Made by a program: the position numbers and the translations under genes. Source: a virus. From it: 64,000 bases of DNA. Under the pieces are notes generated by a model that searched no databases, was not told the origin of the DNA, and saw only the letters and a list, made by a program, of their open reading frames with translations. Positions within the stretch are counted from its first letter, which is position 1. Each line of letters starts with the position of its first letter. Where the stretch lies: positions 1 to 64,000 of IMG/VR virus record IMGVR_UViG_3300022173_000074, one strand, 5' to 3'. Shown one piece after another: positions 1 to 64,000 of this stretch.

Positions 1-164
1 ACCCCCGGACTGCCGCCGACGCAAGAGGGACCCGTAGCCACATGCCTGGCTTTATTGTTAAGCCAGTCAACCGGCGCGTGTGATGATTAACACGCATTAA
101 ACAACACACGCATTTATACGTTAATAGGGGAATAGCTATATTGAGGGCTATCTCACACCCTCGC

Positions 165-409
165 CCATGGGCTGCAGCCCTCACACCCTACGCTAGGGTT
201 GACCGTCGATAGGTAGACCGTGCATCAGGGCGCCTCTAGCAGGCCTTCCCATAGAGGCCGCCGCCACAAGCCAGGCATGCGCCCAGAAGGCCGCCGACAC
301 GGGCGCCGGCGCTACCGAGGCAAGGCCTAAAGAGCTGGCTTGTTATATGCAGGCCTTCCCTAGAAGCCGCGCCCCAAGGCGCCTTCTATATGGCGGCTGC
401 AGCCCATGG
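165..409. repeat. 15-bp inverted repeat pair (ccatgggctgcagcc at 165-179 and its reverse complement at 395-409) flanking direct repeats (gcaggccttccc at 238-250 and 349-361; tcacaccc at 153 and 181)
   Basis: Read directly from sequence; non-coding leader before first ORF at 510. Confidence 0.6.
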
Positions 410-509
410 CTTAGGTCGAATAAAAAGAAAGAATCTTTCGCCTGTTAACGCCTTGTTAGGACTCTACCTGTATTCTCTCAATATCGACACTGACTAAGGA
501 CACAAGCAA

Positions 510-704
510 ATGAGCATTATCTCTTACAAGCCTGAAGCCCTCCGCAACGCCACTAAGGCGCATGCTGTAAAAGAGCTTTCCACCATCGCCCCGCGCGCCC
601 CTAAAGGCGTCAAGGCTTCGAGTGCAAAGACTCAAGGCATGCTGTTTAGTGTCGCTCTTGTGGCGCTGGCTGCATTCTCAATCGCTCTTGTGATCTTTCA
701 ATAA
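510..704 (+). CDS. small protein with C-terminal hydrophobic helix (MLFSVALVALAAFSIALVIF)
   Basis: ORF with AAGGA-like RBS upstream; TM-like C-terminus. Confidence 0.4.
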   Translation: MSIISYKPEALRNATKAHAVKELSTIAPRAPKGVKASSAKTQGMLFSVALVALAAFSIALVIFQ

Positions 705-913
705 TGATTACGATTGAATCGCCTTCCCGCCTTATGGATCGTGTGACTTTCCGCAACATGGTTTTGTTAGCTCTGATGGAATGGCTAACAGGCGATGACG
801 CGCAAACGGTCATAGAGAAATATGAGCAAGCGATTCTAACGGCGCCTCTTGATCCTGAAGCGACTCCCGAATCAGTGATGCATGATATTTTGGACAAAGA
901 AGGAATCCGCTAA
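704..913 (+). CDS. hypothetical protein
   Basis: ORF tightly packed in + strand operon, start/stop overlap with neighbours. Confidence 0.4.
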   Translation: MITIESPSRLMDRVTFRNMVLLALMEWLTGDDAQTVIEKYEQAILTAPLDPEATPESVMHDILDKEGIR

Positions 914-1111
914 ATGATTACTCAGTGTAAAGAAGAATCCCGCGCTAACGCTATGCGCTTTGCGGCTGCAGCCAGTGTTGACTTTGAGCGCGCGGCGATT
1001 GCTAAGAAGCGCGGCGAATTCGATCTAGCCCATAGCTTCACGAGTGCAGGCCTTGCCGCGCTGGACGTTGCTCTAAGCTATAAGAAGGCAATGCAGGAGT
1101 CTGCGTCGTGA
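914..1111 (+). CDS. hypothetical protein
   Basis: ORF in operon, stop-start coupling. Confidence 0.4.
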   Translation: MITQCKEESRANAMRFAAAASVDFERAAIAKKRGEFDLAHSFTSAGLAALDVALSYKKAMQESAS

Positions 1112-1455
1112 CTGTCTACTTCCATATGACGAACGGTCTAAGAGGCTGTTACATCGCTGATGCGTCCTATGTGTGTAAGGTCGAATCGTTTCGCGAGTTT
1201 TGCAGGGAGATCAAAGAGGAAATTAATTGGCTTTCTTCTTTCGGCGAAAATCCTTGGCAATCGACTGCACAAATGCAATTTGCCTGGAAACATTTGCAGG
1301 GCAAAGACTGGCATGAGGTATGCGTTGCCACTGACAAAATAAACCGCGCTTATGGGCTTTGTGTCTCGCCTGCTACTGAGGCGGAATACAGAGAGTCGCA
1401 AGGCGATTCGAATGATGGTGAAACCGAACTGTTAGAGGACTCAGAAAATGGCTAA
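1108..1455 (+). CDS. hypothetical protein (acidic C-terminus)
   Basis: ORF, overlapping stop/start with neighbours. Confidence 0.45.
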   Translation: MTVYFHMTNGLRGCYIADASYVCKVESFREFCREIKEEINWLSSFGENPWQSTAQMQFAWKHLQGKDWHEVCVATDKINRAYGLCVSPATEAEYRESQGDSNDGETELLEDSENG

Positions 1456-1651
1456 GATCAAAACGACTCGGGATAGCGGCGGGATCATGCGCCAATGGCT
1501 ATCAGGCATTAAGGGGCGAACTGTCTCTAATGTGATTCGTGATCCTGGAGGAAATATCCGAATCAAATTGAGCGGCGGAGTCGAGCTTAACTTATGTGAG
1601 TCGCGCCTCTTCGATAAAACCGGCATGCGATTCGAAACAGGGGATTTATGA
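1448..1651 (+). CDS. hypothetical protein
   Basis: ORF in operon. Confidence 0.4.
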   Translation: MAKIKTTRDSGGIMRQWLSGIKGRTVSNVIRDPGGNIRIKLSGGVELNLCESRLFDKTGMRFETGDL

Positions 1652-2433
1652 TGCAGAAAGCTAAACGCTCAAAGACGGGGCGCGTTGATCGTGACTCCGA
1701 AGAATACAGGCGCGGCGCTGGCGCTTGGAATGCTCGTTTTGACTTTGTGAAAAACATCCGGGCAATGGTGAAAAACAGCGACTCATATTTCCAGGAGTCC
1801 TATGATTCGACCTATGCAGCGCTCGAAGCAACGCGCCTCGCCTATGGTACGTCACTAGAGATCAAGCGCGTGGAGAAGGCGCCTAAGAGCTTTATATATC
1901 AAGTCTGGCTCGATGGCTCGATGCATGGCGAATTCGAGAAAGCGCGGGGCGGGAAGTATCCTGTCTATAACTTTTATGCTGATGGAGTCGGACTCGTTCG
2001 TATTCCTGCATACTGGCAAGATGGCGCCTGCAAGTTTATGGAATGCAGCGTTATCGAGCAAATGCCGCGCTGTTTTATCGCTTTTGAATTCGCCCTAAGA
2101 CTGGCTGAATCCGAATGGCTGAATCCTGATGCACACACGCCAGCGCCGCAATATTCGGCCAAAGAGATAGAAGAGGCGCGTCAAGCGGTTTTCTTCGAGA
2201 ACGCCGCGCGCTCTAAAGAGCTGGCAAGCGTGAAGCCTTCAGACTTTCGAGTCGTTGATGGCGTGCGCCGCTATTCGGTTTCAATTGATCTAAGCTTTGA
2301 TGGTCATCAGCTACTATTGAAAGCGGCTCAAAAGGCTGGCGCTTTCAGAATGCACGATCAACTAAGCGGAATGGAAGTTTGCGCCGCATTGCATCACGTT
2401 ATCGAGCATGCGCTAAAGGAGTCCAGACAATGA
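1648..2433 (+). CDS. hypothetical protein
   Basis: 261-aa ORF, ATGA coupling to next gene. Confidence 0.5.
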   Translation: MMQKAKRSKTGRVDRDSEEYRRGAGAWNARFDFVKNIRAMVKNSDSYFQESYDSTYAALEATRLAYGTSLEIKRVEKAPKSFIYQVWLDGSMHGEFEKARGGKYPVYNFYADGVGLVRIPAYWQDGACKFMECSVIEQMPRCFIAFEFALRLAESEWLNPDAHTPAPQYSAKEIEEARQAVFFENAARSKELASVKPSDFRVVDGVRRYSVSIDLSFDGHQLLLKAAQKAGAFRMHDQLSGMEVCAALHHVIEHALKESRQ

Positions 2434-3179
2434 GCAACGCGCAAAGTTTGAACCTGAAAGGCCTTTACATTGCAGCGCGGAGTCGAACTAAGACTCCGGC
2501 CGCCGCGCTTGCAATGGCGCGAGATGCAATCGAAGGCGGGAAAAGTCTGTATAAGGACTATAAATATATTCAATTCAATCCGCCATCAGATCGCGGCTTG
2601 CGCTGGATTGAGAACGCGAACAAGGGACTCCGCTTCCATAACTATTGCGATTTAATCGCGCGCTCAATTCGACATACAGGCTGGTATATGGCTGATGCTG
2701 ATTTTGCGGAAACTATGCGCGGCGTTGTTTATCGCTTGCCGCATGGCCGATTCGTCGCGGGATATGTAGAGGGCTATGGGGGATCAAAAGGATTTACGCC
2801 GAATGATGACGGCGCCCGACTCGATATGTCATGCACCTATAGCGATGAACTGGACGCGGCTCTAGCGGCTGATTCAATCGCCGAACATTGGGCGGAAGAG
2901 TCGCGAGAATATAACGAGGCATGGCGCGCGGCTGATGACTGTTACAACAAAACAGGCGAGATCAAAAAACTCAGATCGAAGCGGATTCGCCTAGAGATGT
3001 TTTGCGGCGTTCTTCGCGCCATCGTGAAAAAGAAGCGCGGCGCCACTATCGAAAAAGCCGCGTTGCGTTGCGCCATGCATCGACTCGAATCATGCCGCGA
3101 AGAGATCAAAGAACTATCGAGCGAGATTGCGGAGCTAGAACGCAATTGGAAACATCACGACGGATTCACTAGCTACTAA
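2430..3179 (+). CDS. hypothetical protein
   Basis: Start moved to ATG 2430 (MSNAQ), overlapping TGA of upstream gene (ATGA). Confidence 0.5.
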   Translation: MSNAQSLNLKGLYIAARSRTKTPAAALAMARDAIEGGKSLYKDYKYIQFNPPSDRGLRWIENANKGLRFHNYCDLIARSIRHTGWYMADADFAETMRGVVYRLPHGRFVAGYVEGYGGSKGFTPNDDGARLDMSCTYSDELDAALAADSIAEHWAEESREYNEAWRAADDCYNKTGEIKKLRSKRIRLEMFCGVLRAIVKKKRGATIEKAALRCAMHRLESCREEIKELSSEIAELERNWKHHDGFTSY

Positions 3180-3206
3180 CAGCAACACACAAGAAAGGGA
3201 TTCAAC

Positions 3207-3785
3207 ATGGCTTCTAAATATGTTCGCGACACCAAAGGCGGGAAAGCGATTCGAGCAATCGTGATCTTGGACAAGCGCGGGAAATACGTTGCAAAGGTCC
3301 AAGCGCATTTTAGCGACAATCCAAACGGCTCTGTTTGTCTGGTCAATATCTGGCAAACTGAGAAAGCGGCGCAAGCATGCCTGAAAACGCAAATGCGCGA
3401 AGAGATCAAAGCGAAGCGCGCTAAGCCTTCAAGCATGCCCATAGAGGACTTTGGGCGCGCGGCTTATGATCGTTTCAGCTTTCAGCATGGAAAGGCTGGC
3501 GGCTATGGTTATGACAAATACACGGCCGCCCTATCTCATTTGTGGATTGATGGAATCCGCCTAAGCGATCATTGCGGCGAACAATTGAAACCGCCAAAAG
3601 GCGCAAAGGTATTCCCGCGCGATTATGCGGCGCCGAAAGGCTATAGGCTGGCAAACTTCGTTAGCGCGAAGAATTGCGAGTCGCGTGGATTGCCGCCCGA
3701 AACTGAGGGCTATACATCATGCCATCGTGACTCCGGTTTGGATTATCTGAAGGCGATAGGCTATCAGATAATCGAAGCGATATAA
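3207..3785 (+). CDS. hypothetical protein
   Basis: 192-aa ORF, GGGATTC RBS-like upstream. Confidence 0.5.
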   Translation: MASKYVRDTKGGKAIRAIVILDKRGKYVAKVQAHFSDNPNGSVCLVNIWQTEKAAQACLKTQMREEIKAKRAKPSSMPIEDFGRAAYDRFSFQHGKAGGYGYDKYTAALSHLWIDGIRLSDHCGEQLKPPKGAKVFPRDYAAPKGYRLANFVSAKNCESRGLPPETEGYTSCHRDSGLDYLKAIGYQIIEAI

Positions 3786-3813
3786 TTTAGTCAGTATAAA
3801 GAGGACTCAGAAA

Positions 3814-4629
3814 ATGACTCAGTTTCTTGTAACGAGGATTCCGTTTGGCGGATTCTATGACTCGCTATGGTCCGGCATGCTCGACTCCGAAGAAGAGCAA
3901 TTTTGCGACTATGAGGCGGAATACAGACAGACAGAAGAGGGAATCCCTAGCGAGCTTCAGCTAGACCGCGATGCGATATTTGACGCAATCGACGACTCGC
4001 GAGATTACAAGGCGCAATGCCTAGCCCTCGCTAAAACGTATGTTTCCCAATTCGACAATTGGGCTGGCGGCGAGGCTAACGAATCTCGTTCTCGATATGG
4101 CTGGACGTACACACAAGCGAAGGGATCACACAAAGCGCGATTCCGTGTGCCTTCTCTAGGCCTGCAATTCGAGTCGATGGATTCGCCGCGTGAATATAAT
4201 TTCACGACTGATAGAGTCTATGCAAAGATCAGCCTCGCCACTTGCCGCCGGCTTTTCAAAAAGAGCAAACAAGAGAATCACGAAACGCTGAAGGCGCGGA
4301 TTCGTGCGTCCTATACATCGTGCGATGGCTTTAGCTCGCATTACTCGAATCAGCTTTGTGACTGGCTAGAGAAGCCGCTCATTGATTGGGATCACAATGA
4401 GCTTTGCACGTTGATCGAAGCCGCTTGCAATTGGACTCGCGATTGCGAGATGGAAATTTATCAGGATATTCCCGACTCCGGGCATAGCGAGTGGAGCGAG
4501 GGAATCGATTGGCCGAAATATCAAAGCTTGATCGATGCGAAGCGCGAAGAGAAGGCGGAAATATTGCGCGCTGAAGGAAAAGAGATTCCGCATTTTCGAT
4601 GCGACAAGACTCCAGAGCTGGCGCTATGA
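3814..4629 (+). CDS. hypothetical protein
   Basis: 271-aa ORF. Confidence 0.5.
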   Translation: MTQFLVTRIPFGGFYDSLWSGMLDSEEEQFCDYEAEYRQTEEGIPSELQLDRDAIFDAIDDSRDYKAQCLALAKTYVSQFDNWAGGEANESRSRYGWTYTQAKGSHKARFRVPSLGLQFESMDSPREYNFTTDRVYAKISLATCRRLFKKSKQENHETLKARIRASYTSCDGFSSHYSNQLCDWLEKPLIDWDHNELCTLIEAACNWTRDCEMEIYQDIPDSGHSEWSEGIDWPKYQSLIDAKREEKAEILRAEGKEIPHFRCDKTPELAL

Positions 4630-4955
4630 AAAAGGCCTGGAATGTTACCTTTGAAATAGTAACGGAAGAAAGCGCGGAAATTGGCGACGCTGAGTCGCGC
4701 GGCTTTATTATCGAAGGCGCGACACTTCGCGAAGCGCTGGCGGCTTTTTCATTTTGTGGCGTAGCAGAATACGCCAGCGCCATCAGCGCCGACTCCTCGC
4801 ATATAAGCGTAAGCAATCCGCCCCGATGGTTCGACTCAGAGACAAGCCAAAACTTCGAGACAGGCGAGAACGAGACTCGCGCGCTGCATATCCCTGAAGG
4901 CGTGACTCCAGCGTCAAGCATGCGCCTCGCGCGCCTTCTAGGCGTCATAGGCTAG
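4626..4955 (+). CDS. hypothetical protein
   Basis: Start at ATG 4626 (MKKAWN) overlapping upstream stop. Confidence 0.45.
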   Translation: MKKAWNVTFEIVTEESAEIGDAESRGFIIEGATLREALAAFSFCGVAEYASAISADSSHISVSNPPRWFDSETSQNFETGENETRALHIPEGVTPASSMRLARLLGVIG

Positions 4956-5031
4956 ACGCTCCACCATAAGCCAGCTAGGCGCCCGTGCATCACGCATAGG
5001 GCGCCTTTCGGCGTATGAGGCTTAGAAACAT

Positions 5032-5259
5032 ATGAGCAAAACACATCGCCGCCAGTGGCGGCTTTCAGTCTTTGAGATTGGGGAGTATGGCGAGTCGAAG
5101 TGGACTCGCGTTTACTCTTGCCCAAAGAACGCGAGGCGCGGCGCTGCAAGGATAGCGCGGCGCCGTTTGACGTGGCGCGACTCTGAAGCTGGCGTGCTTA
5201 CTCGCGCGCGGCTGATCTTGTTTGATGTTCGCCGCGTCGATAGCGGGGCGCCCGCATGA
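5032..5259 (+). CDS. hypothetical basic protein
   Basis: ORF preceded by GC-rich hairpin region. Confidence 0.4.
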   Translation: MSKTHRRQWRLSVFEIGEYGESKWTRVYSCPKNARRGAARIARRRLTWRDSEAGVLTRARLILFDVRRVDSGAPA

Positions 5260-5513
5260 CAATCGTTGGCGAGATACTAGACACCCTTAAGCGCCTCCCT
5301 GAATTCGATTGCGCGCGCTTGATCGTTTGCGATTGGGAATCGTGCGCCGCGCCTTCGCGCTGGATTGTTTCAATTCAGAGCGCGGGGCGCGTTGTCTTAG
5401 AGGCGCGCGGCGCTAGTGCTGATGCAGCGCTAGAGGCTGCACTCACTAAGGCGCAAGAGCTTGCAGGCGCCCGGCGCCAGCGCATTAGATCGAAGGCGGA
5501 TTTATTGGATTAG
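5256..5513 (+). CDS. hypothetical protein
   Basis: ORF with ATGA overlap to upstream gene. Confidence 0.45.
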   Translation: MTIVGEILDTLKRLPEFDCARLIVCDWESCAAPSRWIVSIQSAGRVVLEARGASADAALEAALTKAQELAGARRQRIRSKADLLD

Positions 5514-5715
5514 ATCGAAGCCGCGAAGCGCGGCGCTTCAGACAATCGAGCGCGATTCAGAAGAGGCTTAGGCCTGGCATGAGTCGTTAAAAATTCATGC
5601 AGAATCACGCATGGATTCTGACTGTCTGAATCCGCACGGATCGAAATAAGGCAGCGGCCGGCTGGCTGCAGCCCGATGCGTCCGGTCGCCGGCAAAAATC
5701 GAGATCGAGGGGCCT

Positions 5716-5815
5716 GGCCCCACCACCGGGGAAATCGGAACCCCCCACCGTTAGGGAAATCCATTGCTACCTACCACCGGGGAAATCGGACTAGCCCACC
5801 ACCAGGGAAATCCAG
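5716..5815. repeat. iteron-like array: 4 direct copies of CCACC(N3)GGGAAATC(C/G)(G)A spaced 22-29 bp
   Basis: Copies at about 5721, 5745, 5772, 5797, read directly. Hairpins upstream at 5590-5650 and a TTGACA-like hexamer downstream at 5830. Confidence 0.7.
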
Positions 5816-5894
5816 GGTCACGCCCAGGTTGACAGTCTGGCATGGGGTGTGCAATGCAGCGGACAGGGCAGGAAACAGTGCATTGGAGTGTATT

Positions 5895-6011
5895 ATGATG
5901 GAATTCTTATTTGGCGTTACCACTGGCGCTGTGCTGGTGCATTTCTTCCCGTCGCTGAACGTCCCGGTCAAAATGGCCGTGGATAAAATCAAGGAATGGA
6001 TGACAAACTAA
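5895..6011 (+). CDS. possible small hydrophobic peptide (MMEFLFGVTTGAVLVHFFPSL...)
   Basis: Short ORF after iteron region with GGAG upstream. The longer ORF 5676..6011 is rejected because it only translates the iterons. Confidence 0.25.
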   Translation: MMEFLFGVTTGAVLVHFFPSLNVPVKMAVDKIKEWMTN

Positions 6012-6256
6012 TGCGCAAGCAAGGTATTGCGATGATTGCGGCCGCCGCTGCACTGGCTATGGCTGGTGGCGGCGTGCCTATCGAACCACGGCGCGGTCGC
6101 ATGAAGCCGGCCGACCCCGAGAGCACAGGCGCTAAGCTCGCCAAGAGCTTCGCCCGTGTCATGGAGAAGCGCACACCGGCTGATGTGCTGCGCATCCAGA
6201 AGGCCGAAGAGAAGCGTCAGCGAAAGGCTGCACGCCGCCGCGAGATCGGCCAATGA
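5996..6256 (+). CDS. hypothetical protein (Ala-rich N-terminus, basic C-terminus)
   Basis: ORF. Confidence 0.4.
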   Translation: MDDKLMRKQGIAMIAAAAALAMAGGGVPIEPRRGRMKPADPESTGAKLAKSFARVMEKRTPADVLRIQKAEEKRQRKAARRREIGQ

Positions 6257-6702
6257 GCTTCATTCGACTATCTGTCCTTGCTCAAGCGGACCTCTACATC
6301 ACGAAGAATACGGGTGAAGATTTCGCGCATATCGAATGGAACAATAACGGCATCACACAGCATCTAGGACGCATCCGTGCGAACGAGGTCGTGGGCCTAA
6401 TTCAATTCCTCCAAAACGAATTTGCTCCAACGGTTTTGCCAAAATCGGATTTGCCGAATCGGAAGCCAGATCAATTTGGTTCTACGGATTCGGAAATTTT
6501 CGATTTCCATAAACGCTCCGAGATGGCCGCAGGCTTCGGTCAGTCCATCGATCCGTACGCTATGGTCGCCATGGCTATGCGTTGCGGACAGATGGAAGCT
6601 GCGCTGAAGTCGATCAAAGCTTACGCCGAGAACGCTGTCATGGGCGCGTGGCGCGGAACTGTTCAAGAGATGGCGGCACTAGGCTTGCAATCGAAATCCT
6701 AG
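6253..6702 (+). CDS. hypothetical protein
   Basis: ORF, contains internal copy of the CGGATTCGG/GGAAAT motif at 6475-6501. Confidence 0.4.
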   Translation: MSFIRLSVLAQADLYITKNTGEDFAHIEWNNNGITQHLGRIRANEVVGLIQFLQNEFAPTVLPKSDLPNRKPDQFGSTDSEIFDFHKRSEMAAGFGQSIDPYAMVAMAMRCGQMEAALKSIKAYAENAVMGAWRGTVQEMAALGLQSKS

Positions 6703-6716
6703 AATGAATTTCGTTC

Positions 6717-6743
6717 TACCGATTTGGCATTTCGCGAAATCGT
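6717..6743 (+). promoter_or_regulatory. recurrent motif copy (ctaCCGATTTGGcatttcgCGAAATCG) upstream of SPFH gene
   Basis: Related to iteron core TCCGATTTCC; inverted-repeat structure; about 20 bp before GAGGGAA RBS and ATG 6762. Confidence 0.45.
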
Positions 6744-6761
6744 AAACTTGAGGGAATACAC

Positions 6762-7697
6762 ATGCCGATTTCAGGTAACGCAGGCGGCGAAGACGAGAGC
6801 CGCGAACAACGGAGAGAGCGTATGATCGCTGAAGAAATGCAGAACCGAATGAAAGTAATCAGGCTCGCCGGTAAAGGCGCCGCCGGGATTGTCGCTGTGA
6901 TCGTGGCGCTGAACAGCTTCTACACTGTGAACCAATCCCAGCGCGGCATTCACACACGCATGGGCGCCATCGTCGGCGTCTCTGCACCAGGGATGCATTT
7001 CAAATTCCCGATCATCGACGGCGTGCGCAAGCTGAATGTCCGTACACATACGATCCAGTGGCAGAACGTGAACGGCCAAGACAGCCGCATGGAAACCTAC
7101 TCGAAGGACCAACAGCCCGCCGACATCGCCATGACCGTTACGTGGTCGCCGGCGCTTGACGATAAGTCGATTGTCGAACTCTACACGAAGTACGGTTCGA
7201 TCCAGGGCTTCGAGCAAGCTGTGCTGATCCCATCGGCGCAGGAAGCATTCAAGAACGTCTTCGGCGGCTACGACTCTGTCAACGCCATCCAGAAGCGGGC
7301 GCTGTTGAATGCGCAGACCAGCGGTGAAGTGGCCCGTATCACGAAGGGCAAACCGTTCCGACTTGAGAGCGTGCAAATTCAGGACATATCGTTCTCGAAT
7401 GCATATGAGCAAGCGGTCGAAGCGCGCATGACGGCGCAGGTTAACGTCGAAAAGAAAACGCAGGAAAAGATCACGTCCCAGATCGAAGCGGACATGATGG
7501 TGATCGACGCGGAAGCGAAAGCCAAAGCCGTCCGTCTGGCCGGTGACGCGGAAGCTGATGCGATCAAAGCCAAGGCGGATGCTATCGCCAGCAATGCCCG
7601 TCTGGTCGAATACACGGCCGCCCAGCGCTGGAACGGCGAGCTGCCGACTACCATGGTGCCCGGCGGCGCGTTGCCCTTCGTCAAGATCGGACAGTAA
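6762..7697 (+). CDS. SPFH/band-7 (prohibitin/HflC-like) domain protein
   Basis: N-terminal TM (GIVAVIVALNSFYTV), then QRGIHTRMG...PGMHFKFPIIDGVRK and VQIQDISFSNAYEQAVEARMTAQ, matching SPFH/PHB domain signatures; C-terminal Ala/Lys-rich coiled coil. Confidence 0.8.
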   Translation: MPISGNAGGEDESREQRRERMIAEEMQNRMKVIRLAGKGAAGIVAVIVALNSFYTVNQSQRGIHTRMGAIVGVSAPGMHFKFPIIDGVRKLNVRTHTIQWQNVNGQDSRMETYSKDQQPADIAMTVTWSPALDDKSIVELYTKYGSIQGFEQAVLIPSAQEAFKNVFGGYDSVNAIQKRALLNAQTSGEVARITKGKPFRLESVQIQDISFSNAYEQAVEARMTAQVNVEKKTQEKITSQIEADMMVIDAEAKAKAVRLAGDAEADAIKAKADAIASNARLVEYTAAQRWNGELPTTMVPGGALPFVKIGQ

Positions 7698-7710
7698 AAA
7701 CGAATTTTAT

Positions 7711-7741
7711 CCCACGGATTCGGATTTTTCGGATTCGTGGG
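7711..7741 (+). promoter_or_regulatory. recurrent motif copy (cccACGGATTCGGatttttCGGATTCGtggg) upstream of gene 7761
   Basis: Direct CGGATTCG repeats inside a cccacg/cgtggg inverted repeat; followed by GAGGGAAT RBS. Confidence 0.45.
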
Positions 7742-7760
7742 ATAAAGACGAGGGAATGAG

Positions 7761-8006
7761 ATGACGAAGATTGTAGAGCTGCATCCTGAAAAGCGTGCAG
7801 CGGAAGAACTAAACGCCGCCGCGACGGCCTCCGTTATGGCTGAATTTGATCGTATGATCCGACTGGTGGAGGACTCCACTAGCGGCCTCCACGGTCGCAC
7901 CGCGAACTCTATCATGCTGGTGGCGGCACAGCTTACGGTCGCTTCCATAACGGAACGGTCGAACATGAGAGTCGACTCCACTCTCAAAGACATGGGACAC
8001 ATCTAA
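7761..8006 (+). CDS. hypothetical protein
   Basis: ORF with strong RBS. Confidence 0.45.
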   Translation: MTKIVELHPEKRAAEELNAAATASVMAEFDRMIRLVEDSTSGLHGRTANSIMLVAAQLTVASITERSNMRVDSTLKDMGHI

Positions 8007-8398
8007 TGACCGGCAAAATGATCCTGAACGTCTCAGAGCTTGAGCTGTTGTACGCTTACGCTCTGCCTCACATGCGCCTCCCGACTGACAAGGCGCCCTT
8101 GGGCACCTTCCGTAGGCTCGTGGAGAAGGGTCTTGTGCGCGAAGGCGTCGGCAAGGCTGTGATGCCCATGACGATGGAAGAACTTCATATGTCCGGTGAC
8201 GAGACGCCCGAAGAATTCGAGGCGAAGCTGAAGCCCTATCTGATCGACACTCCGGGCTGGGTCATCACGAACAAGGCCATCGGTATTCTACTGTTGGTCG
8301 TCGATCCAGGGAACGAGAAAAAGGCCGAAGCCGTGATGCGGGCCTTCATCGCGGACGAGGACCCGGCTGGACCTTACGATAGCGCCACGAGGGCGTAA
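8006..8398 (+). CDS. hypothetical protein
   Basis: ORF, ATGA/TAATG coupling. Confidence 0.45.
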   Translation: MTGKMILNVSELELLYAYALPHMRLPTDKAPLGTFRRLVEKGLVREGVGKAVMPMTMEELHMSGDETPEEFEAKLKPYLIDTPGWVITNKAIGILLLVVDPGNEKKAEAVMRAFIADEDPAGPYDSATRA

Positions 8399-8685
8399 TG
8401 GACATCCGCCCGACACCCGCGCCACTGCCGCTCGCTGACCGCGACACCGCGCCTTTCTACGTGGTCATTAATTCGTTCCAGCATCCGTTCGAAGAAAAGC
8501 GTGCGAACGTCTATGTGAAGGAAGGAAACTTCTTCCGCTCGCAAGGCGGCTTGACAGACGACTGGGGTAAGAACTGGATCGGGATAGAAGCGAAAGACAT
8601 GAACGACGCCCGGCTGCGGGCGCACGCATCGGAAGGTACGGCATGCCCACGCTGGCATCTTCATCCAGAGAAAGATTACTCGTGA
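8398..8685 (+). CDS. hypothetical protein
   Basis: ORF. Confidence 0.4.
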   Translation: MDIRPTPAPLPLADRDTAPFYVVINSFQHPFEEKRANVYVKEGNFFRSQGGLTDDWGKNWIGIEAKDMNDARLRAHASEGTACPRWHLHPEKDYS

Positions 8686-8852
8686 GATATTCCGCGCCGG
8701 CTTCGCAGGTATTAGCTCAAACGATTTCGGCGGCACGGATGCTGCATGACTGGATCACACAAAGATTCGAGCCGGTTCTTGACGATGATGGGAAGCCCAC
8801 GGGCTATCACCGCGACAAGAAAACCGGCGAGGTCGTAACAATCGAGTATTGA
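8643..8852 (+). CDS. hypothetical protein (start uncertain)
   Basis: ORF overlapping upstream gene by about 40 bp. Confidence 0.3.
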   Translation: MPTLASSSRERLLVRYSAPASQVLAQTISAARMLHDWITQRFEPVLDDDGKPTGYHRDKKTGEVVTIEY

Positions 8853-8853
8853 A

Positions 8854-9162
8854 ATGGTGACTATGAAATGCGAAACGCTGATCGGCCCGTTGCGCCAGTC
8901 CACTGGCGTTGCGCCTCCGGTCGATCTATCCCCCGATCAAACGCAAACCGCGTTGACAGCCTGCATGATTCGTCAAGCCGAACGCGGCGAAGAAATATTC
9001 TACGGCGCTGTATGGAGGAAGATCGCTCGCACGGATTTGATGGACGACATCAGAACTTGGTCCAGCGATTGCAAGGCAGCACGATATGTCGGGAAGGCAA
9101 CTCGCGGCGCCCGGATCACGGACACTCACTTCTTTGTCATAGATTGCTACTCAGATGGTTAA
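8854..9162 (+). CDS. hypothetical protein
   Basis: ORF. Confidence 0.4.
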   Translation: MVTMKCETLIGPLRQSTGVAPPVDLSPDQTQTALTACMIRQAERGEEIFYGAVWRKIARTDLMDDIRTWSSDCKAARYVGKATRGARITDTHFFVIDCYSDG

Positions 9163-9934
9163 ACCGACCTTCATATGCCAACGCCACAGTTGCATCGACT
9201 GCCCGGACCCGAAGTGCGATCCCAGCCTATTCGGTGTGCCGGATGTCTATAGCAACCCTGTCGATTTCATCTGCGCATCATGGAAAGTCGGTGATGACGA
9301 AGTCCAGAATACAGACCAGCTCGAAGTCTACGAAGCGGCGTGCAAAGCCCACGGAGTCGAAGTTCACACTCACGGCATCCTCGCCGGAAAAGGCAGTCGC
9401 GGAAGCTCTATCGATGCACTTCGGGCTTACTGCGAGGCGGATGTTGCTCTCGAAAGAAAGCTTTACACCATGGGACACTCTCACGATCCGCGTCCGCCGC
9501 TACCCGCCTGGAAAAGAGCGATCAACTTTCTTCTACATCACACTTACTTCGGGCGTTGGTTCCCGATCTTCGGGCGCGCGCCGTACTTCAAAGACAGCAT
9601 CACCGTCCGAGGCACCGTCAGAGACATCAGCGAGTTCGACTACGAAACCCCACACCGCTGGCCTGAAGGCACCGGCAAAACGTGGGACCCGAACCCTTGG
9701 GCGCAGCGAGCAATAGCCGTGCCGAAGCAAACGCGAATCGTCCGCCGCTGCCGATGGATGCCGGAGAAGTACAAGGGTCAGAAGCTCTATTTCGCCATCG
9801 TCGATTGGGGCGACTCATTCCACAACTACGCGCATCTGTTTGAGACGAAACAGGAGTGTGATTTTATGGGCGCTCGCCCTAAAGCGCCATCACACAATCG
9901 CATCGTCTGCAAGGGTTCGGTCATTTTCAAGTGA
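9155..9934 (+). CDS. hypothetical protein (Cys-rich N-terminus)
   Basis: 259-aa ORF. Confidence 0.45.
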   Translation: MVKPTFICQRHSCIDCPDPKCDPSLFGVPDVYSNPVDFICASWKVGDDEVQNTDQLEVYEAACKAHGVEVHTHGILAGKGSRGSSIDALRAYCEADVALERKLYTMGHSHDPRPPLPAWKRAINFLLHHTYFGRWFPIFGRAPYFKDSITVRGTVRDISEFDYETPHRWPEGTGKTWDPNPWAQRAIAVPKQTRIVRRCRWMPEKYKGQKLYFAIVDWGDSFHNYAHLFETKQECDFMGARPKAPSHNRIVCKGSVIFK

Positions 9935-10542
9935 GGGTTCTGGTCGCGTGTGAGTTCTCCGGCGTCGTGCGCCGCGCCTTCCGAGAGCGCGGCCACACCG
10001 CGTACTCGTGCGACATCATCCCGTCCGAGGACAACAGCCCCTATCACATCCAGGAAGACGTTCTGAGCGTGCTGGACGAGGGCTGGGACCTTATGGTGGC
10101 CCATCCGCCCTGCACGCGGCTCTGCGCATCAGGGACGCGCTGGCTCAATAAGCCGCCGCCCGGTCGCACGGTCAAAGATATGTTCCGGGAGCTGCAACAG
10201 GCCGCCGACCTCTTCACGTTGCTCTACCATGCGCCGATCAAACACGTCGCCGTGGAGAACCCCATCATGCACAGCTATGGCCGGCTGGCGATGCCCACTG
10301 TGCCGCCCTATCGGCAGATCATACAGCCGTGGCAGCACGGGCACGGCGAGCTGAAGACGACGTGCCTGTGGCTGAAAGAACTTCCACTGCTACAGCACAG
10401 CAAGATAGTGGAAGGGCGCGAGATGCGAGTGCATCGGATGTCCGAGAAGCCTGACCGGGCGAAAGAGCGGGCGCGTACCTATACCGGGATCGCGGCGGCG
10501 ATGGCGAAGCAATGGGGCGATTATGTTTCACAAATGGATTAA
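9931..10542 (+). CDS. short C5-cytosine DNA methyltransferase-like protein (motifs I, IV, VI only)
   Basis: VLVACEFSGVV (FxGxG-like motif I), AHPPCTRLCASG (PC motif IV), VAVENP (ENV motif VI). Only 203 aa, so no obvious TRD or motifs IX/X. Confidence 0.5.
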   Translation: MRVLVACEFSGVVRRAFRERGHTAYSCDIIPSEDNSPYHIQEDVLSVLDEGWDLMVAHPPCTRLCASGTRWLNKPPPGRTVKDMFRELQQAADLFTLLYHAPIKHVAVENPIMHSYGRLAMPTVPPYRQIIQPWQHGHGELKTTCLWLKELPLLQHSKIVEGREMRVHRMSEKPDRAKERARTYTGIAAAMAKQWGDYVSQMD

Positions 10543-10840
10543 GCTTTCACCGAAGCACCATGTCTGCGCACACTGCGGAATGATGAAAGAGACAGTCGGC
10601 ACCGGCCCGATATGGAGCGGTAACTATCCGTTCTTCATCTACCGGCGCGGCGCGGATTCGACTCAGGGTTCGGTTACACCTAAATGCGAAAGAGCCTGGC
10701 TTCCGGGCGAAGTGGTCCGGTTCGACTGGTATGGCTCGATTATTGAATTGAAAGCTGGTCATGTCTCAGATGAAGAAAAGCTCGAAATCCCGAAGCCGAC
10801 AGCACGGTTTCTCCGTGCGGGCTTTAGCAGCGGAACGTGA
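10523..10840 (+). CDS. hypothetical protein with CxxC (HHVCAHCG)
   Basis: ORF. Confidence 0.35.
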   Translation: MFHKWIKLSPKHHVCAHCGMMKETVGTGPIWSGNYPFFIYRRGADSTQGSVTPKCERAWLPGEVVRFDWYGSIIELKAGHVSDEEKLEIPKPTARFLRAGFSSGT

Positions 10841-10883
10841 TCGTCACGACTGCGACGGAGTCTTGCTTGAAGCTGACTGGCAG

Positions 10884-11066
10884 ATGACGGGTAATGGCGT
10901 AATCCTTACCGGCCGGCTCTACGCGGACAGACATGGTCAACTAAAAGATGACACATCGGTCTGGACCTCTTTAGTGCTTGACGGGCCGGATCGCTTCGGA
11001 GTAGTGACCACGCAGATGTCCAAATACCTCTGCGTATTTGTTTATAGGGAATGTGATGTCAACTAG
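10884..11066 (+). CDS. hypothetical small protein (start uncertain)
   Basis: ATG 10884 downstream of previous stop in frame of ORF 10761..11066. Confidence 0.2.
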   Translation: MTGNGVILTGRLYADRHGQLKDDTSVWTSLVLDGPDRFGVVTTQMSKYLCVFVYRECDVN

Positions 11067-12093
11067 TGTATTCGACTTCGCGGCGATCAATCGCACGATG
11101 AAGGACAAAGGCCTGGACCATGACGAGCCAGCGCCGCGCGCCGAAAAGCTCCCTTCGCAATTGCTCGAAGCGGTCGCCGAAAGTCTAGACATTTCCTACG
11201 CCAAGCTTCTGAAAGACTACAGAGGCGGTCTTGGAACGCGAGCGACCGGCGGCGTTGTCGGCGGCCCGCGTCCAGGCTACGGCGAAGGCCCGAACGGCTA
11301 TTGCTACAAAGGCACCTGGAACGCCTTCGACAACTATCTGGAAGACGACATGGTCGTATGCCCCGACCAGAGCGGCAATTCCGATGACGATGAATACTAT
11401 GCCTGCAAAACTTCGATCAACGGCGCGAAGCCCTGTCACACTCCGGCCTTCTGGCGCCCGATGACGCTCCGAGAAGTCGATCTTGTTCTTGGCCGGCCAA
11501 CCCGAAAGACCCTCCCCAAGCAACAGCCCAGCCAAGCGCAATACGATCCGTCTATGACCTGGAAAGGCATGTGGGATAAAACCGCAGTCTACAAAGCGGG
11601 CGACATCGTACATCACGACGGGGCGAAGTTCCGCTGTCTATCTGACAACGCCGGATATGAGCCAACGAAGGGCACATTCTGGCAGATGGAAGTTCAGCCA
11701 GTGTTGACGGCGACACAAAAGATGCAGATGCAAAATCGTTTGCTTCGTACCCCCACCGTGAAGGTTTCGTTTCCGCACCTGAAGCGCCCGAAACCTGTGG
11801 ATCGTGTGACGCAGCAAGATTGTCAGACGTATCTTTCGTCCACGGAATACGGCGAAGTGCTGAACATCGTGAAGGTGCCTTACACGAAGCGGTCTGATAC
11901 TTTGCATCGCCGCCTGCGCGAACTGTTCAACACGGTGCGCAAGAACCGTCAGCTTTATGCTGGCTACAGCGGACCCAAGACAGGCCGTTGGAACGGTAGC
12001 GGCGCCAACCCGATCCCACAGCCGAAGGTAGACGAGCCGAAGTCGAATCCAGGACCTTACAAACGCATCGATACCGATCTGTTCCGGTTCTAA
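11056..12093 (+). CDS. hypothetical protein
   Basis: Start at ATG 11056 (MSTSVFDF) with AGGGAA RBS. Confidence 0.5.
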   Translation: MSTSVFDFAAINRTMKDKGLDHDEPAPRAEKLPSQLLEAVAESLDISYAKLLKDYRGGLGTRATGGVVGGPRPGYGEGPNGYCYKGTWNAFDNYLEDDMVVCPDQSGNSDDDEYYACKTSINGAKPCHTPAFWRPMTLREVDLVLGRPTRKTLPKQQPSQAQYDPSMTWKGMWDKTAVYKAGDIVHHDGAKFRCLSDNAGYEPTKGTFWQMEVQPVLTATQKMQMQNRLLRTPTVKVSFPHLKRPKPVDRVTQQDCQTYLSSTEYGEVLNIVKVPYTKRSDTLHRRLRELFNTVRKNRQLYAGYSGPKTGRWNGSGANPIPQPKVDEPKSNPGPYKRIDTDLFRF

Positions 12094-12094
12094 C

Positions 12095-12526
12095 GTGAAG
12101 GAAGTATCGCCTAAAGAGGGGCCGCTCTGCGCGGCGGCGCGGGAGTGGCTCTCTCAGGCGATCATCCGTGAACGGTATATTTATTTCACCGGCGACATGA
12201 AGAAAGTCATGTCGTCGCCCGAGCAACGGATGACGATTGAACAGCGCGAACGCCACAACCGAAAGCGAGCCGCCGCCAAAGCCGCTGCGAAGGCCAAGGG
12301 TGAGAAGTACAAAGCGATACCACTGGTGGACGAGTTCGCCGCCATGCGGCCTGACGTGCTCGCGCTGATGGAAATGATGGAGTTGCACGAGCTGCATGGG
12401 CTGGTGCATCTCCGAACGATTGTTCTGCACGACGGCGACCGCGCGTACGAAGCGGTCATGCGCTTGCAGAGAAACGGATTGCGCAAGGTGCGCGAACGCT
12501 TTGGCGTAACGACTGGTGCGACATGA
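12095..12526 (+). CDS. hypothetical protein (Lys/Ala-rich central region)
   Basis: ORF; GTG start at 12095 or ATG 12197. Confidence 0.4.
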   Translation: MKEVSPKEGPLCAAAREWLSQAIIRERYIYFTGDMKKVMSSPEQRMTIEQRERHNRKRAAAKAAAKAKGEKYKAIPLVDEFAAMRPDVLALMEMMELHELHGLVHLRTIVLHDGDRAYEAVMRLQRNGLRKVRERFGVTTGAT

Positions 12527-13521
12527 CGGCTGTTAAATTCAATTCAGTGTGCAGCGGCATCGAAGCCGCCAGTCATGCCGTGGCGCCGTTAGGATGGAAG
12601 GCCGTGGCCTTCAGCGAGATCGAGCCGAACGCCTGCGCATTCCTCGCTGACCGATACCCGCACGTCCAGAACGTCGGAGACATGCTCGCCGTCGATTGGT
12701 CGCGGCCTCGCTACCATGCGAACGTGCTGATCGGTGGCACGCCATGCCAGAGCTTCTCCGTCCTGGGGGCGTGGCGTAAAGGGGATGGCGCCAAGGAAGT
12801 GCTTGGAGACAAGGACGACCGAGGCAAGCTCGCATATCATTTTATCGACATCGCGGACGAGTCCGACTGCGATTGGTTTCTCTGGGAGAACGTACCGAAT
12901 GTCACAAGCGCGAACGAAGGCAAGTTCTTCAAAAAGTGGCTCCGCAAAGCTAGGGAGCATGGGTTTAATGTCGGATGGCGCGTTCTCGATACCGAAGACT
13001 TCGGCCTTCCCGCGCTCCGCAAGAGGCTATACGCTGTCGGACATCGTGGACCGGCGGCAGAAATCGAGCGCGTACTCTTTCAACCAGGAAACACTAGGGG
13101 GCGTTCTCTACCGGCTGATGCGCAAATCCCTGGTTCAGGAAAGCGGCAAGATCGGCGCGACGGAATTGTTGGCGCGGATTCTATTGTTGTCTTTGACGCA
13201 GCCTCGATCAAACCTAGAGCAAGCAGCACAGCGTTCAATACATTCCTTAAAAGCCATGCAACCCGCGTCGGAGTTGCCTGGGGCGCGGGAGGACGCGGCG
13301 GACCTTACCGTGGGGAGCCGGGGTTTGTCAGGAAAGCCACTGCGGAAGAAGCTGAACTCGCTATGGGCTTTTCTCGTAGCTACACCGATGCCGGAGGGCT
13401 AGACGAGCGCCGCCGTCACGAGATGATCGGCAACAGTTTCTCGCCGGTCGTTATCAATGCGATCTGCGAAGGGATCGACGAATACTACGGAAGCGACTCG
13501 GCCTTCATGCGTAACGACTAA
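12523..13521 (+). CDS. C5-cytosine-specific DNA methyltransferase
   Basis: FNSVCSGIEAAS (motif I), GGTPCQSFSVLG (PCQ motif IV), WFLWENVPN (ENV motif VI), C-terminal GNSFS. Confidence 0.8.
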   Translation: MTAVKFNSVCSGIEAASHAVAPLGWKAVAFSEIEPNACAFLADRYPHVQNVGDMLAVDWSRPRYHANVLIGGTPCQSFSVLGAWRKGDGAKEVLGDKDDRGKLAYHFIDIADESDCDWFLWENVPNVTSANEGKFFKKWLRKAREHGFNVGWRVLDTEDFGLPALRKRLYAVGHRGPAAEIERVLFQPGNTRGRSLPADAQIPGSGKRQDRRDGIVGADSIVVFDAASIKPRASSTAFNTFLKSHATRVGVAWGAGGRGGPYRGEPGFVRKATAEEAELAMGFSRSYTDAGGLDERRRHEMIGNSFSPVVINAICEGIDEYYGSDSAFMRND

Positions 13522-13606
13522 GTCAACTATCGGTTGACTGGTGGCGTAAGACGTGCATATGCTTTCCACATCTGGGACAATCCCAGCCTGTAGAAAGAGA
13601 GTACCT

Positions 13607-14719
13607 ATGAACGCTAATATTAACCAAACACCTTTGGACGTTAAATTCTTCGAGTCGTTTTCGATGCAGAAGAACACGCGCATTTCAAAGGGTGTGACGA
13701 CCACTGATTTCTTCGGCCCAATCGCATACCGCGAGCAAGTCGTCGCCATGCTGAAGTCCAGCCTGGGGAACCGGGAGATCAAACGCGGCAAAGTCAAAGA
13801 GATGTTTGCCAAGATCACGAGCGGCAAGTGGGATCACGCCGTCGCGTCTCTGAAGTTCTATATCGATCCACGCGGCAAGATCAGTCTGATGGGCGGCCAC
13901 CACCGTCTTGAAGCTTTGCTCGCTGCCTTCGATGCCGATCCCCTGTTCGCCGGCGTGGACATCGTCTGCACGGTAAGCCCGAACAAGGACATCGCGATCT
14001 ACGATAACGAAGCCGCCGTTGCCTCTATGACGGATCATTTTATGATGGCGCAGAACTCGTTCCTGCGTGAAAAGTCGGAAGCCGCTGCGGGCGCGGCTCT
14101 GATCGTCTTCGTATCGCGCTATCTGATGGGCGGCATCGATCTGCCATCCGATCAGAAGATCACCATCGGCAACAAATACCAGAACGAAATTCGTCGCGCG
14201 GTTTCCGAGCTTCGCGGCGCCGACAAAGCAACACGCAAGTCGCTGGTGCCTCTGCATATCATTTCGCAGATCGCCGGGCAGCAAATGGTGTTGACTGATT
14301 TCGTTCTGCCGGTCGCCACTATGGCGGTTCGTCCGGGCACGGCGGCCTACCTCTACCACAAGGCCATGCACGGCTTCTGGCCGAAGGCGACCTACAAGCG
14401 GATTACTTCGGACGGCGAGACGATCCCTATGGATGCATTCCCGAAGGGCAAGGGCGAAGGCTATATGGGCCTTCTGTTGCATCTTGCGAACATCGCATCG
14501 CAAGGCGCGGAAATCACGAAGCTCAGCGGCTATACTAGCAGCCCTCTGAAGCCTGCGTTCTCCGTTTGGCGGCGTCATCTCTATCGGTCGATCCCCGGTC
14601 AGGATTTTCTGAAATGCTTCGGCTGGACCGCCGACATGGAGAAGACCAAGCTGGATAAGGTTGAAGCCAAACGGTCTAATCGCCGTAGAGCTGTTGACGA
14701 AAATCAGCCTTCCGCGTAA
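13607..14719 (+). CDS. ParB/Srx-like nuclease-domain protein
   Basis: ISLMGGHHRLEAL matches the ParB N-terminal GxxHR motif; start at ATG 13607 with AGAAAGAGAG RBS. Confidence 0.6.
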   Translation: MNANINQTPLDVKFFESFSMQKNTRISKGVTTTDFFGPIAYREQVVAMLKSSLGNREIKRGKVKEMFAKITSGKWDHAVASLKFYIDPRGKISLMGGHHRLEALLAAFDADPLFAGVDIVCTVSPNKDIAIYDNEAAVASMTDHFMMAQNSFLREKSEAAAGAALIVFVSRYLMGGIDLPSDQKITIGNKYQNEIRRAVSELRGADKATRKSLVPLHIISQIAGQQMVLTDFVLPVATMAVRPGTAAYLYHKAMHGFWPKATYKRITSDGETIPMDAFPKGKGEGYMGLLLHLANIASQGAEITKLSGYTSSPLKPAFSVWRRHLYRSIPGQDFLKCFGWTADMEKTKLDKVEAKRSNRRRAVDENQPSA

Positions 14720-14740
14720 TTAGATCGTCCTCCCTAACTT

Positions 14741-14785
14741 GAAGCCCCCGGCACGCCTGAAAAACAGCCGGGGGCTTTTCTTTAT
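14741..14785 (+). terminator. rho-independent terminator (agcccccgg-N16-ccgggggct followed by TTTTCTTTAT)
   Basis: Perfect 9-bp GC stem and T-run read from sequence, just after the ParB-like gene. Confidence 0.7.
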
Positions 14786-14805
14786 CAAGCACTTACAGGG
14801 CGGGC

Positions 14806-14835
14806 TTGCATTTCCCGCGATCTGCCGCGTAATAG
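14806..14835 (+). promoter_or_regulatory. sigma70-like promoter candidate (TTGCAT-18-TAATAG)
   Basis: Hexamers read from sequence upstream of gene 14857. Confidence 0.3.
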
Positions 14836-14856
14836 GGGCTTGCCCCGGAGACGACC

Positions 14857-15306
14857 ATGCGCCCTGACGCCGCCTTTCAAGAGTTCGCCAAGCGACATTT
14901 GCCGAAGGGCTGGAAGGTCAAATACTGGCGCACGCGGCCTTATGTGTTGAACGTCCGTGGATACCGAGGCCAGGCCTGCGCGGCGCTCTGTGACAGCGGC
15001 CCGAAGATTATCTGGATGAACCCTACCCAGTTCACCGAACCCCACCAGGACCCCTATTGGACATTCGCCCACGAGGTCGGCCACGCCCGCGATCCGATGT
15101 TGGAGATCATCGGGTATCCCGAATACCTTGCCGAATATTTCGCCGAGCGCGAGGCCGCCGCGATCTTCCGAGCTGACGGCCGCCGCGTTAGTCGCGAGAA
15201 CGTGCGCCAAGGTAAACAGTACGTGCAACGCATGGCCTACCACGAGGGCTTGCAATTCCAAGAGCTGCGCGCGGACGTACGCCGCTGGATCGGCTCAGTG
15301 TACTAG
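14857..15306 (+). CDS. putative zinc metallopeptidase (HEVGH motif)
   Basis: WTFAHEVGHARDP contains HExxH; 149 aa (SprT/ImmA-like size). Confidence 0.45.
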   Translation: MRPDAAFQEFAKRHLPKGWKVKYWRTRPYVLNVRGYRGQACAALCDSGPKIIWMNPTQFTEPHQDPYWTFAHEVGHARDPMLEIIGYPEYLAEYFAEREAAAIFRADGRRVSRENVRQGKQYVQRMAYHEGLQFQELRADVRRWIGSVY

Positions 15307-15317
15307 CACAACTTTTG

Positions 15318-15345
15318 CTTGACACCCTTTTAGCAGTCGTTATTG
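15318..15345 (+). promoter_or_regulatory. sigma70-like promoter candidate (TTGACA-16-TATTGA)
   Basis: Hexamers read from sequence; followed by AGAGGGAAA RBS and ATG 15370. Confidence 0.35.
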
Positions 15346-15369
15346 ATCGACCGGCAAAGAGGGAAACTT

Positions 15370-16041
15370 ATGCGACCACCAGCACGGATCAAAGGCCATG
15401 CGGCCATCCAACATTCCGACATGATGGAATGCCTAGAATGCAAACAACAGTGGGATACGAACGATCCCGATCTGTCGAACCTCCCCTTCTGCCCGGCGGC
15501 CCCGGCCCCGGAGCGCGTACCGGCGCCGATCAATAACACCGCCGCCATCATCCAGCTTCGTGACAAAATGAAAGCCGCTGGCAAGCCGTCGAAGAAGCCG
15601 CCGGTCGTGGACAACACTGCAAAGCGTAAGCCTGTAGTCGTTCCGCCGCCGCGCATGTCGATCCACGACGCGCCGCCGATGCCCCGCGAGAAAATGAAAC
15701 AGTTCAACATGCCGGCCTTCTACGTCGCCTGCGTCGTGTTCTCTGCGGTTCTGACCTTCCTGCTATTCTCGTGTACGGCGCAAGCCCAGACGATCATCCA
15801 GGACCCGGCCAAGCAGCCTTGGATGGGCTACGTTCGTGTGTGCTTCAACGGAAGCGATAAGCAGTGCGGCGTGTTCACCGCGCGAACATACTTCGTGACC
15901 GAGGATGCTTGCGACAAAGAGATGACGAACATTGGCAAGGCAATTGGTTTGCAAATCCTAGCTAAGAATCCAAAAGCCACTTTCCGCATCGACTATATGT
16001 GCGAGCAACCGAAAAACCCAAAGGGCATATCATGGAACTGA
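15370..16041 (+). CDS. membrane protein, Pro-rich N-terminal region, single TM, Cys-containing C-terminal domain
   Basis: TM FYVACVVFSAVLTFLLFSCTA; start moved to ATG 15370 after RBS. Confidence 0.45.
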   Translation: MRPPARIKGHAAIQHSDMMECLECKQQWDTNDPDLSNLPFCPAAPAPERVPAPINNTAAIIQLRDKMKAAGKPSKKPPVVDNTAKRKPVVVPPPRMSIHDAPPMPREKMKQFNMPAFYVACVVFSAVLTFLLFSCTAQAQTIIQDPAKQPWMGYVRVCFNGSDKQCGVFTARTYFVTEDACDKEMTNIGKAIGLQILAKNPKATFRIDYMCEQPKNPKGISWN

Positions 16042-16544
16042 TTTTAGTGTCGGCGATCTTCATCGCCGGCGTCGTGTCTTACTTCGTCGGACACGTCCAC
16101 GGTCGCGCGGCTGGCTGGCTCGAAGGCTTCCAGGAGCGTAACGAAGACACGTCATACGCGCTGCGGATCGAAGGCAAGGAAACCGACCTCACGATCAAGA
16201 CCTTCGAAGCGCACGCGCATTTAACCGTCCACTCGAAGCTATATGGAACGCCAGACTGGCTTACGCACGTCGCGTTCAAAAACTTCGGGGAAGCTGGCGA
16301 GTTCGCTGAGCACATGGGGAAGGCCAGCCGCGACGACGGATGGTCGATCTTCAAGGGCGCGCGTGATTTCAAGCCAGAGCGGCGGCAAGCCTTGCTTAAG
16401 GAATTGGGCGACCAGCTCTGGTATATCGTGATGTTGGCGCATGAACTTGGTTCCTCGCTCGCTGAAGTCATGTGGATGAATATCAAGAAAAGAGACGGAC
16501 GCATGGCGCGCAACACGATTCTAGGGGCCGGTGATGACCGCTAA
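16032..16544 (+). CDS. MazG-like nucleoside triphosphate pyrophosphohydrolase with N-terminal hydrophobic helix
   Basis: EAGEFAEHMGK ... LGDQLWYIVMLAHELGSSLAEVMWMNIKK matches the MazG EExxE/ELGD(V)LWY pattern. Confidence 0.65.
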   Translation: MELILVSAIFIAGVVSYFVGHVHGRAAGWLEGFQERNEDTSYALRIEGKETDLTIKTFEAHAHLTVHSKLYGTPDWLTHVAFKNFGEAGEFAEHMGKASRDDGWSIFKGARDFKPERRQALLKELGDQLWYIVMLAHELGSSLAEVMWMNIKKRDGRMARNTILGAGDDR

Positions 16545-16782
16545 GAAACCATTGGCCCGCAAGCCCGGCGACGTTCCGGCCGCCGATCCAGCGACCTACG
16601 TTCACCCCAAAGCACTAGGGTCGCGGCACGCGAAGAGATTCGCGTCCGCGTGCATCACCGATGACCAAAGCTTCGCCCTGGTGAAAAATCCAGGTGAGGA
16701 AAAATGGTGGGTATGGGCGCCCATGAGCGATAAAGAGCATGTGGAAGGCCTTATCGATCAGTCCAGCAAAATTCTCGATTGA
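16531..16782 (+). CDS. hypothetical protein
   Basis: ORF. Confidence 0.4.
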   Translation: MMTAKKPLARKPGDVPAADPATYVHPKALGSRHAKRFASACITDDQSFALVKNPGEEKWWVWAPMSDKEHVEGLIDQSSKILD

Positions 16783-16801
16783 AGCCCAGGTAAAAATTTT
16801 T

Positions 16802-16828
16802 TCACGGATTCCCATTTTACGGTTTCGC
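16802..16828 (+). promoter_or_regulatory. recurrent motif copy (tCACGGATTCCcattttACGGTTTCGc) upstream of gene 16851
   Basis: Same family as the motifs at 6717, 7711 and 6475. Confidence 0.4.
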
Positions 16829-16850
16829 TTTTTCTAGGATCAAAAATTCA

Positions 16851-17657
16851 ATGACCGACAAGACAACGCCCAAGTACGAGTTTGGTTTCGAAACGCAGGC
16901 CCGAGAGGCTTTCGAGCGCGGCAATGCCGATCTGGACGCGCTTGAGGCCCCTCTCGGTAAAGACGTTAAATACGGCGGCTGTGAATGCGAGAGCTGTGAG
17001 AACTTGCGCCGCATCGACGCGGCGAACGCCACGCGCAACGGCTCCGGCGGCGTCCCGCTTGAGTTCGATCCTATGGGGGAGAAATCCGCCGCAGAGTATC
17101 GTGCAGCCGGATACGTCGCGGAAGCCGATCAGATGGAGCAGAGCGCCAAGCGGCAGCCCGTCGATCTTCCCGTCGAAGGTTTCTGTGTTGCGTGTGGCGC
17201 CGCCAGTTATAGCTATGAAGATTGCGCCCAGTGCGGACGGAAGGCAGACACAATCGAAGTCGGCGCCGCTATTCTAAAAAACTGTGGGCTGGACGAGTCC
17301 GCCATGCGTAAGATGATGCCAATCGGTACGCTGATTACGGAATACTTCCCCGACGCATTCCTGGGGATGGCGGCCGTCGCCTACGTCGGCAACCAGAAGC
17401 ACAACCCCGGCGAGCACATGCATTGGGCGCGCGGCAAGTCTATGGACCAGTTCGATTGTGTGGTCCGCCACTCTATCGATGCGAAGCGCGCCGGTGCTGA
17501 TGGCTGGGACACCTACTACCTGAAAGACGGGTCGATCTATCAAGTCCGCCACAAAGCCGCAGCGGCGTGGCGTGCAGCGGCGGAAGCCCAGTTAGACGCC
17601 GAGAGTGCAGGCGGCGAAGTCCTGCGTGTGCTTGCCCTTCCGAACAAACCCCAGTAA
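16851..17657 (+). CDS. dATP/dGTP pyrophosphohydrolase-like domain protein with Cys-rich N-terminal region
   Basis: LGMAAVAYVGNQKHNPGEHMHWARGKSMDQFDCVVRHS resembles the phage dATP/dGTP diphosphohydrolase domain (VxxxGxxKYxxxNW); two CxxC pairs upstream. Confidence 0.4.
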   Translation: MTDKTTPKYEFGFETQAREAFERGNADLDALEAPLGKDVKYGGCECESCENLRRIDAANATRNGSGGVPLEFDPMGEKSAAEYRAAGYVAEADQMEQSAKRQPVDLPVEGFCVACGAASYSYEDCAQCGRKADTIEVGAAILKNCGLDESAMRKMMPIGTLITEYFPDAFLGMAAVAYVGNQKHNPGEHMHWARGKSMDQFDCVVRHSIDAKRAGADGWDTYYLKDGSIYQVRHKAAAAWRAAAEAQLDAESAGGEVLRVLALPNKPQ

Positions 17658-17692
17658 GAGCGACACGTCACAACTTATAGGAGAACAGACCC

Positions 17693-19561
17693 ATGGCTGC
17701 AGCCGGTAAGAAAATCCCGTACAAAGAATGCCAGCGCATTGAGCGCTTTCTGAAGAAGAACAAAGGCAATCGCCGCGCCGCCGCTGAAGAGATGCAGGTG
17801 CCGATCACAACCCTGAAGGGCTGGATCGAGAAGGGCCGGCAGCAAGGGTTCGTGTTCAGTCCGCCGCAAGATTTGAAGACGCTAGAGCGCGTAACGAACG
17901 TCACTGAAGCCGAATGTATGGATGCCTGGGGCGTCTACGAACGCTACGGCTACAACGCGGCGGCCGCCGCAGAAGCGATGAACGTCCACATCGGGACCAT
18001 CGAAACCCGCGTCAAGAAAGCCGAACATAAGTACGGCATGCGCCGCCGAAATCTAGGTGTGCAGGACGCCCGCGATGCGGTGCCGCTGAAACGTCCGAAG
18101 AAGGGTGAAGTCAAACGCTATCTTCTGACAGCGGCGCAGAACAACACGAAAATTCACGAACCGACTTGGTTCAGTTTGTTGCAGCTCGCGGAGTATTACG
18201 GTGCAGAAGTCAAAGTCGCTACCTTCACCTACGCACCGCAAGACAGCGCCGGTTCCGAGAAGCGGAACAAAGAGCGCGCGTGGAAAGATCGCGGCCATAA
18301 GGTTGTGGACCGCTGGTACGATCATCATATTGAAGATCACATCTCCGACGCCTTTGAACAGCTCGCGCCCGGCCTCGTGTGGTGCGGTCATACCAACACT
18401 CTGCCGACCGCTGTTGATCCGCTGCGCGGCACCGAGAACCTGAACGGCCGGCACTCCGGCGTCTTCCCGCACACGCGGATGGAAATGCGGTCCATTGCGA
18501 CCTCGCCCGGCGAAGCGACTAAGTTCAACTGGACGACCGGCGCCGTCACTCTGCGAAACTACAAGCAGATGCGTGCCGGTATCGTCGCCGAGTTCTACCA
18601 TTGCTTCGGCGCTTTGCTTGTCGAAGTCGATGACGCTGGCAACTGGTGGTGCCGCCAATTGAACGCCACGAGTGAAGGCGTGATCTGCGACATCGATCTG
18701 TACTCTACCCCTGAAGGCGTCTTCGAGGGCGAGCCAGTGGAAGCGATCAAGTACGGCGACATCCATAAGGCCAACATCGATCCGGTCATCCAGGCGGCTA
18801 CCTGGGGCGAAGGCGGCATGGTAGACGTACTCCGTCCGAAGCGTCAGTTCTTGGACGATCTGTTGGACTTCGAGTCTGGCAGCCACCACAATCGCCGCGA
18901 CCCTCACAAAATGTACGAGCTGCAACACTTCGGACGCAACAGCGTGTGGAACGAAGTGTTGGACGCCGGCGCGTTCGTCGACTCCATTCACCGCGTCTAC
19001 CCTGACGGCACGGAGTCGGAAGAGATCGTCAACGACTCCAATCACGACCGCCATCTGGACCGCTGGCTGAAGGAAGTGCATTGGCACGAAGACTTATCGA
19101 ACGCACGGACCTTGCTTCAGTGCAACGATGCCTGGCTTAGCGCAATTGAGAACGGCGATGCGGATGAATTCGTTCCGCTCGAATGGCTCTGGCGCAAGAT
19201 GGGAGTCGCCAAGTCCGCGTTCGTTATGAACATCCGGTCAGAGCACAAGCGGAAGCTCTCCTACGTGATCTGCGCCGACAAGAGCGGCGGGATCGAAATG
19301 GCCCTGCACGGAGACTTAGGCCCGAATGGTTCTCGCGGCGGCCCGCGTAACCTGTCAAAGCTGGGGCAGAAGAACGTCATCGGCCACAGCCACTCGCCCG
19401 GCATCTTCGGCGGCACGTACGTTGCAGGTGTCACGGGCAAGATGCGGTTAGGCTATAATGTTGGCCCAGGTTCCTGGGGTCACGCGCATGTTGTGGTCTA
19501 CGCGAATGGTAAACGCCAAGTGATCTTGTTCTGGAACGGCAAGCCTTGGGCTGACAGATAG
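17693..19561 (+). CDS. large protein with two N-terminal HTH-like regions; C-terminal region has weak metallophosphoesterase-like motifs
   Basis: NRRAAAEEMQVPITTLKGWIEKG and NAAAAAEAMNVHIGTIETRVKKAE (sigma r4/Mor-like HTH); later YGDIHK, HGDLGPNG, IGHSHSPG, WGHAHVV. Confidence 0.4.
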   Translation: MAAAGKKIPYKECQRIERFLKKNKGNRRAAAEEMQVPITTLKGWIEKGRQQGFVFSPPQDLKTLERVTNVTEAECMDAWGVYERYGYNAAAAAEAMNVHIGTIETRVKKAEHKYGMRRRNLGVQDARDAVPLKRPKKGEVKRYLLTAAQNNTKIHEPTWFSLLQLAEYYGAEVKVATFTYAPQDSAGSEKRNKERAWKDRGHKVVDRWYDHHIEDHISDAFEQLAPGLVWCGHTNTLPTAVDPLRGTENLNGRHSGVFPHTRMEMRSIATSPGEATKFNWTTGAVTLRNYKQMRAGIVAEFYHCFGALLVEVDDAGNWWCRQLNATSEGVICDIDLYSTPEGVFEGEPVEAIKYGDIHKANIDPVIQAATWGEGGMVDVLRPKRQFLDDLLDFESGSHHNRRDPHKMYELQHFGRNSVWNEVLDAGAFVDSIHRVYPDGTESEEIVNDSNHDRHLDRWLKEVHWHEDLSNARTLLQCNDAWLSAIENGDADEFVPLEWLWRKMGVAKSAFVMNIRSEHKRKLSYVICADKSGGIEMALHGDLGPNGSRGGPRNLSKLGQKNVIGHSHSPGIFGGTYVAGVTGKMRLGYNVGPGSWGHAHVVVYANGKRQVILFWNGKPWADR

Positions 19562-19568
19562 AGTTGAA

Positions 19569-19793
19569 ATGAAAAGCGGTGTGACTAAGAGCGTTACCGT
19601 CTCGTTCGATGAAGTGGAAATCTTCGACATGCTTAAGGCGAAAGCCAAGCCGGAGATTGTCCGCCTTATGAACGTGATCGGGGAGCGGGGGATCAATGAT
19701 AAAGCGATCCGCATCTCCAAGACGACCGAGGGCGGCCACGGCAGCGATGGGCAGACGCCCTCGCTGAAGATTACTTTCCACTATTCGGAGTAG
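19569..19793 (+). CDS. hypothetical protein
   Basis: ORF. Confidence 0.4.
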   Translation: MKSGVTKSVTVSFDEVEIFDMLKAKAKPEIVRLMNVIGERGINDKAIRISKTTEGGHGSDGQTPSLKITFHYSE

Positions 19794-19795
19794 CC

Positions 19796-20041
19796 ATGTC
19801 CAAATTCGACTTCGTCAAACCGACTGAAGCTGAGATCGACGCCGCCTATGCGGAAGCGAAGAAAGCTGATCGAAACGTGTTCCGTCACCAGTGCGAGCAA
19901 GAGCTGACCTACGCGCAAACGCTGAAGACGTGCCGCGATCTGCGCAAGCTCGCGCAGGCTGGCAGCGTGCAAGTCGCGTTCGAAGGTCTAATGGACTTCA
20001 CGATCACGATGATGCAAGCAACCTGGAAGGACAAAGACTGA
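19796..20041 (+). CDS. hypothetical protein
   Basis: ORF, ATGA overlap to next. Confidence 0.4.
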   Translation: MSKFDFVKPTEAEIDAAYAEAKKADRNVFRHQCEQELTYAQTLKTCRDLRKLAQAGSVQVAFEGLMDFTITMMQATWKDKD

Positions 20042-20352
20042 TGGCACGGCGCAAGAGCGATGACGCGGAGAACGAGCGCGCGGTAGCAGGGCACAACGTC
20101 GCCAAGCTGAACGAGAACGCCAAGGATCGCATGAACAAGGCGATCAAGGCGATTGAGAAATTGCTTGACGAGAAGGCTGAGCTGTCCGCCGAGATCGCGG
20201 ATCGATTCAAAACGCTAAAGGGCGAAGGCTTCGATGTCGCCGCCATACGCGCCATCATCATCGAACGCGCGAAGAAGGCCAAGGACCCTACGCGCTACCA
20301 AGAACTCGAAGACATGAAAGACCTCTATCGTGTCGCCTTGGGGATGGTATGA
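20041..20352 (+). CDS. gapR: GapR/DUF2312-like nucleoid-associated DNA-binding protein
   Basis: LKGEGFDVAAIRAIIIERAKKAKDPTRYQELEDMKDLYRVALG aligns with Caulobacter GapR ([39 protein letters not shown]). Confidence 0.7.
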   Translation: MARRKSDDAENERAVAGHNVAKLNENAKDRMNKAIKAIEKLLDEKAELSAEIADRFKTLKGEGFDVAAIRAIIIERAKKAKDPTRYQELEDMKDLYRVALGMV

Positions 20353-20570
20353 GCCACAAGTTCAACAAACCTGAGATGCCTGACTACGGCGACCCGCAGC
20401 ACATGGCCGACCGTGCCATAGCGCTGTTCGGTAAAGCCGACATCGAACAGGGCAAGCATCGCGTGAAGGGCCACATCATCACCGCGCTTGCCGCGTGTGG
20501 CTTCGCTGGCTGGATCGTGGCCGAACAGATTGACGCTGTGATGGTCTGCATTAACGGTGAGAAGACGTGA
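20349..20570 (+). CDS. hypothetical protein
   Basis: ORF. Confidence 0.4.
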   Translation: MSHKFNKPEMPDYGDPQHMADRAIALFGKADIEQGKHRVKGHIITALAACGFAGWIVAEQIDAVMVCINGEKT

Positions 20571-20842
20571 ACAAACATCCCGACATCTACGTGTACGTCC
20601 TGGTTCCGACTCAAGTTCGTAAGGGCTGGAAGATCGGCGCCATATCGCGCAGCACCGACTATCGGTACGAGCACGAGGTCACGGGCTATCAGCGCGAGCG
20701 CGAAGCGAAGCGTCTGTTCGACGACATCATGTGCTCCGACATACCGCTGACGATGGAGTTCTATGGGCCGGCAGACGACGCGCCGACAAGCCATGCACTT
20801 GTCGAACGCCTTATCGAGATGGCTGCGGAGGACGCGGCATGA
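20567..20842 (+). CDS. hypothetical protein
   Basis: ORF. Confidence 0.4.
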   Translation: MNKHPDIYVYVLVPTQVRKGWKIGAISRSTDYRYEHEVTGYQREREAKRLFDDIMCSDIPLTMEFYGPADDAPTSHALVERLIEMAAEDAA

Positions 20843-21042
20843 TCCCGCCCGGCTTCCAAGTCAATCGGCGTTCGATTGTAGAGCGCGAAGACAACCCTCA
20901 CGTTGCGATAGTCAATGGCCTGCCGCTGTCCGAAGTGGACGAAGCTATGTGGCTGATGATCGAGTCCATAGGGATCAAGCAGGCCGAAGTCGAAGGTTTA
21001 TTCTGGGACCCGAACGGCACGCTACAGATTTGGGTGAAGTGA
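20839..21042 (+). CDS. hypothetical protein
   Basis: ATG 20839 (MIPPGFQ) in frame of ORF 20731..21042. Confidence 0.35.
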   Translation: MIPPGFQVNRRSIVEREDNPHVAIVNGLPLSEVDEAMWLMIESIGIKQAEVEGLFWDPNGTLQIWVK

Positions 21043-21449
21043 TGACTGACGGCGGCTACACAATGGAAGAGGCGGGCAAGCTGCAAGCCTTTCCGGTGAT
21101 CTCCCCACCAGAAGCGGGCAAAGTCTATCGCCACTACAAGGGCGGCACCTATGTCGTGCTGCGCGTCGTGCCCTGCACGGAGACAGGAGAGCTTCGAATC
21201 TGGATGCACAATCTGGATCACGATACATTCCATGATCGCCCGAAACGTATATGGGATACGCCGGTGCGTCAGCCGCGCGAAACTCTCGAAGGCCGCACGA
21301 AGCGGATCGTCTGGGATTGGTACGCTCGCTGGGTCCCGGCGACGTGGTGCTTCAACCCGCCGCCCGGCGCACACCCGCGTCACACTGACACGAAGATCGT
21401 GTTCGATTCATATACGATGTTGGATGATCCGAATGCCGGCCGTAGCTAA
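21042..21449 (+). CDS. DUF1653-like protein
   Basis: GKVYRHYKGGTYVVL resembles the DUF1653 N-terminal signature; ATGA coupled start. Confidence 0.4.
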   Translation: MTDGGYTMEEAGKLQAFPVISPPEAGKVYRHYKGGTYVVLRVVPCTETGELRIWMHNLDHDTFHDRPKRIWDTPVRQPRETLEGRTKRIVWDWYARWVPATWCFNPPPGAHPRHTDTKIVFDSYTMLDDPNAGRS

Positions 21450-21627
21450 TACAAAAGCGCAGAACAATCACTTCGGCGGCTGCACCGACTGCAAGGGAGA
21501 CATCTTGATCGGTGAAGATATACGCGCCGTCACGATGCACTTCCCGCAGACCGGCGGCCGCGTCGTGATCCTGCGCAAATGCAAAACCTGCATGAAGAAA
21601 CCTGAGTTCAAGGTGAGATGGAAATAG
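21432..21627 (+). CDS. small zinc-ribbon-like protein (CxxC...CxxC)
   Basis: GGCTDCKG ... CKTCMKK. Confidence 0.3.
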
Positions 21628-21893
21628 TTCAGTTCTACCTACTGACTTATGCCGCCAGTTTCATGTTCATCTTTTTGAAGGTGATGCAAACGCTGAACTC
21701 TGTGTTCAAGCAATACATCTGGATCGTCCCTACCTCCATGCTGATCGCGTTCGCCGAGTGCTTCGTGGTGGTGAACCTCGCGCAGCATGGCTATCACCTA
21801 TCCATCGTGCTCGCCGTGGGCTTCGGCTCCGGCACCGGCGCCCTATCGGCATCGGTCTTGCATCGAATGATCTTCAAGGACACGAGCATATGA
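21618..21893 (+). CDS. small multi-pass membrane protein
   Basis: Three hydrophobic helices. Confidence 0.45.
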   Translation: MEIVQFYLLTYAASFMFIFLKVMQTLNSVFKQYIWIVPTSMLIAFAECFVVVNLAQHGYHLSIVLAVGFGSGTGALSASVLHRMIFKDTSI

Positions 21894-22597
21894 TCGACTT
21901 TCCCGACTCCCAGCATGACGTGATCTACGCTGACCCTGCGTGGCGCTTCCTGACGCGCTCCGATAAAGGACGCGGCAGATCACCGGACGCGCCGGTCACG
22001 CGCGCCGCTGGCCGCCGCAATCAGCCTGAGCGTCACTACCCGACTATGACTCTTGACGAGATCAAGGCGCTGCCGGTTGCCGACCTCGCGAACAAGGATT
22101 GCGTGTTGCTGATGTGGGTCGTCGATCCGATGCTCCCGCATGCGCTCGAAGTCGGCAAGGCTTGGGGCTTCACATACAAGACGGTCGGGTTCTATTGGGC
22201 CAAGCTCCGCAAGGCGCCGATGAAGCCGGGCCGCGACACGCACCTGGACGAAGAGCGCAAGATGTTCCCCATGGGCACAGGCTACTGGACGCGGGCGAAC
22301 CCCGAGCAATGCTTTCTCTTCACGCGCGGGCGGCCGGAGCGCAAGAGTGCCGGTGTCGCCAAGCTGATCGCCATGGAGGACGAGCCGGGATCGCGGTTGA
22401 TCGTCAGCCCTCGCCGCGAGCACAGCCGCAAACCAGACGAAGCCTATGACCGGATCGACCAGCTCTGCGGCGCCGACAAATCGAAGATCGAGCTGTTCGC
22501 CCGGCAGAGCCGCGAGGGCTGGACATCCTGGGGGAACGACACCCGGAAGTTCGACGCGCCCAAAGCGCCCCGGTCGAAGGCGGATTTGCTGGGGTAA
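21890..22597 (+). CDS. MT-A70 family N6-adenine DNA methyltransferase
   Basis: VIYADPAWRF (DPPW-like), LLMWVVDP, GRPERKSAG, REHSRKPDEAYDRI. Confidence 0.75.
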   Translation: MIDFPDSQHDVIYADPAWRFLTRSDKGRGRSPDAPVTRAAGRRNQPERHYPTMTLDEIKALPVADLANKDCVLLMWVVDPMLPHALEVGKAWGFTYKTVGFYWAKLRKAPMKPGRDTHLDEERKMFPMGTGYWTRANPEQCFLFTRGRPERKSAGVAKLIAMEDEPGSRLIVSPRREHSRKPDEAYDRIDQLCGADKSKIELFARQSREGWTSWGNDTRKFDAPKAPRSKADLLG

Positions 22598-22715
22598 GGC
22601 CTCTAGAAACCGGGCGCCCGTGCGCGCGGACGGCATGGGCTGTGTCCTTGGACCCGGACAGGCCCGGCATGCATCCTGGGGCTTCCCAGCGATTAGGTAT
22701 CAGAATTGGAGAATT

Positions 22716-23058
22716 TATGCGCGTAAGGATTACGATTAAGGGAAAACAAGGTGCCGGCAAGACGCGGCTGATGGGCCGCATCCTCGAAGCCCTGTCGAAC
22801 GACGGCCTGATTACCAGGACCGTGGAGGACTACCAGAAGACAGGCGTGCCCCTCGCTGACGTGTCCGATCCTATCGGCCGCCGACCCTATACCCAGAAGA
22901 CCGACCTCCGCGTCCGGGCGGAAATTTACTACCCGGACTATGTGCCCGTCCCGGCGCCTGCTACTAAGGCCCCGAAGAAGGCATCGAAAAAAGAAATAGG
23001 AGAACCCCATGATCCGGCGCCGCGTACTCGCATGGCTGAAGAAGCACCACTCGAATAA
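22716..23058 (+). CDS. small P-loop protein (ITIKGKQGAGKT)
   Basis: Walker-A-like GxxxxGKT near N-terminus; GGAGAATTT RBS. Confidence 0.35.
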
Positions 23059-23620
23059 CCGCGCGCCGGATTTCATCATCGGGCCGGCAGAGAACCCGTA
23101 CCTCCATCGTTGGTTCGTGATCCCGCGCAACCCTGTCCTGAACATCTACTTCCATCGGTTCATGCGGAGCGACGAAGACCGCGCGCTGCACGATCACCCG
23201 TGGATCAACGCGAGCTGGCTTCTGAAAGGCTCGTATGACGAGATTCAATTCGACGGCCCGATCCCGTGGGACGCGAAGAAGGCCTACGCTTATCTGGAAC
23301 ACGGGTATCAATCCGAAGTCCGAAACCTACCGCAGACCAAGACCATGCGCCGGGCCGAAGGATCATTCACCTTCCGATACACCGGCAAGATTGCACACCG
23401 CGTCCGCTTGCTGCCGCAGAAGGCGTGGGTCACTAAGCGAGGGTTCCAGGTAGCCAGCGGTAAAGAGGCGCACGTCTGGACCTTGTTCATCACCGGCCCT
23501 CGATACCGCCAGTGGGGGTTCCACTGCCCGAAAGCGTGGAAACACTGGAAGGGCTTCGTGTTCTTCCCTGAAGGTGATGCGCGCAGAGGCCGGAGCGAAG
23601 TGGGGCCAGGCTGCGACTGA
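23009..23620 (+). CDS. hypothetical protein (HDHPW motif)
   Basis: 203-aa ORF. Confidence 0.4.
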   Translation: MIRRRVLAWLKKHHSNNRAPDFIIGPAENPYLHRWFVIPRNPVLNIYFHRFMRSDEDRALHDHPWINASWLLKGSYDEIQFDGPIPWDAKKAYAYLEHGYQSEVRNLPQTKTMRRAEGSFTFRYTGKIAHRVRLLPQKAWVTKRGFQVASGKEAHVWTLFITGPRYRQWGFHCPKAWKHWKGFVFFPEGDARRGRSEVGPGCD

Positions 23621-24015
23621 TGAAACGCTTCACGATCTTGATATGCGGCGGCCGTGACTATGACGACGTGCAGACTCTATTCGGCCAGATGGATGCCTTC
23701 GTCGAATACGAGCCTGACGAAACGGGCTGCCTGTCGGCACGCTGGTATAGGAACCTCAAACGGATTCGAATCATCCACGGTGACGCACGCGGCGCCGATA
23801 CCATAGCGCATGTGTGGGCCAAGTACCGAGGGCTTGAAGTGCAGCCCTATCCGGCGCGCTGGAAAGAGTATGGCAAGGAAGCCGGGCCGCTGCGCAATCA
23901 AGAGATGCTCGATAGCGAGGACGTGGATGTCGTCGTGGCCTTCCCCGGCGGCACGGGCACCGCTGATATGGTGCGCCGCGCCAAGAGGGATAAGATTAGG
24001 GTCTGCTTGTTTTAG
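23620..24015 (+). CDS. SLOG family protein (DUF2493-like)
   Basis: ILICGGRDYDD, IIHGDARGADTIAHVWAK, VVAFPGGTGTADMVRRA. Confidence 0.6.
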   Translation: MKRFTILICGGRDYDDVQTLFGQMDAFVEYEPDETGCLSARWYRNLKRIRIIHGDARGADTIAHVWAKYRGLEVQPYPARWKEYGKEAGPLRNQEMLDSEDVDVVVAFPGGTGTADMVRRAKRDKIRVCLF

Positions 24016-24320
24016 CCGACAGGCGGCGGCGGTGGAGAGTTGTGCGTCACCAGATTTATGAAGAACTGAATTCCGAAGTACAGAAGCGTCCCGAGGCCCG
24101 CAACGCCCGACGCGATGAAGCCGCCCATCACCGCAACCCGAGTCGACGAAGAGCCGATCCGCACGTTACGAATATACGCGAAGTCCTTCTGAACCTCGAT
24201 TGGGTTCGAAGTGTCCACGCCGAGCAAGAGCAACGTCTTCTTCACGCCGCGTTCAACGGCGTCTTCGACGATGGAGTCCAGCTCGTGCTTCGTAATTAGG
24301 AACGGCTCGTTCGGTTGCAT
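24012..24320 (-). CDS. membrane protein with C-terminal TM and poly-Pro tail (possible holin/antiholin)
   Basis: VAVMGGFIASGVAGLGTLLYFGIQFFINL; last gene of lysis cluster. Confidence 0.35.
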   Translation of the reverse strand: MQPNEPFLITKHELDSIVEDAVERGVKKTLLLLGVDTSNPIEVQKDFAYIRNVRIGSSSTRVAVMGGFIASGVAGLGTLLYFGIQFFINLVTHNSPPPPPVG

Positions 24321-24321
24321 G

Positions 24322-24633
24322 TCATTCCCCCTTGTTCAATTTGTCCACGTCGGCGGCCGCCGCGTCCAGCGAGTCCCAGATCGCCTTGTTCGTCGCAGCC
24401 AACCCTTCACCCCATGCGTAGAGGTCCGCGATGATCTGCGCCACGTCGTTCGGAGTCTTCAGCACAGGCTTCTTCGGTTTGTCCGGTGCGCTCACACGAA
24501 GGTTGCCGTCCGGTTGAACAGCAACATAGTGATCGCGATAGACGACTTCCTTAGTGGTCCCACAAGCGGTCAACAGTAGAGCGCACGACATCAGGAACGC
24601 CTTCGCCGGTATCTGGTGAATTGTGGATCGCAT
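24322..24633 (-). CDS. o-spanin (outer-membrane lipoprotein, Rz1-like)
   Basis: Lipobox ALLLTAC at N-terminus; start overlaps the 3' end of the i-spanin gene. Confidence 0.6.
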   Translation of the reverse strand: MRSTIHQIPAKAFLMSCALLLTACGTTKEVVYRDHYVAVQPDGNLRVSAPDKPKKPVLKTPNDVAQIIADLYAWGEGLAATNKAIWDSLDAAAADVDKLNKGE

Positions 24634-24892
24634 CTGCAATACTCCGATATTTTTCTGCGCGAACCTTAGCCGCCTTGGCTTCCGTTTGCGCGATGTCCGA
24701 TAACTTCTTTTGTGTGGCAAGTGCCGCGTCGAATTTAATCTGGTTGTCTTTGTTCGTTTGGACCGTGGCCTTCAAATCCTTTTGAGATTGTTCAAGCTTG
24801 GTTTGTAACCCCGCGATCTGGAAGTGCTGGACGGTAGCAAGACCGCCAACCACAAGGACCGCCGCCCCGAGGGCGAGGATAAAATACTTCAT
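24551..24892 (-). CDS. i-spanin (Rz-like)
   Basis: N-terminal TM (YFILALGAAVLVVGGLA) then coiled-coil periplasmic domain; TAATG overlap with endolysin stop. Confidence 0.6.
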   Translation of the reverse strand: MKYFILALGAAVLVVGGLATVQHFQIAGLQTKLEQSQKDLKATVQTNKDNQIKFDAALATQKKLSDIAQTEAKAAKVRAEKYRSIADAIHNSPDTGEGVPDVVRSTVDRLWDH

Positions 24893-25764
24893 TAAGCGCC
24901 TGCCTTTCGACGAAGTTCCAGACGACCGCTGATCGCCAGATAACCGCCGACGCAAACCGCGACGACCATCAGAGCGAAGGCACCGAACGCCCATGGGTTA
25001 TTGATGTTGCTGAGCAGTGGACCGGCAGCCGTCGCCACACCGGCTACGCCACCAGCGCCGCCGATCAGAGTACCGATGGTGACAGGGTCCTTGTGCAGCT
25101 TCGCGCCATCGGGCTTCGCAGCGGCTTCCTGCGCCGGCGTTGCCGTAGCGGCTGGGGTTGCATGCACAACGGCGGCGACCTTCAGCGCTTGGAGGAACGC
25201 AGCATGGTAGGCGGCGATGACTTGCGCCTTATCCTGTACGTTCACGATGAAGCGGGCGCCGATTGGATCGTTGATCGATGCGTTGAAGTAGCGCGGCAGA
25301 TCGCGTGACGGAGTGTAGAGGCCTTCGATCATCCCCTCCACGAGGACTTGAACGGAGATCGCCGGGTCCAGCGCGAGGTCTGGGTTCTTGTCGAGATCGA
25401 CGCCGAGCCGTTCGCCGACGCGCTTATAGTTCGTGCGCCACGTTAGCTGAACATGACCGCGACCGTAGTATACAAAACCAGTTTCAGGATCGGCCACGCC
25501 GTACTTGCGGTGCGCGACGACTTTCCGGGCGCTTGCATCCGAACCAGCAAATCCCTCGCGAACCGCAACCATGCGGCTGCCGGTTTCGTGGAACGAGGTT
25601 GCAAGGATATAAGCGAGCCAGCGAACATCCTTGTCCGCGTGCTTGGCTTCCCAATAGTCCAGGATCGCGTCGGTGCCATCGACTTGCTGTTGCGTAAGAC
25701 GATTCCCAAACGGGACTTCACGAGCCTTCGCATAGAATACTTTCCGGTCGAAAAGAATGGTCAT
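24892..25764 (-). CDS. glycoside hydrolase family 19 endolysin with C-terminal hydrophobic/TM extension
   Basis: ATSFHETG, YYGRGHVQLTWRTNY, GVDLDKNPDLALDP match GH19 chitinase/lysozyme motifs; C-terminal AFGAFALMVVAVCVGGYLAI helix. Confidence 0.75.
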   Translation of the reverse strand: MTILFDRKVFYAKAREVPFGNRLTQQQVDGTDAILDYWEAKHADKDVRWLAYILATSFHETGSRMVAVREGFAGSDASARKVVAHRKYGVADPETGFVYYGRGHVQLTWRTNYKRVGERLGVDLDKNPDLALDPAISVQVLVEGMIEGLYTPSRDLPRYFNASINDPIGARFIVNVQDKAQVIAAYHAAFLQALKVAAVVHATPAATATPAQEAAAKPDGAKLHKDPVTIGTLIGGAGGVAGVATAAGPLLSNINNPWAFGAFALMVVAVCVGGYLAISGRLELRRKAGA

Positions 25765-25838
25765 CGGAATTCCCTCGATTGTTACAAATCCTCCGACTCT
25801 AAGAATAAGTACCGAGGATTTGTATCATGTTCCCGGTC

Positions 25839-25883
25839 GGGAATTATTTCGACATATCGGTGAGGACGTGTCGAAATAATCCC
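25839..25883. promoter_or_regulatory. 15-bp near-perfect inverted repeat (gggaattatttcgaca / tgtcgaaataatccc), 14-nt loop; second 10-bp hairpin at 25786-25824
   Basis: Read from sequence; intergenic on - strand upstream of endolysin; no T-run. Confidence 0.5.
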
Positions 25884-25897
25884 GAACGGTAAACCTA

Positions 25898-26176
25898 TTA
25901 GCCTGCGGAGTTGGAGTCAGTGCGGGCTTCCAGAGCCGCGTACTTCGTATACAGGTCGTCCAGTGCGGCGGCGACAGTGTCCGCGCCTGAGTTGGAATCG
26001 ACCGAGCCGTTATAAACGACTTCATCCGCAGTGATGCCGGTGCCGCCTTGCAGAGCTGCAATGGCGTTCTCAATCAGAACCATGTTCTTTTTGAAAGACT
26101 GCGCGAAGGCGACGATGCCCGTGGTGCGGAGCAAGAGGCCCAGGATCGGCGTTTTGTTGGTTTCACGTACAGACAT
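25898..26176 (-). CDS. hypothetical protein (one weakly hydrophobic segment; C-terminal DSNS)
   Basis: ORF before endolysin. Confidence 0.4.
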   Translation of the reverse strand: MSVRETNKTPILGLLLRTTGIVAFAQSFKKNMVLIENAIAALQGGTGITADEVVYNGSVDSNSGADTVAAALDDLYTKYAALEARTDSNSAG

Positions 26177-26270
26177 TTGACGTACTCCTATTCGGCGAGC
26201 TTTAGCGCCCGACCATTGACGATGATCGAGCTATAGACTCGCCGAATAGGATTTGCAAACCTAGATTGCC

Positions 26271-27815
26271 CTACCGGGCGGTGACGATGAATTGCATCCA
26301 GTTCTTTTGAATGCCCTTTGTCATATTCTTTGATCCGCCAGAGTGTTGCTGGAACTTCACCGTAACGTAATCGCCGGCGTCGATCTTGACACGTCCCGAA
26401 CAGTTGAAGGCGAACACCGTGTTGGCGGCGGCCGATGCTTCAGGGATCGGTTCGGCGATAGCCTTCCGCAGCACGTTGTTCACGTATATTTCGAACACCG
26501 TGAAGAAGTTATTCGCGCTGGTTGACATCCACACGAGGGCTGTGATGTCCACATAGCAATCGATGCCCGGTGAAATCTTGCCGTCGCTGGTGTTGTAGAT
26601 GCTGGCGCTATCCCACTCTTCGGCGTCATAGATCATAACAGTAGGTGTCGCCGAAGGGACCGAGATGTCGTTCGCCGACAGATAAACGGAGCCGGTAGCG
26701 TACTCGCCACCGCCGCCGCCAGTGGGCGGATCGACCCACTCTGTATCATAGTCTGTCCCGCTGTTTTTGGCGAGAAGCTGGCCGGTCGTTCCCGCCGCCG
26801 GAACGCCCACGCCATCGTCGCCGTCGACTCCGTTCGTTCCTTTGTCTCCGTAAGGGACCCAGGTTATTTTCACAGGGAGGTTGTTCGATAGTGCGCCGCC
26901 GCTGGCTAGAACGGCCACGTTGAACACGTCATACGATCCGCTGTCCGTCATCGTCGTGTGCCGTGCTATGATATAGTTGGCGGGGTTCGCCGGATCGAGA
27001 ATGAAGATTATTCCTTTGTTCGTGTTCGTGCTGTCGTCCCATGCATTGATGAAGCCCGCGAGCGAGCGTCCATCGTTGTCGGTTTCGTTGAAAGATATTT
27101 GCGTGATGGACGCGAACGTGCCGTTGTCCGCCGCAACTTTTCCTGTGCCCGGATTCCCTGGAGTCGTGGTCGTGTTCCACAGGTAGTTAAAGCCGAAGTC
27201 TAGGCCGTCTGAACCGTCAGCTCCATCGGAGCCGTTGCTTCCGTTCGTTCCTTTTTCAGCCATCAGCGACCAGTAGGTTGGCTCCGCGTTCGGAACTTTG
27301 TTCGTGCCAGCCTGGATCGAGATGTAAGCGTTGCCGTTGTAGAGCACGCCGTCACGAAGCGCGTACGCGGTGCCGGAGTTCCAAGCGCCGCGCCACAGCA
27401 TGCCCACAGGTCCGGTGTCGCCGGTCAGGCCGGTGTCGCCTTGCGGACCCGCAACGCCACCCGGAACCCATCCGCTCTCCGGCGTCCACCACAAGGATTT
27501 GCCGGCCGCGATTGCACCACGGAAAAGAACGCGCACGTTGGCGCCGTCAAGGATATAAACCTGGAAGGTTTGCTGGACAGAGTCCGCGTTGAAGATGTTC
27601 AGGAACTTGATCTGGTTCTGCGTAGTCCCGCCGCCCGGCACCGGGACGAGTTCGATGGTGGCGTCACCCGTGAACTCGCCGTTTACTTCGAGCGGAGCGA
27701 AGCCGTCGCTTCCGACATCGATAGCCACATAGCTGACCGAGAAGACCGGCGCAGTGGTGGTATGATCGGCGCCCATAACGGCGCGTAGGGATTTGTCAGT
27801 CGTGTCAAGAATCAT
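26271..27815 (-). CDS. tail fibre protein with collagen-like Gly-X-Y tract and CBM5/12-like repeats
   Basis: GPQGDTGLTGDTGPVGMLWRGAWNSGTAYALRDGVLYNGNAYISIQAGTN..P...YWSL. Confidence 0.6.
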   Translation of the reverse strand: MILDTTDKSLRAVMGADHTTTAPVFSVSYVAIDVGSDGFAPLEVNGEFTGDATIELVPVPGGGTTQNQIKFLNIFNADSVQQTFQVYILDGANVRVLFRGAIAAGKSLWWTPESGWVPGGVAGPQGDTGLTGDTGPVGMLWRGAWNSGTAYALRDGVLYNGNAYISIQAGTNKVPNAEPTYWSLMAEKGTNGSNGSDGADGSDGLDFGFNYLWNTTTTPGNPGTGKVAADNGTFASITQISFNETDNDGRSLAGFINAWDDSTNTNKGIIFILDPANPANYIIARHTTMTDSGSYDVFNVAVLASGGALSNNLPVKITWVPYGDKGTNGVDGDDGVGVPAAGTTGQLLAKNSGTDYDTEWVDPPTGGGGGEYATGSVYLSANDISVPSATPTVMIYDAEEWDSASIYNTSDGKISPGIDCYVDITALVWMSTSANNFFTVFEIYVNNVLRKAIAEPIPEASAAANTVFAFNCSGRVKIDAGDYVTVKFQQHSGGSKNMTKGIQKNWMQFIVTAR

Positions 27816-27816
27816 A

Positions 27817-29643
27817 TCAGAACCCCAAGCTCACGCGGATCATAACCTGCGCCATGTTAGTGCCTCCACCCCCGCCGCCAGAGTCACCCTTCTGAGCGAG
27901 TAGTTGCCAGAAAGAGCCGGAGGTCGGCGGGGAGTGGTTTGTGCCGTCTGCAATCGCGATCCAGGACGAGCCGCTGTGCGAAACGGCGTCCTTAATGACA
28001 TAAGCGGTCGCGGATGACCAGGGACCGCGCCAGACCATGCCTGGAGGGCCTTCAGGACCCGTCGCGCCGTCAGTACCGTCCACGCCATCGTCGCCATCCA
28101 CGCCCGCAGCCCCGGTCGCGCCTTTAGCTGCGACAAGCTCCCAGTACGTTGGCTCCGTCAGCGGGTCTTTGTTCGTGCTGTTCAGGATCGCAATGTACGT
28201 GCTGCCGCTGCGCGACACGACATCCGCGTTGTCTGCGTCCACCGTGTAAGCGGGGCCGCCTGACCATTCGCCTTGCCATACCATGCCTGCGCCGGGCGGG
28301 CCTTGGATTCCGTCCTCGCCCTGGATACCCTGGATGCCCTGGTCGCCGCGTTTGGCTACGAGTTCCCACCATGCGGTTTCAATCGAAGGATCGCGGCCTG
28401 AGTTCGCGTTTTGCTTCGAGATGTAAGACGAACCGCTTGGCGTCCAGAAGATCACGTCAAGTTCGTCGAAGGTTTCCGCGTCGAAAGTTCCGCCGCTGGT
28501 CCATGCACCTTTCCAGACGCCGATCAGTCCGGGGTCGCCCTGCGGGCCGGGAGGTCCGTCAGGTCCAGGCACAGTTGAGTCCGCGCCCGGATCGCCTTGC
28601 GGTCCAGGGTCGCCGTCATCGCCTTTGGCTCCGGTCGCGCCGGTGTCGCCTTTGTTGGCAAGCGCATTCCAGATACCCGGCGTTCCTGGGGCTTGGTTGA
28701 TGTTGTCCGCGACTGCTATGTAGGACCCGCCTTGATACGCGACTCCATCATCGACTTCGTAACTTGTTCCGCTGTCCCAGTTGCCTATCCAGTTCAATCC
28801 GCGAGGGCCGGTCGGTCCTGGATCACCTTCAGGGCCGGCCGGTCCTTCTGGACCTACGGGGCCGGCAGACATCAGCGACCAGTCAAACGGGTTTTCGTCT
28901 GGCTGGCTGTTGATGTTTTCGGTGATGCAGATGTAAGAGCTGCCGGTCGATGCGAGGTAGACTCCTTCGTTGATCGCATAAACAACGTCGTCTTCCCACT
29001 CGCCTTTCCAGACCAAACCGATGTCGCCGGTGTCGCCTTTCTCTGCGACTAGGTTCCAGTGTTCGATATACTCGTTCGGCGGCTCATTCGTGTTAGTGAA
29101 GATACAAATCCACGAGCGACCGAGGTAGCCCACCACGTCGGTTTCGCGATACTCGCGGTCATCTTCCCACGGTCCTTGCCAGACCATGCCTGGGTCTCCT
29201 TGATCGCCCTTCTCGCCGCCGACCGCGAACAGCGACCAGTCGGAAGGGTTCTCGTCTGGCTGATTGCCCAGGTTATCATCGCTCAAAGAAATGTATGCGT
29301 CTTTGTCGAAGCGAACCGCGTCGTTCTCCGCATAGTTCACCGCGCCCGACCACGTTCCGGTCCACACGATAGTCGTGCCGCCGCCTCCGCCGCCCGTGCT
29401 GAACGCGGACCACGTAGTCAGATCGCTGCCGAGAATCCAGATCAGTCCGTCGTCTTGCGTCACGACGATCATGCCCGCGCTTCGGCGCTTCACAGGGATC
29501 GCGTCACGCACCGCGCCGGATGCAACTTCGCGCCAACCGCCCTTGCCGTATTCAGCGAAGTGCGTGGCGTAGTCGTCGCTCGTGGTGAACGGAACGACCG
29601 GCGCTGCGATGTTAGTACCGAGGATGACTGCCATTAGGACCAC
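27817..29643 (-). CDS. collagen-like repeat tail fibre protein
   Basis: Multiple Gly-X-Y runs (GPVGPEGPAGPEGDPGPTGPRG; GDTGATGAKGDDGDPGPQGDPG) alternating with about 7 repeats of W.G.W....Y...D.V...G..YI....N..P...W.L.A. Confidence 0.7.
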   Translation of the reverse strand: MVLMAVILGTNIAAPVVPFTTSDDYATHFAEYGKGGWREVASGAVRDAIPVKRRSAGMIVVTQDDGLIWILGSDLTTWSAFSTGGGGGGTTIVWTGTWSGAVNYAENDAVRFDKDAYISLSDDNLGNQPDENPSDWSLFAVGGEKGDQGDPGMVWQGPWEDDREYRETDVVGYLGRSWICIFTNTNEPPNEYIEHWNLVAEKGDTGDIGLVWKGEWEDDVVYAINEGVYLASTGSSYICITENINSQPDENPFDWSLMSAGPVGPEGPAGPEGDPGPTGPRGLNWIGNWDSGTSYEVDDGVAYQGGSYIAVADNINQAPGTPGIWNALANKGDTGATGAKGDDGDPGPQGDPGADSTVPGPDGPPGPQGDPGLIGVWKGAWTSGGTFDAETFDELDVIFWTPSGSSYISKQNANSGRDPSIETAWWELVAKRGDQGIQGIQGEDGIQGPPGAGMVWQGEWSGGPAYTVDADNADVVSRSGSTYIAILNSTNKDPLTEPTYWELVAAKGATGAAGVDGDDGVDGTDGATGPEGPPGMVWRGPWSSATAYVIKDAVSHSGSSWIAIADGTNHSPPTSGSFWQLLAQKGDSGGGGGGTNMAQVMIRVSLGF

Positions 29644-30644
29644 ACAACCGCAATCGCGGCCCCCGTCTGAATTCCGTTAAACCGCGTGACGTAATAGTTT
29701 TCAGTGTGACCGCTTGCGTTCTGGAAAGAGATCACGTTCTGAGAGAAATCCGAGAACGCCAGGCCCCCGACCGTCACGGCAGACAGAACGCCGAAAGAAG
29801 TTGGATAGCAGAAGAACGGATACTTGCCGCCGGAGCAATCATAGGTCACGGCTTTATCGTTGTTCGATGCGAACTCTTGGTTCAACGCACGGATTTGAGA
29901 CGCGGTAAGAGACTCGTTTGCAGACGCTCCCCAATACCGTTTGCGCGCGAAGCTGAGAGACGTGCTGGCTCCGGTGTTGGTCGTGCCGTCGCTCGCGGTC
30001 AACGCCCACGTCTGGTTCGTCGTGAACGGGCCGAACGCGGTGACTGCGCGGTCCTCTGGATCGAGAGAGCCGATGCCGTTGCTGATCGATTGGCTGGTTA
30101 CGTCTTTGTTGTAGCCCCAGGTCAAGGCGACCGACGCAACGCTTTCGCCGATCTCGTGAACGCTGCCGCCGCTGAAGAACGTGACGCCTACCGCGACATA
30201 GAAGATGCGGTCCAGCGCTTCGCCGACGTTATCGATCGATGGGTAGAGGGCGGTCGTGTACGAGACGGCATACGCATCACTTGATCCGCCCATAGCGAAG
30301 AGGGACCAATCGCTTGGACTCGTGGATGGGTTGTTTCCTAAATTTGCGGACGTAAGCGAAATGTAGGAGTCTGATCCATAACGCACACCGTCGCCGGCTG
30401 AGTACGAAACCATGGAGGACCATTCGCCAGTCCAGTTCAGATCGCCCGCGCCGCCGCCGAAAGAGAGCGGGACCCAGGACGTAAGATCGTCGGCGAGCTG
30501 CCACGCAATATCGTCGTCTTGCGTGACTACCACCATTCCCGATGATCGTTGGTTCTGTGGGATCGCATCGCGAGCAGCCGCATCCGGCACTTCCCGCCAG
30601 CCGCCTTTGCCGCTCCCGCCGCCGAGTTCGAATGCCCGTCCCAT
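29634..30644 (-). CDS. tail fibre protein (shares N-terminal module and W.GEW..YS.GD.V.Y repeat with the two other fibres)
   Basis: N-terminus GGWREV.DAA.RDAIP..QRSSGM.VVTQDD shared with 27817..29643. Confidence 0.55.
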   Translation of the reverse strand: MGRAFELGGGSGKGGWREVPDAAARDAIPQNQRSSGMVVVTQDDDIAWQLADDLTSWVPLSFGGGAGDLNWTGEWSSMVSYSAGDGVRYGSDSYISLTSANLGNNPSTSPSDWSLFAMGGSSDAYAVSYTTALYPSIDNVGEALDRIFYVAVGVTFFSGGSVHEIGESVASVALTWGYNKDVTSQSISNGIGSLDPEDRAVTAFGPFTTNQTWALTASDGTTNTGASTSLSFARKRYWGASANESLTASQIRALNQEFASNNDKAVTYDCSGGKYPFFCYPTSFGVLSAVTVGGLAFSDFSQNVISFQNASGHTENYYVTRFNGIQTGAAIAVVWS

Positions 30645-30646
30645 GA

Positions 30647-31033
30647 TTACAACTTTCGTACAAAGATTCGGACCTTACCGCCTGGAAGGAAACAGTTGTA
30701 CGCGACTTGCGGTAGGCCGCGAGTCCGCACAGGAACAGCCGTGTTCTCGTCAGGGCGGCCGTTCTTGGTTTTAGTGAAGCCGATCTGAACGTCTTCATCC
30801 GTAATCAGGATGCACAGACGGTCGGTCATGCCGCCGATGTTCGATGTGATGTTCGGCTCCGGCGCCCAGCCATCTTCACTGGTGGACGAGTTGGAGTCTG
30901 ATATGAAGGCCTCGCCGTCATAAACGAATTCTGGATCGCCTATAAGCATGCCATCCTTGTGGCCGTTTTTATGCGAAACCAGGATAGTTATCATTTTTGG
31001 GGGCCTCCGAATGGTGAATGACCCCTGTAGCAC
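30647..31033 (-). CDS. hypothetical protein (contains DSNS)
   Basis: ORF. Confidence 0.4.
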   Translation of the reverse strand: MLQGSFTIRRPPKMITILVSHKNGHKDGMLIGDPEFVYDGEAFISDSNSSTSEDGWAPEPNITSNIGGMTDRLCILITDEDVQIGFTKTKNGRPDENTAVPVRTRGLPQVAYNCFLPGGKVRIFVRKL

Positions 31034-31039
31034 CGGCGC

Positions 31040-31696
31040 TTAGACTTGGAAAGCCTCCGGCAAATCGATTAGAGGGGCCATGGAGACGCCCGGCGAGGTC
31101 GCCCGGACTACCGGGACCCCGAGCCGGTCAAGCTCTATGATGGCCTTCCTGAGCGACGGAAGGAACCTATTCTCATAGTTTGCGGTCAAAGTTGGCCTCT
31201 TATGATCGTTATGCCACTGAGTTCGGCCATCTTTGGCCGGTTGCATGTCGATCCCGAAGAGGATGATCTTCGCGGCGCCCATGTGATAGGCGAGGTTGAT
31301 GGCCTGGGTCCCGCTATCCCAGCCGTGGAGCTTCTGCCGGTCGGTCGTGAACTTGTTCCGGTCCCGCCACATCCGTTTGATCCGAGGGTGATGGACGCTG
31401 GCGACATCGGAGGTCGCGGTGCAGATGATCCCCTCGAATTTTTCGAGGACATCCTTTCCGTTCCATTGCCACCATGCCGCATCGGCGAAGTGCAGGACTT
31501 GGGACCAAGGTGCGATCTTATAGCTGTTGTTCACAGCGATGCAGGCCTGGCCTTTCGTGACGCCGATGTCGAACTTCATCAGCGATGGTCCGCCGCCGAT
31601 AATGCAGACGGCCTTGCCTTCGAATATTCGCGGAACGTCCCAAGGCACGATGCCGCGTGGCTTGTGTGGGTTGTGGTTCTCTGGGACCCGTCTCAT
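31040..31696 (-). CDS. DUF115 / MptE-like (Maf-type) protein, putative glycosyltransferase
   Basis: AVCIIGGGPSL ... AKIILFGIDM; paralog of 58287..58907. Confidence 0.45.
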   Translation of the reverse strand: MRRVPENHNPHKPRGIVPWDVPRIFEGKAVCIIGGGPSLMKFDIGVTKGQACIAVNNSYKIAPWSQVLHFADAAWWQWNGKDVLEKFEGIICTATSDVASVHHPRIKRMWRDRNKFTTDRQKLHGWDSGTQAINLAYHMGAAKIILFGIDMQPAKDGRTQWHNDHKRPTLTANYENRFLPSLRKAIIELDRLGVPVVRATSPGVSMAPLIDLPEAFQV

Positions 31697-31738
31697 GTAT
31701 ATCTCGTTTAGGCTAAACTAGGGTAAACTTCTTATAAC

Positions 31739-33808
31739 TCACAGGACGATTATGATGCCTCGCCGAGCGCCTACCGCTGGTGTCCCGCCGCCTTCCCCTG
31801 AGTAGAAGACGACGTTCCCGATTGCGCAAGACTGAACACCGCCGCCGTGTGTCGTGGCGACTTCCCACGCCGGATCGTCGCCAGCATCGGAAACATATTT
31901 ATAGGCCACATAGATCGCCATGTATCCCGCGACATCGCCTGCGTTGCCTTCTCGGATCAACGTCGTCCAGCCGGAGGTTGCGGTCGGGACAGTTGCGGAG
32001 TTACCGTCAAAGAAGAAGCCGAGCACAAGCTGATTGGTTTCCGTCGTCAGGATCGGGTCCGCGTCTGTGACATCTACGGCGCCCGCTCCCGTTGCATCGC
32101 GACGAAGCGAGTGCGCAGCGATGATGTCACCGATGCTATTGGAGTCTGCGTCTCCGACCAGCGTGTTCTCGAATTCGATTACGAACGCACGCCAGAAGCC
32201 GCCGTTGCCCGTTGTCAGTTCTGGGAGCGCCGCCGTGTCGCCCGGCTGAACCCAGCGGTACGCCGCTTTGAATTGCGGCTCCGTGGCCGTGTAGTTATCT
32301 ATCGCCGTCCACGCGCTTGTGTTCAGTGGATCGCCTACGAACGTGCTGAAGAACGCTATCAATAAGTTCCCGGCGACAGGCGCGGTGTCGAGTGTAACTA
32401 TCGCGTCATTGAAAGAACCCGACCCCTTCTTTGTTTGTTGGATCGAGAACACAGGGAAGTCGTTCGAAGCGCTGTTCGAATTAAGTCCATTGCTGTTGCT
32501 GTTCGAATCAAAGCCGCCAGAGTTGGAGTTGCTGTCGAAGCCGCCGCTGTTGCTGTTCGAATCAAAGCCGCCAGAGTTGGAGTTCGAATCAAATGACGGA
32601 TCGAGATCGACGTTCGAAAGCACGACGCCGAAGTGACGGGCGTTCGCGGTCGCGCCGAAAACGACTTTCATGTTGATGAAGTCGGTCGCGACTATTGGCG
32701 TGTAGATCGCGTGTTCGTTTACGTGTTTCGGCAATCCGGTCCAATTCTTCGTAAGCGAGCTATCCGCTCCGTTGACTCGCAGAGTTATCGTGCCTGTCGA
32801 AGAAGCGCTACTCTGGTAGAAGTATAGGTCTTTCGCGAAACAGTCGAAAGGCACACGGAGTCCGGTCCCTGTCTCAGAAGAATTCAGTACGTTGGCGGCT
32901 GATCCGCTGCCGAACGTACCGTACTGAGTGCCGCTTGCCGCGTTAGCTGTGCCGCCCGCCATAAGGGGGCTTTCGTCTGCGGTGCCCTGGAAGCGCACGT
33001 TGAAGCGGCGGATCGTAAGCGTGCCCGCGCCGGAGCCGGGGGCGACCTTGTATCCGACTTCGTCGTCCTGCGCGATGGTTGCGCTGTTCGTGGTGTCTTC
33101 GAAGAGGCCGGTAGCTCCCGCACCAATCGTAATATCCAGCGCAGTGTCCGATCCGTTCACGTTCAAATATACGTGAGAGTCGGTTCCGCGTCCGTTCGTG
33201 GTGACGTAAACTTGCAGCGAAGAGAACGTACCGGCGCACGGGACTTGCGGCTGGTATTCATCGGCTAGAGAGGTTGAGGAATTAAACTGAGAGTCGCCGC
33301 ACACAGGCAGGTAGGTCGCCGTGGTTCCTGTGCCGCTGTAGAGGAAGTTCCCTGTGCTGACCAGACCGAGGTATTGAACAGCATTACCAGAAGCCATCGT
33401 CTGTTGGCACACGATACCGGAGATGACTAGCGATGCTCCGTTGCCGCCAGCCAGCGTCCAAGATGCGCAGACGAGATCGCCGTCCGCGATGCTGTCGGTG
33501 TTCGATGCGTCCTCAAAGTATCCCGTTGCGCCAGCGCCTACCGTTACAGTCAGGTTTCCGTCCGCACCGTTCTTTCGGATTTTGAAAACAGAGCTGCCGG
33601 CGCGCGCGTTCGATATGACATTGACGCCAAGCTTAGACAGCGTTGACGCGCCACGGAACTTTACCTGCGCCAGGGCTTCGCTGGTGTTGGTCGTGTGGAT
33701 GTCGCAATTTATGAGCGGCCAGAAATCGCCGCTGGTGTTATTCGTAGCGAACGTCGATCCCGCATTGATCGGAGCTATGAGAAGGGAACTACCGGGTTGG
33801 AGTGCCAT
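31739..33808 (-). CDS. tail fibre/tail spike-like protein with internal DSNSNSGGF tandem repeats
   Basis: 689 aa, Gly/Thr/Ser-rich beta-type composition. Confidence 0.55.
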   Translation of the reverse strand: MALQPGSSLLIAPINAGSTFATNNTSGDFWPLINCDIHTTNTSEALAQVKFRGASTLSKLGVNVISNARAGSSVFKIRKNGADGNLTVTVGAGATGYFEDASNTDSIADGDLVCASWTLAGGNGASLVISGIVCQQTMASGNAVQYLGLVSTGNFLYSGTGTTATYLPVCGDSQFNSSTSLADEYQPQVPCAGTFSSLQVYVTTNGRGTDSHVYLNVNGSDTALDITIGAGATGLFEDTTNSATIAQDDEVGYKVAPGSGAGTLTIRRFNVRFQGTADESPLMAGGTANAASGTQYGTFGSGSAANVLNSSETGTGLRVPFDCFAKDLYFYQSSASSTGTITLRVNGADSSLTKNWTGLPKHVNEHAIYTPIVATDFINMKVVFGATANARHFGVVLSNVDLDPSFDSNSNSGGFDSNSNSGGFDSNSNSGGFDSNSNSNGLNSNSASNDFPVFSIQQTKKGSGSFNDAIVTLDTAPVAGNLLIAFFSTFVGDPLNTSAWTAIDNYTATEPQFKAAYRWVQPGDTAALPELTTGNGGFWRAFVIEFENTLVGDADSNSIGDIIAAHSLRRDATGAGAVDVTDADPILTTETNQLVLGFFFDGNSATVPTATSGWTTLIREGNAGDVAGYMAIYVAYKYVSDAGDDPAWEVATTHGGGVQSCAIGNVVFYSGEGGGTPAVGARRGIIIVL
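32465..32610. repeat. 27-bp tandem repeat x4-5 (encodes FDSNSNSGG on - strand)
   Basis: Read from sequence, inside CDS 31739..33808. Confidence 0.7.
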
Positions 33809-33974
33809 TACGATTGTGCTCCCTCACTGCGGCGAAGCGCAGCGTGTCGTTCGGATAATGATCGTGAAGCTCACAGATGTCTTCGAAGGAATGTTTGGTA
33901 TCCCAATCTGTGATGACAACGCATTCGCATGTGTCAGGACGCCAACGGACTAGTCTCTTAGGTTGGTCGGTCAT
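33789..33974 (-). CDS. small Cys-containing hypothetical protein
   Basis: 61-aa ORF between two tail genes. Confidence 0.3.
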   Translation of the reverse strand: MTDQPKRLVRWRPDTCECVVITDWDTKHSFEDICELHDHYPNDTLRFAAVREHNRNGTPTR

Positions 33975-34690
33975 GCTCGCGTCCCTGCGAAAGTGATGGA
34001 GATGTCAGCCCACAGGCCGGGAGTGGCCGGTGCGAAGAGTTCTAGGCGGTCGCCTGCGACGAAAGACATCGGCGCGCTGTTGCTGTCGTCCGCGAGGAAC
34101 GTGCCTACGTGGAGGGCGGCGCTGTTGCTGTCTTCGAGGAAAGTGACGTGGCCGAAGGCAACGCCGTTCTTCATCACAGTGAGCGCTATCGTGACTGCCG
34201 AGTCTCCGGTCTGCGCGTACGCCTGGGAGCCTGAGAAGTTGTCAGCGAAATCGAATGCACGAGTCGCCACGTAAGTCGCGACACGCTCGTTCGCCGTCAT
34301 CACGCCGGCAATGAAGATGCCGATGTCGATTGGCTGGCTGGTGCCGCTGGCGATTTCCGTCCAGGCGCCGGAGAGGAAGCGATATTTCTTTTCCTCGTCT
34401 TCGACCCACATCTCCCAGCCTTCAGCCGGAGTGAGGTATACCCACGCGCCGTTATCACGGAGCGCGATGTCGCCGGTCAAACCTTCAGAGTTGGAGTCGT
34501 CCGTCCCGCTCAGCATGTAGATGTCGCCATCGGTCGGAGAGCCAGGAAGGTCGGCGATGCGGCTCAGCACTTTACCCTGCACAATCGCAGACAGCATGCG
34601 GAGGTTGTTCGTCATAGCCGTACCCCAGCCGTTCTCGCCGGGGGAGTATCCAGCCACAAGGCCGAGTCCAGGAAGGTTACGTCCAGTCAT
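33971..34690 (-). CDS. tail protein (three DSNS motifs)
   Basis: ORF in tail module. Confidence 0.5.
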   Translation of the reverse strand: MTGRNLPGLGLVAGYSPGENGWGTAMTNNLRMLSAIVQGKVLSRIADLPGSPTDGDIYMLSGTDDSNSEGLTGDIALRDNGAWVYLTPAEGWEMWVEDEEKKYRFLSGAWTEIASGTSQPIDIGIFIAGVMTANERVATYVATRAFDFADNFSGSQAYAQTGDSAVTIALTVMKNGVAFGHVTFLEDSNSAALHVGTFLADDSNSAPMSFVAGDRLELFAPATPGLWADISITFAGTRA

Positions 34691-34708
34691 ATCAATTCTC
34701 CGATGGGC

Positions 34709-36949
34709 TTAGGTGCCCCAGTTGAAGTCCCAGTCAAAGCCCCAGCCGCCGGTTTGAAGTCGGACAGGTAGCATGAAACCCTGCAAGCTTTCCAGTCCGT
34801 CTAATTTGGACGTGGCCTGCACGTAGATTAGAGCCTCGCCGCCGAAGTCTCCGGGATCGAGGGTATAGGTAGTGCCGGAGATGCCGTCGTGCGTAGCCAG
34901 CACGGTCGTCTGATCGGCTGCAAGGATTTTAATCGTCGTGGTCTGACCGACTTCCGGCGTCATCGTTGCGCCATCCCAGTAGAACACCGCGACCTCTTCG
35001 TTCAGCCGGTTCCGGTTCGCCCAGGTAACGACAAGAGACGCCGCGCTGTTGCTGTCATCGCGGGCATCGTACTCGCCGAAGCCCTGGCCGTTCACCTTGA
35101 CGTTCGCCGGCCGTAGGGGAAGGTGTGACCGGGCAGAGGTCGTGACCGTATCCACGGGCGCGTCAGCCAACAATAGGACGCCTTTAGAGGTCTTCATCAG
35201 AAGCTTGTAGTTCACGGTTTCGCCGGGCACGCGGCTGGTCTGATCTCCGACCGGCGAGTCTTCGACGATAAACCAGACATGGGTTCCCGTAGGCCAAGCG
35301 CGTGGCACCGTGTCAAGCATGCCGCGAGAGACGATCCAATCGCCGTTGCTGTCGCGATCCGTGATGAAGCCTATCTCGCAGTCCTCTTCGTCCGTACCTT
35401 GGAAATACACGAAGGCTTCGATCTGAGGACCCACGCCGAGAAGGGAGGACGAGAAAGACATTGCACTGGTCAGCTCAGCCGGCAAATCTTCTGTCAGCGT
35501 TGCGCGCTTGTTCAGCGACCGCGTGCCTAGAGATTGGTAAGTCAGGCCGCCGCCGATAGTGGTGACTTCGGTTTGCAGATCATAGGTGAAGGTATCGCTA
35601 CCATTCTGTGTCGCCACCATGCCGACCGCGACTTCGGGTTCGACCGGCATCTTGTTCGCGAACAGTTTGATGAAGAACGAAGGTAGCGTGAAGCCGAGAA
35701 AATCCAGGCGCGGCGATGGCGTTTCGCGACCGTCGTTCCACAGCGAGGACGGCGGCGTTTCTACGCCTTGGACACGGAGCGAGAAGATGTCTTCGATGAC
35801 CGAGATTTTAATCGTCGGGTCAGAGGTCGTGCCGTAATCGATGGTGCCGATTCGCATGACTTGATCGACGATGTTGTTCTTCGTGTTGGATAGCCGAAGC
35901 ACGGAGCCTGGGACCAGACGCCAAGCGGAACGATCCGCGAGGATGGTGCAGGACGCCAGCGGCGCCGAGGACGCGCGGCAGTCGCGGACGGCAAGCTTCG
36001 CAGCGAGCGCGCCATTGCGCACACCGTAGTAGTCGCGGCTGTCGCCCACGGTCGCGCCCTGAGCGATGACGTTGCCCAGCTCTTGATACGTGATGGCGAT
36101 CTTCTCTTCGTTCTCCGGGTTCGTGTATGTGACTGAAATCTGGTTGACGGTTTCGCCCCAGACTTTCCGCTGGTAGTCCACGACCTTACAGTTCGACTCG
36201 TCGAAGACAGGCAGATCGGCGAACACGTAATCGTTCCGCAACAGCTTCATCGTGAAGAGGCCGGTCAACGGATTTACGAAGACGGTGCCTTGGATGTGAT
36301 CCAGGACTTCCGAGATGTAGGATTCAATCGTCGCCTCTGCGAACCAGCCCATCGATAGGCCGAAGCCTTCGCTGTAGAGAGTCGCCGCACAATCCTTGAA
36401 CGATTGCACGTCCATCATCCCGACCGGAGCGCCCATGCAATCGTCGTCGGTCAAGCAGTCAAAGATGATGTGCGCGGGGTTCGCGTCATCACCGATCATC
36501 GCATTCGCGTTCAGGAGTCCGATGTCGAGAGGCTGGCTGGTCAGCTTCATCCAGCACGTCTTCAGGTAAGGCGAGTTGTGCGACCATAGGAAACCACCGG
36601 CGGCCGCAACGCCCGTCATAAACACAGAAGCGATGCCACGGAAGCCGGGGCAATTCGCCTGAGTGACCCCGAACTTCCCGGCCAGCTCTTCGGGCATAAG
36701 CTGATCGTCGCGGCCCGGCAGCCAGTAGACATCGCCGGCGACACCGCCCTCTTTCTGCGGGCCACCGAAAAGGTCTGGTGCGTTGACGCTCGCTACTCCG
36801 GGGGCTGTGAGGTTGCCTTCCCACGCCAGCTTCTCGCCGAAGTACAGGGCGCGCAGAGATACGTTCTCGCCGCCATGGCAGATGCCATAGTGCGTGGACA
36901 TTTTGTACTCTGTGACTTTGGCTTTACCGCCGCCGCTTTTACCGCCCAT
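34709..36949 (-). CDS. large distal tail protein (host-specificity/central fibre-like)
   Basis: 746 aa in tail-tip region. Confidence 0.5.
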   Translation of the reverse strand: MGGKSGGGKAKVTEYKMSTHYGICHGGENVSLRALYFGEKLAWEGNLTAPGVASVNAPDLFGGPQKEGGVAGDVYWLPGRDDQLMPEELAGKFGVTQANCPGFRGIASVFMTGVAAAGGFLWSHNSPYLKTCWMKLTSQPLDIGLLNANAMIGDDANPAHIIFDCLTDDDCMGAPVGMMDVQSFKDCAATLYSEGFGLSMGWFAEATIESYISEVLDHIQGTVFVNPLTGLFTMKLLRNDYVFADLPVFDESNCKVVDYQRKVWGETVNQISVTYTNPENEEKIAITYQELGNVIAQGATVGDSRDYYGVRNGALAAKLAVRDCRASSAPLASCTILADRSAWRLVPGSVLRLSNTKNNIVDQVMRIGTIDYGTTSDPTIKISVIEDIFSLRVQGVETPPSSLWNDGRETPSPRLDFLGFTLPSFFIKLFANKMPVEPEVAVGMVATQNGSDTFTYDLQTEVTTIGGGLTYQSLGTRSLNKRATLTEDLPAELTSAMSFSSSLLGVGPQIEAFVYFQGTDEEDCEIGFITDRDSNGDWIVSRGMLDTVPRAWPTGTHVWFIVEDSPVGDQTSRVPGETVNYKLLMKTSKGVLLLADAPVDTVTTSARSHLPLRPANVKVNGQGFGEYDARDDSNSAASLVVTWANRNRLNEEVAVFYWDGATMTPEVGQTTTIKILAADQTTVLATHDGISGTTYTLDPGDFGGEALIYVQATSKLDGLESLQGFMLPVRLQTGGWGFDWDFNWGT

Positions 36950-37145
36950 CTTGAGTCCTCCGGCGCGCTTCCATTACGGCTCTTCGCGCCATGTCATCGT
37001 CAGTCGCAAGCAAAGTGCTCGCGGGTATTCCGTTGCGGATGAAGTCCTTGAAATCGATCCCGTGCTGTTCCGCGAAACGCCGCTGCCCGGACACGCAGTA
37101 CCCGAGCTTTCTGACATCCGCAATCGTGACACGGAGATCGTCCAT
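36939..37145 (-). CDS. hypothetical protein
   Basis: ORF. Confidence 0.35.
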   Translation of the reverse strand: MDDLRVTIADVRKLGYCVSGQRRFAEQHGIDFKDFIRNGIPASTLLATDDDMARRAVMEARRRTQDGR

Positions 37146-37396
37146 TACTTGCCGCCTCCACCGCCTGTCTTGATCTCGTATTCACGCATAGACTTCTCTC
37201 CGTACCATAGAAGGTTCGGCCCTTTGATAATCATCGTGCCCCAGAACTTAGGGATTGGCTTGTCGGCTTCCGCTGTCGGTGACTCTAAGTCTTTCGACGC
37301 GGCAGACTGCGGACCCTTTGGCTTGGGCGTAATGAGATAGGATATTACCGCGAGAGCGATGGCGATAATAAGCTGGACGACGAAATTCCAAACCAT
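37145..37396 (-). CDS. small membrane protein (N-terminal TM)
   Basis: VVQLIIAIALAVISYLI. Confidence 0.4.
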   Translation of the reverse strand: MVWNFVVQLIIAIALAVISYLITPKPKGPQSAASKDLESPTAEADKPIPKFWGTMIIKGPNLLWYGEKSMREYEIKTGGGGGK

Positions 37397-37406
37397 CTGC
37401 TAAGCC

Positions 37407-38300
37407 TCAATAGAAGACATTGACGAACGTGCCGACTGGATTGTCCGTTGGAATGAACGGGTCGCCGCCGAAGTTCGCGATGTTATTGTGGAGTTGAATG
37501 CAATCGACTTCGCTCAGAGTCAAACTGTAGGCGTGATTGCAGCCGAGCGAAATCCGAACAGCCTGGCCTTCAAGGTCTTTCGTCGATCCCGCCATGTGTA
37601 GAATGTCAACGCCGCCGACGTTCGGTTCGATGTCCAGGACGGCGCGGATTTCCAAGCCAATCGGCACAGTCCATTCTATGACTCCGCCTTGGAATTTATT
37701 CAGGGGGAACGCACCGTTCCAGCCCGGCGTCAGATGAATATAGTTTCCGCCGACAAGCGCTGGCGTGACGGAGATCGTCGCGGCTGGCCGGTTCGCTTTA
37801 CACTTCGGCCCGTAGAGAACATGCGGGCACATGAATTGAAATTTTCGACGTAGGCCGGCCCGCCGAAGGGAGGTCGCGACTGGCTCGCATGACAACTCAC
37901 ATTCATTATCGTCCGTCCGTCGTCCGTTCAGAACCCGACCGGCCCACGTCGCAAGGAACTCTATCGGAGAGTCATCGTCGGTCAAGTGGCCTTGATACAT
38001 TACCATCGTGATCGTGTAAGATGGCGGGTACGATGCGAACTGTTGCGCGATGTCCGTCTGTTGCGGCAGCAAAACTTTCAGCGTTTTACGATCCAGCGTT
38101 CCGCTCGCAGTAACGGCGGCGATGCTCAGTGGGATCGGCTGCGCAGTGATGTCCGTTTCCGTTCCGGGAATGCGGAACAAAAACGATTGTTCTTTGTCCG
38201 TGTATGCATACGTCGCGATCTCTGCGGCGCCGTATCGAAACAGCATCACATTAATCGGTTCGCCGTGCTCGCGGGATTCTTCTCGTGGTGCAAAGCTCAT
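37407..38300 (-). CDS. tail protein
   Basis: 297-aa ORF. Confidence 0.45.
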   Translation of the reverse strand: MSFAPREESREHGEPINVMLFRYGAAEIATYAYTDKEQSFLFRIPGTETDITAQPIPLSIAAVTASGTLDRKTLKVLLPQQTDIAQQFASYPPSYTITMVMYQGHLTDDDSPIEFLATWAGRVLNGRRTDDNECELSCEPVATSLRRAGLRRKFQFMCPHVLYGPKCKANRPAATISVTPALVGGNYIHLTPGWNGAFPLNKFQGGVIEWTVPIGLEIRAVLDIEPNVGGVDILHMAGSTKDLEGQAVRISLGCNHAYSLTLSEVDCIQLHNNIANFGGDPFIPTDNPVGTFVNVFY

Positions 38301-40066
38301 GTCGTGCTTCCGCTATTGCTGTCGTCGATGTCAGGGCGATTGCGCGGCAGCTCTTCGAACGTGAAGCTGACGTTGCAAACAGAGTCGGTCAGCCACGTCT
38401 CTAGCATCTCGTCAGATGACATGCGCCACAGGCTAACCCAAGAGATTTTATCCACATCCATAAGGTCCAGGACATCGAAGCCGAGAGGCTCAAGGAACTG
38501 AATGAAAGACGTAGCAACGCCGTTGGAGTCGAGGTCCGCGAATATGCGGTCGATCACGCACATATGAGTCGTGCCGTCATCCAGAAGAACGCTGATCGCG
38601 GAGCGCGTCCGGTCTTCGCCATAGGTAGCCGCGAAGTCGCCGCCCTCGATCTGGATAAGGTTCTCGTCAGCGGTCCATCCGAACTGTGGGAAGATGTCAG
38701 GCTGCCATGTAGACATATAGAATTCGCGGCAGCGGCCCGCGTTACGATGGAAGAACTGTTTCAAAAGATCGGCATCCGCGACTGTGCGTCCGACATAGTT
38801 GAAGACGAAACGGTCCTTGCCGAAATTGATGTTGACGTGACGCAGGGCACGCCCGACTTCATAGTCTTGCTTCTGCGTGATCCACACCTTCGTCGCGTCC
38901 ATAGGCTCAGCCCAGTTAGGTTTTCGGTCCCACAGCTCGCGGCCATCGAACGTAAGAGGGGCCGGGACAATCGGCGGCGCGACTTCTTCGCCGGGCACAG
39001 AGTCGAAACGCATCGATACGGTGTGGACCCAGTTTGTTACTCGCTGCGCAGTGACTTCGTCGCCGACCCAGCAAACGATTGCAGGGTGAACCTTCGTGCC
39101 GGCGGGCCAAACAAAGTCGTCCGCGTCCACGAAGGTAACGATGTCCGTCTCGCTGTTTGAGTCAGAACCAAGGAAGTCCACGCGGCGCATGGCGTAACGA
39201 CCGTTGTAGTTCAACATCACGTAGGCGTCTGGCGTAACCCAGTAAGGGACGGACGACAATTGCACCACCAGCTCTGTCTCGTTCAGCGGGCCGGCGAGCG
39301 TCGTCCAGCGCGGCAGCTCTGGGATGTAGAAGCGCTGCGATTGGTTCTTCTTCATAAGCGAGTTGTATTGCAGCCGGTGTGCATTGTTTTGCAGATGCAC
39401 GGTGTATCCATAGTTCTTGCGCGGCGTCTGCCGAAGCTGGCGGCGTTGTTCGTCGCCGTGCTCGCTTTCTATGATCGCGGTCTTGAACTCGTAGCCGATC
39501 TCGAATCCGCTCGCCCAGTTTGGCGGGAACGGGAAGATAAGATCGGCTGGCGGCGGCTGGCGGAAGCCAGACACCTGAACGAATTTAATGTCGCCGTTGT
39601 CGAATACGAACGTGAAGCCGTCCGAAAGAATCGTCTCGCCTTCTTTGTCGGCGGTGAACGGGAAACCGACTTGCTGCAAAGCGCCGAAGTTAAACGGAAG
39701 CGCGGGTCCGCCCTGGTGGACACTATCTCCGAAGATCGGAGTCGACGACGTGAACTGTACCGGCGTTAGGTACGAATTCCAGATCGTCATCGTGATAGTT
39801 TTGTCCGCAGTGATCGTACCGAATTCCAGGTTCGGCGGAATCAGATAGATTCGGAAATAGAAATCTTCGAAGAAGGTCTGGATGCGCGAGCCTTGCACGT
39901 ACCGTTGGTTCGTCATGTGCGCGTGAATGTCGGCTTCGTTACCGTGGACCAGAGCTGGCCCTTCGGTAACTTCCCAGGTCGCAATAGGAATCACGCCGCC
40001 GGGGTTATGCTCCCCCGGCGTCGTGAAGCATTCCATGCCGTTCAGGATGACACCGTAGCCAGACAT
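38297..40066 (-). CDS. tail protein (C-terminal DDSNSGSTT)
   Basis: 589 aa; TAATG-coupled to upstream gene. Confidence 0.5.
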   Translation of the reverse strand: MSGYGVILNGMECFTTPGEHNPGGVIPIATWEVTEGPALVHGNEADIHAHMTNQRYVQGSRIQTFFEDFYFRIYLIPPNLEFGTITADKTITMTIWNSYLTPVQFTSSTPIFGDSVHQGGPALPFNFGALQQVGFPFTADKEGETILSDGFTFVFDNGDIKFVQVSGFRQPPPADLIFPFPPNWASGFEIGYEFKTAIIESEHGDEQRRQLRQTPRKNYGYTVHLQNNAHRLQYNSLMKKNQSQRFYIPELPRWTTLAGPLNETELVVQLSSVPYWVTPDAYVMLNYNGRYAMRRVDFLGSDSNSETDIVTFVDADDFVWPAGTKVHPAIVCWVGDEVTAQRVTNWVHTVSMRFDSVPGEEVAPPIVPAPLTFDGRELWDRKPNWAEPMDATKVWITQKQDYEVGRALRHVNINFGKDRFVFNYVGRTVADADLLKQFFHRNAGRCREFYMSTWQPDIFPQFGWTADENLIQIEGGDFAATYGEDRTRSAISVLLDDGTTHMCVIDRIFADLDSNGVATSFIQFLEPLGFDVLDLMDVDKISWVSLWRMSSDEMLETWLTDSVCNVSFTFEELPRNRPDIDDSNSGSTT

Positions 40067-41094
40067 TAGCTGTTAGAGTCCTCTTCGCCCACGTTGATCG
40101 CATAGCCAAACCAATAGGACGTTTCGCTTTCGCGAGGGTCCGTAGTGAAGTCACCTTTCGGAGGGAACTTAGGCATCAGCTTTGAAGAGCTTCGGGCGTG
40201 CGAAGGGAAGACGCGCCACAGCTCGCCGCCGACTACCACTTCTGCGCCGGGTTCGATGTCCTGGACGTTGACGTGACGAATGCCAGCGGGGCGGCCGATA
40301 GGAATGAAGCTGGTGTCTCCGATCACCGGCTTCGAATAGTATAGGTTGATCGGGCCGAGCACCGTCTGACCGGCGAAGGGCGAACGACCGCGTGCGACGT
40401 ATCCATCGTTGATGTCGTCATTGAATCCGCCGAGCACTTCTGTCCCGTCCATAACCGTTATGGGCGTGTTGGAGAACGAGCCTCCGTCGAACGTGCGCAG
40501 GCGATGTGGTTCGTCCGCGTGTTCAACGTGGATCGCTCCGTTCTGTCCCGCGATTTTCCGACGTGTGTTGTAGCTGAAAAGATACTTCATGTGATCGGCG
40601 TTGCGGTAGTCTATGTCCGCTTGGTTCGATTGTGCCGGGCCTTCCGTTCCGCACCAGACTTCGCCGCCGGTGTAGTCACCGATCTTCTCCATGTGTCCGA
40701 CATACATATGCCGGAACAGGTTCGTTCCATACTGCACCACCACATGCAGATACGGCTCCGGCAGAAGGGAGCCTATGAAGTAGACCACGGTTGGATCGAG
40801 ATACGCGCCGGGCGATGCTCCGCGAAGCGGCGAGAAGGACTCCGCATAGGGGAGTTCCGCACCGCCGATTTCGCTGTTGCTGTCTTCCGTCCAGAACGCC
40901 GAGTCCAGCGCTACCCGAAGCGCTTGGTTGCTTGGTGGCGTGAGAACGAAATGGAGCGGAGACGGCGCTGTCGGATGCCAGAACTTCGGCGCATTTACAT
41001 CGGTCAAGTCCGTAGACCAGCCGACCGCAGATGCGAAGGTTCCGAACAGCGGCGGGATGTCCGTCATGTCAGTGATGTTGTGAGCTTCGTACAT
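40066..41094 (-). CDS. tail protein (ends EEDSNS-stop)
   Basis: 342 aa; TAATG coupling. Confidence 0.5.
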   Translation of the reverse strand: MYEAHNITDMTDIPPLFGTFASAVGWSTDLTDVNAPKFWHPTAPSPLHFVLTPPSNQALRVALDSAFWTEDSNSEIGGAELPYAESFSPLRGASPGAYLDPTVVYFIGSLLPEPYLHVVVQYGTNLFRHMYVGHMEKIGDYTGGEVWCGTEGPAQSNQADIDYRNADHMKYLFSYNTRRKIAGQNGAIHVEHADEPHRLRTFDGGSFSNTPITVMDGTEVLGGFNDDINDGYVARGRSPFAGQTVLGPINLYYSKPVIGDTSFIPIGRPAGIRHVNVQDIEPGAEVVVGGELWRVFPSHARSSSKLMPKFPPKGDFTTDPRESETSYWFGYAINVGEEDSNS

Positions 41095-42146
41095 TAGCTG
41101 TTCGAGTCCTCTGCGAAGGTGGAGTTAGAGTCGTTCGGCTTCAGGGCCATCGCCCAGTAGCTCCCGATAGCGGTGCGGAATGTATCGATCACAGTAAGGT
41201 GGATCGTTCCATCCACATCGATTTCATTTTCGATAGAGTTGCCCCGGCCCGGCACATGATAGATGCCGTCCAGCAATCCATATGTCTGGTCGCTTGGGTT
41301 CGCCGCGACCAGTGTAATCGGAGTGAGACAGAAGTTTCCGCCGAGTGCCGGGATCATCCGTTCACGGATTTCATCGTATCCTGGATGGCCGTTCGTTTGG
41401 CCGCCGGGAGAGTTCCCTGAAATTATATCTGCGCCAATGCCGTTCCCCACTCCGAAAAGTTTAGGGGCCAAGTACGCGCCCGACTCTAGGTGGTCGCCGG
41501 AAACGCGAAGCCATCCACCGGAAGGTGAGAGCATCCACGCTGAAGGTTCTGCGTAGCTCGATCCGCCGCCGCTCTGGTGATGGGCATACGGATAGGCCGC
41601 GTGATCGTCTGCCGTGCTGCGCCAGTCAGCCGCTTGCAAGTTTCCGCCGTAACCAGCATCGCCGCCGATGAACATTGGATATGGGTATTGAGTCGGAGTT
41701 CCATAAGGCAGAAAGAAGCCGCCGTAGCAGCACGAATAAACGGTGCCCACCTGGAACACGCAACAGAAGCGGCGGCCGCTGGCTACGAACCAGTAATCCA
41801 TAGCGCTGTCTTTGATTAGGGAGCGCACTGGATGCGTCTGAACATTTACGTGCTCGTCCACATCATCCGCTGCGCCGACCGTACCTGTCATGCCGTACAG
41901 GAAGATTTGGGCCGCGTCGTTCAGCGAGTCCACTTCGAGCCGCAGGCCGACATAGATGTCCGCGTCCGCCGCGAGGCCGGGGCCGCGCAGGACAATGTCC
42001 GTCATGTTAGACCCTGACGATGGAGCTTCCCAATCAATAGCCCAGTTCTGACTCAAGCCCACCAGCTCTGCGTCTGTCGTCAGGAAGTCGATCAGCTTTT
42101 GATAGAGGTCTGCCGCGTCAGTCGCGGTGCCGGTTTGATATGCCAT
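41094..42146 (-). CDS. tail protein (ends AEDSNS-stop; distal tail position)
   Basis: 350 aa directly after tape measure. Confidence 0.5.
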   Translation of the reverse strand: MAYQTGTATDAADLYQKLIDFLTTDAELVGLSQNWAIDWEAPSSGSNMTDIVLRGPGLAADADIYVGLRLEVDSLNDAAQIFLYGMTGTVGAADDVDEHVNVQTHPVRSLIKDSAMDYWFVASGRRFCCVFQVGTVYSCCYGGFFLPYGTPTQYPYPMFIGGDAGYGGNLQAADWRSTADDHAAYPYAHHQSGGGSSYAEPSAWMLSPSGGWLRVSGDHLESGAYLAPKLFGVGNGIGADIISGNSPGGQTNGHPGYDEIRERMIPALGGNFCLTPITLVAANPSDQTYGLLDGIYHVPGRGNSIENEIDVDGTIHLTVIDTFRTAIGSYWAMALKPNDSNSTFAEDSNS

Positions 42147-45100
42147 TACTGAAGCGCTCCGTTGATCTGTTGCCGGTTAGCCGTGATGAAGTTCATAATC
42201 GCAGCTTGGCCGGTCTTCGTTGAAAGTCCTGCCGATACGAAGCTGCCGCTGTCAATAGCGTTGACGATCTTAACATCGCCCTTTGCACCGCCGCCGTTGG
42301 CGGCGTGGCGTGGATTGTCGGCTGTCAAGACTTCTTCGCCCTTTTGAGCGATGATCGGCACTTCATTTGGCTTAAGCCCGCCCACCATGCCGCCGCCGTG
42401 GAAGCGCGCAGCATTGGCGAAGACCGCAGGGTTAACACCATGCACGCGCTGATCGGTCGTGCGTCCGAGGATGCCGCCATTGTGCTTGCCGCCGATGCCC
42501 AGGCCGTTCGCGATTCCGCTGATGAAGCCGCCAGCGCCACTCGATTGGATCGCGCGAAGGATCAACGCTTGGATAATCATCTGCGCGATCTGACGCAGGA
42601 AGTCAGCCGCGAACTGTTGGAACGCGGTGCCTACATCTCCGAGCGCTTCGCCCCATGATTTCGTGCCTTCGATTGCGGCGCCGATAGCGTCCGCCGCGCC
42701 TAGCGTAGCGCCCGTCAATCCTTCAGCCAGCATGTTGTTTGCTTGGGCCGTTGAAAGGACTTCATCCCGCATGATTCGGATTTCGACGTTCGCAGCTTTT
42801 GCCTTATCCACGACATCTTGGAACGCGGGTCCAAGCGTTTCGCCGGCAGTGATGATTTCCGCTTGAAGCTGTTTCGCCTTGATAGACTCTGCGTCAAGCG
42901 CTGCACGGCGCTCTGCAAGTTGCTTCTGCGTCTCGCCGTCTTGCCGAGCCGTTTTGATGTCGCGTTCTCCGTCGCGGATTTTAGCGATGGTGGCGGCGAG
43001 TTCATCCTGTTTCTTGTTCAACGCATCCAGATCGTTGTTCATCTGGATAACTGGACGACGTGCTTCCTCCCACGCCTTGCCCGCTTTCGTGGTCCGGTCG
43101 ATGTTCGCCAGCAATGCTTCGTTGTGGATTTGGTCGTCAACGGTCGTCTCTTGCCGTTGCAGACGGCGAAGCTCGATCTGTTGCTGAAGGATCGTGTTGC
43201 GGAATGACTCCGCTTCGTTCGCGTCGAAGAGAGTCTCAGCGGACTTACGCACGGCTTCCTCTTGCGCCTTCGAAAGCTGCAAGCCTTTTTGCTGCGCGCG
43301 TTCGGTCGCTTGATCGACAGCGCCTTGCACCGCCTTCTCGCGTTCCGGCTTGCCGACTAGCGCCGCTTCCTTGAACCGAAGATCGATGGTCTTCTGAAGT
43401 TCAGCGTTGAACGTGCGCTGCGCGTTCTCTGCTTTCTTACCGTCAGATATGCGGTCGCGGCTGCCTTGTTTCGCCAGCTCTTCAGCCTTGGCTAGTGCGA
43501 TGGTTTTGTTGATCTGGTCAAGCGAGAGAACCACGCCTTCGGCGCGCGCTTTGTTGACGAGGTCCATACCGGCTCGCAGGCCCGCTTGATCCGCCTTTGA
43601 CTTCTTCGATATTTCAATTTCGAACTGACGCGCTTTATTAGAGCGCTCCACTTCGCGCGCGAAAAGTCGTTCCTTCTTAGCCTTCTCTTCGGCGGCGCGG
43701 ATGCCAGCCGGCGAGTTAGCGTCGAGAGGATCGCCACCGGCGCGCGCTTTATCCTGTCCTTGGATTTCGGCCAGCGCTTTAGCTTGGTTGCCCCCGTTGC
43801 GTAGCGTGGCAATGAACAGCCGCATTTGATCTGCGCTGTTTTTGATCTTGCCCGCGAGTTCGTCGAAGAAACCACCGATGGCTTGCAGCGCGCCGGTGTC
43901 CGCGATTGTACGAGTCAGCTCAGCCCACAGGCCCGTCAGCGACCGGAGGGCATCACCCCAAGGGCCGCGAGACTTCGCAGCGATCTCGTCATTCTGCCGG
44001 AGTATGGCGGCTTCAGCAATCTTACGGATTTCCGCTTCGCGGCTCAGACGAGTCGTTGCATCCGTGTTCTCGTCAAGCACGGCGATCTGCGCACGCTCTG
44101 ACGCGGTCAGGAAGTTCAGTTGCTTGTCTAGTGCCGTTACCTCCGCAGCGCCTCCACTGAGAGCCGTGGCGAGCTTGGCGGCGGCTTCCGGTACTTCGAT
44201 GCCCGTGGCGCGAGCTAGGTTCTGTGCGGCGATGCCTAGCTGTTCGAAGTGATCGACCGCGATCCCCGCCGAGAGGAACTCTTTCTCAGACGCAACCGCG
44301 TCCTTCATCGATCCGCCGACATCGTCCAGGCGTTGCGCGATACCGGCAAGCTGTTGGCCGGTAGCGTCAGCCTGACGACCCGCCGTGATAAGCGATAGCT
44401 CGAAGGTCTTGGCGTTATCCGCCGCGTCCTTCAGACGAAGCATGGCAGAAATCAGCGGGGCGAACAGCGCCGCCAAGCCACCGCCGATCAGAAGGCCCCG
44501 GATCGATAGCAAGCTGACCAGCACTTTGTTGAAGGTTGGCGAGAGCTGCGCGATCTGACCGGCTTGCTGACCCAGAGTACGAGTCAAGCTCGTGCCCGAC
44601 GCAAGCTGGGTAGCGATGTCGTTCAATTGGAACGCGAGGTTTTGCGTACGCTGGAACTGAGCTTCCTTCGAGATGCCTTTGCCCTGACCCGCGATAGCCG
44701 CAGTAGTGGCTTTGTTGATCGCGGCGGCCGCTTGTTCCGCAGGCGACTTCAATCCGACGAAGTTGCGGATCATACCGACAAGGGATTTGTTGTAAGCGTC
44801 TACCGCAGCTTTGGACCGGATCGCGGCTGCAGCCTGAAGCTCTACAAGACGTGCGGAGGTTTGCGCCTGCGCTTGCGCGGCGGCAGCCGCACGCTGGTCA
44901 GTCGCGATCTGTTCTTTCCGCGCGTCGATGTTCGCACGAATGCTGGTACGCAGGTTGCCAAGAGTCGCGACTTGATCCTGGTAGGACTTCTTCGCATTCT
45001 GTGCCGCCACCACTGCAAGGGCGGTCTGCGCTTTCAATTCTTCGGTCGGATTCGCGATACCGCGGATTGCTGTGGCGAGCCGAGCAGCTTCATCTTCTGC

Positions 45101-46042
45101 GGACTTCCACGCTGCTTTCGCCGCATCTACTGCGGAGATTTGTTGACGCAAAGCGTTCGTCGCGGAGAGGGTTTGTTTTTCGATGCCGGTGCCGGCGCCG
45201 CTCTGCGCCGCGCGCTGTGCTTTCAGTGCTGCCGTTACTTGCGTGATCGCGGTAGCCGTGCGAGCGCTCTCAGCGGCGATCTCAGCTTCGGTCGCAGCAA
45301 CACCGCCTAGAGACGTTCCCACGTCCTTGGCTTCCGCCTTCAAGATTGACAATGCGCCGGAAGCTTTTTGAATATCTGCCGCTTGCTTATTGATCTGGAC
45401 AGAGAACTTTTCAACTTCAGCGTCAGCGCGCGCGACGTTGGCCGTAGTCGTGTTGATCTGTTTCGCATATGCCGCGATGTCGCGCTCCGTAGAGCGGATG
45501 ATCGTTTGCTGTTCTTTGATCGCAGCGTTGATCGCCGAAAGCTTCGCCGCGTCGGCATCGCCCAGGCTGGTCTTACCTGAGATGGTTCCGGCCAGCGTGG
45601 ATACATTGGCCGCGCTCTGCGCAGCGGGCTTCGCGTTCGACAGCTCTTGTAGTTTGGTCTTCGCGTTCGACAGAGCCTTCGCAGCCGCGTCGGCTTTGTC
45701 CTTGACCTCTTGCAGCGCCTTCGCTTCCGCGTTGGCCTTCTGCGCTGCCGTGCCGAACGCTTGCTGCGATCCGGCCAGCTCGCCCTTCATCTGGCCGATG
45801 GCAGACGAGAGCCGGTCCATGTCGGACGCCAGGCTTCGGAATGACGATAGGTTAGATTGCGTTTGCTTCAGCCGGTTCAGGGTTTGAACGAGGCTGTCGA
45901 GTGGGGAGCCTGCGGCGGCCGCCGCTTCAGCGGAGCCGGTAAGCTCCCCACGCATTTGTTTCAGCGCACTCGTGACGTTCTTCGCTACCTGGGACGTAGA
46001 GTCCTTGGCGTTAATGAGAAGATCGACTGTACGCTTAGCCAC
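42146..46042 (-). CDS. tail tape measure protein
   Basis: 1298 aa, Ala/Gln/Lys-rich coiled coil, central hydrophobic segment, position after chaperone gene. Confidence 0.8.
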   Translation of the reverse strand: MAKRTVDLLINAKDSTSQVAKNVTSALKQMRGELTGSAEAAAAAGSPLDSLVQTLNRLKQTQSNLSSFRSLASDMDRLSSAIGQMKGELAGSQQAFGTAAQKANAEAKALQEVKDKADAAAKALSNAKTKLQELSNAKPAAQSAANVSTLAGTISGKTSLGDADAAKLSAINAAIKEQQTIIRSTERDIAAYAKQINTTTANVARADAEVEKFSVQINKQAADIQKASGALSILKAEAKDVGTSLGGVAATEAEIAAESARTATAITQVTAALKAQRAAQSGAGTGIEKQTLSATNALRQQISAVDAAKAAWKSAEDEAARLATAIRGIANPTEELKAQTALAVVAAQNAKKSYQDQVATLGNLRTSIRANIDARKEQIATDQRAAAAAQAQAQTSARLVELQAAAAIRSKAAVDAYNKSLVGMIRNFVGLKSPAEQAAAAINKATTAAIAGQGKGISKEAQFQRTQNLAFQLNDIATQLASGTSLTRTLGQQAGQIAQLSPTFNKVLVSLLSIRGLLIGGGLAALFAPLISAMLRLKDAADNAKTFELSLITAGRQADATGQQLAGIAQRLDDVGGSMKDAVASEKEFLSAGIAVDHFEQLGIAAQNLARATGIEVPEAAAKLATALSGGAAEVTALDKQLNFLTASERAQIAVLDENTDATTRLSREAEIRKIAEAAILRQNDEIAAKSRGPWGDALRSLTGLWAELTRTIADTGALQAIGGFFDELAGKIKNSADQMRLFIATLRNGGNQAKALAEIQGQDKARAGGDPLDANSPAGIRAAEEKAKKERLFAREVERSNKARQFEIEISKKSKADQAGLRAGMDLVNKARAEGVVLSLDQINKTIALAKAEELAKQGSRDRISDGKKAENAQRTFNAELQKTIDLRFKEAALVGKPEREKAVQGAVDQATERAQQKGLQLSKAQEEAVRKSAETLFDANEAESFRNTILQQQIELRRLQRQETTVDDQIHNEALLANIDRTTKAGKAWEEARRPVIQMNNDLDALNKKQDELAATIAKIRDGERDIKTARQDGETQKQLAERRAALDAESIKAKQLQAEIITAGETLGPAFQDVVDKAKAANVEIRIMRDEVLSTAQANNMLAEGLTGATLGAADAIGAAIEGTKSWGEALGDVGTAFQQFAADFLRQIAQMIIQALILRAIQSSGAGGFISGIANGLGIGGKHNGGILGRTTDQRVHGVNPAVFANAARFHGGGMVGGLKPNEVPIIAQKGEEVLTADNPRHAANGGGAKGDVKIVNAIDSGSFVSAGLSTKTGQAAIMNFITANRQQINGALQ

Positions 46043-46249
46043 GGCTTTATTCCTTTCGCAGCGACTTGATCGTAGCTTTGAAGTGCTTCGCGCCGTCTGC
46101 GGAGACGGCTGACGCGATTGCAGCCTGGATCAATATTGCTTCGGTAACGAGGGTCTGGTTCAACCGCCTTACCACAATATTTTTCTCTGACAAAATCGCG
46201 TGCAGCGGCCAGCGGTTAGCCTCTGGATACCCGGAGGCTTTGAGCAGGC

Positions 46250-46792
46250 TTACGCTTTCGCGGATGCCAGTGAGCCAGCGGACGAACGTAAGAGGTTCTC
46301 GTAGAGATCGTTGGCCCCGTTCGTCATCTTCAGCACCATCTCTAAGAACTCCCCCGGCGTTGTGTCAACGAACGTCAAGTTCGCGACCTCTTCGATAATT
46401 CGAAGCTGAGTGGGGAAGGGTAGCCGGCTCGCCATGGTATAGCCGTCGTGCGAGTCTTCCGCGTCGGCGGCGAGCTGGATGATGTCGCCGATTATAGACG
46501 GGGCTTGATCCGCCACGAGGCCTACGATCTCTGCCGTGCTGTCGAGATTGATCTCTTTCTTGCCGGAGATCACGCCATCGAAGGTTGCCGCCAGAACGGT
46601 GCCGTGGAGGCGTACGAGGCGCATAATGTCTTCGGAGCCAAGGCCCCGAACCGTTACGAACTTGGCTTCGGTCGCAGGCGTTTCGCCTTTGGCCGGGCGG
46701 GCTTTCCGAACCAGCACTTCGCTGGTTTCGAAACCGAGGTCTGTCAATTTCATATGATGGGGTGTCCTTCTGGGTTGCAGCCCGACTCCCAT
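46250..46792 (-). CDS. tail assembly chaperone (G-like)
   Basis: Position between major tail and tape measure; no convincing slippery site found for a GT frameshift. Confidence 0.45.
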   Translation of the reverse strand: MGVGLQPRRTPHHMKLTDLGFETSEVLVRKARPAKGETPATEAKFVTVRGLGSEDIMRLVRLHGTVLAATFDGVISGKKEINLDSTAEIVGLVADQAPSIIGDIIQLAADAEDSHDGYTMASRLPFPTQLRIIEEVANLTFVDTTPGEFLEMVLKMTNGANDLYENLLRSSAGSLASAKA

Positions 46793-46874
46793 ATCTCAGC
46801 CGCCGGTGAAAAGCAAATCGGCCCCGGATTGCTCCGAGGCCGATCTGTTTTGCTGCAACCCAGGGACGGGTTTA

Positions 46875-47708
46875 TTAGCCGGGGCGGCCGTCCACGAGGA
46901 TGGCTGGACGGGTCGGCAATTTGAGGACTTCAAGGTTGAACGGAATGACGTTCCAGTCATCGCCCTTCAAGTTGTAGTCACCGTTTGGCGAGATTTTCAC
47001 ATACGCCAGATAGATGTTGCTGTTCTTTCCGACTGGGTTGTCCGCGATGTAGCGGAGGGCGCCAGCGACCGGCGAAGAACCGGAGATCACGCGCTCGAAG
47101 GTCGAAGCCTTCACGGTGTAGGCAACGGTGAAGAGCGAGTCTTCGGTGATTGCCGAACCGGCTGGGACGTAGAGGCGGCCCAGCGCGTAATCCATTTCGT
47201 AGTCAGTGCCAGCAACCAAGGTCGCGCCGGCGCCGGAGTTCGAAGACGTTTCGTCGCCAGCCGTGACTACAACGCCGACAGCCGCCGAGTTTGAGTCTGC
47301 GTCGGCGCCCAGGATGTTGACCGCGCCCGCAGGACGCGCATCGCTGATGCCGAGCTGGTAGTAGAGGCCTTGTTCGCCAGCCGTGAAGACTTCTTCTTCA
47401 ACGCTGCCCGCGTCCGACACGGTTTCGAACGAACCGAAGAAGAACATGGCGAGGTTTCGGATGTCGATATTATCGCAGGTGACTTGGCCGGTGCGGTTGA
47501 CTTGAAGGGTGATCGACTCGTCCTTCTCTTTGATGCCCGCGTCCGAATTGAAGTGGTCCAGGGTGTCTTGCGAGATGGTCAGCGACATCTCCGGCGTGTT
47601 GCCGATGTAGCGCTCAGGGCCGGGAATTTTGTTCACCGCATCGGTGAAGGCAGCAAAGTAAACTTTACCGCGACCGAGGACATAGTTCGGTTCTTGGGAC
47701 ACAGCCAT
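46875..47708 (-). CDS. major tail protein
   Basis: 277 aa, position upstream of chaperone/TMP. Confidence 0.55.
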   Translation of the reverse strand: MAVSQEPNYVLGRGKVYFAAFTDAVNKIPGPERYIGNTPEMSLTISQDTLDHFNSDAGIKEKDESITLQVNRTGQVTCDNIDIRNLAMFFFGSFETVSDAGSVEEEVFTAGEQGLYYQLGISDARPAGAVNILGADADSNSAAVGVVVTAGDETSSNSGAGATLVAGTDYEMDYALGRLYVPAGSAITEDSLFTVAYTVKASTFERVISGSSPVAGALRYIADNPVGKNSNIYLAYVKISPNGDYNLKGDDWNVIPFNLEVLKLPTRPAILVDGRPG

Positions 47709-47798
47709 GTTCGACTCCTTTGGTTCGAAGGGCTTTAGCGCCCGACTTGAATAGTAGAGGGATGGATACGACGCTCAAACTGAGAAAGCAATACCGTT

Positions 47799-48341
47799 TT
47801 AACCGTACGGCTTTTCCAGGTTTTCCGCTACATTCAACGTAATCGTCAGCCAGAAATATGCTTTGGCCGACGTTTCGTCAGGCGGGCGGACGATAGGCAC
47901 GCCGATCTGGAAGCCGGTCACGGCCTTCTCGCCGAACAACGGATTGATGACGCGGCCCTTTGTTTTCATTTCCTGAACGGCCCGCGTGCGCTCGCGGCTG
48001 AGAGCCATGACCACGTCGGCGGCCAGAGCGTAGGCCGGATCGGTCGGATGGATACGGTCGTCTTTGCAGAAGCCTTGGATCGCAAGGTCCCAGTCGCCAT
48101 GGCGCGCGGGGTTCTCTGGTGGGGATGGAATCTGGTCGGGAGGAATGGGGTTTTCCAGGATCGCCACCATAGGGAGCGGGTCGCTGTCGCCGAAGATGTT
48201 GCGGCCCCGGAAGACCGCGTTCTGTAGGCTGACCGTGTAGCCGGTCGCTTGACTGTTGGAGTCTTCAGGCCGGATCGCTTCGATGATCGCGGTCAAGTTC
48301 TTCAGAATGCGGAGTCGGGTCGGATCAGCCATATCAAACAT
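47799..48341 (-). CDS. tail terminator / neck protein
   Basis: Position in head-tail connector block. Confidence 0.4.
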   Translation of the reverse strand: MFDMADPTRLRILKNLTAIIEAIRPEDSNSQATGYTVSLQNAVFRGRNIFGDSDPLPMVAILENPIPPDQIPSPPENPARHGDWDLAIQGFCKDDRIHPTDPAYALAADVVMALSRERTRAVQEMKTKGRVINPLFGEKAVTGFQIGVPIVRPPDETSAKAYFWLTITLNVAENLEKPYG

Positions 48342-48924
48342 CCAATTTCAGTTGCCGGAGGAATTCCGATTCGAGGTTGGTTACAACATCGTCTTCGATC
48401 TGGGTCCAGATGCCCCCGCCAGACGCGCCCAAGAGGCCCTGAGCCACAGACGGTCCATACAGGCTCCAAAGTCCCTTGCCAATAGCACGAGGCTTGTAGG
48501 CCCCCCGAGGGCGCACCGGCGAGCGGATTGCCAGGATCGTGTTCTTGCCTTCGCTGGTGCCGGTGCTGACGCCCAGAAGGAACGCGCCGGGCAGAGTGGC
48601 GCCGGAGCCTGGCTTGACCGATACCCGCACGCCGGTCTTCTTCGACGAAGAGCTGACGAAGCGGGCCAAGGATCGCGGCCGGCTTTCAGCTTGCAGCTTG
48701 GCTACCAGATGGGACGGGGCTGATTTGGTCAGTTCGATCTTGCCGTCCGCGCCGGAGAGGTAGCGGGATGGGAAGTTCAATTGCTGTCGCAACAGCTTCG
48801 CGGATTGGGTCCGGGCTTTTTCTGCGGCGCGGTTCAGCGCGCGGCTCGCGGCGACCGGGATACGCTCGAAGAATTCGGCGTAGTCGTCCAGGTTCGTCAG
48901 GCCTTCGATGGTTACGGTGAACAT
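48334..48924 (-). CDS. head-tail connector / tail completion protein
   Basis: Position. Confidence 0.4.
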   Translation of the reverse strand: MFTVTIEGLTNLDDYAEFFERIPVAASRALNRAAEKARTQSAKLLRQQLNFPSRYLSGADGKIELTKSAPSHLVAKLQAESRPRSLARFVSSSSKKTGVRVSVKPGSGATLPGAFLLGVSTGTSEGKNTILAIRSPVRPRGAYKPRAIGKGLWSLYGPSVAQGLLGASGGGIWTQIEDDVVTNLESEFLRQLKLDV

Positions 48925-49322
48925 CAGACGGGCAGCGGCAGACCGGCGGCATCCGCCGCGTCGAGTCGGATGATGTTGACTGTGATCGTTTCGATGTCGT
49001 GCGGATGCACAACGTCAATCGAGTATGCTTCGCCGGATGACACGGAAAGGATTTGATTGCGCGCCAAGGTGACGCCCGCGTCGATCAGCTCTTGCTTCCA
49101 GAAGATCGCCTTCGGAACCGGCTCATATCGCTCTGCGGAATTCAGGCTGGTGCCTGCTTGATCGCCCAGTGGCATCTCGCGGTTGTGGATGCGGGCGTGA
49201 ACTTGCGGCAGATGTTCGCCGCTGTTGGAGTCGTAAGGGATCGTGGCGAGAACAAGCAGAGCCACTTTCATCGTCTGATGGACGATGTCTCGTGCCGCCG
49301 CTTTCTGTTCCCGCCACGTCAT
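48924..49322 (-). CDS. head-tail adaptor / head closure protein
   Basis: Position. Confidence 0.4.
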   Translation of the reverse strand: MTWREQKAAARDIVHQTMKVALLVLATIPYDSNSGEHLPQVHARIHNREMPLGDQAGTSLNSAERYEPVPKAIFWKQELIDAGVTLARNQILSVSSGEAYSIDVVHPHDIETITVNIIRLDAADAAGLPLPV

Positions 49323-49325
49323 CTC

Positions 49326-49748
49326 TTAGTCCTCGCCTTCTTCGTCTCCATCCGGCTTGGACGAGACTACCTTGTAGCTCTTGCCGTCAGCGCCGACTTC
49401 CGCTTCCTTGCGGCCGCCGGTGCCCAAGAGTTGTTCGCGAGAGCGAGCGGTCTTGGCCTTGCGGGTTTCAGGCTTGTCGTCGTCGGAAGACGTTTGCTTC
49501 GCCTCCGGCTTCTTTTTGTTGGCGAGTTCGGCGGCACGGTGCTGCATCGAACGGCCCCAAGGCGCTGAAGGGTTTTCATCGTCCTTCTTACCGGCGCGAA
49601 CAGCCGCCGGGAACACGCCTTGCTTTTCGGTCAGAAGCTTTTTGTTCGCTTCCGTATCTGCCACTTCGCCGGTCTGGCTCGGTTCCAAACGAATCGTTTG
49701 GCCCTTGGGGTTCTTCGCGACGATGGTGTGGTTTGCAGTGATCTTCAT
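49326..49748 (-). CDS. Lys-rich hypothetical virion-associated protein
   Basis: ORF directly after capsid gene. Confidence 0.4.
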   Translation of the reverse strand: MKITANHTIVAKNPKGQTIRLEPSQTGEVADTEANKKLLTEKQGVFPAAVRAGKKDDENPSAPWGRSMQHRAAELANKKKPEAKQTSSDDDKPETRKAKTARSREQLLGTGGRKEAEVGADGKSYKVVSSKPDGDEEGED

Positions 49749-49887
49749 AGGTACTTCCCTCTATTGCTGCCGGGTCCATCGGCAAACGGGTTATGGCGCA
49801 CTTCGGTTCCCGAGTCCATCCAAACGAAAAGGCCGCCCATTGCTGGACGGCCTCTCGTAAGTCACTCCCTTTCGGGCGGCCGAGTTC

Positions 49888-50973
49888 TTACGAACCGGCT
49901 GAGTTGGAGTCCTCTTCCACAACGCGAGCGCGCAGAGTGCGGTTCGGGTTGACCAGGACGGCGAGAGGCGCCGACTGGTGCATGATGTGGATCGCGGAAG
50001 GGTCTTCGTTCTTCCACATCTTTGGGAACACTGGGATGGCTTGCAAGTCTGCGTCGTGATCCATGATCGCGCCGTAGGCCATGACGCCGCCGACGTTGCC
50101 CGTGGTGAGCAAGATGTCTCGCGAGTTCATGTAATCGACTTGGTTGCCGGCGTTGTCTTCGTAGAAATCGTTGTAGAGAACGATTTCCAGGCCGGAGACG
50201 GTGCCGAGACGTTTGAACTCTGCGTTCGGAGCGCCGACAGTCGGGATCAAGCCGCGTGGCAGATCAACGTCGGAGTTCTTCACGGTCAAGTCCATCAGCT
50301 TCAGCAAGCCTTCGTTCTTTTGCATGACGGCCCACACGTCACGACCGATGGTCATGCGGGAAGTGATGCCGCCGAACGGGGCGCGCGACTGACGGTCGAT
50401 GAAGTTTTGGATGTCACCGAGGATGTCATAGGAGTCCGTCCAGAGGTCGGTCGTCTTCGTGATCGACAGGGTAGCGTCCCGGTCGAAGAGCACGTTGACG
50501 GAAGGACCGTCCAGGAAGTCTACGGAGTAGCCGCCGTAGAGCATCGCCTGAGACGCCATCCACTCAAGCCGGCGTTCGATGACCGACTTGTGTTTTTGGG
50601 TGATCGCGGCAATTTCCGCATCGCGGTTTTGCTGCGGGGTCTTTGGCGCCGCATCGTACAGGTTGCCCGGACGCCGGGTGAACTGTTCTTGTGGCACGAC
50701 TGGATCGCGTGGCTTCACGTACGCGGGCTTGAAGCTCTTCGCCGCAGAACCTTTGCGCTTGTAGACCGGGCGGCCCACGTTCGTCGGCAAGATGAACGGA
50801 GCGATTTCACGGCCAGCCGGAGCCAGCTTTTCGAAGAGGATTTCTTCGCCGGTGAACTGGACGACATTCGAGTCGAAGCCGCCCAGATTGCGGAAGTAGT
50901 TCGACTCCGCGTCGAAGCGGGTGTCCGCATAGACGCCGAGCAGGACGCGGGAAGGAACGATTTCTAGTGCCAT
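49888..50973 (-). CDS. major capsid protein
   Basis: 361 aa, lambda E-like position after protease and decoration genes; C-terminus EEDSNSAGS. Confidence 0.7.
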   Translation of the reverse strand: MALEIVPSRVLLGVYADTRFDAESNYFRNLGGFDSNVVQFTGEEILFEKLAPAGREIAPFILPTNVGRPVYKRKGSAAKSFKPAYVKPRDPVVPQEQFTRRPGNLYDAAPKTPQQNRDAEIAAITQKHKSVIERRLEWMASQAMLYGGYSVDFLDGPSVNVLFDRDATLSITKTTDLWTDSYDILGDIQNFIDRQSRAPFGGITSRMTIGRDVWAVMQKNEGLLKLMDLTVKNSDVDLPRGLIPTVGAPNAEFKRLGTVSGLEIVLYNDFYEDNAGNQVDYMNSRDILLTTGNVGGVMAYGAIMDHDADLQAIPVFPKMWKNEDPSAIHIMHQSAPLAVLVNPNRTLRARVVEEDSNSAGS

Positions 50974-51018
50974 TTTGATAGTCTCCTATTCGGCGTTTCA
51001 GTTTCGGTCTAAGGCGTC

Positions 51019-51477
51019 TTAGCCTTGGATCGGAGGGGTTGCGGTTTGGATCACGTCCACGTTAAGCGGCGTGCGATCCAGGGCGGCTTGCAGGGTCGGC
51101 AAGGTCCACGAACCATGCTTGTTCAGTTCGTCGAAGTTGAAGACGCCGTCTGGGTAGAAGGCAACGTCCACAACGTCCGCACCGGCGAGCGAGTTGGAGT
51201 CAACCAGACCCGAGTTGGAGTCATCGTTGACAACCGCGTGCGTGGTCACGCCGACTGGGAGCTGCGAGCCGTCTGCGGCGGCTGGGTCCGAGAGGACCAA
51301 GAGCTGCGTGCCGGTAACGCGACCGACCAACGAATAGACCGGGAGGTCCGACGTGGTCTTGCCGTAACGGGTCATCGTCGGTGCTTGACCGGCGAGGATC
51401 GTGTTTTTCTGCGTATAGGTTTCGCTCGCCGTGGCCGGGAGGCCGGGAGTGCCATTGTAAGAACCGACTTGAACCAT
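51019..51477 (-). CDS. head decoration protein (gpD-like position)
   Basis: 152 aa between protease/scaffold and capsid. Confidence 0.45.
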   Translation of the reverse strand: MVQVGSYNGTPGLPATASETYTQKNTILAGQAPTMTRYGKTTSDLPVYSLVGRVTGTQLLVLSDPAAADGSQLPVGVTTHAVVNDDSNSGLVDSNSLAGADVVDVAFYPDGVFNFDELNKHGSWTLPTLQAALDRTPLNVDVIQTATPPIQG

Positions 51478-51516
51478 TTTTATTCTCCTACTTCAGGGTT
51501 GACGGGGCGCTGGCGC

Positions 51517-52818
51517 TTAGGCTTTTGCGCCGAAGCGCGCCGACGTGATGCGATCAACCCAAGCTTGGTCTTTTTGCTCTTGGGTCAGTTCTACGCCTTG
51601 GCCTTCGGAGCCAGCGGCGCCGGGACCGGCTTGGACGCCGTCAAGAGCCGCGACCATCGCGGGATTGCCAGCGTTCGTGGCGGGGGCTTTCGTTTCCTTC
51701 GGCATGGAGGCCAAGACTGCTTTCGCGTCTTCGACCGACATGCTGGAATTTTCAGCGAGAGCGGCGGCGGCGAGAGGGCGATCCTTCGCTTCGTCGCAAG
51801 CTTTGATGCCTTTGACGCGGGCGCGTTCGGCGGTCACTGCGGCGGAAGCTGCCGTAGTGGAAGCTTCGGTGCGGGCGGCGGCAACAGCGGCGTCCACGTC
51901 TTTTTGCTCAATAGCCATTAGATGATCCTTCTCTTCGTTGTCGCCAAATAGGCATGAACTAAAATCTGCCAGAGCCTCGTCTAGCGCTCCGACTTTATCC
52001 GCTAGACCATTTTCCAGCGCTTGTGAAGACCCAAACGTGAGGGCTTCCGTTTTACGCACGGCCTTCTCGTCCATCTTCCGGTTGCGGGCAACCGCCGCAC
52101 AAAAGACTCCGTACGTTTCGTCCAGGCGTTCTTGGATGCGATCCTTCGCTGCCGGTGACAGCGCTTGGAAGCCATTACCATCTACTTTGTGCTTGCCTGC
52201 GTAGATCAAAGTGACCGCAATACCCGCTTGTTCCAAGGCTTTTTCCTGGGAAACGTGCATCGTCATTACACCGATAGAGCCGACGCCGCCGGTCTTCGAC
52301 ATGGTGATCCGAGCGGCAGACGACGCCAGCGCGTAGGCTGCGGAGTAAGCGTGCTCGTGGGCGAAGGCCGCTATGGGCTTCTCGCTGCGGGCTGAAAAAA
52401 TTTTGTCGGCGAGTTCGAAACAACCTGCGACGTGGCCGCCGGGAGAGTCACAAACCAGCGCGATCCCGCGCACGTTGCCGTCATTCAGGCCGCGCTCCAT
52501 GCACTTCTGGATGTAGTAATAGCCGGTCGCGTACGAGCCGACTGCAAACGGGAAGTTGTTCAGAAGAACGCCTTTGACCGGGATTTGCAATATGCCGTCC
52601 TTGACGACATAGGGCTTGTACGAAGCCTGCCAGCTATCGGAAGCCGGCCAGAAATCGTCCTGCATAAAAGTGTCCGACGCCGCCATCATGTCGCCGGAGT
52701 GCTTGTGGTTCGCGAGCGCGCGAAGCGCCGTGGTGACACGATCCATGTTTTCAGGCGCGACCAGAACGGTGCCGCCATCTTGGCCGGCGATGAAGTTGGC
52801 GAGGATCGCGTCAAACAT
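51517..52818 (-). CDS. S49/ClpP-type prohead protease fused to scaffold domain
   Basis: IALVCDSPGGHVAGCFELADKI and GVMTMHVSQEKALE resemble SppA/ClpP-family phage protease; Ala-rich C-terminal coiled coil; start at MFDAIL one nt after portal stop. Confidence 0.65.
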   Translation of the reverse strand: MFDAILANFIAGQDGGTVLVAPENMDRVTTALRALANHKHSGDMMAASDTFMQDDFWPASDSWQASYKPYVVKDGILQIPVKGVLLNNFPFAVGSYATGYYYIQKCMERGLNDGNVRGIALVCDSPGGHVAGCFELADKIFSARSEKPIAAFAHEHAYSAAYALASSAARITMSKTGGVGSIGVMTMHVSQEKALEQAGIAVTLIYAGKHKVDGNGFQALSPAAKDRIQERLDETYGVFCAAVARNRKMDEKAVRKTEALTFGSSQALENGLADKVGALDEALADFSSCLFGDNEEKDHLMAIEQKDVDAAVAAARTEASTTAASAAVTAERARVKGIKACDEAKDRPLAAAALAENSSMSVEDAKAVLASMPKETKAPATNAGNPAMVAALDGVQAGPGAAGSEGQGVELTQEQKDQAWVDRITSARFGAKA

Positions 52819-52819
52819 C

Positions 52820-54511
52820 TTATTCGTCCTTCGGTTGTTTCGGGTCTTTGGCCTTGCCGGTCGTGGCATTGTCCATGTTCTTTTGCGCATTAGGATCGAT
52901 TGGAGTCAATCCCAGAGCGTCGATGGCCTTCTTCTCGCGAGCAAGCTGTTTCAACACCGCACGCCAGTCTTTTCCGAGCTTGCCGAGTTCGTCTTCCAGT
53001 GTGCCCAAGTTCTTTTCGACGCGCATGGCTGCAGCCTGCGTTTCTTTGAGTTCGTCGATCTGACCGCGTGACGCGCCGAGCCAATCGCATTTAGTGAAGG
53101 CATCTCGGTTCAGGCCTTCGTAGAAATCAGGGCGGCCTTTCATAGTTTCGAGCTGGCCTTTTATAATCATCTCTTCGAACCACAGACGATAGATGTGCGA
53201 GCCGAAACGATCCGCCACCATCTTCTTCCGCGAGAGCATGAACCGGCCCGTCTGGACGGTGCCCGCGCGCATGGAAGAGTAGTTCGCGTGCGAGTAATCG
53301 CGCGAAAGTTCTTCGTAGGAAACGCCGAGATCGGCAGCGATATAACGGATCAAAGACGCTTCGAACTCTGTGTTGATTCCGCCGCCCGCTCCGGCTGGCC
53401 GAAGCTGAAGCTTCTGGCCTGGGAACAGGTGCGGGATACGAACGCCGTTCATGGTCAGCGACTTCGCGCCGCCGGAATACTCGCCTACAGCGCCGAGATA
53501 GTCTTGGGCATACGAGATAAGGTCTTCGTCATCTCCGCCGCCGAGCGCGGCATAAGCCTGGCTTGGTAGATCAGCTTCGATAGACGCCGCGAAGGTCGCG
53601 TTGACGACCGCGTTCTCTAGCTGGATTTCGCGGAACTGTTTTGTCGTCTTCATTTCCTTCAAGGCATGCACGAGTTCGGAGATGCCTCGCGTCTGATCGA
53701 CGCGGGCTTGTTCGAAAAGGTGGATGACGCGCGTGCGGCCCGTGCGAAGCCGCGCGGGATACTCCGTCCATTTCCAGCTATCCGGGCCGGTCGAAAGATC
53801 GGACGGATGGCTGTTGCGAATGAAATAAGATTGCGGGGCACCGTACTTGTTCCGGCGCACACCGGCGCGGACGTTCTGATCGTTGACTTGCCACATCGGA
53901 TTACCGAGGCGCTCGCCTTCGATCATCTGAATGCAAGTGTTGTAGGGCCGCGAGTTGTCGCGGTCCCATTCAGCCGTCGCGAGGACTTCACCGCTGGCGA
54001 GGTAGACGCCCACCGCGAGACGGACAAGGCCGGTCAAGGTGTTCATGCGCGAAGCATCCGGCCAGTTGTCCAAGCTCTCAGCCCATAGGGTGAATTTGCT
54101 TTCGACTTCTTCCTGGAATTCCTCTTCCCATTTTTCGTCTTTGATGCCGAGCGCTTCGGTGTCGGGCTTCGCGTTCAGCAAGAACATGGCGCCGACGACA
54201 CCGTCACGGTGCAGGATTTCGCCCGCGTGCGCGTAGGCATCGTTGCGCATCATGTCGCGAGCGCGGCCTGTAGCGGCATCTCGATTATCGAGGATGTCCG
54301 CGTCAGCGGAGCGCAGCGGCGGATGCCACAGCGCTAGTTCGCGAGAGCGAAGAGACGCACCTTCGTACGGCTCTCCTACAATCGCCATATCGCCTCCCCG
54401 GCCAGCGCGAGAGGGACCGCGCGCCAGCCGGGGTTTACCAGCGTCAGCGGGTTCCGCGACACCGATAAGATCGTCCAAAGTGCGTTGACGTTGAACCTTC
54501 ATTTGTACCAA
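52820..54511 (-). CDS. portal protein
   Basis: 563 aa between gpW-like and protease. Confidence 0.65.
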   Translation of the reverse strand: MVQMKVQRQRTLDDLIGVAEPADAGKPRLARGPSRAGRGGDMAIVGEPYEGASLRSRELALWHPPLRSADADILDNRDAATGRARDMMRNDAYAHAGEILHRDGVVGAMFLLNAKPDTEALGIKDEKWEEEFQEEVESKFTLWAESLDNWPDASRMNTLTGLVRLAVGVYLASGEVLATAEWDRDNSRPYNTCIQMIEGERLGNPMWQVNDQNVRAGVRRNKYGAPQSYFIRNSHPSDLSTGPDSWKWTEYPARLRTGRTRVIHLFEQARVDQTRGISELVHALKEMKTTKQFREIQLENAVVNATFAASIEADLPSQAYAALGGGDDEDLISYAQDYLGAVGEYSGGAKSLTMNGVRIPHLFPGQKLQLRPAGAGGGINTEFEASLIRYIAADLGVSYEELSRDYSHANYSSMRAGTVQTGRFMLSRKKMVADRFGSHIYRLWFEEMIIKGQLETMKGRPDFYEGLNRDAFTKCDWLGASRGQIDELKETQAAAMRVEKNLGTLEDELGKLGKDWRAVLKQLAREKKAIDALGLTPIDPNAQKNMDNATTGKAKDPKQPKDE

Positions 54512-54717
54512 ACTTTCATCGGGCCGCGATTGACATTTGTGCCGGCGAGTTCAGCTTCGAGGTCGGCAATGTAGAGCGCGAGCTTGCTGATATTGACCGC
54601 GTTGAACTCCACTCGTTCGCCGTTTTGGTCCACGACGACCTTAGCCTGAGTGCCTGTAAGCACCGCATGGTAGGCCGCTTTTGCCGCGTCAAGACGCTGT
54701 TGGAGTGTAAGTGCCAT
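54499..54717 (-). CDS. gpW-like head-tail joining protein
   Basis: 72 aa between terL and portal, as in lambda. Confidence 0.5.
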   Translation of the reverse strand: MALTLQQRLDAAKAAYHAVLTGTQAKVVVDQNGERVEFNAVNISKLALYIADLEAELAGTNVNRGPMKVWYK

Positions 54718-54790
54718 GGTTCAGGGTTCCCTCGCGGCGGCCGGATTAAGCCCCAGCATTAACCGAGGAATACTGAAAAGACAACGGGTC

Positions 54791-56911
54791 TTAGAGAAGG
54801 GACTCGCCCAGCTTCTTCATGTCGCTACGCACGCGGCGGCCGCCACGAGGCTTCGGGTCCTCGTTCTCGCCGATGACCAGGGAGTTCAAATCCCACACTT
54901 CGGCCCACACCGGCGGCTTCTCCCAGTTGATGTTTTCTGCCTTGATCGAGGCATCCAGGTTCAGGGCCATCGCGTAGTATAGCAAGTCGAACGCTTCGTT
55001 GCGGCGCGTGCCAATTTTCTCCCAGCCCTTCGGCGTGCGAACTTCCGAAGTGAGCTGCGTATAGAGCCACGTCGGCGCCCACTTCGGAAAATGGATCATG
55101 CCGCCATCTGCATCCGTACGACCGAGAAACGAGGACACTTGGTCTTTCATCAGATTCGAATTCAAGTGCGCTACCGGCACGTCGCCGCGCGCGCCGGAGT
55201 TGCGGTCCTTGCGTTGCGCATCTGGGAAGCGCTTCTGAAAACGTGGCGCGACTTTCGAAGGTTCACCCTTCACGAGTAGGAAGCGATGGTGGTGCTTCTC
55301 CGGCTGCGCGCGAAGCCAGCGGTAGAAGTTCAGCGCATTCGTGGTGACGCCTTCCTTACCACCAGAGTCACAGCAAACCATTTTGATCTGCATGCGCCGG
55401 CCGGAGAAGTCGTTTAACTCATACGTTTTGTCTATGACTTCCGGCACGAGCTGTTGCCAATCTTCCGCGTATGCGGCGGGGTCGATCAGTTGCAGATCGC
55501 CGCGCTCGTCTTCGCGAGTAGACTTACGAACCTTGAACATATCGATGTGCCAAATGTCTCCGGGTTGCTTCGGAGTGGCGCTGGCTCCATGCCCGTAGAC
55601 GTGGACCACGAAGGCGTTCTTTTGAACGTCTACGGCCGCCGTGAGGAAGCGCACACCGTCAGGTACGAGCGGAGCTTCAGCCGAACCGCCCCAGTCCTCC
55701 GCGCGATTTCGTAGCTCGTCAGGGAGGCGCGCGGAAGCGGCGGCTTTCGAGACGTATGTGTTTCCTTGCCGCGTGTTGACGGTCGTGCGCAACGGCCCTT
55801 CATCTCCGGTGCGATCATACGCTTCGTTCGCTTGCAGCCAATCCAGGACGATGTCCTTCCACGTTTGGAAGCCGGCCGCTACGCCTTTGCACCAGAAGCT
55901 CGCGATGTCCGAGCGGAAAGCTTCGCCGCTTACGCTTCCATCCCGCTCCCACTTCTGGCCGTCTTTGATCCATTTCCCCGCGACGTTCAGCTTGAACTTC
56001 AGGGAGTGGTTGATCGCGCCGTCACAGTGCGGGCAGTACATCTTAGCGCTTTCTGCGGCGAGGACGTGATCGCGCACGTCGGGCCAACGGAGAAGGCTGA
56101 AGTCTGGCTCGAAGGACTCCTTGCAGTGTGGGCAGCGCCAGTACCAACGGCGCCGGTCGCCACGGTTGTAGAGTTCAAGGATGCCCTTTGTCGGAGGCGC
56201 TTCATGCTCCGTTCCTTTGATCCACTGCGGGTTCTCCATATCGCCGGCCGGAGTCGACTCTGCGACCGTCATGGCGAAGCGCCCGAAGGTGGTGGTCCGC
56301 TTGCGAGCCAAATCGAAGGGCGAGCCTTCATTGTCGATGTCCGATGGAATCGCATCATAGTCGGTCAGCCATAGACGAGGGATCGGCTTGCCGCGAAGTT
56401 CGGATGCGGATGGATGGCTGAAGGTGAGATACATTCCGTTCTTGAAGCGCACGTCCAAGACGTTGCGTCCGTGCTTGCCCGGAAGCACGCGCTTGTCTAG
56501 CTCCGGCGTCGTGGCGAAGAGCTTCTCCATCCGGCGCTTCGAGTAGTCGCGCACGGTCGTCATTGTTGGTGCAATGAACATCATGTCGGCTGGATCGCAG
56601 ACGGCAGAATAAGTGACCCACGATCCGAAAGGCTCTGTCTTCCCCGACTGAACCGATCCGCAAAAAACCATTCCCTGATAGATGTCGCTCGTCAGAACAT
56701 CGCCCGGCTCGATCATGTATGGCGCGCGGCTGTTCTCGTATGGGCCTACCGAACCGCCGCCGAGGTTTTCGAGTCGACGATATTTTTCCGCCGCTTCAGG
56801 AACAGTCAGCCGGTCGGGCGGCCGGATCGCTTCCGCGATACTGGCTACAGCCTCTTCGAGATATTGGAATGAGGGCGGCTTAAGGCGCGCGAGACGTTTA
56901 GTCGTCGTCAT
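54791..56911 (-). CDS. terL: terminase large subunit (lambda gpA-like)
   Basis: 706 aa, Walker A GSVQSGKT, conserved position. Confidence 0.75.
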   Translation of the reverse strand: MTTTKRLARLKPPSFQYLEEAVASIAEAIRPPDRLTVPEAAEKYRRLENLGGGSVGPYENSRAPYMIEPGDVLTSDIYQGMVFCGSVQSGKTEPFGSWVTYSAVCDPADMMFIAPTMTTVRDYSKRRMEKLFATTPELDKRVLPGKHGRNVLDVRFKNGMYLTFSHPSASELRGKPIPRLWLTDYDAIPSDIDNEGSPFDLARKRTTTFGRFAMTVAESTPAGDMENPQWIKGTEHEAPPTKGILELYNRGDRRRWYWRCPHCKESFEPDFSLLRWPDVRDHVLAAESAKMYCPHCDGAINHSLKFKLNVAGKWIKDGQKWERDGSVSGEAFRSDIASFWCKGVAAGFQTWKDIVLDWLQANEAYDRTGDEGPLRTTVNTRQGNTYVSKAAASARLPDELRNRAEDWGGSAEAPLVPDGVRFLTAAVDVQKNAFVVHVYGHGASATPKQPGDIWHIDMFKVRKSTREDERGDLQLIDPAAYAEDWQQLVPEVIDKTYELNDFSGRRMQIKMVCCDSGGKEGVTTNALNFYRWLRAQPEKHHHRFLLVKGEPSKVAPRFQKRFPDAQRKDRNSGARGDVPVAHLNSNLMKDQVSSFLGRTDADGGMIHFPKWAPTWLYTQLTSEVRTPKGWEKIGTRRNEAFDLLYYAMALNLDASIKAENINWEKPPVWAEVWDLNSLVIGENEDPKPRGGRRVRSDMKKLGESLL

Positions 56912-57524
56912 CTTCTTCGCCTAGCAAATTAGGCGTCTGACCCAGCGCTGGCATTTCCACAAGCGCGCGTGCGATTTCATTCCGCAGATCATCGACCATT
57001 GATTGTAGCTCCCGGTATTGCTCCGGGGTAACTTCCGTCTTGCGTTCTAGCGCATCGATCCACGTCTGCATTACGCCGCGAATGGTTTTGGCTGTGTCGC
57101 CTAGAACCATAATCACGTCCTCTGTATGCCAGAGTTCGCCCGCTCGTTCTTTGTACTCTTGCTCCGAACGCTTCGCTTTCCAGTATTCAGATTTCAGGCG
57201 TGGCGGCAGCTCTTCCGGGTTCATGTTCCGCATATAATCTTCGATGTCGAAGCGCGGCTTCACGAGGAAAGACATGGCTTGTGCAAGATCGTAGAGCGCG
57301 ATGTTTCCCGCTTTCTTCTCCGCAATCGGACATTCTGCGAGCCGCTTTTTCACGGTGCGTTTATCCATACGGAGCGCGCCCGTAAGCCAGGCTTGGGTGA
57401 CGCCACGGCGTACCTGTGCCCAGTCGTCGGTCTTGGAGTCTATAGCCTTCGTCAGCGGTGCTTCCGAGTTGGAATCATCACCGCCTAGAAGGTCATCGAG
57501 AGAGCGCTTACGATCTTTAGCCAT
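56898..57524 (-). CDS. terS: terminase small subunit
   Basis: 208 aa with HTH-like region directly upstream of terL. Confidence 0.5.
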   Translation of the reverse strand: MAKDRKRSLDDLLGGDDSNSEAPLTKAIDSKTDDWAQVRRGVTQAWLTGALRMDKRTVKKRLAECPIAEKKAGNIALYDLAQAMSFLVKPRFDIEDYMRNMNPEELPPRLKSEYWKAKRSEQEYKERAGELWHTEDVIMVLGDTAKTIRGVMQTWIDALERKTEVTPEQYRELQSMVDDLRNEIARALVEMPALGQTPNLLGEEDDDD

Positions 57525-57541
57525 GTGGCGTACCTATCAGA

Positions 57542-58321
57542 TTACCAGTATTTTGCAATCCAGGGGGAGAGTTGCAACACTTCCGGCTTCCACTGTGACC
57601 AGGGGCCGTTCATCTGAATCAGCTTGGCGCCTTCCGGCATCGCGCCGCCGGTCGGCTCGTGTTTAAGCGCATTCACGAGGTTCCGGTTCTTCCATGATTC
57701 GTACGCCCACAGGTGCCGTGGCGCGATGTCATTTCGGAAACAGAAGAGTCCATCGGCCTCCGTTATCGTCGCTATTTTGTGGCGCGCTTTGATGGCGATC
57801 CAAGCTTGATCGCTGCCCCCGAAGCGAAGACGCTTTTTCTCGTTTACCCATTCGTTTATGTTGAACTCCGTGAAAATCTCCGGCGCAACACCGTGGTCTG
57901 CGATCACTAGCGATCCATTCACCGGCTGCGGGCGAAGCTCCACGCCAGACATCACGAAAGGCTCCGGCCGGCCGAATATTGTATCCAAATTTCCGACAGC
58001 CACCATATCGATGTCCATCCACGCCCAGCGGTTCTCAGGGATGATCTGGCGGAACGATTCGTCGAAGCACTTGAGGCGGACGAAGCACTTGCCGCCGATC
58101 TTGTGAAGGTCTTTCCACAGAGGAACGACTTGCGCTTCGTCCTTGAAACGCTCGCGAGTTTGCTTGCTGTCAGAGATCACGACAAATCTATGGGGCAGTG
58201 TCAGGTTTCGAGACACCATAGCCATAGTTCGCGACAGATAGTCGTCCGGGAACCGACCGCCCCAAGAGAAGAAAATGATGGGCAACTTAGGTCCGAGCAT
58301 ATGATGCGTCTTTCTTTGCAA
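57542..58321 (-). CDS. glycosyltransferase (DxD motif, Gly_transf_sug-like)
   Basis: WMDIDMVAVGNLDTIF, N-terminal LPIIFFSWGG. Confidence 0.45.
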   Translation of the reverse strand: MQRKTHHMLGPKLPIIFFSWGGRFPDDYLSRTMAMVSRNLTLPHRFVVISDSKQTRERFKDEAQVVPLWKDLHKIGGKCFVRLKCFDESFRQIIPENRWAWMDIDMVAVGNLDTIFGRPEPFVMSGVELRPQPVNGSLVIADHGVAPEIFTEFNINEWVNEKKRLRFGGSDQAWIAIKARHKIATITEADGLFCFRNDIAPRHLWAYESWKNRNLVNALKHEPTGGAMPEGAKLIQMNGPWSQWKPEVLQLSPWIAKYW

Positions 58322-58907
58322 AAGGAAACCACTTCACTGCGGAGTCCGGGTTCATGTTAAGCACTCGAATGCCTCTGGCTTTCAGGTCTTCAGTGAGCCT
58401 AGAGAAACCCCATTTCTGTCTCTCGTACCTTTGGCCCCAGTGCTCTTTGAGACTGCCGCTGAAGTGTCTTTCATTGTTCGGCCCTGCCTTGGCATCCACG
58501 CCCACGAGAAGGATGCGTGTAGCCCCTCTGAGCACGGCCAGATTGATTGCGAGGGCTACCGTGGTGAATGTTCCCCGGAGCTGCCCTGGATTGTCTGAGA
58601 GGCCTCGCCCTGCGACTTTCGGGATGAACCTGATGCGTTCGTCCCAAAGCGCTTCGGGGAGCGGCACCGGGTCTGTATACAAGATCAACGGGCCTTTATA
58701 GGCGGATAGGTCTGGGGTCCTCAAAGCGTACCTATGATCTCCGATCATCAGCACTTCCGCGTCAGGGACCTTTAGGTATCCATCCTTCACCGCGATAGTG
58801 CGCAGTCCAGCAATCCGACCGAAATCGAAGCTGTTCACGCTTAGGCCGGAGGCGACGATTGCTACCGTCTCTCCGGCCCAGTCACGGGGAACGATGTATG
58901 GTTTCAC
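58287..58907 (-). CDS. DUF115 / MptE-like (Maf-type) protein, putative glycosyltransferase
   Basis: VAIVASGLSV ... ILLVGVD; paralog of 31040..31696. Confidence 0.4.
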   Translation of the reverse strand: MKPYIVPRDWAGETVAIVASGLSVNSFDFGRIAGLRTIAVKDGYLKVPDAEVLMIGDHRYALRTPDLSAYKGPLILYTDPVPLPEALWDERIRFIPKVAGRGLSDNPGQLRGTFTTVALAINLAVLRGATRILLVGVDAKAGPNNERHFSGSLKEHWGQRYERQKWGFSRLTEDLKARGIRVLNMNPDSAVKWFPFAKKDASYART

Positions 58908-59476
58908 AGCGGACGAACGAGGACCGCGAGTTCTACGCCAACGCGCGTCGGCTTGATCGGCGGCACTTCTTCGACGCTGCGGAAATGCTTACCGAGTCTA
59001 TCCATCCACCATGGGGTCTTCTCGATAATCAAATGCGCGTTGCGGCCATCGGCCAGCGTCTTGTTCGCCTTGCGCTGTGAGATCACAAGTAATCCTTGAG
59101 TTTTAATTTTGGACGCAATGTCGTCTAGGACATTGTCGAGATACTCAGGCTCAATGTGTTCCAGAACGTCGCAGCATGTGACGAAGTCAGCGGGGGCCGG
59201 ATCGCCGGGCCGCGTAACTGGATCGTAGCCGTGCGCTTCAAGGATGCCGATCTTTCCGCCGAGATACGGGTATCCCCATTCTTTGTGCCGGCGCTGGACT
59301 TCGGCGAGAAGGGAGCCTTTGCCGCAGCCGTAGTCGAGATAAGAGTTCGCGAGCGACGTGCGCAGATAACCGATCACTCGGTCTGCCCAGTCGTGCCCTT
59401 TAGCACCGTACTTTTTGTTTCGCTCGTGCAGCTCTTTATTGAGCGCGACGTATTTATCCGAGATCAACTTTACCAT
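58904..59476 (-). CDS. class I SAM-dependent methyltransferase
   Basis: YLDYGCGKGSL (motif I), FVTCCDVLEHIEP. Confidence 0.65.
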   Translation of the reverse strand: MVKLISDKYVALNKELHERNKKYGAKGHDWADRVIGYLRTSLANSYLDYGCGKGSLLAEVQRRHKEWGYPYLGGKIGILEAHGYDPVTRPGDPAPADFVTCCDVLEHIEPEYLDNVLDDIASKIKTQGLLVISQRKANKTLADGRNAHLIIEKTPWWMDRLGKHFRSVEEVPPIKPTRVGVELAVLVRPL

Positions 59477-60042
59477 GTCTTCCTCACGAGTACAGCAAGC
59501 TCCGACGCGGCCTTGCTAGGGTCTAAGATTGGAACTTCTTTTAGAGTCGGAAAATAATCGCCGAGATGATCCAGCCAGAATTGACGAGGCTTGGCGGCGA
59601 GCTGATGTGTGGCTTGATTTCTCTTCGTGCCGTTGCGCAACGAAACAGTTATCAGGCCCGCCTTGTTCATCAGCTCCCCGATGTCCTTCAAGACTTCGAA
59701 TAGCTTGTGTGCTTCGACGTGTTCCAGGACATCGATACAGGTGACAAAGTCAGCCGGGATAGGGCGCTCCGGGAAGATGGCCGGATCGTATTGCTGGAAC
59801 GCGTACTTCCCTTCCGGGATACGAATGCCTTCCCGCTTCACCGCGTAGATCAGTTCGCTTCGGCCACAGCCGTAGTCGAGAAGAGAAATGCAGTCGTGCA
59901 TTTCCATGTAGTCGTGGACTCGCTTCGACCACAGGTGCCCGATGACTCCGAAGTTCGGATCGCGGTCGTGCAGCTTTTTCAGGTTAGCTGCATGTTGCTT
60001 CGTGTAAGTCATCTCTTGATAGCCTTCAATTGATCCGTCCAC
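59470..60042 (-). CDS. class I SAM-dependent methyltransferase (tandem paralog)
   Basis: LLDYGCGRSEL, FVTCIDVLEHVE. Confidence 0.65.
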   Translation of the reverse strand: MDGSIEGYQEMTYTKQHAANLKKLHDRDPNFGVIGHLWSKRVHDYMEMHDCISLLDYGCGRSELIYAVKREGIRIPEGKYAFQQYDPAIFPERPIPADFVTCIDVLEHVEAHKLFEVLKDIGELMNKAGLITVSLRNGTKRNQATHQLAAKPRQFWLDHLGDYFPTLKEVPILDPSKAASELAVLVRKTW

Positions 60043-60695
60043 AGATTACCGAAGCGGATCGCACGAGGGTCCGTGTGCCAAGGGCCTCCGTTCGTGAAGT
60101 GAATGCCGGCGGGCGGAACGTCCCGCTCCCACTGGTACTCGCCTTCGAGCCAATTCCATTCGTCGGGCAGCGCGCCGATCTCACTGTCATGCGCCCAAGC
60201 CAGCCGGTGCAGATCGGGGGCGGGGGCGCTGTTGACATATGGCACGTCAAGCTTCCGGGCGGCGACAGAGCCGCAGCGGAACAGCATAAGGCTTGACCAG
60301 TTCTTTCGAGGGTACGCGACTTGCGGCTGGCCTTCCATCTTCCATTTGGCTTTCGGGGTGTAGTCGTGCTTCACGACGCTGACGGCGGCGGCCCACGGCG
60401 CGGAGTGAAACAGATCGGTTACGTCCTGCGTAAACAGGAAGTCGCAATCCACGAACAGCGCGCGGCCTTTGAAGCCCATCAGGTGCGGCACCAGGAAGCG
60501 CGTGAAGGCGAACTGTGTTGACGCCGGTTCGTCCTTGGGCCGGATGTAAGCGCCTTGCCGGCGAAGGGCATCTTGATCGAGCTTGTGGATTTGGATCGGC
60601 GAACGGGAGTGGGCGCGCAAGGAGTCCACGCACACATCGTATGCGTCTTTTTCCCGGTCATCATATCCGATGAAGATGTGCAACAGATCAGTCAT
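60009..60695 (-). CDS. glycosyltransferase (GT8-like, DxD)
   Basis: QFAFTRFLVPHL ... ALFVDCDFLF. Confidence 0.5.
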   Translation of the reverse strand: MTDLLHIFIGYDDREKDAYDVCVDSLRAHSRSPIQIHKLDQDALRRQGAYIRPKDEPASTQFAFTRFLVPHLMGFKGRALFVDCDFLFTQDVTDLFHSAPWAAAVSVVKHDYTPKAKWKMEGQPQVAYPRKNWSSLMLFRCGSVAARKLDVPYVNSAPAPDLHRLAWAHDSEIGALPDEWNWLEGEYQWERDVPPAGIHFTNGGPWHTDPRAIRFGNLWTDQLKAIKR

Positions 60696-60725
60696 AGGTC
60701 CCTCTAAAGCTCCCGTAACAGACTT

Positions 60726-62165
60726 CTACGCCGCGCGCAATTCGCGTAGAACTTCCTCGCGCGTGATCCGAACGGCGTTTCGGATTGCCGTTTCTGTATC
60801 CTTTTTGTCGTGTTGGTTGGCAAGAGCCTTCTCGTCCCAGGTTCCACGGGCGAGGATGTGATAGATCATAACGTGCTCGTCTTTCTGGCCGGGCCGGGGC
60901 AACCGTTTGTTGAACTGTTGGTAGAGTTCGCCGCTGTGCTGCATCCCGTACCAGCAAGCCCGAGAGCCGCCGTACTGCATGTTCATGCCGTGGCCTATGG
61001 ACGCCGGATGACTCAGCAAGACTTTAATGCGACCGCGATCCCAATCCTTCTTCCAGTTCTTGCCGGCGTCTTCGAGGACCGTGACTTTTTTCCCGAGTCG
61101 TTTCTTGATCGCCACCACGTCGAACTTGTAGCTGTAGGCTACGAGAAGCGGCCGGCCTTGCAGAGATTCGATCAGCTCACAAAGCGCGTCTACTTTCAGC
61201 TCGTGGACCGGGATGGCGTTGCCGCGCTCGCGGTAGAGTGAGCCATTCGCGAATTGTAGAAGCTTGTTTACAAGCACGCCGCTGGTGGCCGCTTCGACAT
61301 CGTATTTGTCAGTAAAGAGTTCCCGCTCGAAGCGCTTGTACTCTTTCATCGTGTCGCGCGGGAGGTTGACCCAGATGTCTGTGCCCGGCGTAGTGATGAC
61401 CGGCGGCAGCTCAATATGATCTTCGGCCCGCAGCGAGATCATCAGATCGCCCATCAGGTCCATGATCTCTTCCTGCGCGCCCGGTCGCGGCTCTAGGTTC
61501 CAGCCCATGTAGTCTTTCGTGAACCATCGCTTCTCGAAGGCATCCTTGCTGCGGCCCAAGCGTTCGCCCTGGTCGCACATATACGAGAGGCCCCAAAGAT
61601 TGTGGATGCCCTCTGGCGCCGGTGTGCCGGTCATCAGGATCACGCGATCTGTCTTCTGCCGGGCTGCAGCCAAAACCCCGAACCGGGATAGCGGCATCGA
61701 ACCTTTACCGCCTCCGGCGCGCTTCGTGCGTTTCTTGCCTTCCTTCAGCATGGACGCTTCGTCCACGATAATCATATCATACGGCCAGTTCTTGCCGTTG
61801 TCGGTGATCTTCCAGAGCCACGCGAGGTTTTCTTTATTGATGATGTGGACTTTGGCGCGGCGGCTGCGGAAAGCGCGCAGTCGAACCGCTGGCGTCCCTG
61901 TTATGATCGTGTACGGAATATTCTTAGTGTGGCGCCACGCCGCGAATTCTTCGGGCCATGTATGCTCTGCAACGCGAAGAGGGGCCACCACCAGGATTAG
62001 CTTGACCTCGAAGCGGTTCAAGAGGTTTCGGATGATCGTGAGGACGGCGGCCGTTTTTCCCAAGCCCATATCGACGGCCATCAGCAAGTACGGAAGGCGC
62101 ATGCCCATCCGCACTAAATAGCGCTGATACTTACGAAGTTCGGACTCTAGGCGAAGCTTAGGCAT
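60726..62165 (-). CDS. SNF2/DEAD-like helicase
   Basis: AVDMGLGKT (motif I), IVDEASMLK (motif II), helicase C region. Confidence 0.75.
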   Translation of the reverse strand: MPKLRLESELRKYQRYLVRMGMRLPYLLMAVDMGLGKTAAVLTIIRNLLNRFEVKLILVVAPLRVAEHTWPEEFAAWRHTKNIPYTIITGTPAVRLRAFRSRRAKVHIINKENLAWLWKITDNGKNWPYDMIIVDEASMLKEGKKRTKRAGGGKGSMPLSRFGVLAAARQKTDRVILMTGTPAPEGIHNLWGLSYMCDQGERLGRSKDAFEKRWFTKDYMGWNLEPRPGAQEEIMDLMGDLMISLRAEDHIELPPVITTPGTDIWVNLPRDTMKEYKRFERELFTDKYDVEAATSGVLVNKLLQFANGSLYRERGNAIPVHELKVDALCELIESLQGRPLLVAYSYKFDVVAIKKRLGKKVTVLEDAGKNWKKDWDRGRIKVLLSHPASIGHGMNMQYGGSRACWYGMQHSGELYQQFNKRLPRPGQKDEHVMIYHILARGTWDEKALANQHDKKDTETAIRNAVRITREEVLRELRAA

Positions 62166-62451
62166 AGTCTCCGAGCCTTAGCAGCTTGCGGGCGTGATCG
62201 TGGTCGCGGACGACGTGGACTTCGAAGCCCTGCCCGCGCAGCTCGTCATGCCGCCGCATCTGAATGCCATCTGGTTTCTCACCGATCTTTTTATACTCTA
62301 TGATGACCAGAACGCCGCGACGGAAATGCCAGCGATCCGGGCATCCGCGCTTGCCGATGAATTGCATCTTATAGACTTTCCAGCCCGCCTTGACGGCTTC
62401 GCCTTCGGGTCCGCTGATGTCTGCCTCTACTACCGCTTCTCTTTGTGCCAT
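62158..62451 (-). CDS. VRR-NUC domain nuclease
   Basis: GCPDRWHF...VLVIIEYKK (PD-(D/E)xK). Confidence 0.65.
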   Translation of the reverse strand: MAQREAVVEADISGPEGEAVKAGWKVYKMQFIGKRGCPDRWHFRRGVLVIIEYKKIGEKPDGIQMRRHDELRGQGFEVHVVRDHDHARKLLRLGDYA

Positions 62452-62452
62452 G

Positions 62453-64000
62453 TCAGTCTTTAATCCACACTCTGCAAACCGAAGCGCCTTCGCCCACGCC
62501 TAACGGAAAGTCGGGCGCCCAAGGCATCGGTTCTGTCATACACTCTTCGAGGATTTTCTTCACTTTGTCTGCATGATCCTCTTTGCAGATCGTCACGATT
62601 TCATCGTGGACGTGAAGTCGGATGCGAGCGACGTTGCGAGACACGCGGGCGCGGAAGCGGCGCATGCCTTCAGCCAGCACGTCGCGGCTTACAGCTTGGT
62701 CGGCGTTTTCAGTGATCTTGCCTGGATGCGTTTGAATCCGGCTCCAACGCTTTTTGTCGTCCAGCCCTTCGTAAGTAAGGTTTTCTTTTACCTTCGTGCG
62801 GCTGAGATTGACTTCCTTGCACAGATGGCGCGGCAGATACTTGCGCTTCACGTTGCACCAGTATTGCGTGCTCATAACGATCTGTGGACGGACATAGTGC
62901 AGCGCGCGGCCAGATGGCAGCAACATCCGAAGCATCGGGCCGCTGATGTCGAATCCGATCTCGCGCGCCCATGTTGGCTTGCCGGTGCGGACGCAAAGCT
63001 TGGCGGCCTTCTCGATCTCCCACCAGTATTCCACGGCATCCACGAACGTCTCGCGCCAGACTTTTACTGAGAGCTTGGCTTGTTCCAGAGTCAGGTTGAC
63101 GCCCATCGCGCGTCCATAGCCTAGCAGGCCTGTCGCCTCGATTTCGCCGGTCTGTTCATTCTCGTGCTCTTCTCCGGCACTCAGCATGTAGCCGCAGCCG
63201 AGCACGCCAGGCTTAGCGGTAGTCCGCTTGCTCTTGTCACCCTTGCTGCCGTCCGAAGGTTTGTATTCCTCCCACAATTCTTCGTACTCGCCGCCGAACA
63301 TATAAGTCGCGAAATCCACATACGGATCGCGGTCATTGCGGAAAACGTCCAAAATCTTTTCGTCGCCGGATAGCCAGCCCAGGCAGCGATTCTCGATTGC
63401 GTTTTCGTCGGCAGAGATCATCACATAGCCTTCTGGGGCTTGGATGGTCGGACGGATGCAGGTAGCGAGCATGTCCATCGGCTTGTCATAGATCAGCTTC
63501 AGCGCACGCGGCGAGAGCTTCTCTAGGTGGCGAACAGCTTGCTCTTGCTGATCTTCGAGCCACGGTGCAGGGCGCGACAAGTTCTGAGGCTGGATAAGAC
63601 GCCCTGACCAGCGCCACGTTCTCTGTGCGCCTGCAAATTGGAAACAGCCCTGGATGTTTCCATCGACTTGCGCGCGGCGCATAGCGTAATATTTATCAAC
63701 CGAGGTCTTGGATATTTCCTGACGGATTTCGAGAACTTCGCGGACATTGTCCGACATCTCTTTGTCTTCGGCGCCGCGCGCTACGTGGCCTTTCTTCAGA
63801 TCGGCGAAGCGGTATCCATTCTCACGCAGCCACTTCAAGAGCTGCGGATTGCTATTGACGTTCTCCACGCCGGTCAGGCGGCGCATGCGGGCCTTGCGGG
63901 CGGCGCGATAATCTTCCGTGAATTCGATAGCGTTCTCTACCACGGTCATATTGATCGGGATGCCGTCGCGATTGATCTCTTGATCGAGCGCCCACATCTG
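62453..64000 (-). CDS. DNA polymerase I family A (partial, N-terminus beyond window end)
   Basis: MISADENAIENRCL (motif A-like), KRTTAKPGVLGCGY (motif B-like), LHVHDEIV (motif C); reading frame open to window edge. Confidence 0.75.
   Translation of the reverse strand, partial: QMWALDQEINRDGIPINMTVVENAIEFTEDYRAARKARMRRLTGVENVNSNPQLLKWLRENGYRFADLKKGHVARGAEDKEMSDNVREVLEIRQEISKTSVDKYYAMRRAQVDGNIQGCFQFAGAQRTWRWSGRLIQPQNLSRPAPWLEDQQEQAVRHLEKLSPRALKLIYDKPMDMLATCIRPTIQAPEGYVMISADENAIENRCLGWLSGDEKILDVFRNDRDPYVDFATYMFGGEYEELWEEYKPSDGSKGDKSKRTTAKPGVLGCGYMLSAGEEHENEQTGEIEATGLLGYGRAMGVNLTLEQAKLSVKVWRETFVDAVEYWWEIEKAAKLCVRTGKPTWAREIGFDISGPMLRMLLPSGRALHYVRPQIVMSTQYWCNVKRKYLPRHLCKEVNLSRTKVKENLTYEGLDDKKRWSRIQTHPGKITENADQAVSRDVLAEGMRRFRARVSRNVARIRLHVHDEIVTICKEDHADKVKKILEECMTEPMPWAPDFPLGVGEGASVCRVWIKD

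Follow-up and report, generated by a model that had tools for sequence, protein, structure and literature searches.

A four-copy direct-repeat array beside a promoter-like hexamer in an uncultured Casjensviridae-like phage: candidate regulator-binding sites

The 381-bp gap and the phage that carries it

The locus is a non-coding gap in the early part of a 64-kb window, the window being the whole stretch of 64,000 nucleotides that was analysed. The gap lies between a block of low-GC orphan genes and the next rightward operon, and contains two overlapping dyads, a GC-rich palindrome, four copies of a direct repeat, and promoter-like elements that read towards the first gene on its right. The features are as follows, with the strand given where one applies.

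5514-5894, no strand: non-coding gap of 381 bp between the low-GC orphan-gene block (510-5513) and the next rightward operon
5600-5633, no strand: two overlapping dyads, CAGAATC-N7-GATTCTG and GGATTCTGAC-T-GTCTGAATCC
5709-5721, no strand: GC palindrome GGGGCC-T-GGCCCC, abutting repeat copy 1
5719-5739, + strand: repeat copy 1, type A, CCCACCACCGGGGAAATCGGA
5744-5763, + strand: repeat copy 2, type B, with the most degenerate upstream half, CCCACCGTTAGGGAAATCCA
5770-5790, + strand: repeat copy 3, type A, CCTACCACCGGGGAAATCGGA
5795-5814, + strand: repeat copy 4, type B, CCCACCACCAGGGAAATCCA
5829-5834, + strand: TTGACA, an exact -35-type hexamer (6/6), as read from the sequence
5838-5853, + strand: sigma-54-like -24/-12 element TGGCATG-N4-GTGCA (GG-N10-GC), overlapping the sigma-70-type spacer
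5885-6011, + strand: ribosome-binding site (RBS) GGAG (5885-5888) and first gene (ATG 5895), encoding a 38-aa hydrophobic peptide, MMEFLFGVTTGAVLVHFF...

By its sequence, the window belongs to a Casjensviridae-like tailed phage, uncultured and recovered from a metagenome. The source is a 68,795-bp JGI metagenome contig, of which ∼4.8 kb extend beyond the 64-kb window, and its large terminase shares 52% identity with the enzyme of Rhizobium phage RHph_X2_30 and 46-48% with those of other Casjensviridae. Genes run rightward from ∼510 to 24015 and leftward from 64000 down to 24012. The leftward arm encodes lysis, tail, head, portal and terminase proteins (terS and terL at 54.8-57.5 kb), methyltransferases, an SNF2 helicase and a family-A polymerase. 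GC content is 0.51 in the first 5.5 kb and 0.55-0.58 to the right of the gap, with a step from 0.51 to 0.57 at the gap itself. No Pfam or PHROG function was obtained for the proteins of the left block (first 5.5 kb). A predicted structure for one of them, the block-A protein encoded at 2430-3179, consists of a beta domain and a long coiled coil (pLDDT 79); the model has no significant fold match in the PDB and therefore offers no functional clue. The first products of the right-hand block are small membrane proteins and an SPFH protein; after these come methyltransferases, MazG, a T5 A1-like protein, a GapR-like protein and a cysteine dioxygenase. At its start, GGAG is situated 6 nt upstream of ATG 5895 and the 38-aa peptide gene is coupled to 6011-6256 via TAATG at 6009-6013. 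The array, TTGACA, GGAG and ATG 5895 are all on the + strand, which is that of all neighbouring genes.

The repeat array and its flanks

An exact search of the 64-kb window detected the 8-bp core GGGAAATC four times on the + strand, starting at 5729, 5754, 5780 and 5805, and its reverse complement not at all. Spacing is thus 25, 26 and 25 bp (mean 25.3), replacing the 22-29 bp given in the first-pass annotation. The full repeat unit is 20-21 bp long, CCYACCACC-R-GGGAAATC being followed by GGA in copies 1 and 3 and by CA in copies 2 and 4, while copy 2 carries GTT where the others have the second ACC of CCYACCACC. Since the GGA and CA types alternate, the array amounts to a 51-bp (A+B) unit present twice, with 82% identity between the halves. 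It extends over ∼96 bp (5719-5814) with all copies in the same orientation, and within each unit the centres of the two conserved blocks, CCYACCACC and GGGAAATC, are ∼11-12 bp apart, approximately one helical turn.

The four-copy CCACC-N3-GGGAAATC array initially described therefore holds, with four exact cores and a lengthened unit. The pattern CACC-N3-R-GGGAAATC has four matches at 0-1 mismatch, all within 5721-5812, the rest of the window giving at least two mismatches, and the observed total was reached by 0 of 100 shuffles. An unbiased scan of the window for any 8-mer with at least three regularly spaced copies at 12-60 bp spacing yielded just two loci, the array and a coding tandem repeat in a tail gene (32471-32593). 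The array is real and far beyond chance, and conservation of the repeat acts at the DNA level. The 51-bp unit is in frame with an ORF at 5676-6011; the eight differences between the halves are distributed 3/3/2 over codon positions 1/2/3 and cluster in the spacers, and there is no RBS at ATG 5676. The lack of codon bias in these differences, combined with the missing RBS, leads us to read the array as non-coding, and the ORFs crossing the gap are probably spurious, as had been proposed from the outset.

It is decidedly unlikely that the array lacks a sequence-specific function, having arisen by recent duplication of a 51-bp unit, itself a duplicated 25-bp segment, or being a transcribed RNA element. 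The (A+B)x2 structure, the absence of a homologue elsewhere in the searches described below and the minus-strand terminator-like hairpins to the left of the array are consistent with such an origin. However, the 8-bp core is identical in 4/4 copies while the spacers vary, and perfect retention of the core beside diverged spacers argues for selection on the motif. With respect to an RNA element, folding of the region is no better than that of shuffles (z -0.8 and -0.1 on the two strands), and Rfam returned no family at gathering thresholds window-wide and nothing meaningful in the gap at relaxed thresholds. Together with a tRNA search of the window, which detected none, these results led us to reject a structured RNA. 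A CRISPR-like array was also rejected because a period of 25 bp cannot accommodate both a repeat and a spacer. G-quadruplex, rut-site and CRISPR-repeat-mimic candidates were discarded as well, the defining pattern of each being missing as judged from sequence alone.

On the left of the array, the two dyads span 5600-5620 (CAGAATC/GATTCTG) and 5613-5633 (GGATTCTGAC-T-GTCTGAATCC). The hairpins noted previously do exist, but their stability is only marginally above that of shuffles (z -1.3 to -1.4, with 17-21 of 200 shuffles folding equally well). With its T-run, the first dyad resembles a minus-strand terminator, and three members of a local cluster of five GANTC sites are located inside the dyads. 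The hairpins coincide with an AT-rich patch (5588-5627), the most AT-rich 20-40 bp of the gap, with 75% AT over 20 bp and 62% over 40 bp, values in the top 0.3-1.2% of windows. This patch is situated 90-130 bp from the array on the upstream side.

On the right, 14 bp separate the end of the array from TTGACA on the same strand, and the hexamer first annotated as TTGACA-like is an exact one. Measured centre to centre, copy 4 and the -35 hexamer are ∼27 bp apart, which puts this upstream copy at roughly -60 relative to the inferred transcription start. Candidates for the -10 are poor, namely CAATGC (5852-5857, 17-bp spacer) and TGCAAT (5850-5855, 15-bp spacer), and this weakness is the reason that a consensus scan did not list TTGACA as a sigma-70 promoter. 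The sigma-54-like element, which lies 42 bp before ATG 5895, is the sole match in the window to TGGCAYRNNNNKTGCW (0.18 expected). Its other statistics are weaker. The plain sigma-54 consensus at up to 2 mismatches is not enriched, with 22 matches against 16.4 expected. On the coding strand, sigma-54-like motifs occur 7 times in genes of the rightward arm against 2.1 expected from codon shuffles (P ∼0.005), and 0 times in the leftward arm against 4.0 expected.

These observations bear on a sigma-54 enhancer, in which the repeats would be upstream activator sites driving the element at 5838-5853, a reading we consider very unlikely. The element is unique in the window under the degenerate -24/-12 consensus, its GG-N10-GC spacing is correct, and on coding strands the motifs are in excess in the rightward arm and absent from the leftward arm. 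Against this, the scoring threshold was picked after the site had been seen, the plain consensus shows no enrichment, and the scanned window proteins contain no AAA+ Sigma54_activat domain, although a host activator is conceivable. Moreover, the direct repeats are too near for looping, the proximal one being 23 bp from the -24 element, and of the analogues in related phages described below, those of AH2 and RHph_X2_30 are of sigma-70 type and that of DSS3-P1 has no -24/-12 motif. More doubtful again is the broader proposal that the rightward (middle) genes run from sigma-54-type promoters, with the repeats as enhancer for the first of them. If true, host RpoN would underlie the transcription programme of the phage, together with an activator of an unconventional kind that is not yet recognisable; one candidate would be the putative tandem Fis-type helix-turn-helix region at the N-terminus of the A1-like nuclease.

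Homologue searches and arrays in related phages

Exact-pattern scans of IMG/VR, JGI/ENA metagenomes and GTDB genomes detected no homologue of the array; the matches were unrelated tandem repeats, coding coincidences (ABC-transporter motifs) or chance. A blastn search of the array against phage records returned nothing. A Caulobacteraceae match (L294) with the same A/B subtypes and 25-bp spacing is intragenic and was judged to be chance. A walk along the nearest IMG/VR relative gained 1.9 kb. With respect to the flanking genes, 6253-6702 encodes a product with no match but itself, that of 5256-5513 has no phage match, and homologues of the SPFH protein (62-71% identity) occur in unrelated phages without the array. 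The block-A protein encoded at 2430-3179 has distant homologues in Burkholderia AH2, BcepNazgul, Achromobacter AXY1 and Aeromonas phages, all Casjensviridae, which made a positional comparison of the gaps possible. Module order differs, block A having the opposite orientation here from that in AH2 and BcepNazgul.

In AH2, ∼7 direct repeats of 29 bp (GAAGGGCACC...) are present in a 566-bp gap separating the block of the 2430-3179 homologue from an arm with ParB-like, MazG and dioxygenase genes. The first repeat begins 28 bp ahead of the -35 in TTGACA-18-TAGAAT, a promoter-like site directed into that arm, and a second promoter-like site, TTGACA-18-TAAGAT, faces the opposite direction. DSS3-P1 carries four 34-bp and five 16-bp direct repeats in a 434-bp gap within a co-oriented arm; after the repeats come TTGACA, an RBS and an ATG, with no -24/-12 motif. 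The first 560 bp of RHph_X2_30 contain ∼12-13 copies of ATCACAGCGTTACG (counted by eye; the core 8-mer is exact in 7), one of which falls within the spacer of TTGACT-16-TATGCT. The same phage has three 39-bp tandem units and, in its 5.5-6.3-kb gap, two 24-nt repeats 27 bp apart. In AXY1, the divergent gap holds four copies of CCAAAGTACG plus two of a 20-mer, and the divergent gap of BcepNazgul holds no array. Arrays adjoin TTGACA/TTGACT promoter-like sites in three of the four relatives that carry them (AH2, DSS3-P1 and RHph_X2_30). Phage-specific direct-repeat arrays at block boundaries recur in Casjensviridae, as positional analogues whose sequences are unrelated, and more than one kind is present in several of the genomes.

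BcepNazgul does have repeats (CGTGTCTCCGTGTCACT) within ∼300 bp of its annotated cos end, where they adjoin the 3' end of the homologous orphan-gene block. This is relevant to a further reading, that the array serves another DNA transaction, as a small-terminase site (cosB/pac) or as arm sites of a recombinase or transposase. Such sites typically comprise direct repeats of this size, and the BcepNazgul repeats lie near a cos end; conversely, 51 kb separate the array from the terminase genes, neither the gap nor the non-coding DNA of the window contains the Chi/Nazgul-type cos core GCGCAGAGC, and no integrase or transposase was found in the scanned window proteins. We consider a role of this kind very improbable.

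Readings of the array and comparison with known systems

The first-pass annotation had offered three functions for the region, a replication origin, a partition site and a multi-operator regulatory region. The regulatory option accounts best for the locus because the array is 14 bp upstream of a perfect -35 on the same strand and has analogues in relatives. We favour, with about even confidence, the reading that the array consists of regulator-binding sites controlling the TTGACA promoter upstream of 5895. As expected of an operator array, the sites are within ∼150 bp of a candidate core promoter reading into the next gene, and the arrangement recurs, as positional analogues, in AH2, DSS3-P1, RHph_X2_30 and AXY1. 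We infer that the four same-orientation sites would be bound by one sequence-specific protein, most likely phage-encoded. The bipartite layout, with approximately one helical turn between the blocks, suits a site read by two DNA-binding subdomains or by a head-to-tail oligomer. The sites would be positioned at roughly -145 to -50 of the putative promoter opening the second rightward transcription unit, and their occupancy would set its activity.

As to the sign of the inferred regulation, activation is favoured, as an early-to-middle switch, because the -35 is perfect and the -10 poor, the proximal site is near -60 and the core promoter is not overlapped. A site centred near -60 is in the classical class I position. 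The sites may alternatively serve repression, or act as a roadblock to transcription reading through from the upstream block. Several observations count against the regulatory reading. With a spacing of 25.3 bp, consecutive sites face different sides of the helix, an uncommon arrangement among cooperative class I activators; the sigma-54-like motif is a competing core promoter, and the -10 of the sigma-70-type one is poor; the arrays of relatives could themselves be origins; and a 40-bp AT-rich patch is present ∼90 bp upstream of the array.

The only recognisable candidates for the binder are the putative tandem helix-turn-helix N-terminus of the A1-like protein (17693-19561), encoded 12 kb away, and the orphan proteins. 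A single-sequence model of this N-terminus predicts two three-helix domains (pLDDT ∼90 per domain). Its matches to Fis-, PucR- and transposase-type helix-turn-helix domains are weak and below significance, no Foldseek match (Fis, PucR and LuxR types) has an E value of 0.4 or lower, and a sequence search of the PDB gave no match.

A replication origin, at which a phage initiator would bind four iterons and melt the AT-rich hairpin patch at 5588-5627, is possible but weak as an explanation, and we regard it as unlikely. The region is non-coding, it has four ∼20-bp direct repeats over ∼96 bp where at least three repeats of 17-22 bp would be sought in an origin, the AT-rich patch is in the top ∼1% of windows, though short, at 90-130 bp from the array, and the large arrays of relatives could equally be origins. 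However, DSS3-P1 and RHph_X2_30 each carry several different arrays, too many for all to be origins. DnaA, CtrA and IHF sites were not found in 5414-5914, nor were Rep, initiator or helicase-loader domains among the scanned rightward-arm proteins; the flanking proteins are without Pfam or PHROG function, which leaves room for a novel orphan initiator. The polymerase and SNF2 helicase genes are at the far end of the window, and the 25.3-bp spacing is off the usual two helical turns (∼22 bp). The GC-skew check suggested at first reading did not point to the locus in the 64-kb window: the cumulative G-C minimum is at ∼600, in another non-coding region, with none at 5.7 kb and no inflection across 5.4-6.0 kb, a criterion that is weak in phages.

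A partition (centromere-like) site, implying a plasmid-prophage lifestyle, is exceedingly improbable. The sites are repeated, and a ParB/Srx-type GGHHR motif is present in the product of 13553-14719, the gene from which a ParB-like protein (as 13607-14719) had been proposed. That designation reduces to the motif GGHHRLEAL: sequence searches of Pfam and the PDB gave no match for the protein, which shows no homology beyond the motif to the 'ParB-like' gp28 of AH2. The gene is 8 kb distant and its product has no family match, ParA, ParM and TubZ are missing among the scanned proteins, and the window gives no sign of lysogeny. Scans of the proteins of the rightward arm, the 56.9-62.5 kb block and a sample of the leftward arm gave neither a ParA-type ATPase nor an integrase. 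Partition is thus unsupported, no ParA having been found and the 'ParB-like' protein being a motif only.

If the favoured reading, regulator-binding sites at the TTGACA promoter, is right, the array marks the switch point from the orphan-gene early block to the next gene block, and CCYACCACC-R-GGGAAATC would provide a short, unique DNA bait for fishing out the regulator. RNA-seq of the Chi-like phage JS26 places expression of its orphan-gene cluster early and that of its DNA-metabolism clusters in the middle period (PMC8754663).

Among known systems, a small MerR-like repressor of mycobacteriophage D29, Gp36, binds GC-rich direct repeats and regulates downstream genes (PMC12266134). As in D29, the repeats described here are non-coding, GC-rich direct repeats ahead of genes; the sequences are unrelated, however, and no MerR-like protein was seen in this phage. 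The D29 case shows that downstream genes can be tuned by small phage proteins through binding to GC-rich direct repeats.

The origins differ from the present locus in several respects. The lambda ori has four O-binding repeats that are dyad-symmetric and inside the initiator gene, and plasmid iterons have ∼22-bp phasing and are located beside rep and DnaA boxes. The locus shares with iteron origins four ∼20-bp repeats within ∼100 bp and a nearby AT-richer patch, but neither the dyads and in-gene position of lambda nor the phasing, rep gene and DnaA boxes of plasmids were found here. Sigma-54 enhancers bound by NtrC, NifA or DctD are usually dyads 80-150 bp upstream. The present site cluster is likewise upstream of a GG-N10-GC element; in contrast, it consists of direct repeats reaching to 23 bp from the -24, and no activator gene was found.

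Also comparable in layout are the four TorR 'tor boxes' of torC and the PhoB and OmpR sites, direct-repeat arrays of activator sites known upstream of sigma-70 promoters. These have in common with the present array same-orientation sites within ∼150 bp upstream, a proximal site at ∼-60 and an imperfect promoter. They differ in having ∼10-11 bp units in helical phase, compared with 20-21 bp units at 25.3 bp here, and in being served by response regulators, no protein of that type having been identified in this phage. Promoter-proximal binding-site arrays are a well-known kind of element, and the array described here is of this known kind with a sequence previously unseen. Other counterparts are the arrays of AH2, DSS3-P1 and RHph_X2_30, which differ from it in sequence, copy number and period and are likewise known from sequence alone, but which belong to the same family, occupy gaps of the early arm and have promoter-like neighbours, as here. 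The occurrence of phage-specific arrays at block boundaries in several members of the family, beside TTGACA/TTGACT promoter-like sites, suggests a shared regulatory layout with fast-evolving specificity.

The window start as an origin candidate

Besides the 5.7-kb gap, the 381-bp non-coding interval (5514-5894) that holds the array of four direct repeats, a second non-coding region lies at the start of the window.

1-509 (to about 600): second non-coding region, rich in short direct and inverted repeats
5554-5633: cluster of five GANTC (CcrM-type) sites, inside the gap

Within positions 1-509, CTCACACCCT and GCAGGCCTTCCC each occur twice and CCATGGGCTGCAGCC has its own complement 215 nt distant. 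Cumulative G-C, calculated across the whole window, reaches its minimum at about 600, in this second non-coding region, and its maximum at about 54,800. The region at 1-509 is a better candidate for an origin or early promoter than the 5.7-kb gap. In the gap, three of the five GANTC sites are contained in half-sites of alternating orientation which make two overlapping 21-bp dyads. Nowhere in the gap is AT content higher than in the patch at 5588-5627, within this cluster. GC content steps at the gap from about 0.51 (window 1-5513) to 0.55-0.58 in the rest.

Dispersed motifs

Two short motifs recur in the window.

170, 395, 964, 5664, 17695, 44825, 53027 and 61662: exact copies of the palindrome GGCTGCAGCC
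1719, 5838, 6674, 8731, 9058, 14466, 15938, 19411 and 21847, plus strand: sigma-54-like GG-N10-GC motifs from a motif scan of the window

The palindrome is over-represented, with eight exact copies, four of them in the leftmost 5.7 kb, including one in the gap; when up to one mismatch is allowed, 11 copies are observed against 3.3 expected, a number reached in none of 100 shuffles. The palindrome may act as an operator or have a role related to methylation or restriction. In the rightward arm (plus-strand genes from ~510 to 24015), the coding strand has an excess of sigma-54-like motifs, with seven in genes against 2.1 after codon shuffling (P about 0.005), and the coding strand of the leftward arm has none (0 against 4.0), both sets of counts depending on a threshold chosen post hoc. 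At five of the sites, a gene start follows less than 160 bp downstream.

Candidate DNA-binding proteins

Two rightward-arm genes bear on the binding proteins proposed for the array in the first-pass annotation.

13553-14719: gene labelled 'ParB-like'
14745-15306: interval containing a strong intrinsic terminator, GCCCCCGGC...GCCGGGGGC-TTTT, after gene 13553-14719
14857-15306, plus strand: ORF with a HEVGH metalloprotease motif, downstream of the terminator
17693-19561: T5 A1-like protein (phrog_1745)

The 'ParB-like' label derives solely from a GGHHRLEAL motif; the product has no Pfam match (E <= 0.01) and no PDB sequence match, and shares no similarity beyond the motif with gp28, the annotated ParB-like protein of Burkholderia phage AH2. 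The ORF at 14857-15306 competes with a longer minus-strand ORF. The 17693-19561 product shares ~37-42% identity with A1-like proteins from phages of alphaproteobacteria and has, as an N-terminal addition, two predicted three-helix domains in tandem (aa 10-50 and aa 72-114), both Fis-type helix-turn-helix-like. This tandem is absent from shorter homologues, among them a 424-aa protein in Ruegeria phage DSS3-P1.

Repeat arrays and block orientation in related phages

AH2 carries about seven 29-bp direct repeats, GAAGGGCACCGACAGCCCG... (L361 7970-8141, about 5750-5920 of the record), flanked by two strong, divergent, predicted sigma-70-type promoters; its genome paper is silent on them, the word 'repeats' being absent from the text. 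In DSS3-P1, one gap (L368 5390-5823) contains four 34-bp and five 16-bp direct repeats together with an alternating purine-pyrimidine tract, and additional arrays are present at the record start (L368 17-264). Rhizobium phage RHph_X2_30 (L120 60-560) carries ATCACAGCGTTACG about 12-13 times, with one copy within a promoter spacer, and three 39-bp tandem units; its annotated first CDS (159-758) overlaps the ATCACAGCGTTACG array and may be wrong. The left block, the low-GC orphan genes left of the gap (510-5513), has the opposite orientation to the corresponding block of AH2, BcepNazgul, AXY1 and DSS3-P1, which is transcribed towards the genome end, away from the neighbouring arm.

Follow-up and report, generated by a model that had tools for sequence, protein, structure and literature searches.

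A repeated 40-bp three-box element, most likely a putative control site for gene expression, in the non-structural arm of a phage genome

What does a sequence do that recurs, always in the same orientation, just in front of several genes of a phage? The question is raised by the window analysed here, a 64,000-nt stretch of viral DNA (IMG/VR record IMGVR_UViG_3300022173_000074). A preliminary description reported related elements of about 27 bp upstream of at least three + strand genes and a fourth copy inside the open reading frame (ORF) 6253–6702, and proposed that they share a core with the iterons at 5716–5815 and form a regulon under one DNA-binding protein (a repressor or activator) or a phage-specific promoter class. 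The repeat itself is borne out, with all four sequences found where they had been placed; its length, its distance from the genes and its tie to the iterons are not as described.

Five copies of a phased three-box element

The motif is present in five copies, all on the coding strand (+) (Table 1). Each is about 40 bp rather than 27 bp long, owing to an additional upstream GAATTT box, and comprises three direct repeats of 8 bp, the boxes A (AyGAATTT), B (ACSGATTY) and C (TCGRWTTC). The spacing is fixed in the five copies, 14 bp from A to B and 15–16 bp from B to C, with variable, T-rich spacers; the upstream A/T box of IG3 is one base nearer than in the other copies. Box A always contains GAATTT, and box C is followed in three copies by a weak (A/G)TAAA(C/G). 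The copies are confined to 6.4–16.8 kb, in the non-structural arm. S0, absent from the preliminary list, directly abuts the copy described there as the fourth (E1, given as 6475–6501).

Table 1. Coordinates of the motif copies and neighbouring features
Feature	Position	Strand	Sequence (box start)	Leave-one-out score (bits)	Context
Iterons (n = 4)	5719–5814	+	CCCACCAC(C/T)(G/A)GGGAAATC(G/C), period 25–26 bp		repeat family D5, iteron PWM
Possible degenerate look-alike	5610–5634	+	CATGGATTCTGACTGTCTGAATCCG		large non-coding region upstream of iterons
S0	6413–6452	+	ACGAATTT (6416), ACGGTTTT (6430), TCGGATTT (6445)	13.7 (30-nt); 14.5 (25-nt, 6429)	inside ORF 6253–6702; box cluster; repeat family D2
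Near-palindromic extra box	6453–6461		CCGAATCGG, read from sequence		between S0 and E1; contains GANTC
E1	6467–6508	+	ATCAATTT (6470), ACGGATTC (6484), TCGATTTC (6500)	36.2 (30-nt); 15.6 (25-nt, 6483)	inside ORF 6253–6702; in-frame ATG at 6523, 14 bp downstream; families D1 and D2
IG1	6701–6743	+	ATGAATTT (6704), ACCGATTT (6718), GCGAAATCG (6734)	27.4 (30-nt)	fills spacer from stop at 6702 to SPFH gene 6762–7697 (Pfam Band_7; SD 6750–6756, ATG 6762)
IG2	7697–7738	+	ACGAATTT (7700), ACGGATTC (7714), TCGGATTC (7729)	34.4 (30-nt); 30.6 (25-nt, 7713)	spacer upstream of gene 7761–8006 (SD 7750–7756); two GANTC sites; reference copy of family D1
9-bp perfect dyad	7708–7744	+	TATCCCACG...CGTGGGATA		encloses boxes B and C of IG2
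IG3	16790–16828	+	ACGGATTC (16804), ACGGTTTC (16819)	20.6 (3′ block, 25-nt, 16803); 4.4 (5′ block)	spacer before gene 16851–17657 (AGGA 16836–16839)

The relatedness of the copies far exceeds chance. They were recovered by leave-one-out position weight matrices (PWMs), by an unbiased repeat finder and by TRF. With the 30-nt leave-one-out PWM the sites at 6470, 6704 and 7700 score 27–36 bits, each being the best non-training match among about 128,000 positions; the next match in the window reaches 15.5 bits, and nothing comparable was found in the other 60 kb. A 25-nt leave-one-out PWM built on the 3′ part of the motif recovers IG3, whose positions 16803–16827 are identical to 7713–7737 at 21 of 25 nucleotides, and IG1 aligns with the other copies. 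In a repeat search without any prior, the motif sites constitute the top two direct-repeat families (D1 and D2) of the window. Head-to-tail copies of one unit, as in a tandem repeat, were detected by TRF at 6411–6463 (3.7 copies) and 16799–16833 (2.3 copies, period 15), with periods of 14–15 bp and 71–84% matches. The look-alike at 5610–5634 shares 68% (17/25) identity with the D1 reference, which is the noise level, about two such matches being expected per 128 kb. Local duplication adds to the similarity of the copies, which are only five in number, four of them lying inside 1.4 kb.

Position relative to genes and conservation in related phages

The three intergenic copies occupy spacers of 59–68 bp. 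Their 3′ ends lie 7–12 bp before the Shine-Dalgarno (SD) sequence, closer than the 20–25 bp given earlier, and 14–23 bp from the start codon, with box B 39–47 nt from the start codon. In this tightly packed arm they are the sole recognisable content of spacers that would otherwise be expected to be absent. Two copies (S0 and E1) lie within an ORF, where GC3 is 0.42 over 6403–6522 versus 0.58 and 0.67 in the flanks; no start codon follows S0. Genes that lack the element can likewise have AGGGAA-type SDs.

A sigma-70-type promoter at the copies was rejected: a consensus scan of the + strand gave no −35/−10 hexamers at any copy, the pair of TTGACA-like and TATAAT-like sequences 16–18 bp apart being missing. 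TTGAC occurs in non-coding + strand DNA only at 199, 5829, 13534 and 15319, and the 15-bp box geometry matches no known two-element promoter. A structured RNA element (RNase III site, nut/put-like site, riboswitch or leader) was likewise dismissed, since RNAalifold gave 0 pairs on nine elements, single-sequence z-scores ranged from −5.6 to +2.2, and Rfam returned 0 matches at the gathering threshold for the motif copies. The dyad noted earlier around the copy before gene 7761 is a perfect one of 9 bp. In the + strand RNA it extends through G-U pairs to a 20-bp hairpin (−27 kcal/mol, z = −5.56; none of 200 shuffles folds as well), a strength unique to IG2 (z = +2.19 for IG3 and +0.59 for S0). 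An intrinsic terminator was nevertheless rejected, as only IG2 has a strong hairpin, which is followed by AAAGACGAGG without a U tract and is absent from the terminator-scan list.

Homologous elements are present in the same neighbourhood of uncultured relatives with 54–58% identity in the T5-A1-like protein, namely at 641–700 and 1400–1445 of L002, 357–440 of L005, 1641–1715 and 2235–2262 of L007, and 402–470 of L008. The element at 2235–2262 of L007 lies directly upstream of the SPFH/flotillin gene of that phage. The relatives' elements have a 5′ module, GAATyyG-N5-ACG, in common with those of the window, but their 3′ boxes are mostly GAAGCGA in place of GGATTCG, an outcome expected of a co-evolving pair of protein and site. 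The genes downstream of the elements differ between phages, and the orthologues of gene 16851–17657 have no upstream spacer in the relatives. In L007 (3731–3864, after a terminator) and L009 (1–88), a canonical TTGACA promoter takes the slot equivalent to that of IG2, upstream of the small gene preceding a conserved 130-aa protein, which makes this slot a point of transcription control in the family.

A cis-regulatory role, as a regulon or a promoter class, is the most reasonable reading of these sequences, because the motif is real, oriented and gene-proximal and has homologous elements in related phages. This part of the earlier proposal stands; the single protein shared with the iterons is unsupported.

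The iteron array

Could the protein that reads the motif also read the iterons, as the preliminary description had it? The sequence AWTCGGA is common to two iterons and two motif copies, the motif regions match the 10-nt iteron core weakly (per-region chance 0.01–0.17), and the iterons of L007 and L010 begin with ACGG, like box B. Nevertheless, the 20-nt iteron PWM (consensus tested CCCACCACCGGGGAAATCGG) gives 27–30 bits on the four iterons but never exceeds 7.7 bits in the regions of the motif, and the motif PWM, run over the window, misses the iterons. The core conserved in the relatives, GGGGAAAT(G/C), lacks the motif-like ATCGG, as seen in L007 and L010. Furthermore, the iterons of L002 and L007 keep GGGGAAAT though the intergenic boxes there are mostly GAAGCGA, so that the two do not co-vary. 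One regulon of motif and iterons, read by the same protein, is very unlikely.

The iteron array resembles the motif in being made of direct repeats on the same arm and strand, in being family-conserved and probably in binding a protein. It differs in its core (GGGGAAAT versus CGGATTCG in the motif), in its period (25 bp versus 14–16 bp) and in its placement upstream of a −35 hexamer, whereas the motif abuts the SD. TTGACA stands at 5829–5834, just downstream of the array, and the layout of an array plus TTGAC(A/C/T) is also found in L002 (1–81), L007 (975–1094), L010 (about 3760–3900) and L261. The array is a separate, family-conserved element, and a relation to the motif is not supported.

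Possible modes of action

Control of gene expression is the most likely role of the 40-bp repeat, as a site of a generally familiar kind. We tentatively favour, at somewhat less than an even chance, a putative array that a sequence-specific regulator would bind at the DNA level. The oriented element of about 40 bp, which directly precedes the ribosome-binding sites of several non-structural-arm genes, would be a cis-regulatory module; one sequence-specific protein, probably phage-encoded, would bind the three boxes and set the expression level of the downstream gene within a long operon starting at the iteron/TTGACA promoter (5829). The array may create an activator-dependent internal promoter, since the sites have no −35, or may act as an operator or roadblock. 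What is observed are the copies with their boxes, their orientation and their placement at gene starts, and the homologous elements of the relatives; that a protein binds, that it acts on DNA and not on RNA, and which way expression changes are what we infer. Counted in favour are the fixed spacing, the coding-strand orientation, the filled spacers, the homologues in relatives, the TTGACA slot, and the lack of RNA structure or Rfam match. Against it count the lack of sigma-70-like hexamers, the two copies inside an ORF, the few and clustered copies, and the failure of the search to yield a candidate regulator: for the conserved 130-aa neighbour, the winged-helix hint is weak (E = 0.28) and the structure model (pLDDT 50) is unusable. 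The proteins scanned also included no phage RNA polymerase or sigma factor. In T4, the activator-dependent MotA-box middle promoters carry a single box at −30 and, at a set distance, a clear −10 (TAnnnT). There a phage-specific box replaces the −35 upstream of genes expressed after the earliest class, as the boxes here may do, and the sites here too have no TTGACA; the difference is that only the weak (A/G)TAAA(C/G) is seen here, in three copies, and it would put the start inside or after the SD.

The stoperators of Cluster A mycobacteriophages offer another comparison. Asymmetric and oriented with transcription, they lie inside operons in the short gaps between genes, and site and regulator co-evolve from one related phage to the next (PMC9283540, PMC6550527). 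The placement here is similar, with 5/5 copies on the coding strand and three of them in the 59–68 bp spacers. Stoperators, however, are single sites of 13–14 bp, some 20–30 genome-wide, bound by the identified immunity repressor of a temperate phage (PMC9283540, PMC6550527), whereas here there are five three-box arrays, all within 6.4–16.8 kb, and a scan of about 50 proteins against Pfam and PHROGs showed neither a repressor nor an integrase, many ORFs being without annotation.

The 7–12 bp gap to the SD suits a role at the mRNA level at least as well as one at the DNA level. A start-associated element could tune the translation of single cistrons in a polycistronic message: a protein could bind the repeat RNA, ribosomal protein S1 could recognise it as an A/U-rich enhancer, or the repeat could set local mRNA stability or processing. 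The distances from the element to the SD and from box B to the start codon would fit, as would the strict coding-strand orientation in an operon without an upstream terminator, the unusually unstructured RNA of IG3 (200/200 shuffles fold at least as well) and the IG2 hairpin, which forms on the + strand only. The genomic logic is also that of the Cluster K mycobacteriophage ESAS, which occur in the non-structural half, in one orientation, upstream of unrelated genes, with a consensus that varies by subcluster (PMC3203893). Like SAS and ESAS, the present element is a short repeat kept across related phages with a consensus differing between sub-lineages, and, S0 excepted, lies upstream of the translation starts of unrelated families in the non-structural arm only. 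The composition is different: SAS is a 13-bp block including the SD, 3–7 bp from the start codon, and ESAS a 17-bp inverted repeat, in phages with dozens of copies (PMC3203893), whereas here a triple direct repeat lies 5′ of an ordinary SD that it excludes, in five copies and in an unrelated host lineage. The mRNA-level reading is further weakened by the lack of a structure shared by the copies, by S0 with no start codon downstream and by the lack of a recognisable RNA-binding protein, and we regard it as plausible but unlikely. As a phage feature, the element is ordinary in kind and new in form.

An improbable alternative is that the copies have no dedicated function and are decaying products of slippage of a 14–15 bp unit and of spacer duplication, possibly serving as linkers for cassette recombination. 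The TRF arrays and the clustering of 4/5 copies suit it, and so do the resemblance of IG1 and IG2 through the SD region too (TAAAC-TGAGGGAAT versus TAAAG-CGAGGGAAT), the variable downstream genes and IG3 as an insertion specific to this lineage. Yet the 5′ module is kept between phages only 54–58% identical in the conserved protein and is found again at corresponding places, one of them in front of the L007 SPFH gene, box spacing and orientation are maintained, and a copy 9 kb away is the second-best 3′-block match. It is quite improbable, too, that the boxes are host CcrM/GcrA sites, with expression depending on adenine methylation and on GcrA bound to RNA polymerase. GANTC occurs in 4/5 copies (6456, 6487, 7717, 7732, 16807) within an arm depleted of it (42 observed versus 77 expected), the relatives' elements are GANTC-rich (L005 has four in 45 bp), and the GapR-like and MT-A70 proteins encoded by the phage family point to alphaproteobacterial hosts. 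The clustering of GANTC in regulatory DNA of an otherwise depleted genome is as in GcrA/CcrM promoters, at which the preferred GcrA site is YGAKTCK, either near −20 or in the interval from +2 to +30 (PMC4647560). The GGATTCG boxes of the window, however, break the Y of YGAKTCK, IG1 has no GANTC, box A is invariably GAATTT, conservation extends beyond GANTC to ACGG, T-rich spacers and fixed spacing, and GcrA works at sigma-70 promoters, none of which is visible at the copies; the context GGATTCG and the case of IG1 do not fit a GcrA/CcrM methylated promoter element.

A very unlikely variant would be that the element is the window's form of a family-wide start-associated control, in which a phage-encoded factor reads boxes phased at 14–15 bp, each being GANTC or a single mutation short of it. 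If so, the adenine-methylation state of the injected versus the replicated genome would switch the expression of accessory genes lying after the iteron promoter, and this switch would operate together with the early arm, which is extraordinarily dense in GANTC and ends at the iterons.

Anatomy and family distribution of the triple-box element

The ~27-bp motif which the preliminary description placed upstream of at least three + strand genes is present as described and is a real repeat, but its extent has to be revised. The block common to the copies in a MAFFT alignment, GAATTT-N2-TyCyACGGATTyGG-(A/T-rich)-TCGGATTyG, is longer than reported, and a fifth copy (6413-6452) directly adjoins the one that had been counted as the fourth. 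Each copy consists of three 8-bp boxes in direct orientation, A (AyGAATTT), B (ACSGATTY) and C (TCGRWTTC), with 14 bp from A to B and 15-16 bp from B to C, and all copies lie on the + strand. Three of them occupy spacers of 59-68 bp whose sole other content is a Shine-Dalgarno sequence; the end of box C is 7-12 bp from the Shine-Dalgarno sequence and box B is 39-47 bp from the start codon.

Leave-one-out position weight matrices (PWMs) were used to remove circularity from the scoring of the motif. With a 30-nt PWM the copies at 6470, 6704 and 7700 score 27-36 bits, each being the top non-training position among ~128,000, and the weaker copies at 6416 and 16790 score 13.7 and only 4.4 bits. A 25-nt PWM of the 3′ part gives 20.6 bits at 16803 and 30.6 bits at 7713. 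The segments 16803-16827 and 7713-7737 are identical at 21 of 25 positions, where an identity of at least 17/25 is expected by chance about twice per 128 kb. In a repeat search without prior information the two largest families of direct repeats were those made up of the motif sites, and the PWM scan found no comparable match elsewhere in the window. The copy at 7697-7738 (IG2) alone sits in a perfect 9-bp dyad (7708-7744, TATCCCACG/CGTGGGATA) around two of the boxes. As + strand RNA this dyad is predicted to form a 20-bp hairpin via G-U pairs (-27 kcal/mol, z = -5.6), long enough to stabilise an mRNA end or to be cut by an RNase III-type enzyme; no U tract follows it.

Two copies (6413-6508) fall within ORF 6253-6702, for which no homologue but itself was found among 5.8 billion proteins. 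The GC3 of 6403-6522 drops to 0.42 between flanks of 0.58 and 0.67, and an in-frame ATG (6523) stands at the usual distance 3′ of copy E1, which makes a separate 59-aa gene from this ATG possible. This ORF could represent two genes, or a single one with a tail reading through a putative regulatory array.

The window, of 57.5% G+C, is a phage-like genome segment. The genes of its + strand arm (0.9-24 kb) are small and for the most part without annotation, and its - strand arm (64 to 24 kb) encodes DNA polymerase A, an SNF2 helicase, a gpA-type terminase, structural genes and a GH19 endolysin. No close relative was found in the cultured-phage collection, exact look-ups of the window proteins returned no record, and ORF 6253 and the 130-aa protein (8006-8398) gave self-matches only in a word-indexed protein search. 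The A1-like protein leads to uncultured phages at 54-58% identity with a common gene order (loci and contigs designated L), and the 130-aa protein is kept in L002 and L003/L007 by tblastn and in L009 by position. This phage group, the hosts of which are probably alphaproteobacteria, is little known and has no annotated regulator or promoter. A gene trio (15999-19561) encoding MazG-like, dATP/dGTP-diphosphohydrolase-like (PF18909) and T5-A1-like proteins is kept in all relatives; taken with the three methyltransferases, the trio points to manipulation of the nucleotide pool or to modification of DNA, and no PurZ-like gene was seen alongside them.

Coordinates of genes, homologous elements and iteron arrays in the window and in loci of related phages
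Feature	Location	Remarks
SPFH/Band-7 protein	6762-7697	+ arm
Three DNA methyltransferases		+ arm
MazG-like and dGTP-diphosphohydrolase-like proteins		+ arm
T5-A1-like 'DNA transfer protein'	17693-19561	+ arm; N-terminal HTH motifs
GapR-like protein	19891-20352	+ arm
Homologous element	L002:641-700	upstream of small gene preceding 130-aa homologue
Homologous element L002b	L002:1400-1445	just after 130-aa homologue
Homologous element	L005:357-440
Homologous element	L007:1641-1715
Homologous element	L007:2235-2262	directly upstream of SPFH/flotillin gene; non-training match, 16.1 bits
Homologous element	L008:402-470
Iteron array	window 5719-5834	4 copies, period 25-26 bp; includes TTGAC hexamer
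Iteron array	L002:1-81	at least 3 copies
Iteron array	L007:975-1094	6 copies, ACGGGGAAATG, period 16-17
Iteron array	L010:~3760-3900	6 copies
Iteron array	L261 6343-6470	- strand; 4 copies
CCTTTTyc-CCGC-AAAAAtt-GAT-type block	L002:4402-4500, L003:2747-2827, L005:4230-4301, L008:3169-3250, L009:3342-3432

Homologues of the element were found in the same neighbourhood in four relatives (L002, L005, L007 and L008). They have in common a 5′ module, AAAyGAATyyG-N5-ACG, and in the 3′ boxes of most of them GAAGCGA replaces GGATTCG. L002b is a hybrid, with CATTCGG and then GAAGCGA, and the L007:2235 element has a window-like ACGGATTCG. The slot equivalent to copy 7697-7738 holds a canonical TTGACA promoter in L007 (3731-3864), where it comes after a canonical terminator, and in L009 (1-88). 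Copy 16790 has no counterpart in the relatives; their orthologous gene overlaps its upstream neighbour, and the element was therefore acquired in the lineage of the window. Further away, L284 and L285 (54-56% identity, reached by the A1-like protein profile) have neither element nor iterons within 10 kb of the A1-like gene, and the family PWM gave background-level matches of at most 19 bits over 1.2 Mb of more distant loci. The pattern ACGGATTCSSA-N5-7-CGRWTTCS yielded isolated single chance matches in viral and metagenome collections, on contigs unrelated by tblastn and blastn. GATTCGG/CCGAATC was rejected as a family-wide intergenic word, not being restricted to intergenic DNA. A further intergenic block kept across the family, ...CCTTTTyc-CCGC-AAAAAtt-GAT-GCCGAATC..., precedes a small gene; its L009 version, AAAAATTTTTCGGCGGATTTGCAAACTTCGGAATCGG, is closely like window copy 16790-16828.

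Iterons and the putative transcription unit downstream

The iterons are real and family-conserved, yet distinct from the triple-box element. Across the related phages the arrays have 3-6 copies with a period of 16-31 bp and the common core GGGGAAAT(G/C), and in every case a TTGAC(A/C/T) hexamer lies immediately 3′. The motif had been proposed to share its core with these iterons, which is not borne out. Two window iterons resemble the motif through an ATCGG tail, which L007 and L010 lack. On the iterons their own PWM reaches 27-30 bits, but nowhere in the motif regions does it exceed 7.7 bits, and the motif PWM does not detect the iterons. Moreover, no co-variation of iterons and intergenic boxes was seen between phages. 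A common site family is rejected because of these PWM scores, the L007 and L010 cores and the absent co-variation; a weak core resemblance between iterons and motif regions may exist, its per-region chance being 0.01-0.17. An iteron pattern scan of viral contigs returned mostly unrelated tandem repeats; just two of the matches were relevant, L261 and L182, the latter being the L007 contig.

The iteron-plus-TTGAC module looks like a promoter under activator or repressor control, from which the + arm's second block opens. The 162-bp non-coding region immediately 5′ of the iterons contains an inverted repeat (5596-5634, CAGAATC-N-GATTCTG); five GANTC sites fall within 80 bp there, and the terminator scan flags the repeat on the - strand. 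Between convergent genes at 14744-14784 lies a strong hairpin, GCCCCCGGC...GCCGGGGGC and then TTTTCTTTA, which probably ends the transcription unit starting at 5829. TTGACA at 15319 opens the next block.

Possible functions of the element

The triple-box element is of an ordinary, familiar kind, a phage start-proximal or intergenic regulatory repeat, and the interpretation in the preliminary description is partly supported, the link to the iterons not. The reading that fits best, which we favor tentatively and with slightly less than even confidence, is an array of sites at which a sequence-specific regulator would bind the DNA. The fixed box spacing with variable spacers, the strict orientation, the occupancy of otherwise unnecessary spacers, the family-conserved position with lineage-specific box sequence, and the promoter present at the equivalent position of two relatives jointly argue for it. 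Within the operon that the iteron/TTGACA promoter at 5829 drives, the putative regulator would bind the boxes, which would make the array either an activator-dependent internal promoter or an operator or roadblock. No nameable candidate for the regulator was found. The 130-aa protein was considered and rejected: its one winged-helix-like match, to 40S ribosomal protein S25, is weak (E = 0.28), and its single-sequence AlphaFold model (pLDDT 50) is unusable.

Alternatively, the element may work in the mRNA as a start-associated element. It is close to the Shine-Dalgarno sequence, the IG3 RNA is unstructured, and Cluster K mycobacteriophages have analogous elements, the SAS/ESAS (PMC3203893); we consider this reading unlikely. 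A conserved RNA structure was rejected, since single folds are inconsistent and a consensus fold is absent, and no Rfam match to a known RNA family was obtained. CsrA-like GGA sites, numerous in IG2 and not kept in the relatives, were rejected as well. TRF reports arrays of period 14-15 at 6411-6463 and 16799-16833; a decaying tandem duplication without function is an improbable account of the element. Host GcrA/CcrM sites are more doubtful still: GANTC occurs in four of the five copies, at 6456, 6487, 7717, 7732 and 16807, in an arm otherwise depleted of it, but the remaining copy lacks it and the sequence context of GcrA, YGAKTCK (PMC4647560), is not found. A sigma-70 promoter and an intrinsic terminator were both rejected for the element; in a by-eye comparison with consensus sequences, none of sigma-70, sigma-54, ECF, FliA, CtrA, DnaA-box and IHF fits at the right spacing.

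Should the element prove to be a promoter class or an array that binds a regulator, it would mark the control points of an accessory-gene operon. The boxes would then be a handle for finding the cognate protein, and the change between GGATTCG and GAAGCGA among relatives would be a small natural experiment in the co-evolution of site and reader. Two other features are more unusual than the element, namely the arm dense in GANTC and the conserved module of iterons plus promoter.

Late-arm repeat and GANTC distribution

The late (-) arm has a different start-proximal repeat, with two exact copies of GTCGGGCGCTAAAGC (read on the - strand) at 26199-26213 and 47732-47746, ~15-25 nt upstream of the Shine-Dalgarno sequences of the - strand genes ending at 26176 and 47708. 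CGCCGAATAGGAG is common to the spacers at 26177 and 50974 (50974-51018). The repeat block contains GCTAAAGC, close to the Caulobacter -10 consensus GCTANAWC.

GANTC, the CcrM-type methylation site, is unevenly distributed. Window 400-5650 holds 81 sites (15.4 per kb) where a local second-order Markov model predicts 26.7 +/- 5.3, and the site is depleted in 5651-24000 (42 observed versus 77 expected) and in 24001-64000 (134 versus 182). The dense arm has a lower G+C (51.6%) and small ORFs of low GC3, and no extended consensus was found around its GANTC sites. In L010 (17-20 per kb; L010:1-3000) and L007 (11 per kb; L007:1-1000) the dense block likewise stops at the iterons. The more distant A1-like phages L287, L327 and L333 show near-total avoidance of GANTC, with 3 sites in 21 kb in L287, and the counter-selection of GANTC therefore varies sharply within the wider phage group.

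Follow-up and report, generated by a model that had tools for sequence, protein, structure and literature searches.

A stand-alone prohibitin-family SPFH gene in a siphovirus genome and its possible role in the host inner membrane

Introduction

Why should a phage carry a gene of the SPFH superfamily, and what could a single protein of this kind do for it inside the infected cell? The structures of the SPFH cages (prohibitin, HflK/C, stomatin, flotillin and erlin) have become available only recently, and the physiological roles of these assemblies in bacteria are vague. Speculation that ties phage SPFH genes to FtsH and lysogeny has already appeared in genome papers (PMC4936722, PMC10269572, PMC8540360), and the literature that we searched offered only genome-annotation remarks of this kind and no experimentally assigned function for a phage SPFH protein. 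Deletion of SPFH genes in bacteria often leaves no phenotype (PMC13086221). Here we address the question for one such gene, located near the start of a 64,000-nucleotide stretch of viral DNA that was analysed as a whole and is referred to below as the window.

Results

An SPFH gene with the domain layout of prohibitin

The gene is complete, is preceded by a Shine-Dalgarno-like element, and encodes a protein that can be divided along its length as follows.

6762..7697, + strand: complete SPFH gene, ATG at 6762, TAA at 7695-7697, 311 aa (open reading frame list and sequence)
6750..6757, + strand: Shine-Dalgarno-like GAGGGAAT, 5 nt upstream of the ATG of the SPFH gene (sequence)
6762..6866, + strand: charged N-terminal segment, residues 1-35, with a helix predicted from residue 10 (AF2 helix 10-51)
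6867..6929, + strand: hydrophobic signal-anchor GKGAAGIVAVIVALNSFYTV, residues ~36-56, a single segment by hydropathy
6918..7394, + strand: alpha/beta SPFH (Band 7) body, residues 53-211 (Pfam match 55-235; AF2 pLDDT >90; Foldseek)
7398..7625, + strand: Ala/Glu/Lys-rich long helix 213-277 and short helix 281-288 (AF2, composition, PHB1/PHB2 alignments)
7626..7694, + strand: C-terminal tail, residues 289-311 (invariant columns; pLDDT <50)

The GAGGGAAT octamer also precedes the ATG at 7761, and with 5 copies in the window, where 2.0 would be expected, it is weakly enriched. Residues 55-235 match the Pfam family Band_7 (PF01145) with E=7.3e-30 and 104.8 bits, where the gathering cut-off is 23.6 bits, and cover positions 2-168 of the 176 in the profile; the match to PHROG 200 spans residues 26-309 with E=2.1e-49. 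Profile searches thus recovered the Band-7/PHB domain that the first-pass annotation had read from the letters, and the AF2 model and the fold comparison described below recovered it as well. No second SPFH gene was found in the 64 kb by tblastn and the family HMM in six frames, and an identical protein (P0001) is encoded on a 68,795-bp JGI contig. The stretch 6762..7697 is a genuine gene of the phage and encodes a probable membrane scaffold of the SPFH superfamily, prohibitin type.

The AF2 model, with a mean pLDDT of 86.6, consists of a helix at residues 10-51, the body at 53-211, helices at 213-277 and 281-288, and a low-confidence tail. In a Foldseek search its best matches in the PDB were PHB1/2, HflK/C, stomatin and erlin, with E-values from 1e-15 to 1e-12; full-length chains of PHB1/2 and HflK/C were matched at E~1e-15, and the probability was 1.00 for PHB, HflK/C, stomatin, erlin and flotillin. 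The comparison with HflC and prohibitin that had been suggested alongside structure prediction returned an SPFH fold with prohibitin as the nearest relative and HflC/HflK behind it. The N-terminal transmembrane segment claimed at first reading is borne out by a single hydrophobic stretch, 19-residue Kyte-Doolittle windows above 1.6 being confined to residues 32-53, together with the N-terminal AF2 helix, and the claimed C-terminal coiled coil corresponds to the long AF2 helix 213-277. Residues 213-288, which are 26% Ala and 30% charged and through which the sequence alignments with PHB1/PHB2 extend, are the counterpart of the CC1/CC2 wall helices in SPFH cages.

Within the tail, an alignment of 50 sequences identified W290, G292, L294, P295, M298, P300 and P305 as invariant in the family, and the window protein retains all residues that are invariant across its phage and bacterial members. 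Because these seven positions are invariant and yet the pLDDT in the monomer model is below 50, we infer that residues 289-311 may become ordered only within an oligomer or on binding of a partner. Anchor, SPFH body, long wall helix and conserved tail together make up the full layout seen in SPFH proteins that form cages.

Closeness to prohibitin by sequence

A sequence search of the PDB ranked PHB2 first (1.5e-10), followed by PHB1, HflK and HflC. With a profile built from 50 family sequences, PHB2 again led (3.7e-23), ahead of PHB1 and HflC (~1e-19), HflK (1e-12), QmcA (3e-8) and stomatin (1e-6); erlin likewise fell behind PHB2 in both the single-sequence and the profile ranking. The source databases name the homologues 'prohibitin family protein', and on sequence grounds the window protein belongs to this stand-alone "prohibitin family", PHROG 200.

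Orthology with HflK or HflC can be rejected: against the NCBIfam equivalog models the protein scored 40.3 bits for hflC (TIGR01932, cut-off 134.4) and 29.7 bits for hflK (TIGR01933, cut-off 159.4), far below both cut-offs, and the window holds a single SPFH copy. Binding to FtsH is therefore not transferable by orthology. The ORFs flanking the gene contain neither NfeD nor any other Pfam domain, and a PHROG scan of the neighbours was also empty. We also rejected a role as a defence-system component, as the protein and four neighbours had no match in PADLOC-DB at E<=0.01.

Orientation in the membrane

The window protein contains no cysteine, which rules out for this member the 'lipoprotein' label attached to PHROG 200. 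Homologues at 48-55% identity, in contrast, carry a lipobox (L-x-G/A/S-C) exactly at the end of the window protein's anchor. Among the homologues P0010-P0034, some 22, all with a single cysteine, have the lipobox Cys just before SFYTV, the conserved start of the SPFH domain in homologues (18 by the strict pattern), and those members of the lipobox clade whose context was inspected are phage-borne. The lipobox is absent from the closest clade, P0002-P0009. With the lipobox placed directly before it, the SPFH domain of the sister-clade proteins must therefore be exported. The charges around the anchor of the window protein give a weak positive-inside signal (four K/R in the 18 residues before it vs two after), and in the closest homologues the charged N-terminal segment is of like length and divergent in sequence. 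Extrapolating from the lipobox sister clade and this weak charge bias, the SPFH domain of the window protein would face the periplasm, held by an uncleaved anchor in place of the lipobox form.

Genomic setting and probable timing

The window is part of a siphovirus genome, and its host is probably an alphaproteobacterium. It encodes a terminase, portal, protease, capsid, tape measure, tail proteins, endolysin, DNA polymerase and helicase. The genes for lysis, tail, head, packaging and replication lie on the - strand, whereas a + strand block from 1 to 24 kb contains the SPFH gene, a T5 A1-like DNA transfer protein, three DNA methyltransferases and a MazG-like enzyme. Judged solely from this gene order, the SPFH gene is probably expressed early. 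The ~60 window ORFs scanned, on a contig that extends ~4.8 kb beyond the window, include neither an integrase nor a repressor or CII-like gene, and the logic of lambda CII and lysogeny is therefore without a visible target here.

24892-25764, - strand: endolysin gene

An iteron-like motif that brackets the gene

The recurrent upstream motif noted at first reading is real, and takes the form of a ~45-nt element built of ~15-nt units (TRF period 14-15) with five copies, all on the + strand.

6410..6513, + strand: two tandem copies, 6410-6460 and 6464-6513, within the ORF 6253..6702 (repeat search, nhmmer, leave-one-out)
6701..6752, + strand: copy upstream of the SPFH gene (nhmmer E=2.5e-8; leave-one-out E=0.016), with palindrome ATTTCGCGAAAT
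7694..7746, + strand: copy at the SPFH stop codon (nhmmer E=1.4e-11; leave-one-out E=1e-6)
16784..16837, + strand: fifth, more distant copy, ending 14 nt before the ATG at 16851, with 84% identity to the copy at 7713

The motif brackets the SPFH gene, one copy stopping 10 nt before its start codon and another starting at its stop codon and ending 15 nt short of the next ATG (7761). The fifth copy is weak by leave-one-out (E=0.83), while a pattern search gave 2 matches vs 0.03 expected. At 7705-7747 the sequence forms a 20-bp hairpin of -27 kcal/mol (z=-5.3), equalled in stability by none of 200 shuffles; no U-tract follows it, and a terminator scan made no call. As a conserved RNA structure the motif was rejected, since this is the only strongly folded copy, the upstream one reaching a modest z=-2.75 and the rest being no more stable than their shuffles. 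Rfam gave no credible match in 5400-8000, and the motif is absent from the ten related loci L001-L010.

Homologues in other phages

Homologues occur in 61 GenBank phage records and on 149 IMG/VR contigs, and those from phages in PHROG 200 are annotated as prohibitin, band 7 or SPFH. The carriers are mostly virulent phages of large size and long infection cycle: jumbo phages, T4-like phages and rhizobiophages of ~115 kb. The best viral fold match is a protein of Rhizobium phage Pasto (E=1e-25). By sequence, the nearest homologue from a cultured phage is 37% identical, relatives at 62-71% being found on metagenomic contigs only, and RHph_X2_30, the closest cultured relative by terminase, is absent from the 11 Rhizobium-phage records that have a homologue. 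A megablast search with 5500-9500 returned no near-identical DNA in GenBank phages, and therefore no close cultured relative.

The gene travels alone. Six of the seven homologue contexts inspected were phage-like and one was a bacterial chromosome, and across 88 homologue loci only the SPFH gene itself recurs, the next real neighbour family being present in 13 loci and absent from the window. Clustering of the neighbours at these 88 loci returned shadow ORFs inside the SPFH gene and subclade-specific small membrane proteins, the latter absent here, and a BLAST comparison of the early window proteins with the related loci found no conserved partner gene, SPFH being all that they share.

In preparations of Pectobacterium phage CBB, the homologue CBB_29, which is 34% identical to the window protein and annotated 'structural protein', was found by MS/MS with 8 peptides and 30% coverage, which supports the idea that the family protein is made during infection. 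The window gene is an ordinary member of a known phage family, and neither phage SPFH genes nor the FtsH idea are new. The first-pass annotation had raised an effect on FtsH, membrane proteases or superinfection as possibilities only.

Discussion

A proposed scaffold around an inner-membrane client

The reading that we favour, with a probability of roughly 0.55, is that of a stand-alone, homo-oligomeric SPFH scaffold, early and periplasm-facing, that would fence an inner-membrane client, with FtsH as the leading candidate. The phage would make this prohibitin-family scaffold inside the infected cell, probably early in infection; its short charged N-terminus would stay in the cytoplasm, the signal-anchor would remain uncleaved, and the SPFH domain and helices would lie in the periplasm, as they do in HflK/C and as those of prohibitin lie in the intermembrane space. 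At the outer surface of the inner membrane, the protein may form a homo-oligomeric ring or dome that encloses a patch of membrane, and the enclosed client would be a host inner-membrane protein. That this client is FtsH is the least certain step, and FtsH leads the candidates because AAA proteases of the FtsH type are what HflK/C and prohibitin, the two characterised families nearest to the phage protein, enclose in their cages. Such enclosure could shift which membrane and phage proteins are degraded in infection and, since no lysogeny genes were found, any benefit would be expected in lytic growth instead of a CII-type decision between lysis and lysogeny. The oligomerisation, topology and interactions proposed here for the phage protein are all modelled on its homologues.

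More tentatively, one could speculate that the early periplasmic SPFH cage of a virulent phage captures a host machine (FtsH or another complex) or blocks competing phages, which we regard as possible though doubtful. If true, such capture or blocking would be the first function assigned to PHROG 200, a family of phage prohibitins with a wide distribution, and the flanking iteron-like motif would mark the SPFH gene as belonging to a small, separately regulated early unit.

Alternative explanations

One alternative is superinfection exclusion, whereby an early, periplasm-facing SPFH lattice would alter or shield the membrane components needed for DNA translocation by other phages and so spare the infected cell a second infection. 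The gene does sit in the probable early block beside genes of the host-takeover and anti-restriction type, and it is an accessory gene scattered across unrelated phages, as is typical of competition genes, with small single-pass membrane proteins beside it in some subclades. The sister clade consists of exported lipoproteins, the form of several known exclusion proteins, such as T5 Llp and Cor. However, no SPFH protein is known in such a role, the window protein bears no likeness to known exclusion or defence proteins (no match in PADLOC), and the literature searched contains no experimental hint of it; on balance we consider exclusion unlikely.

It also seems rather improbable that the protein serves in membrane stabilisation and lysis timing, as a scaffold that preserves the integrity and energised state of the inner membrane until holin triggering. 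This could be achieved by buffering stress in the manner of flotillin or PspA, by weakening abortive-infection effectors that target the membrane, or by holding back the phage's own membrane proteins. Bacterial SPFH proteins are tied to membrane-stress responses (PMC8581546, PMC10434171), the restriction of the family mostly to large virulent phages with long cycles would fit, and CBB_29 reaches, late in infection, an abundance high enough for it to appear in phage preparations. Against this, the SPFH gene does not lie near the lysis cassette, with the endolysin gene on the opposite strand, and the sequence gives no pointer to a particular effector or to a holin.

Control of lysogeny, in which a mimic of HflC/HflK would tune the degradation of a CII-like activator by FtsH and so bias the choice between lysis and lysogeny, is the usual published speculation (PMC4936722, PMC10269572, PMC8540360) and can draw on the relatedness of the fold to HflK/C. 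We find it highly improbable here: an integrase, a repressor and a CII-like gene are all missing from the ORFs scanned, the phage encodes a DNA polymerase and a helicase of its own, strictly virulent phages are numerous among the carriers (PMC8540360; jumbo phages), and the HflK/HflC equivalog thresholds were missed. Just as improbable is a virion-associated protein, structural or injected, in place of an intracellular membrane scaffold: CBB_29 was labelled 'structural protein' after MS/MS of purified phage CBB, but a membrane or lipoprotein SPFH is a likely contaminant of phage preparations via membrane vesicles, the gene belongs to a block of small genes, with the structural module encoded on the other strand, and no such role is known for the SPFH fold in tailed phages.

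The distribution of the family carries its own message, in that many unrelated phage lineages keep a single-gene version with all the invariant residues intact, which implies that the infecting phage gains from it. A phage version that is small and homo-oligomeric could also give a handle on the bacterial prohibitin cage, through burst size, lysis timing and exclusion. The window gene contributes a divergent member whose uncleaved anchor contrasts usefully with the lipoprotein form; no new principle comes with it.

Comparison with known systems

Among solved structures, PHB1/PHB2 are the best match by sequence, family profile and fold, and they agree with the phage protein part by part, from N-terminal anchor through SPFH body and wall helix to C-terminal segment. 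They are exposed to the mitochondrial intermembrane space and enclose the m-AAA protease, which is of the FtsH type. Identity to the phage protein is only ~21-25%, however, and the prohibitin complex, an obligate hetero-oligomer, always combines two paralogues, against a single gene in the phage. The HflK/HflC-FtsH complex of E. coli, which is the model for an SPFH cage limiting access to FtsH, has the same fold and presumably the same periplasm-facing topology. HflK and HflC are an adjacent paralogue pair whose products form a hetero-oligomer, unlike the phage gene, which has no second copy and whose product falls short of the cut-offs by ~95 bits (HflC) and ~130 bits (HflK), the sequence match to HflC being limited to the first ~60-90 residues. 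The stomatin/NfeD type (QmcA-YbbJ, YqiK-YqiJ) has the SPFH fold in common with the phage protein, together with the ring-forming architecture predicted for it, but QmcA is a much weaker match than PHB2 (3e-8 vs 4e-23), the phage gene has no adjacent NfeD, and QmcA and YqiK face the cytoplasm.

Closest in kind are the other PHROG 200 proteins of phages, with relatives in the Rhizobium phages RHph_X66, RHEph10 and Pasto, in GAP32 (Cronobacter), CBB (CBB_29, Pectobacterium) and Skarpretter (Escherichia). These are 31-38% identical to the window protein over ~84% of its length and agree with it in size, in the succession of anchor, SPFH domain, helix and W-NG-LP-TMVPG tail, and in being encoded by an isolated accessory gene. 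A bacterial counterpart is the stand-alone 'prohibitin family protein' of Aestuariivirga litoralis (P0085), which is 41% identical, has every invariant residue, and is likewise a single gene with no pair of the hflK/hflC type; it sits among housekeeping genes on the chromosome, whereas the window gene is carried by a phage.

Gene, domain and predicted architecture

The SPFH open reading frame lies on the + strand exactly where the first-pass annotation had placed it (6762..7697), running from an ATG at 6762 to a TAA at 7695-7697 and encoding 311 aa, with GAGGGAAT preceding the ATG at a gap of 5 nt. Its third-position GC of 0.73 is comparable to that of other well-supported genes in the window, which argues against a recent, unadapted import. 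The annotation had also described a PHB domain, an N-terminal TM and a C-terminal coiled coil, and all three were found, by Pfam, hydropathy and AlphaFold2, with statistics far beyond chance. A profile search, whose failure would by its own terms have refuted the identification, recovered Pfam Band_7/SPFH over residues 55-235 (E=7.3e-30, 104.8 bits against a cut-off of 23.6), and the protein has one hydrophobic segment only, at approximately residues 36-56. Its 311-aa sequence contains no cysteine. The AlphaFold2 model, built from a 50-sequence alignment, reaches a mean pLDDT of 86.6 and consists of the following parts:

Residues 10-51, N-terminal helix
Residues 53-211, alpha/beta body
Residues 213-277, single very long helix
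Residues 281-288, short helix
Last 23 residues, low-confidence tail (pLDDT <50 in the monomer)

Since this tail carries seven positions that are invariant in the alignment (W290, G292, L294, P295, M298, P300 and P305) and yet is predicted with such low confidence in the monomer, we read it as a segment that would become ordered only in the oligomer or on a partner.

Assignment to a subgroup

Compared by sequence with solved structures, the protein matches PHB2 first (1.5e-10), followed by PHB1, HflK and HflC, and a profile of the family gives a similar ranking (PHB2 3.7e-23; PHB1 and HflC ~1e-19; HflK 1e-12; QmcA 3e-8; stomatin 1e-6). Foldseek aligned the model to full-length PHB1/2 and HflK/C chains over 250-300 columns with E ~1e-15. 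Orthology to HflC (40 bits, cut-off 134) and to HflK (30 bits, cut-off 159) was rejected. Together with the failure to find a second SPFH gene within the 64 kb, an NfeD partner adjoining the gene, or a match of the protein to the PADLOC defence models, this places it, as judged from sequence, in the stand-alone 'prohibitin family protein' group.

Membrane attachment and probable topology

The alignment shows the hydrophobic segment running up to a conserved SFYTV, with which the SPFH domain starts. In a sister clade (proteins P0010-P0034, 48-55% identity to the window protein), about 22 sequences, each with a single cysteine, carry L-x-[GAS]-C directly before SFYTV, and 18 of these fit the strict lipobox pattern. 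The motif is a lipobox and accounts for the PHROG label 'lipoprotein'; the SPFH domain of those proteins must be exported. The members whose context was checked are phage-borne (e.g. 8001-8900 in locus L005 and 7010-7915 in locus L009). The window protein has Leu-Asn where the sister clade has Gly-Cys, and by homology most likely uses this segment as an uncleaved signal-anchor, with its SPFH domain in the periplasm; the K/R count, four before the hydrophobic segment and two after it, agrees only weakly with such a topology. As the lipobox Cys falls exactly at the uncleaved anchor of the window protein, the phage family appears to switch its mode of attachment, alternating between lipoprotein and signal-anchor.

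Relatives and gene context

The protein matches PHROG 200 (E=2e-49), and homologues with 28-38% identity occur in 61 GenBank phage records, including ~115-kb rhizobiophages, Rak2/GAP32-like jumbo phages, Skarpretter and Agrobacterium OLIVR phages, under labels as different as 'prohibitin family protein', 'band 7 protein', 'SPFH domain containing protein', 'membrane protease family protein' and 'lipoprotein'. Eleven Rhizobium-phage records carry a homologue; RHph_X2_30, the closest cultured relative of the phage, is not among them. A relative is present in 149 IMG/VR contigs, and a large protein collection holds 792 at E<=1e-10, the closest of which (62-71% identity) all come from metagenomic contigs. 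The identical protein was found in one record, on a 68,795-bp JGI metagenome contig.

Six of the seven contexts inspected are phage-like (L001, L005, L007, L008, L009 and L010), L001 having another type of terminase, and the seventh is a genuine bacterial chromosome (Aestuariivirga, 41% identity, housekeeping neighbours). L010, a contig of 118 kb, is deposited as part of a Mesorhizobium sp. assembly (GCA_040319165.1, JAMYNQ010000020.1), but its rhizobiophage-like content (RtcB, DNA ligase, HNH and many small ORFs) and its size, which matches the ~115-kb rhizobiophages, suggest a phage genome and not bacterial DNA. The SPFH gene is the only gene that the early region of the window has in common with the inspected loci, and when all ORFs within +/-4 kb were clustered across 88 loci it was the sole widely recurring one. 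Both results mark the gene as accessory, mobile and independent. Next in frequency among the real neighbours are two families of small single-pass membrane proteins, neither of them found in the window and both possibly lineage-specific partners in IMG/VR subclades: a conserved one of ~55-65 aa immediately before the SPFH gene in 13 loci and one of ~76 aa after it in 8. L035 (3795-3986) and L026 (4786-5028) are examples of the loci concerned.

Reports of SPFH/Band 7 genes in phages go back at least to 2006, with T4-like phages (PMC1524935). Such genes are annotated as a matter of routine, and in 2026 it was still stated that why phages carry them 'remains unclear' (PMC13239085). The window gene adds a new, divergent member to this known, functionally uncharacterised family; its identification as SPFH is solid, its functional reading inferential. 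It would not surprise a specialist, while the phage family as a whole now poses a tractable question.

The genome and its likely host

The window is a tailed-phage genome, arranged as follows:

1-24 kb, + strand, series of mostly small ORFs of no known family
~24-64 kb, - strand, endolysin, tail fibres, tail proteins, tape measure (1,298 aa), major head protein, head protease and portal
~24-64 kb, - strand, large and small terminase, then methyltransferases, helicase and DNA polymerase

The SPFH gene sits within the + strand block, which from gene order we infer to be an early or host-takeover region. The block also includes a MazG-like enzyme, three distinct DNA methyltransferases (9931-10542, 12523-13521 and 21758-22597, +) and a 622-aa T5 A1 'DNA transfer protein' homologue (17693-19561, +; PHROG 1745, E=3e-152), a type widespread in Rhodobacter, Dinoroseobacter and Agrobacterium phages that here co-occurs with a DSS3-P1/RHph_X2_30-like terminase. 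Between the small terminase and the helicase there are two more, tandem methyltransferase-like genes (58904-60042, -) as well as a sialyltransferase-like ORF (58287-58907); for a ~69 kb genome this modification repertoire is unusually heavy. A 351-aa ORF in the early block (11038-12093, +) weakly matches tail-fibre repeats (PHROG 5073, E=7e-7), the family to which the genuine fibre genes of the opposite strand (26271-29643) belong. The stretch 5514-5900 is gene-poor, the ORFs called across it looking unconvincing, and contains a 45-nt direct repeat rich in CCACC...GGGAAATC, its two copies (5719-5763 / 5770-5814) being 82% identical at a spacing of 51 nt.

No close DNA relative was found among GenBank phages. 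The large terminase shares 52% identity with that of Rhizobium phage RHph_X2_30 and ~48% with those of Ruegeria DSS3-P1-like phages, which suggests an alphaproteobacterial host.

A repeated motif around the SPFH gene

The recurrent upstream motif reported in the first-pass annotation is real: direct-repeat search, TRF and nhmmer independently gave five copies, all on the + strand and in the early block, each of ~45 nt and built from two to four ~15-nt units with a consensus of about TTTTnCGGATTYGG:

6410-6460, +, within the ORF called at 6253..6702
6464-6513, +, within the same ORF
6701-6752, +, ending 10 nt short of the SPFH ATG
7694-7746, +, from the SPFH stop codon to 15 nt short of the next ATG
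16784-16837, +, ending 14 nt short of the ATG at 16851

Three of the five thus end 10-15 nt ahead of a start codon. In leave-one-out models four copies were the best non-training match (E 1e-6 to 0.016); the fifth was recovered weakly (E=0.83) and fits a 24-nt pattern for which chance would give 0.03 occurrences. The copy beginning at the stop codon forms a 20-bp hairpin (7705-7747, -27 kcal/mol, z=-5.3) with no U-tract following it. Given this one strong hairpin, with no consistent folding found in the other four copies, no Rfam match and absence of the motif from related loci, a DNA-level site (operator, promoter or iteron) seems more likely than a conserved RNA. The clustering of four of the five copies on either side of the SPFH gene suggests that it is regulated with the next gene as a small unit. 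The upstream ORF (6253-6702, +, 149 aa), whose two copies sit in a locally AT-rich stretch, has no family match and a low GC of 0.57 at third positions, and is possibly an over-call; a ~59-aa product might really start at an in-frame ATG near 6523, ~16 nt past the second copy.

Possible mode of action

The best-supported account is that of a homo-oligomeric, periplasm-facing SPFH ring or dome. The protein would be produced during infection and assemble on the periplasmic side of the inner membrane, enclosing a membrane patch and whichever host protein sits inside. The leading candidate for that protein would be FtsH, only because HflK/C and prohibitin, the nearest characterised families, both cage FtsH-type proteases; as membership of HflK/C failed, the phage protein could be said to work like these cages, not to be one of them.

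The protein may alternatively act in superinfection exclusion, or in membrane stabilisation or lysis timing. It may also be virion-associated, as MS/MS of purified Pectobacterium phage CBB revealed its homologue CBB_29 (8 peptides, 30% coverage), although for a membrane protein carry-over of membrane during purification is likelier than a structural role. This detection, the single experimental result found, shows that CBB_29 is made in quantity. This homologue (locus L091) is annotated 'structural protein', and its Band_7 gene lies inside the 22-kb terminal repeat of the jumbo phage, giving two copies per genome.

The argument that SPFH proteins tune the degradation of a CII-like activator by FtsH, and hence the choice between lysis and lysogeny, recurs in genome papers (PMC4936722; PMC10269572; PMC8540360), and strictly lytic phages carry such genes too (PMC8540360). 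Since neither integrase nor repressor families were found among the ~60 window ORFs scanned, the argument has no visible target here.

The SPFH domain of HflK/C faces the periplasm and that of prohibitin the intermembrane space, the orientation proposed for the window protein, and the C-termini of HflK/C and PHB form a cap, to which its conserved tail may be likened. HflK/C and PHB1/2 are hetero-oligomers of two genes each, whereas the phage has a single SPFH gene.
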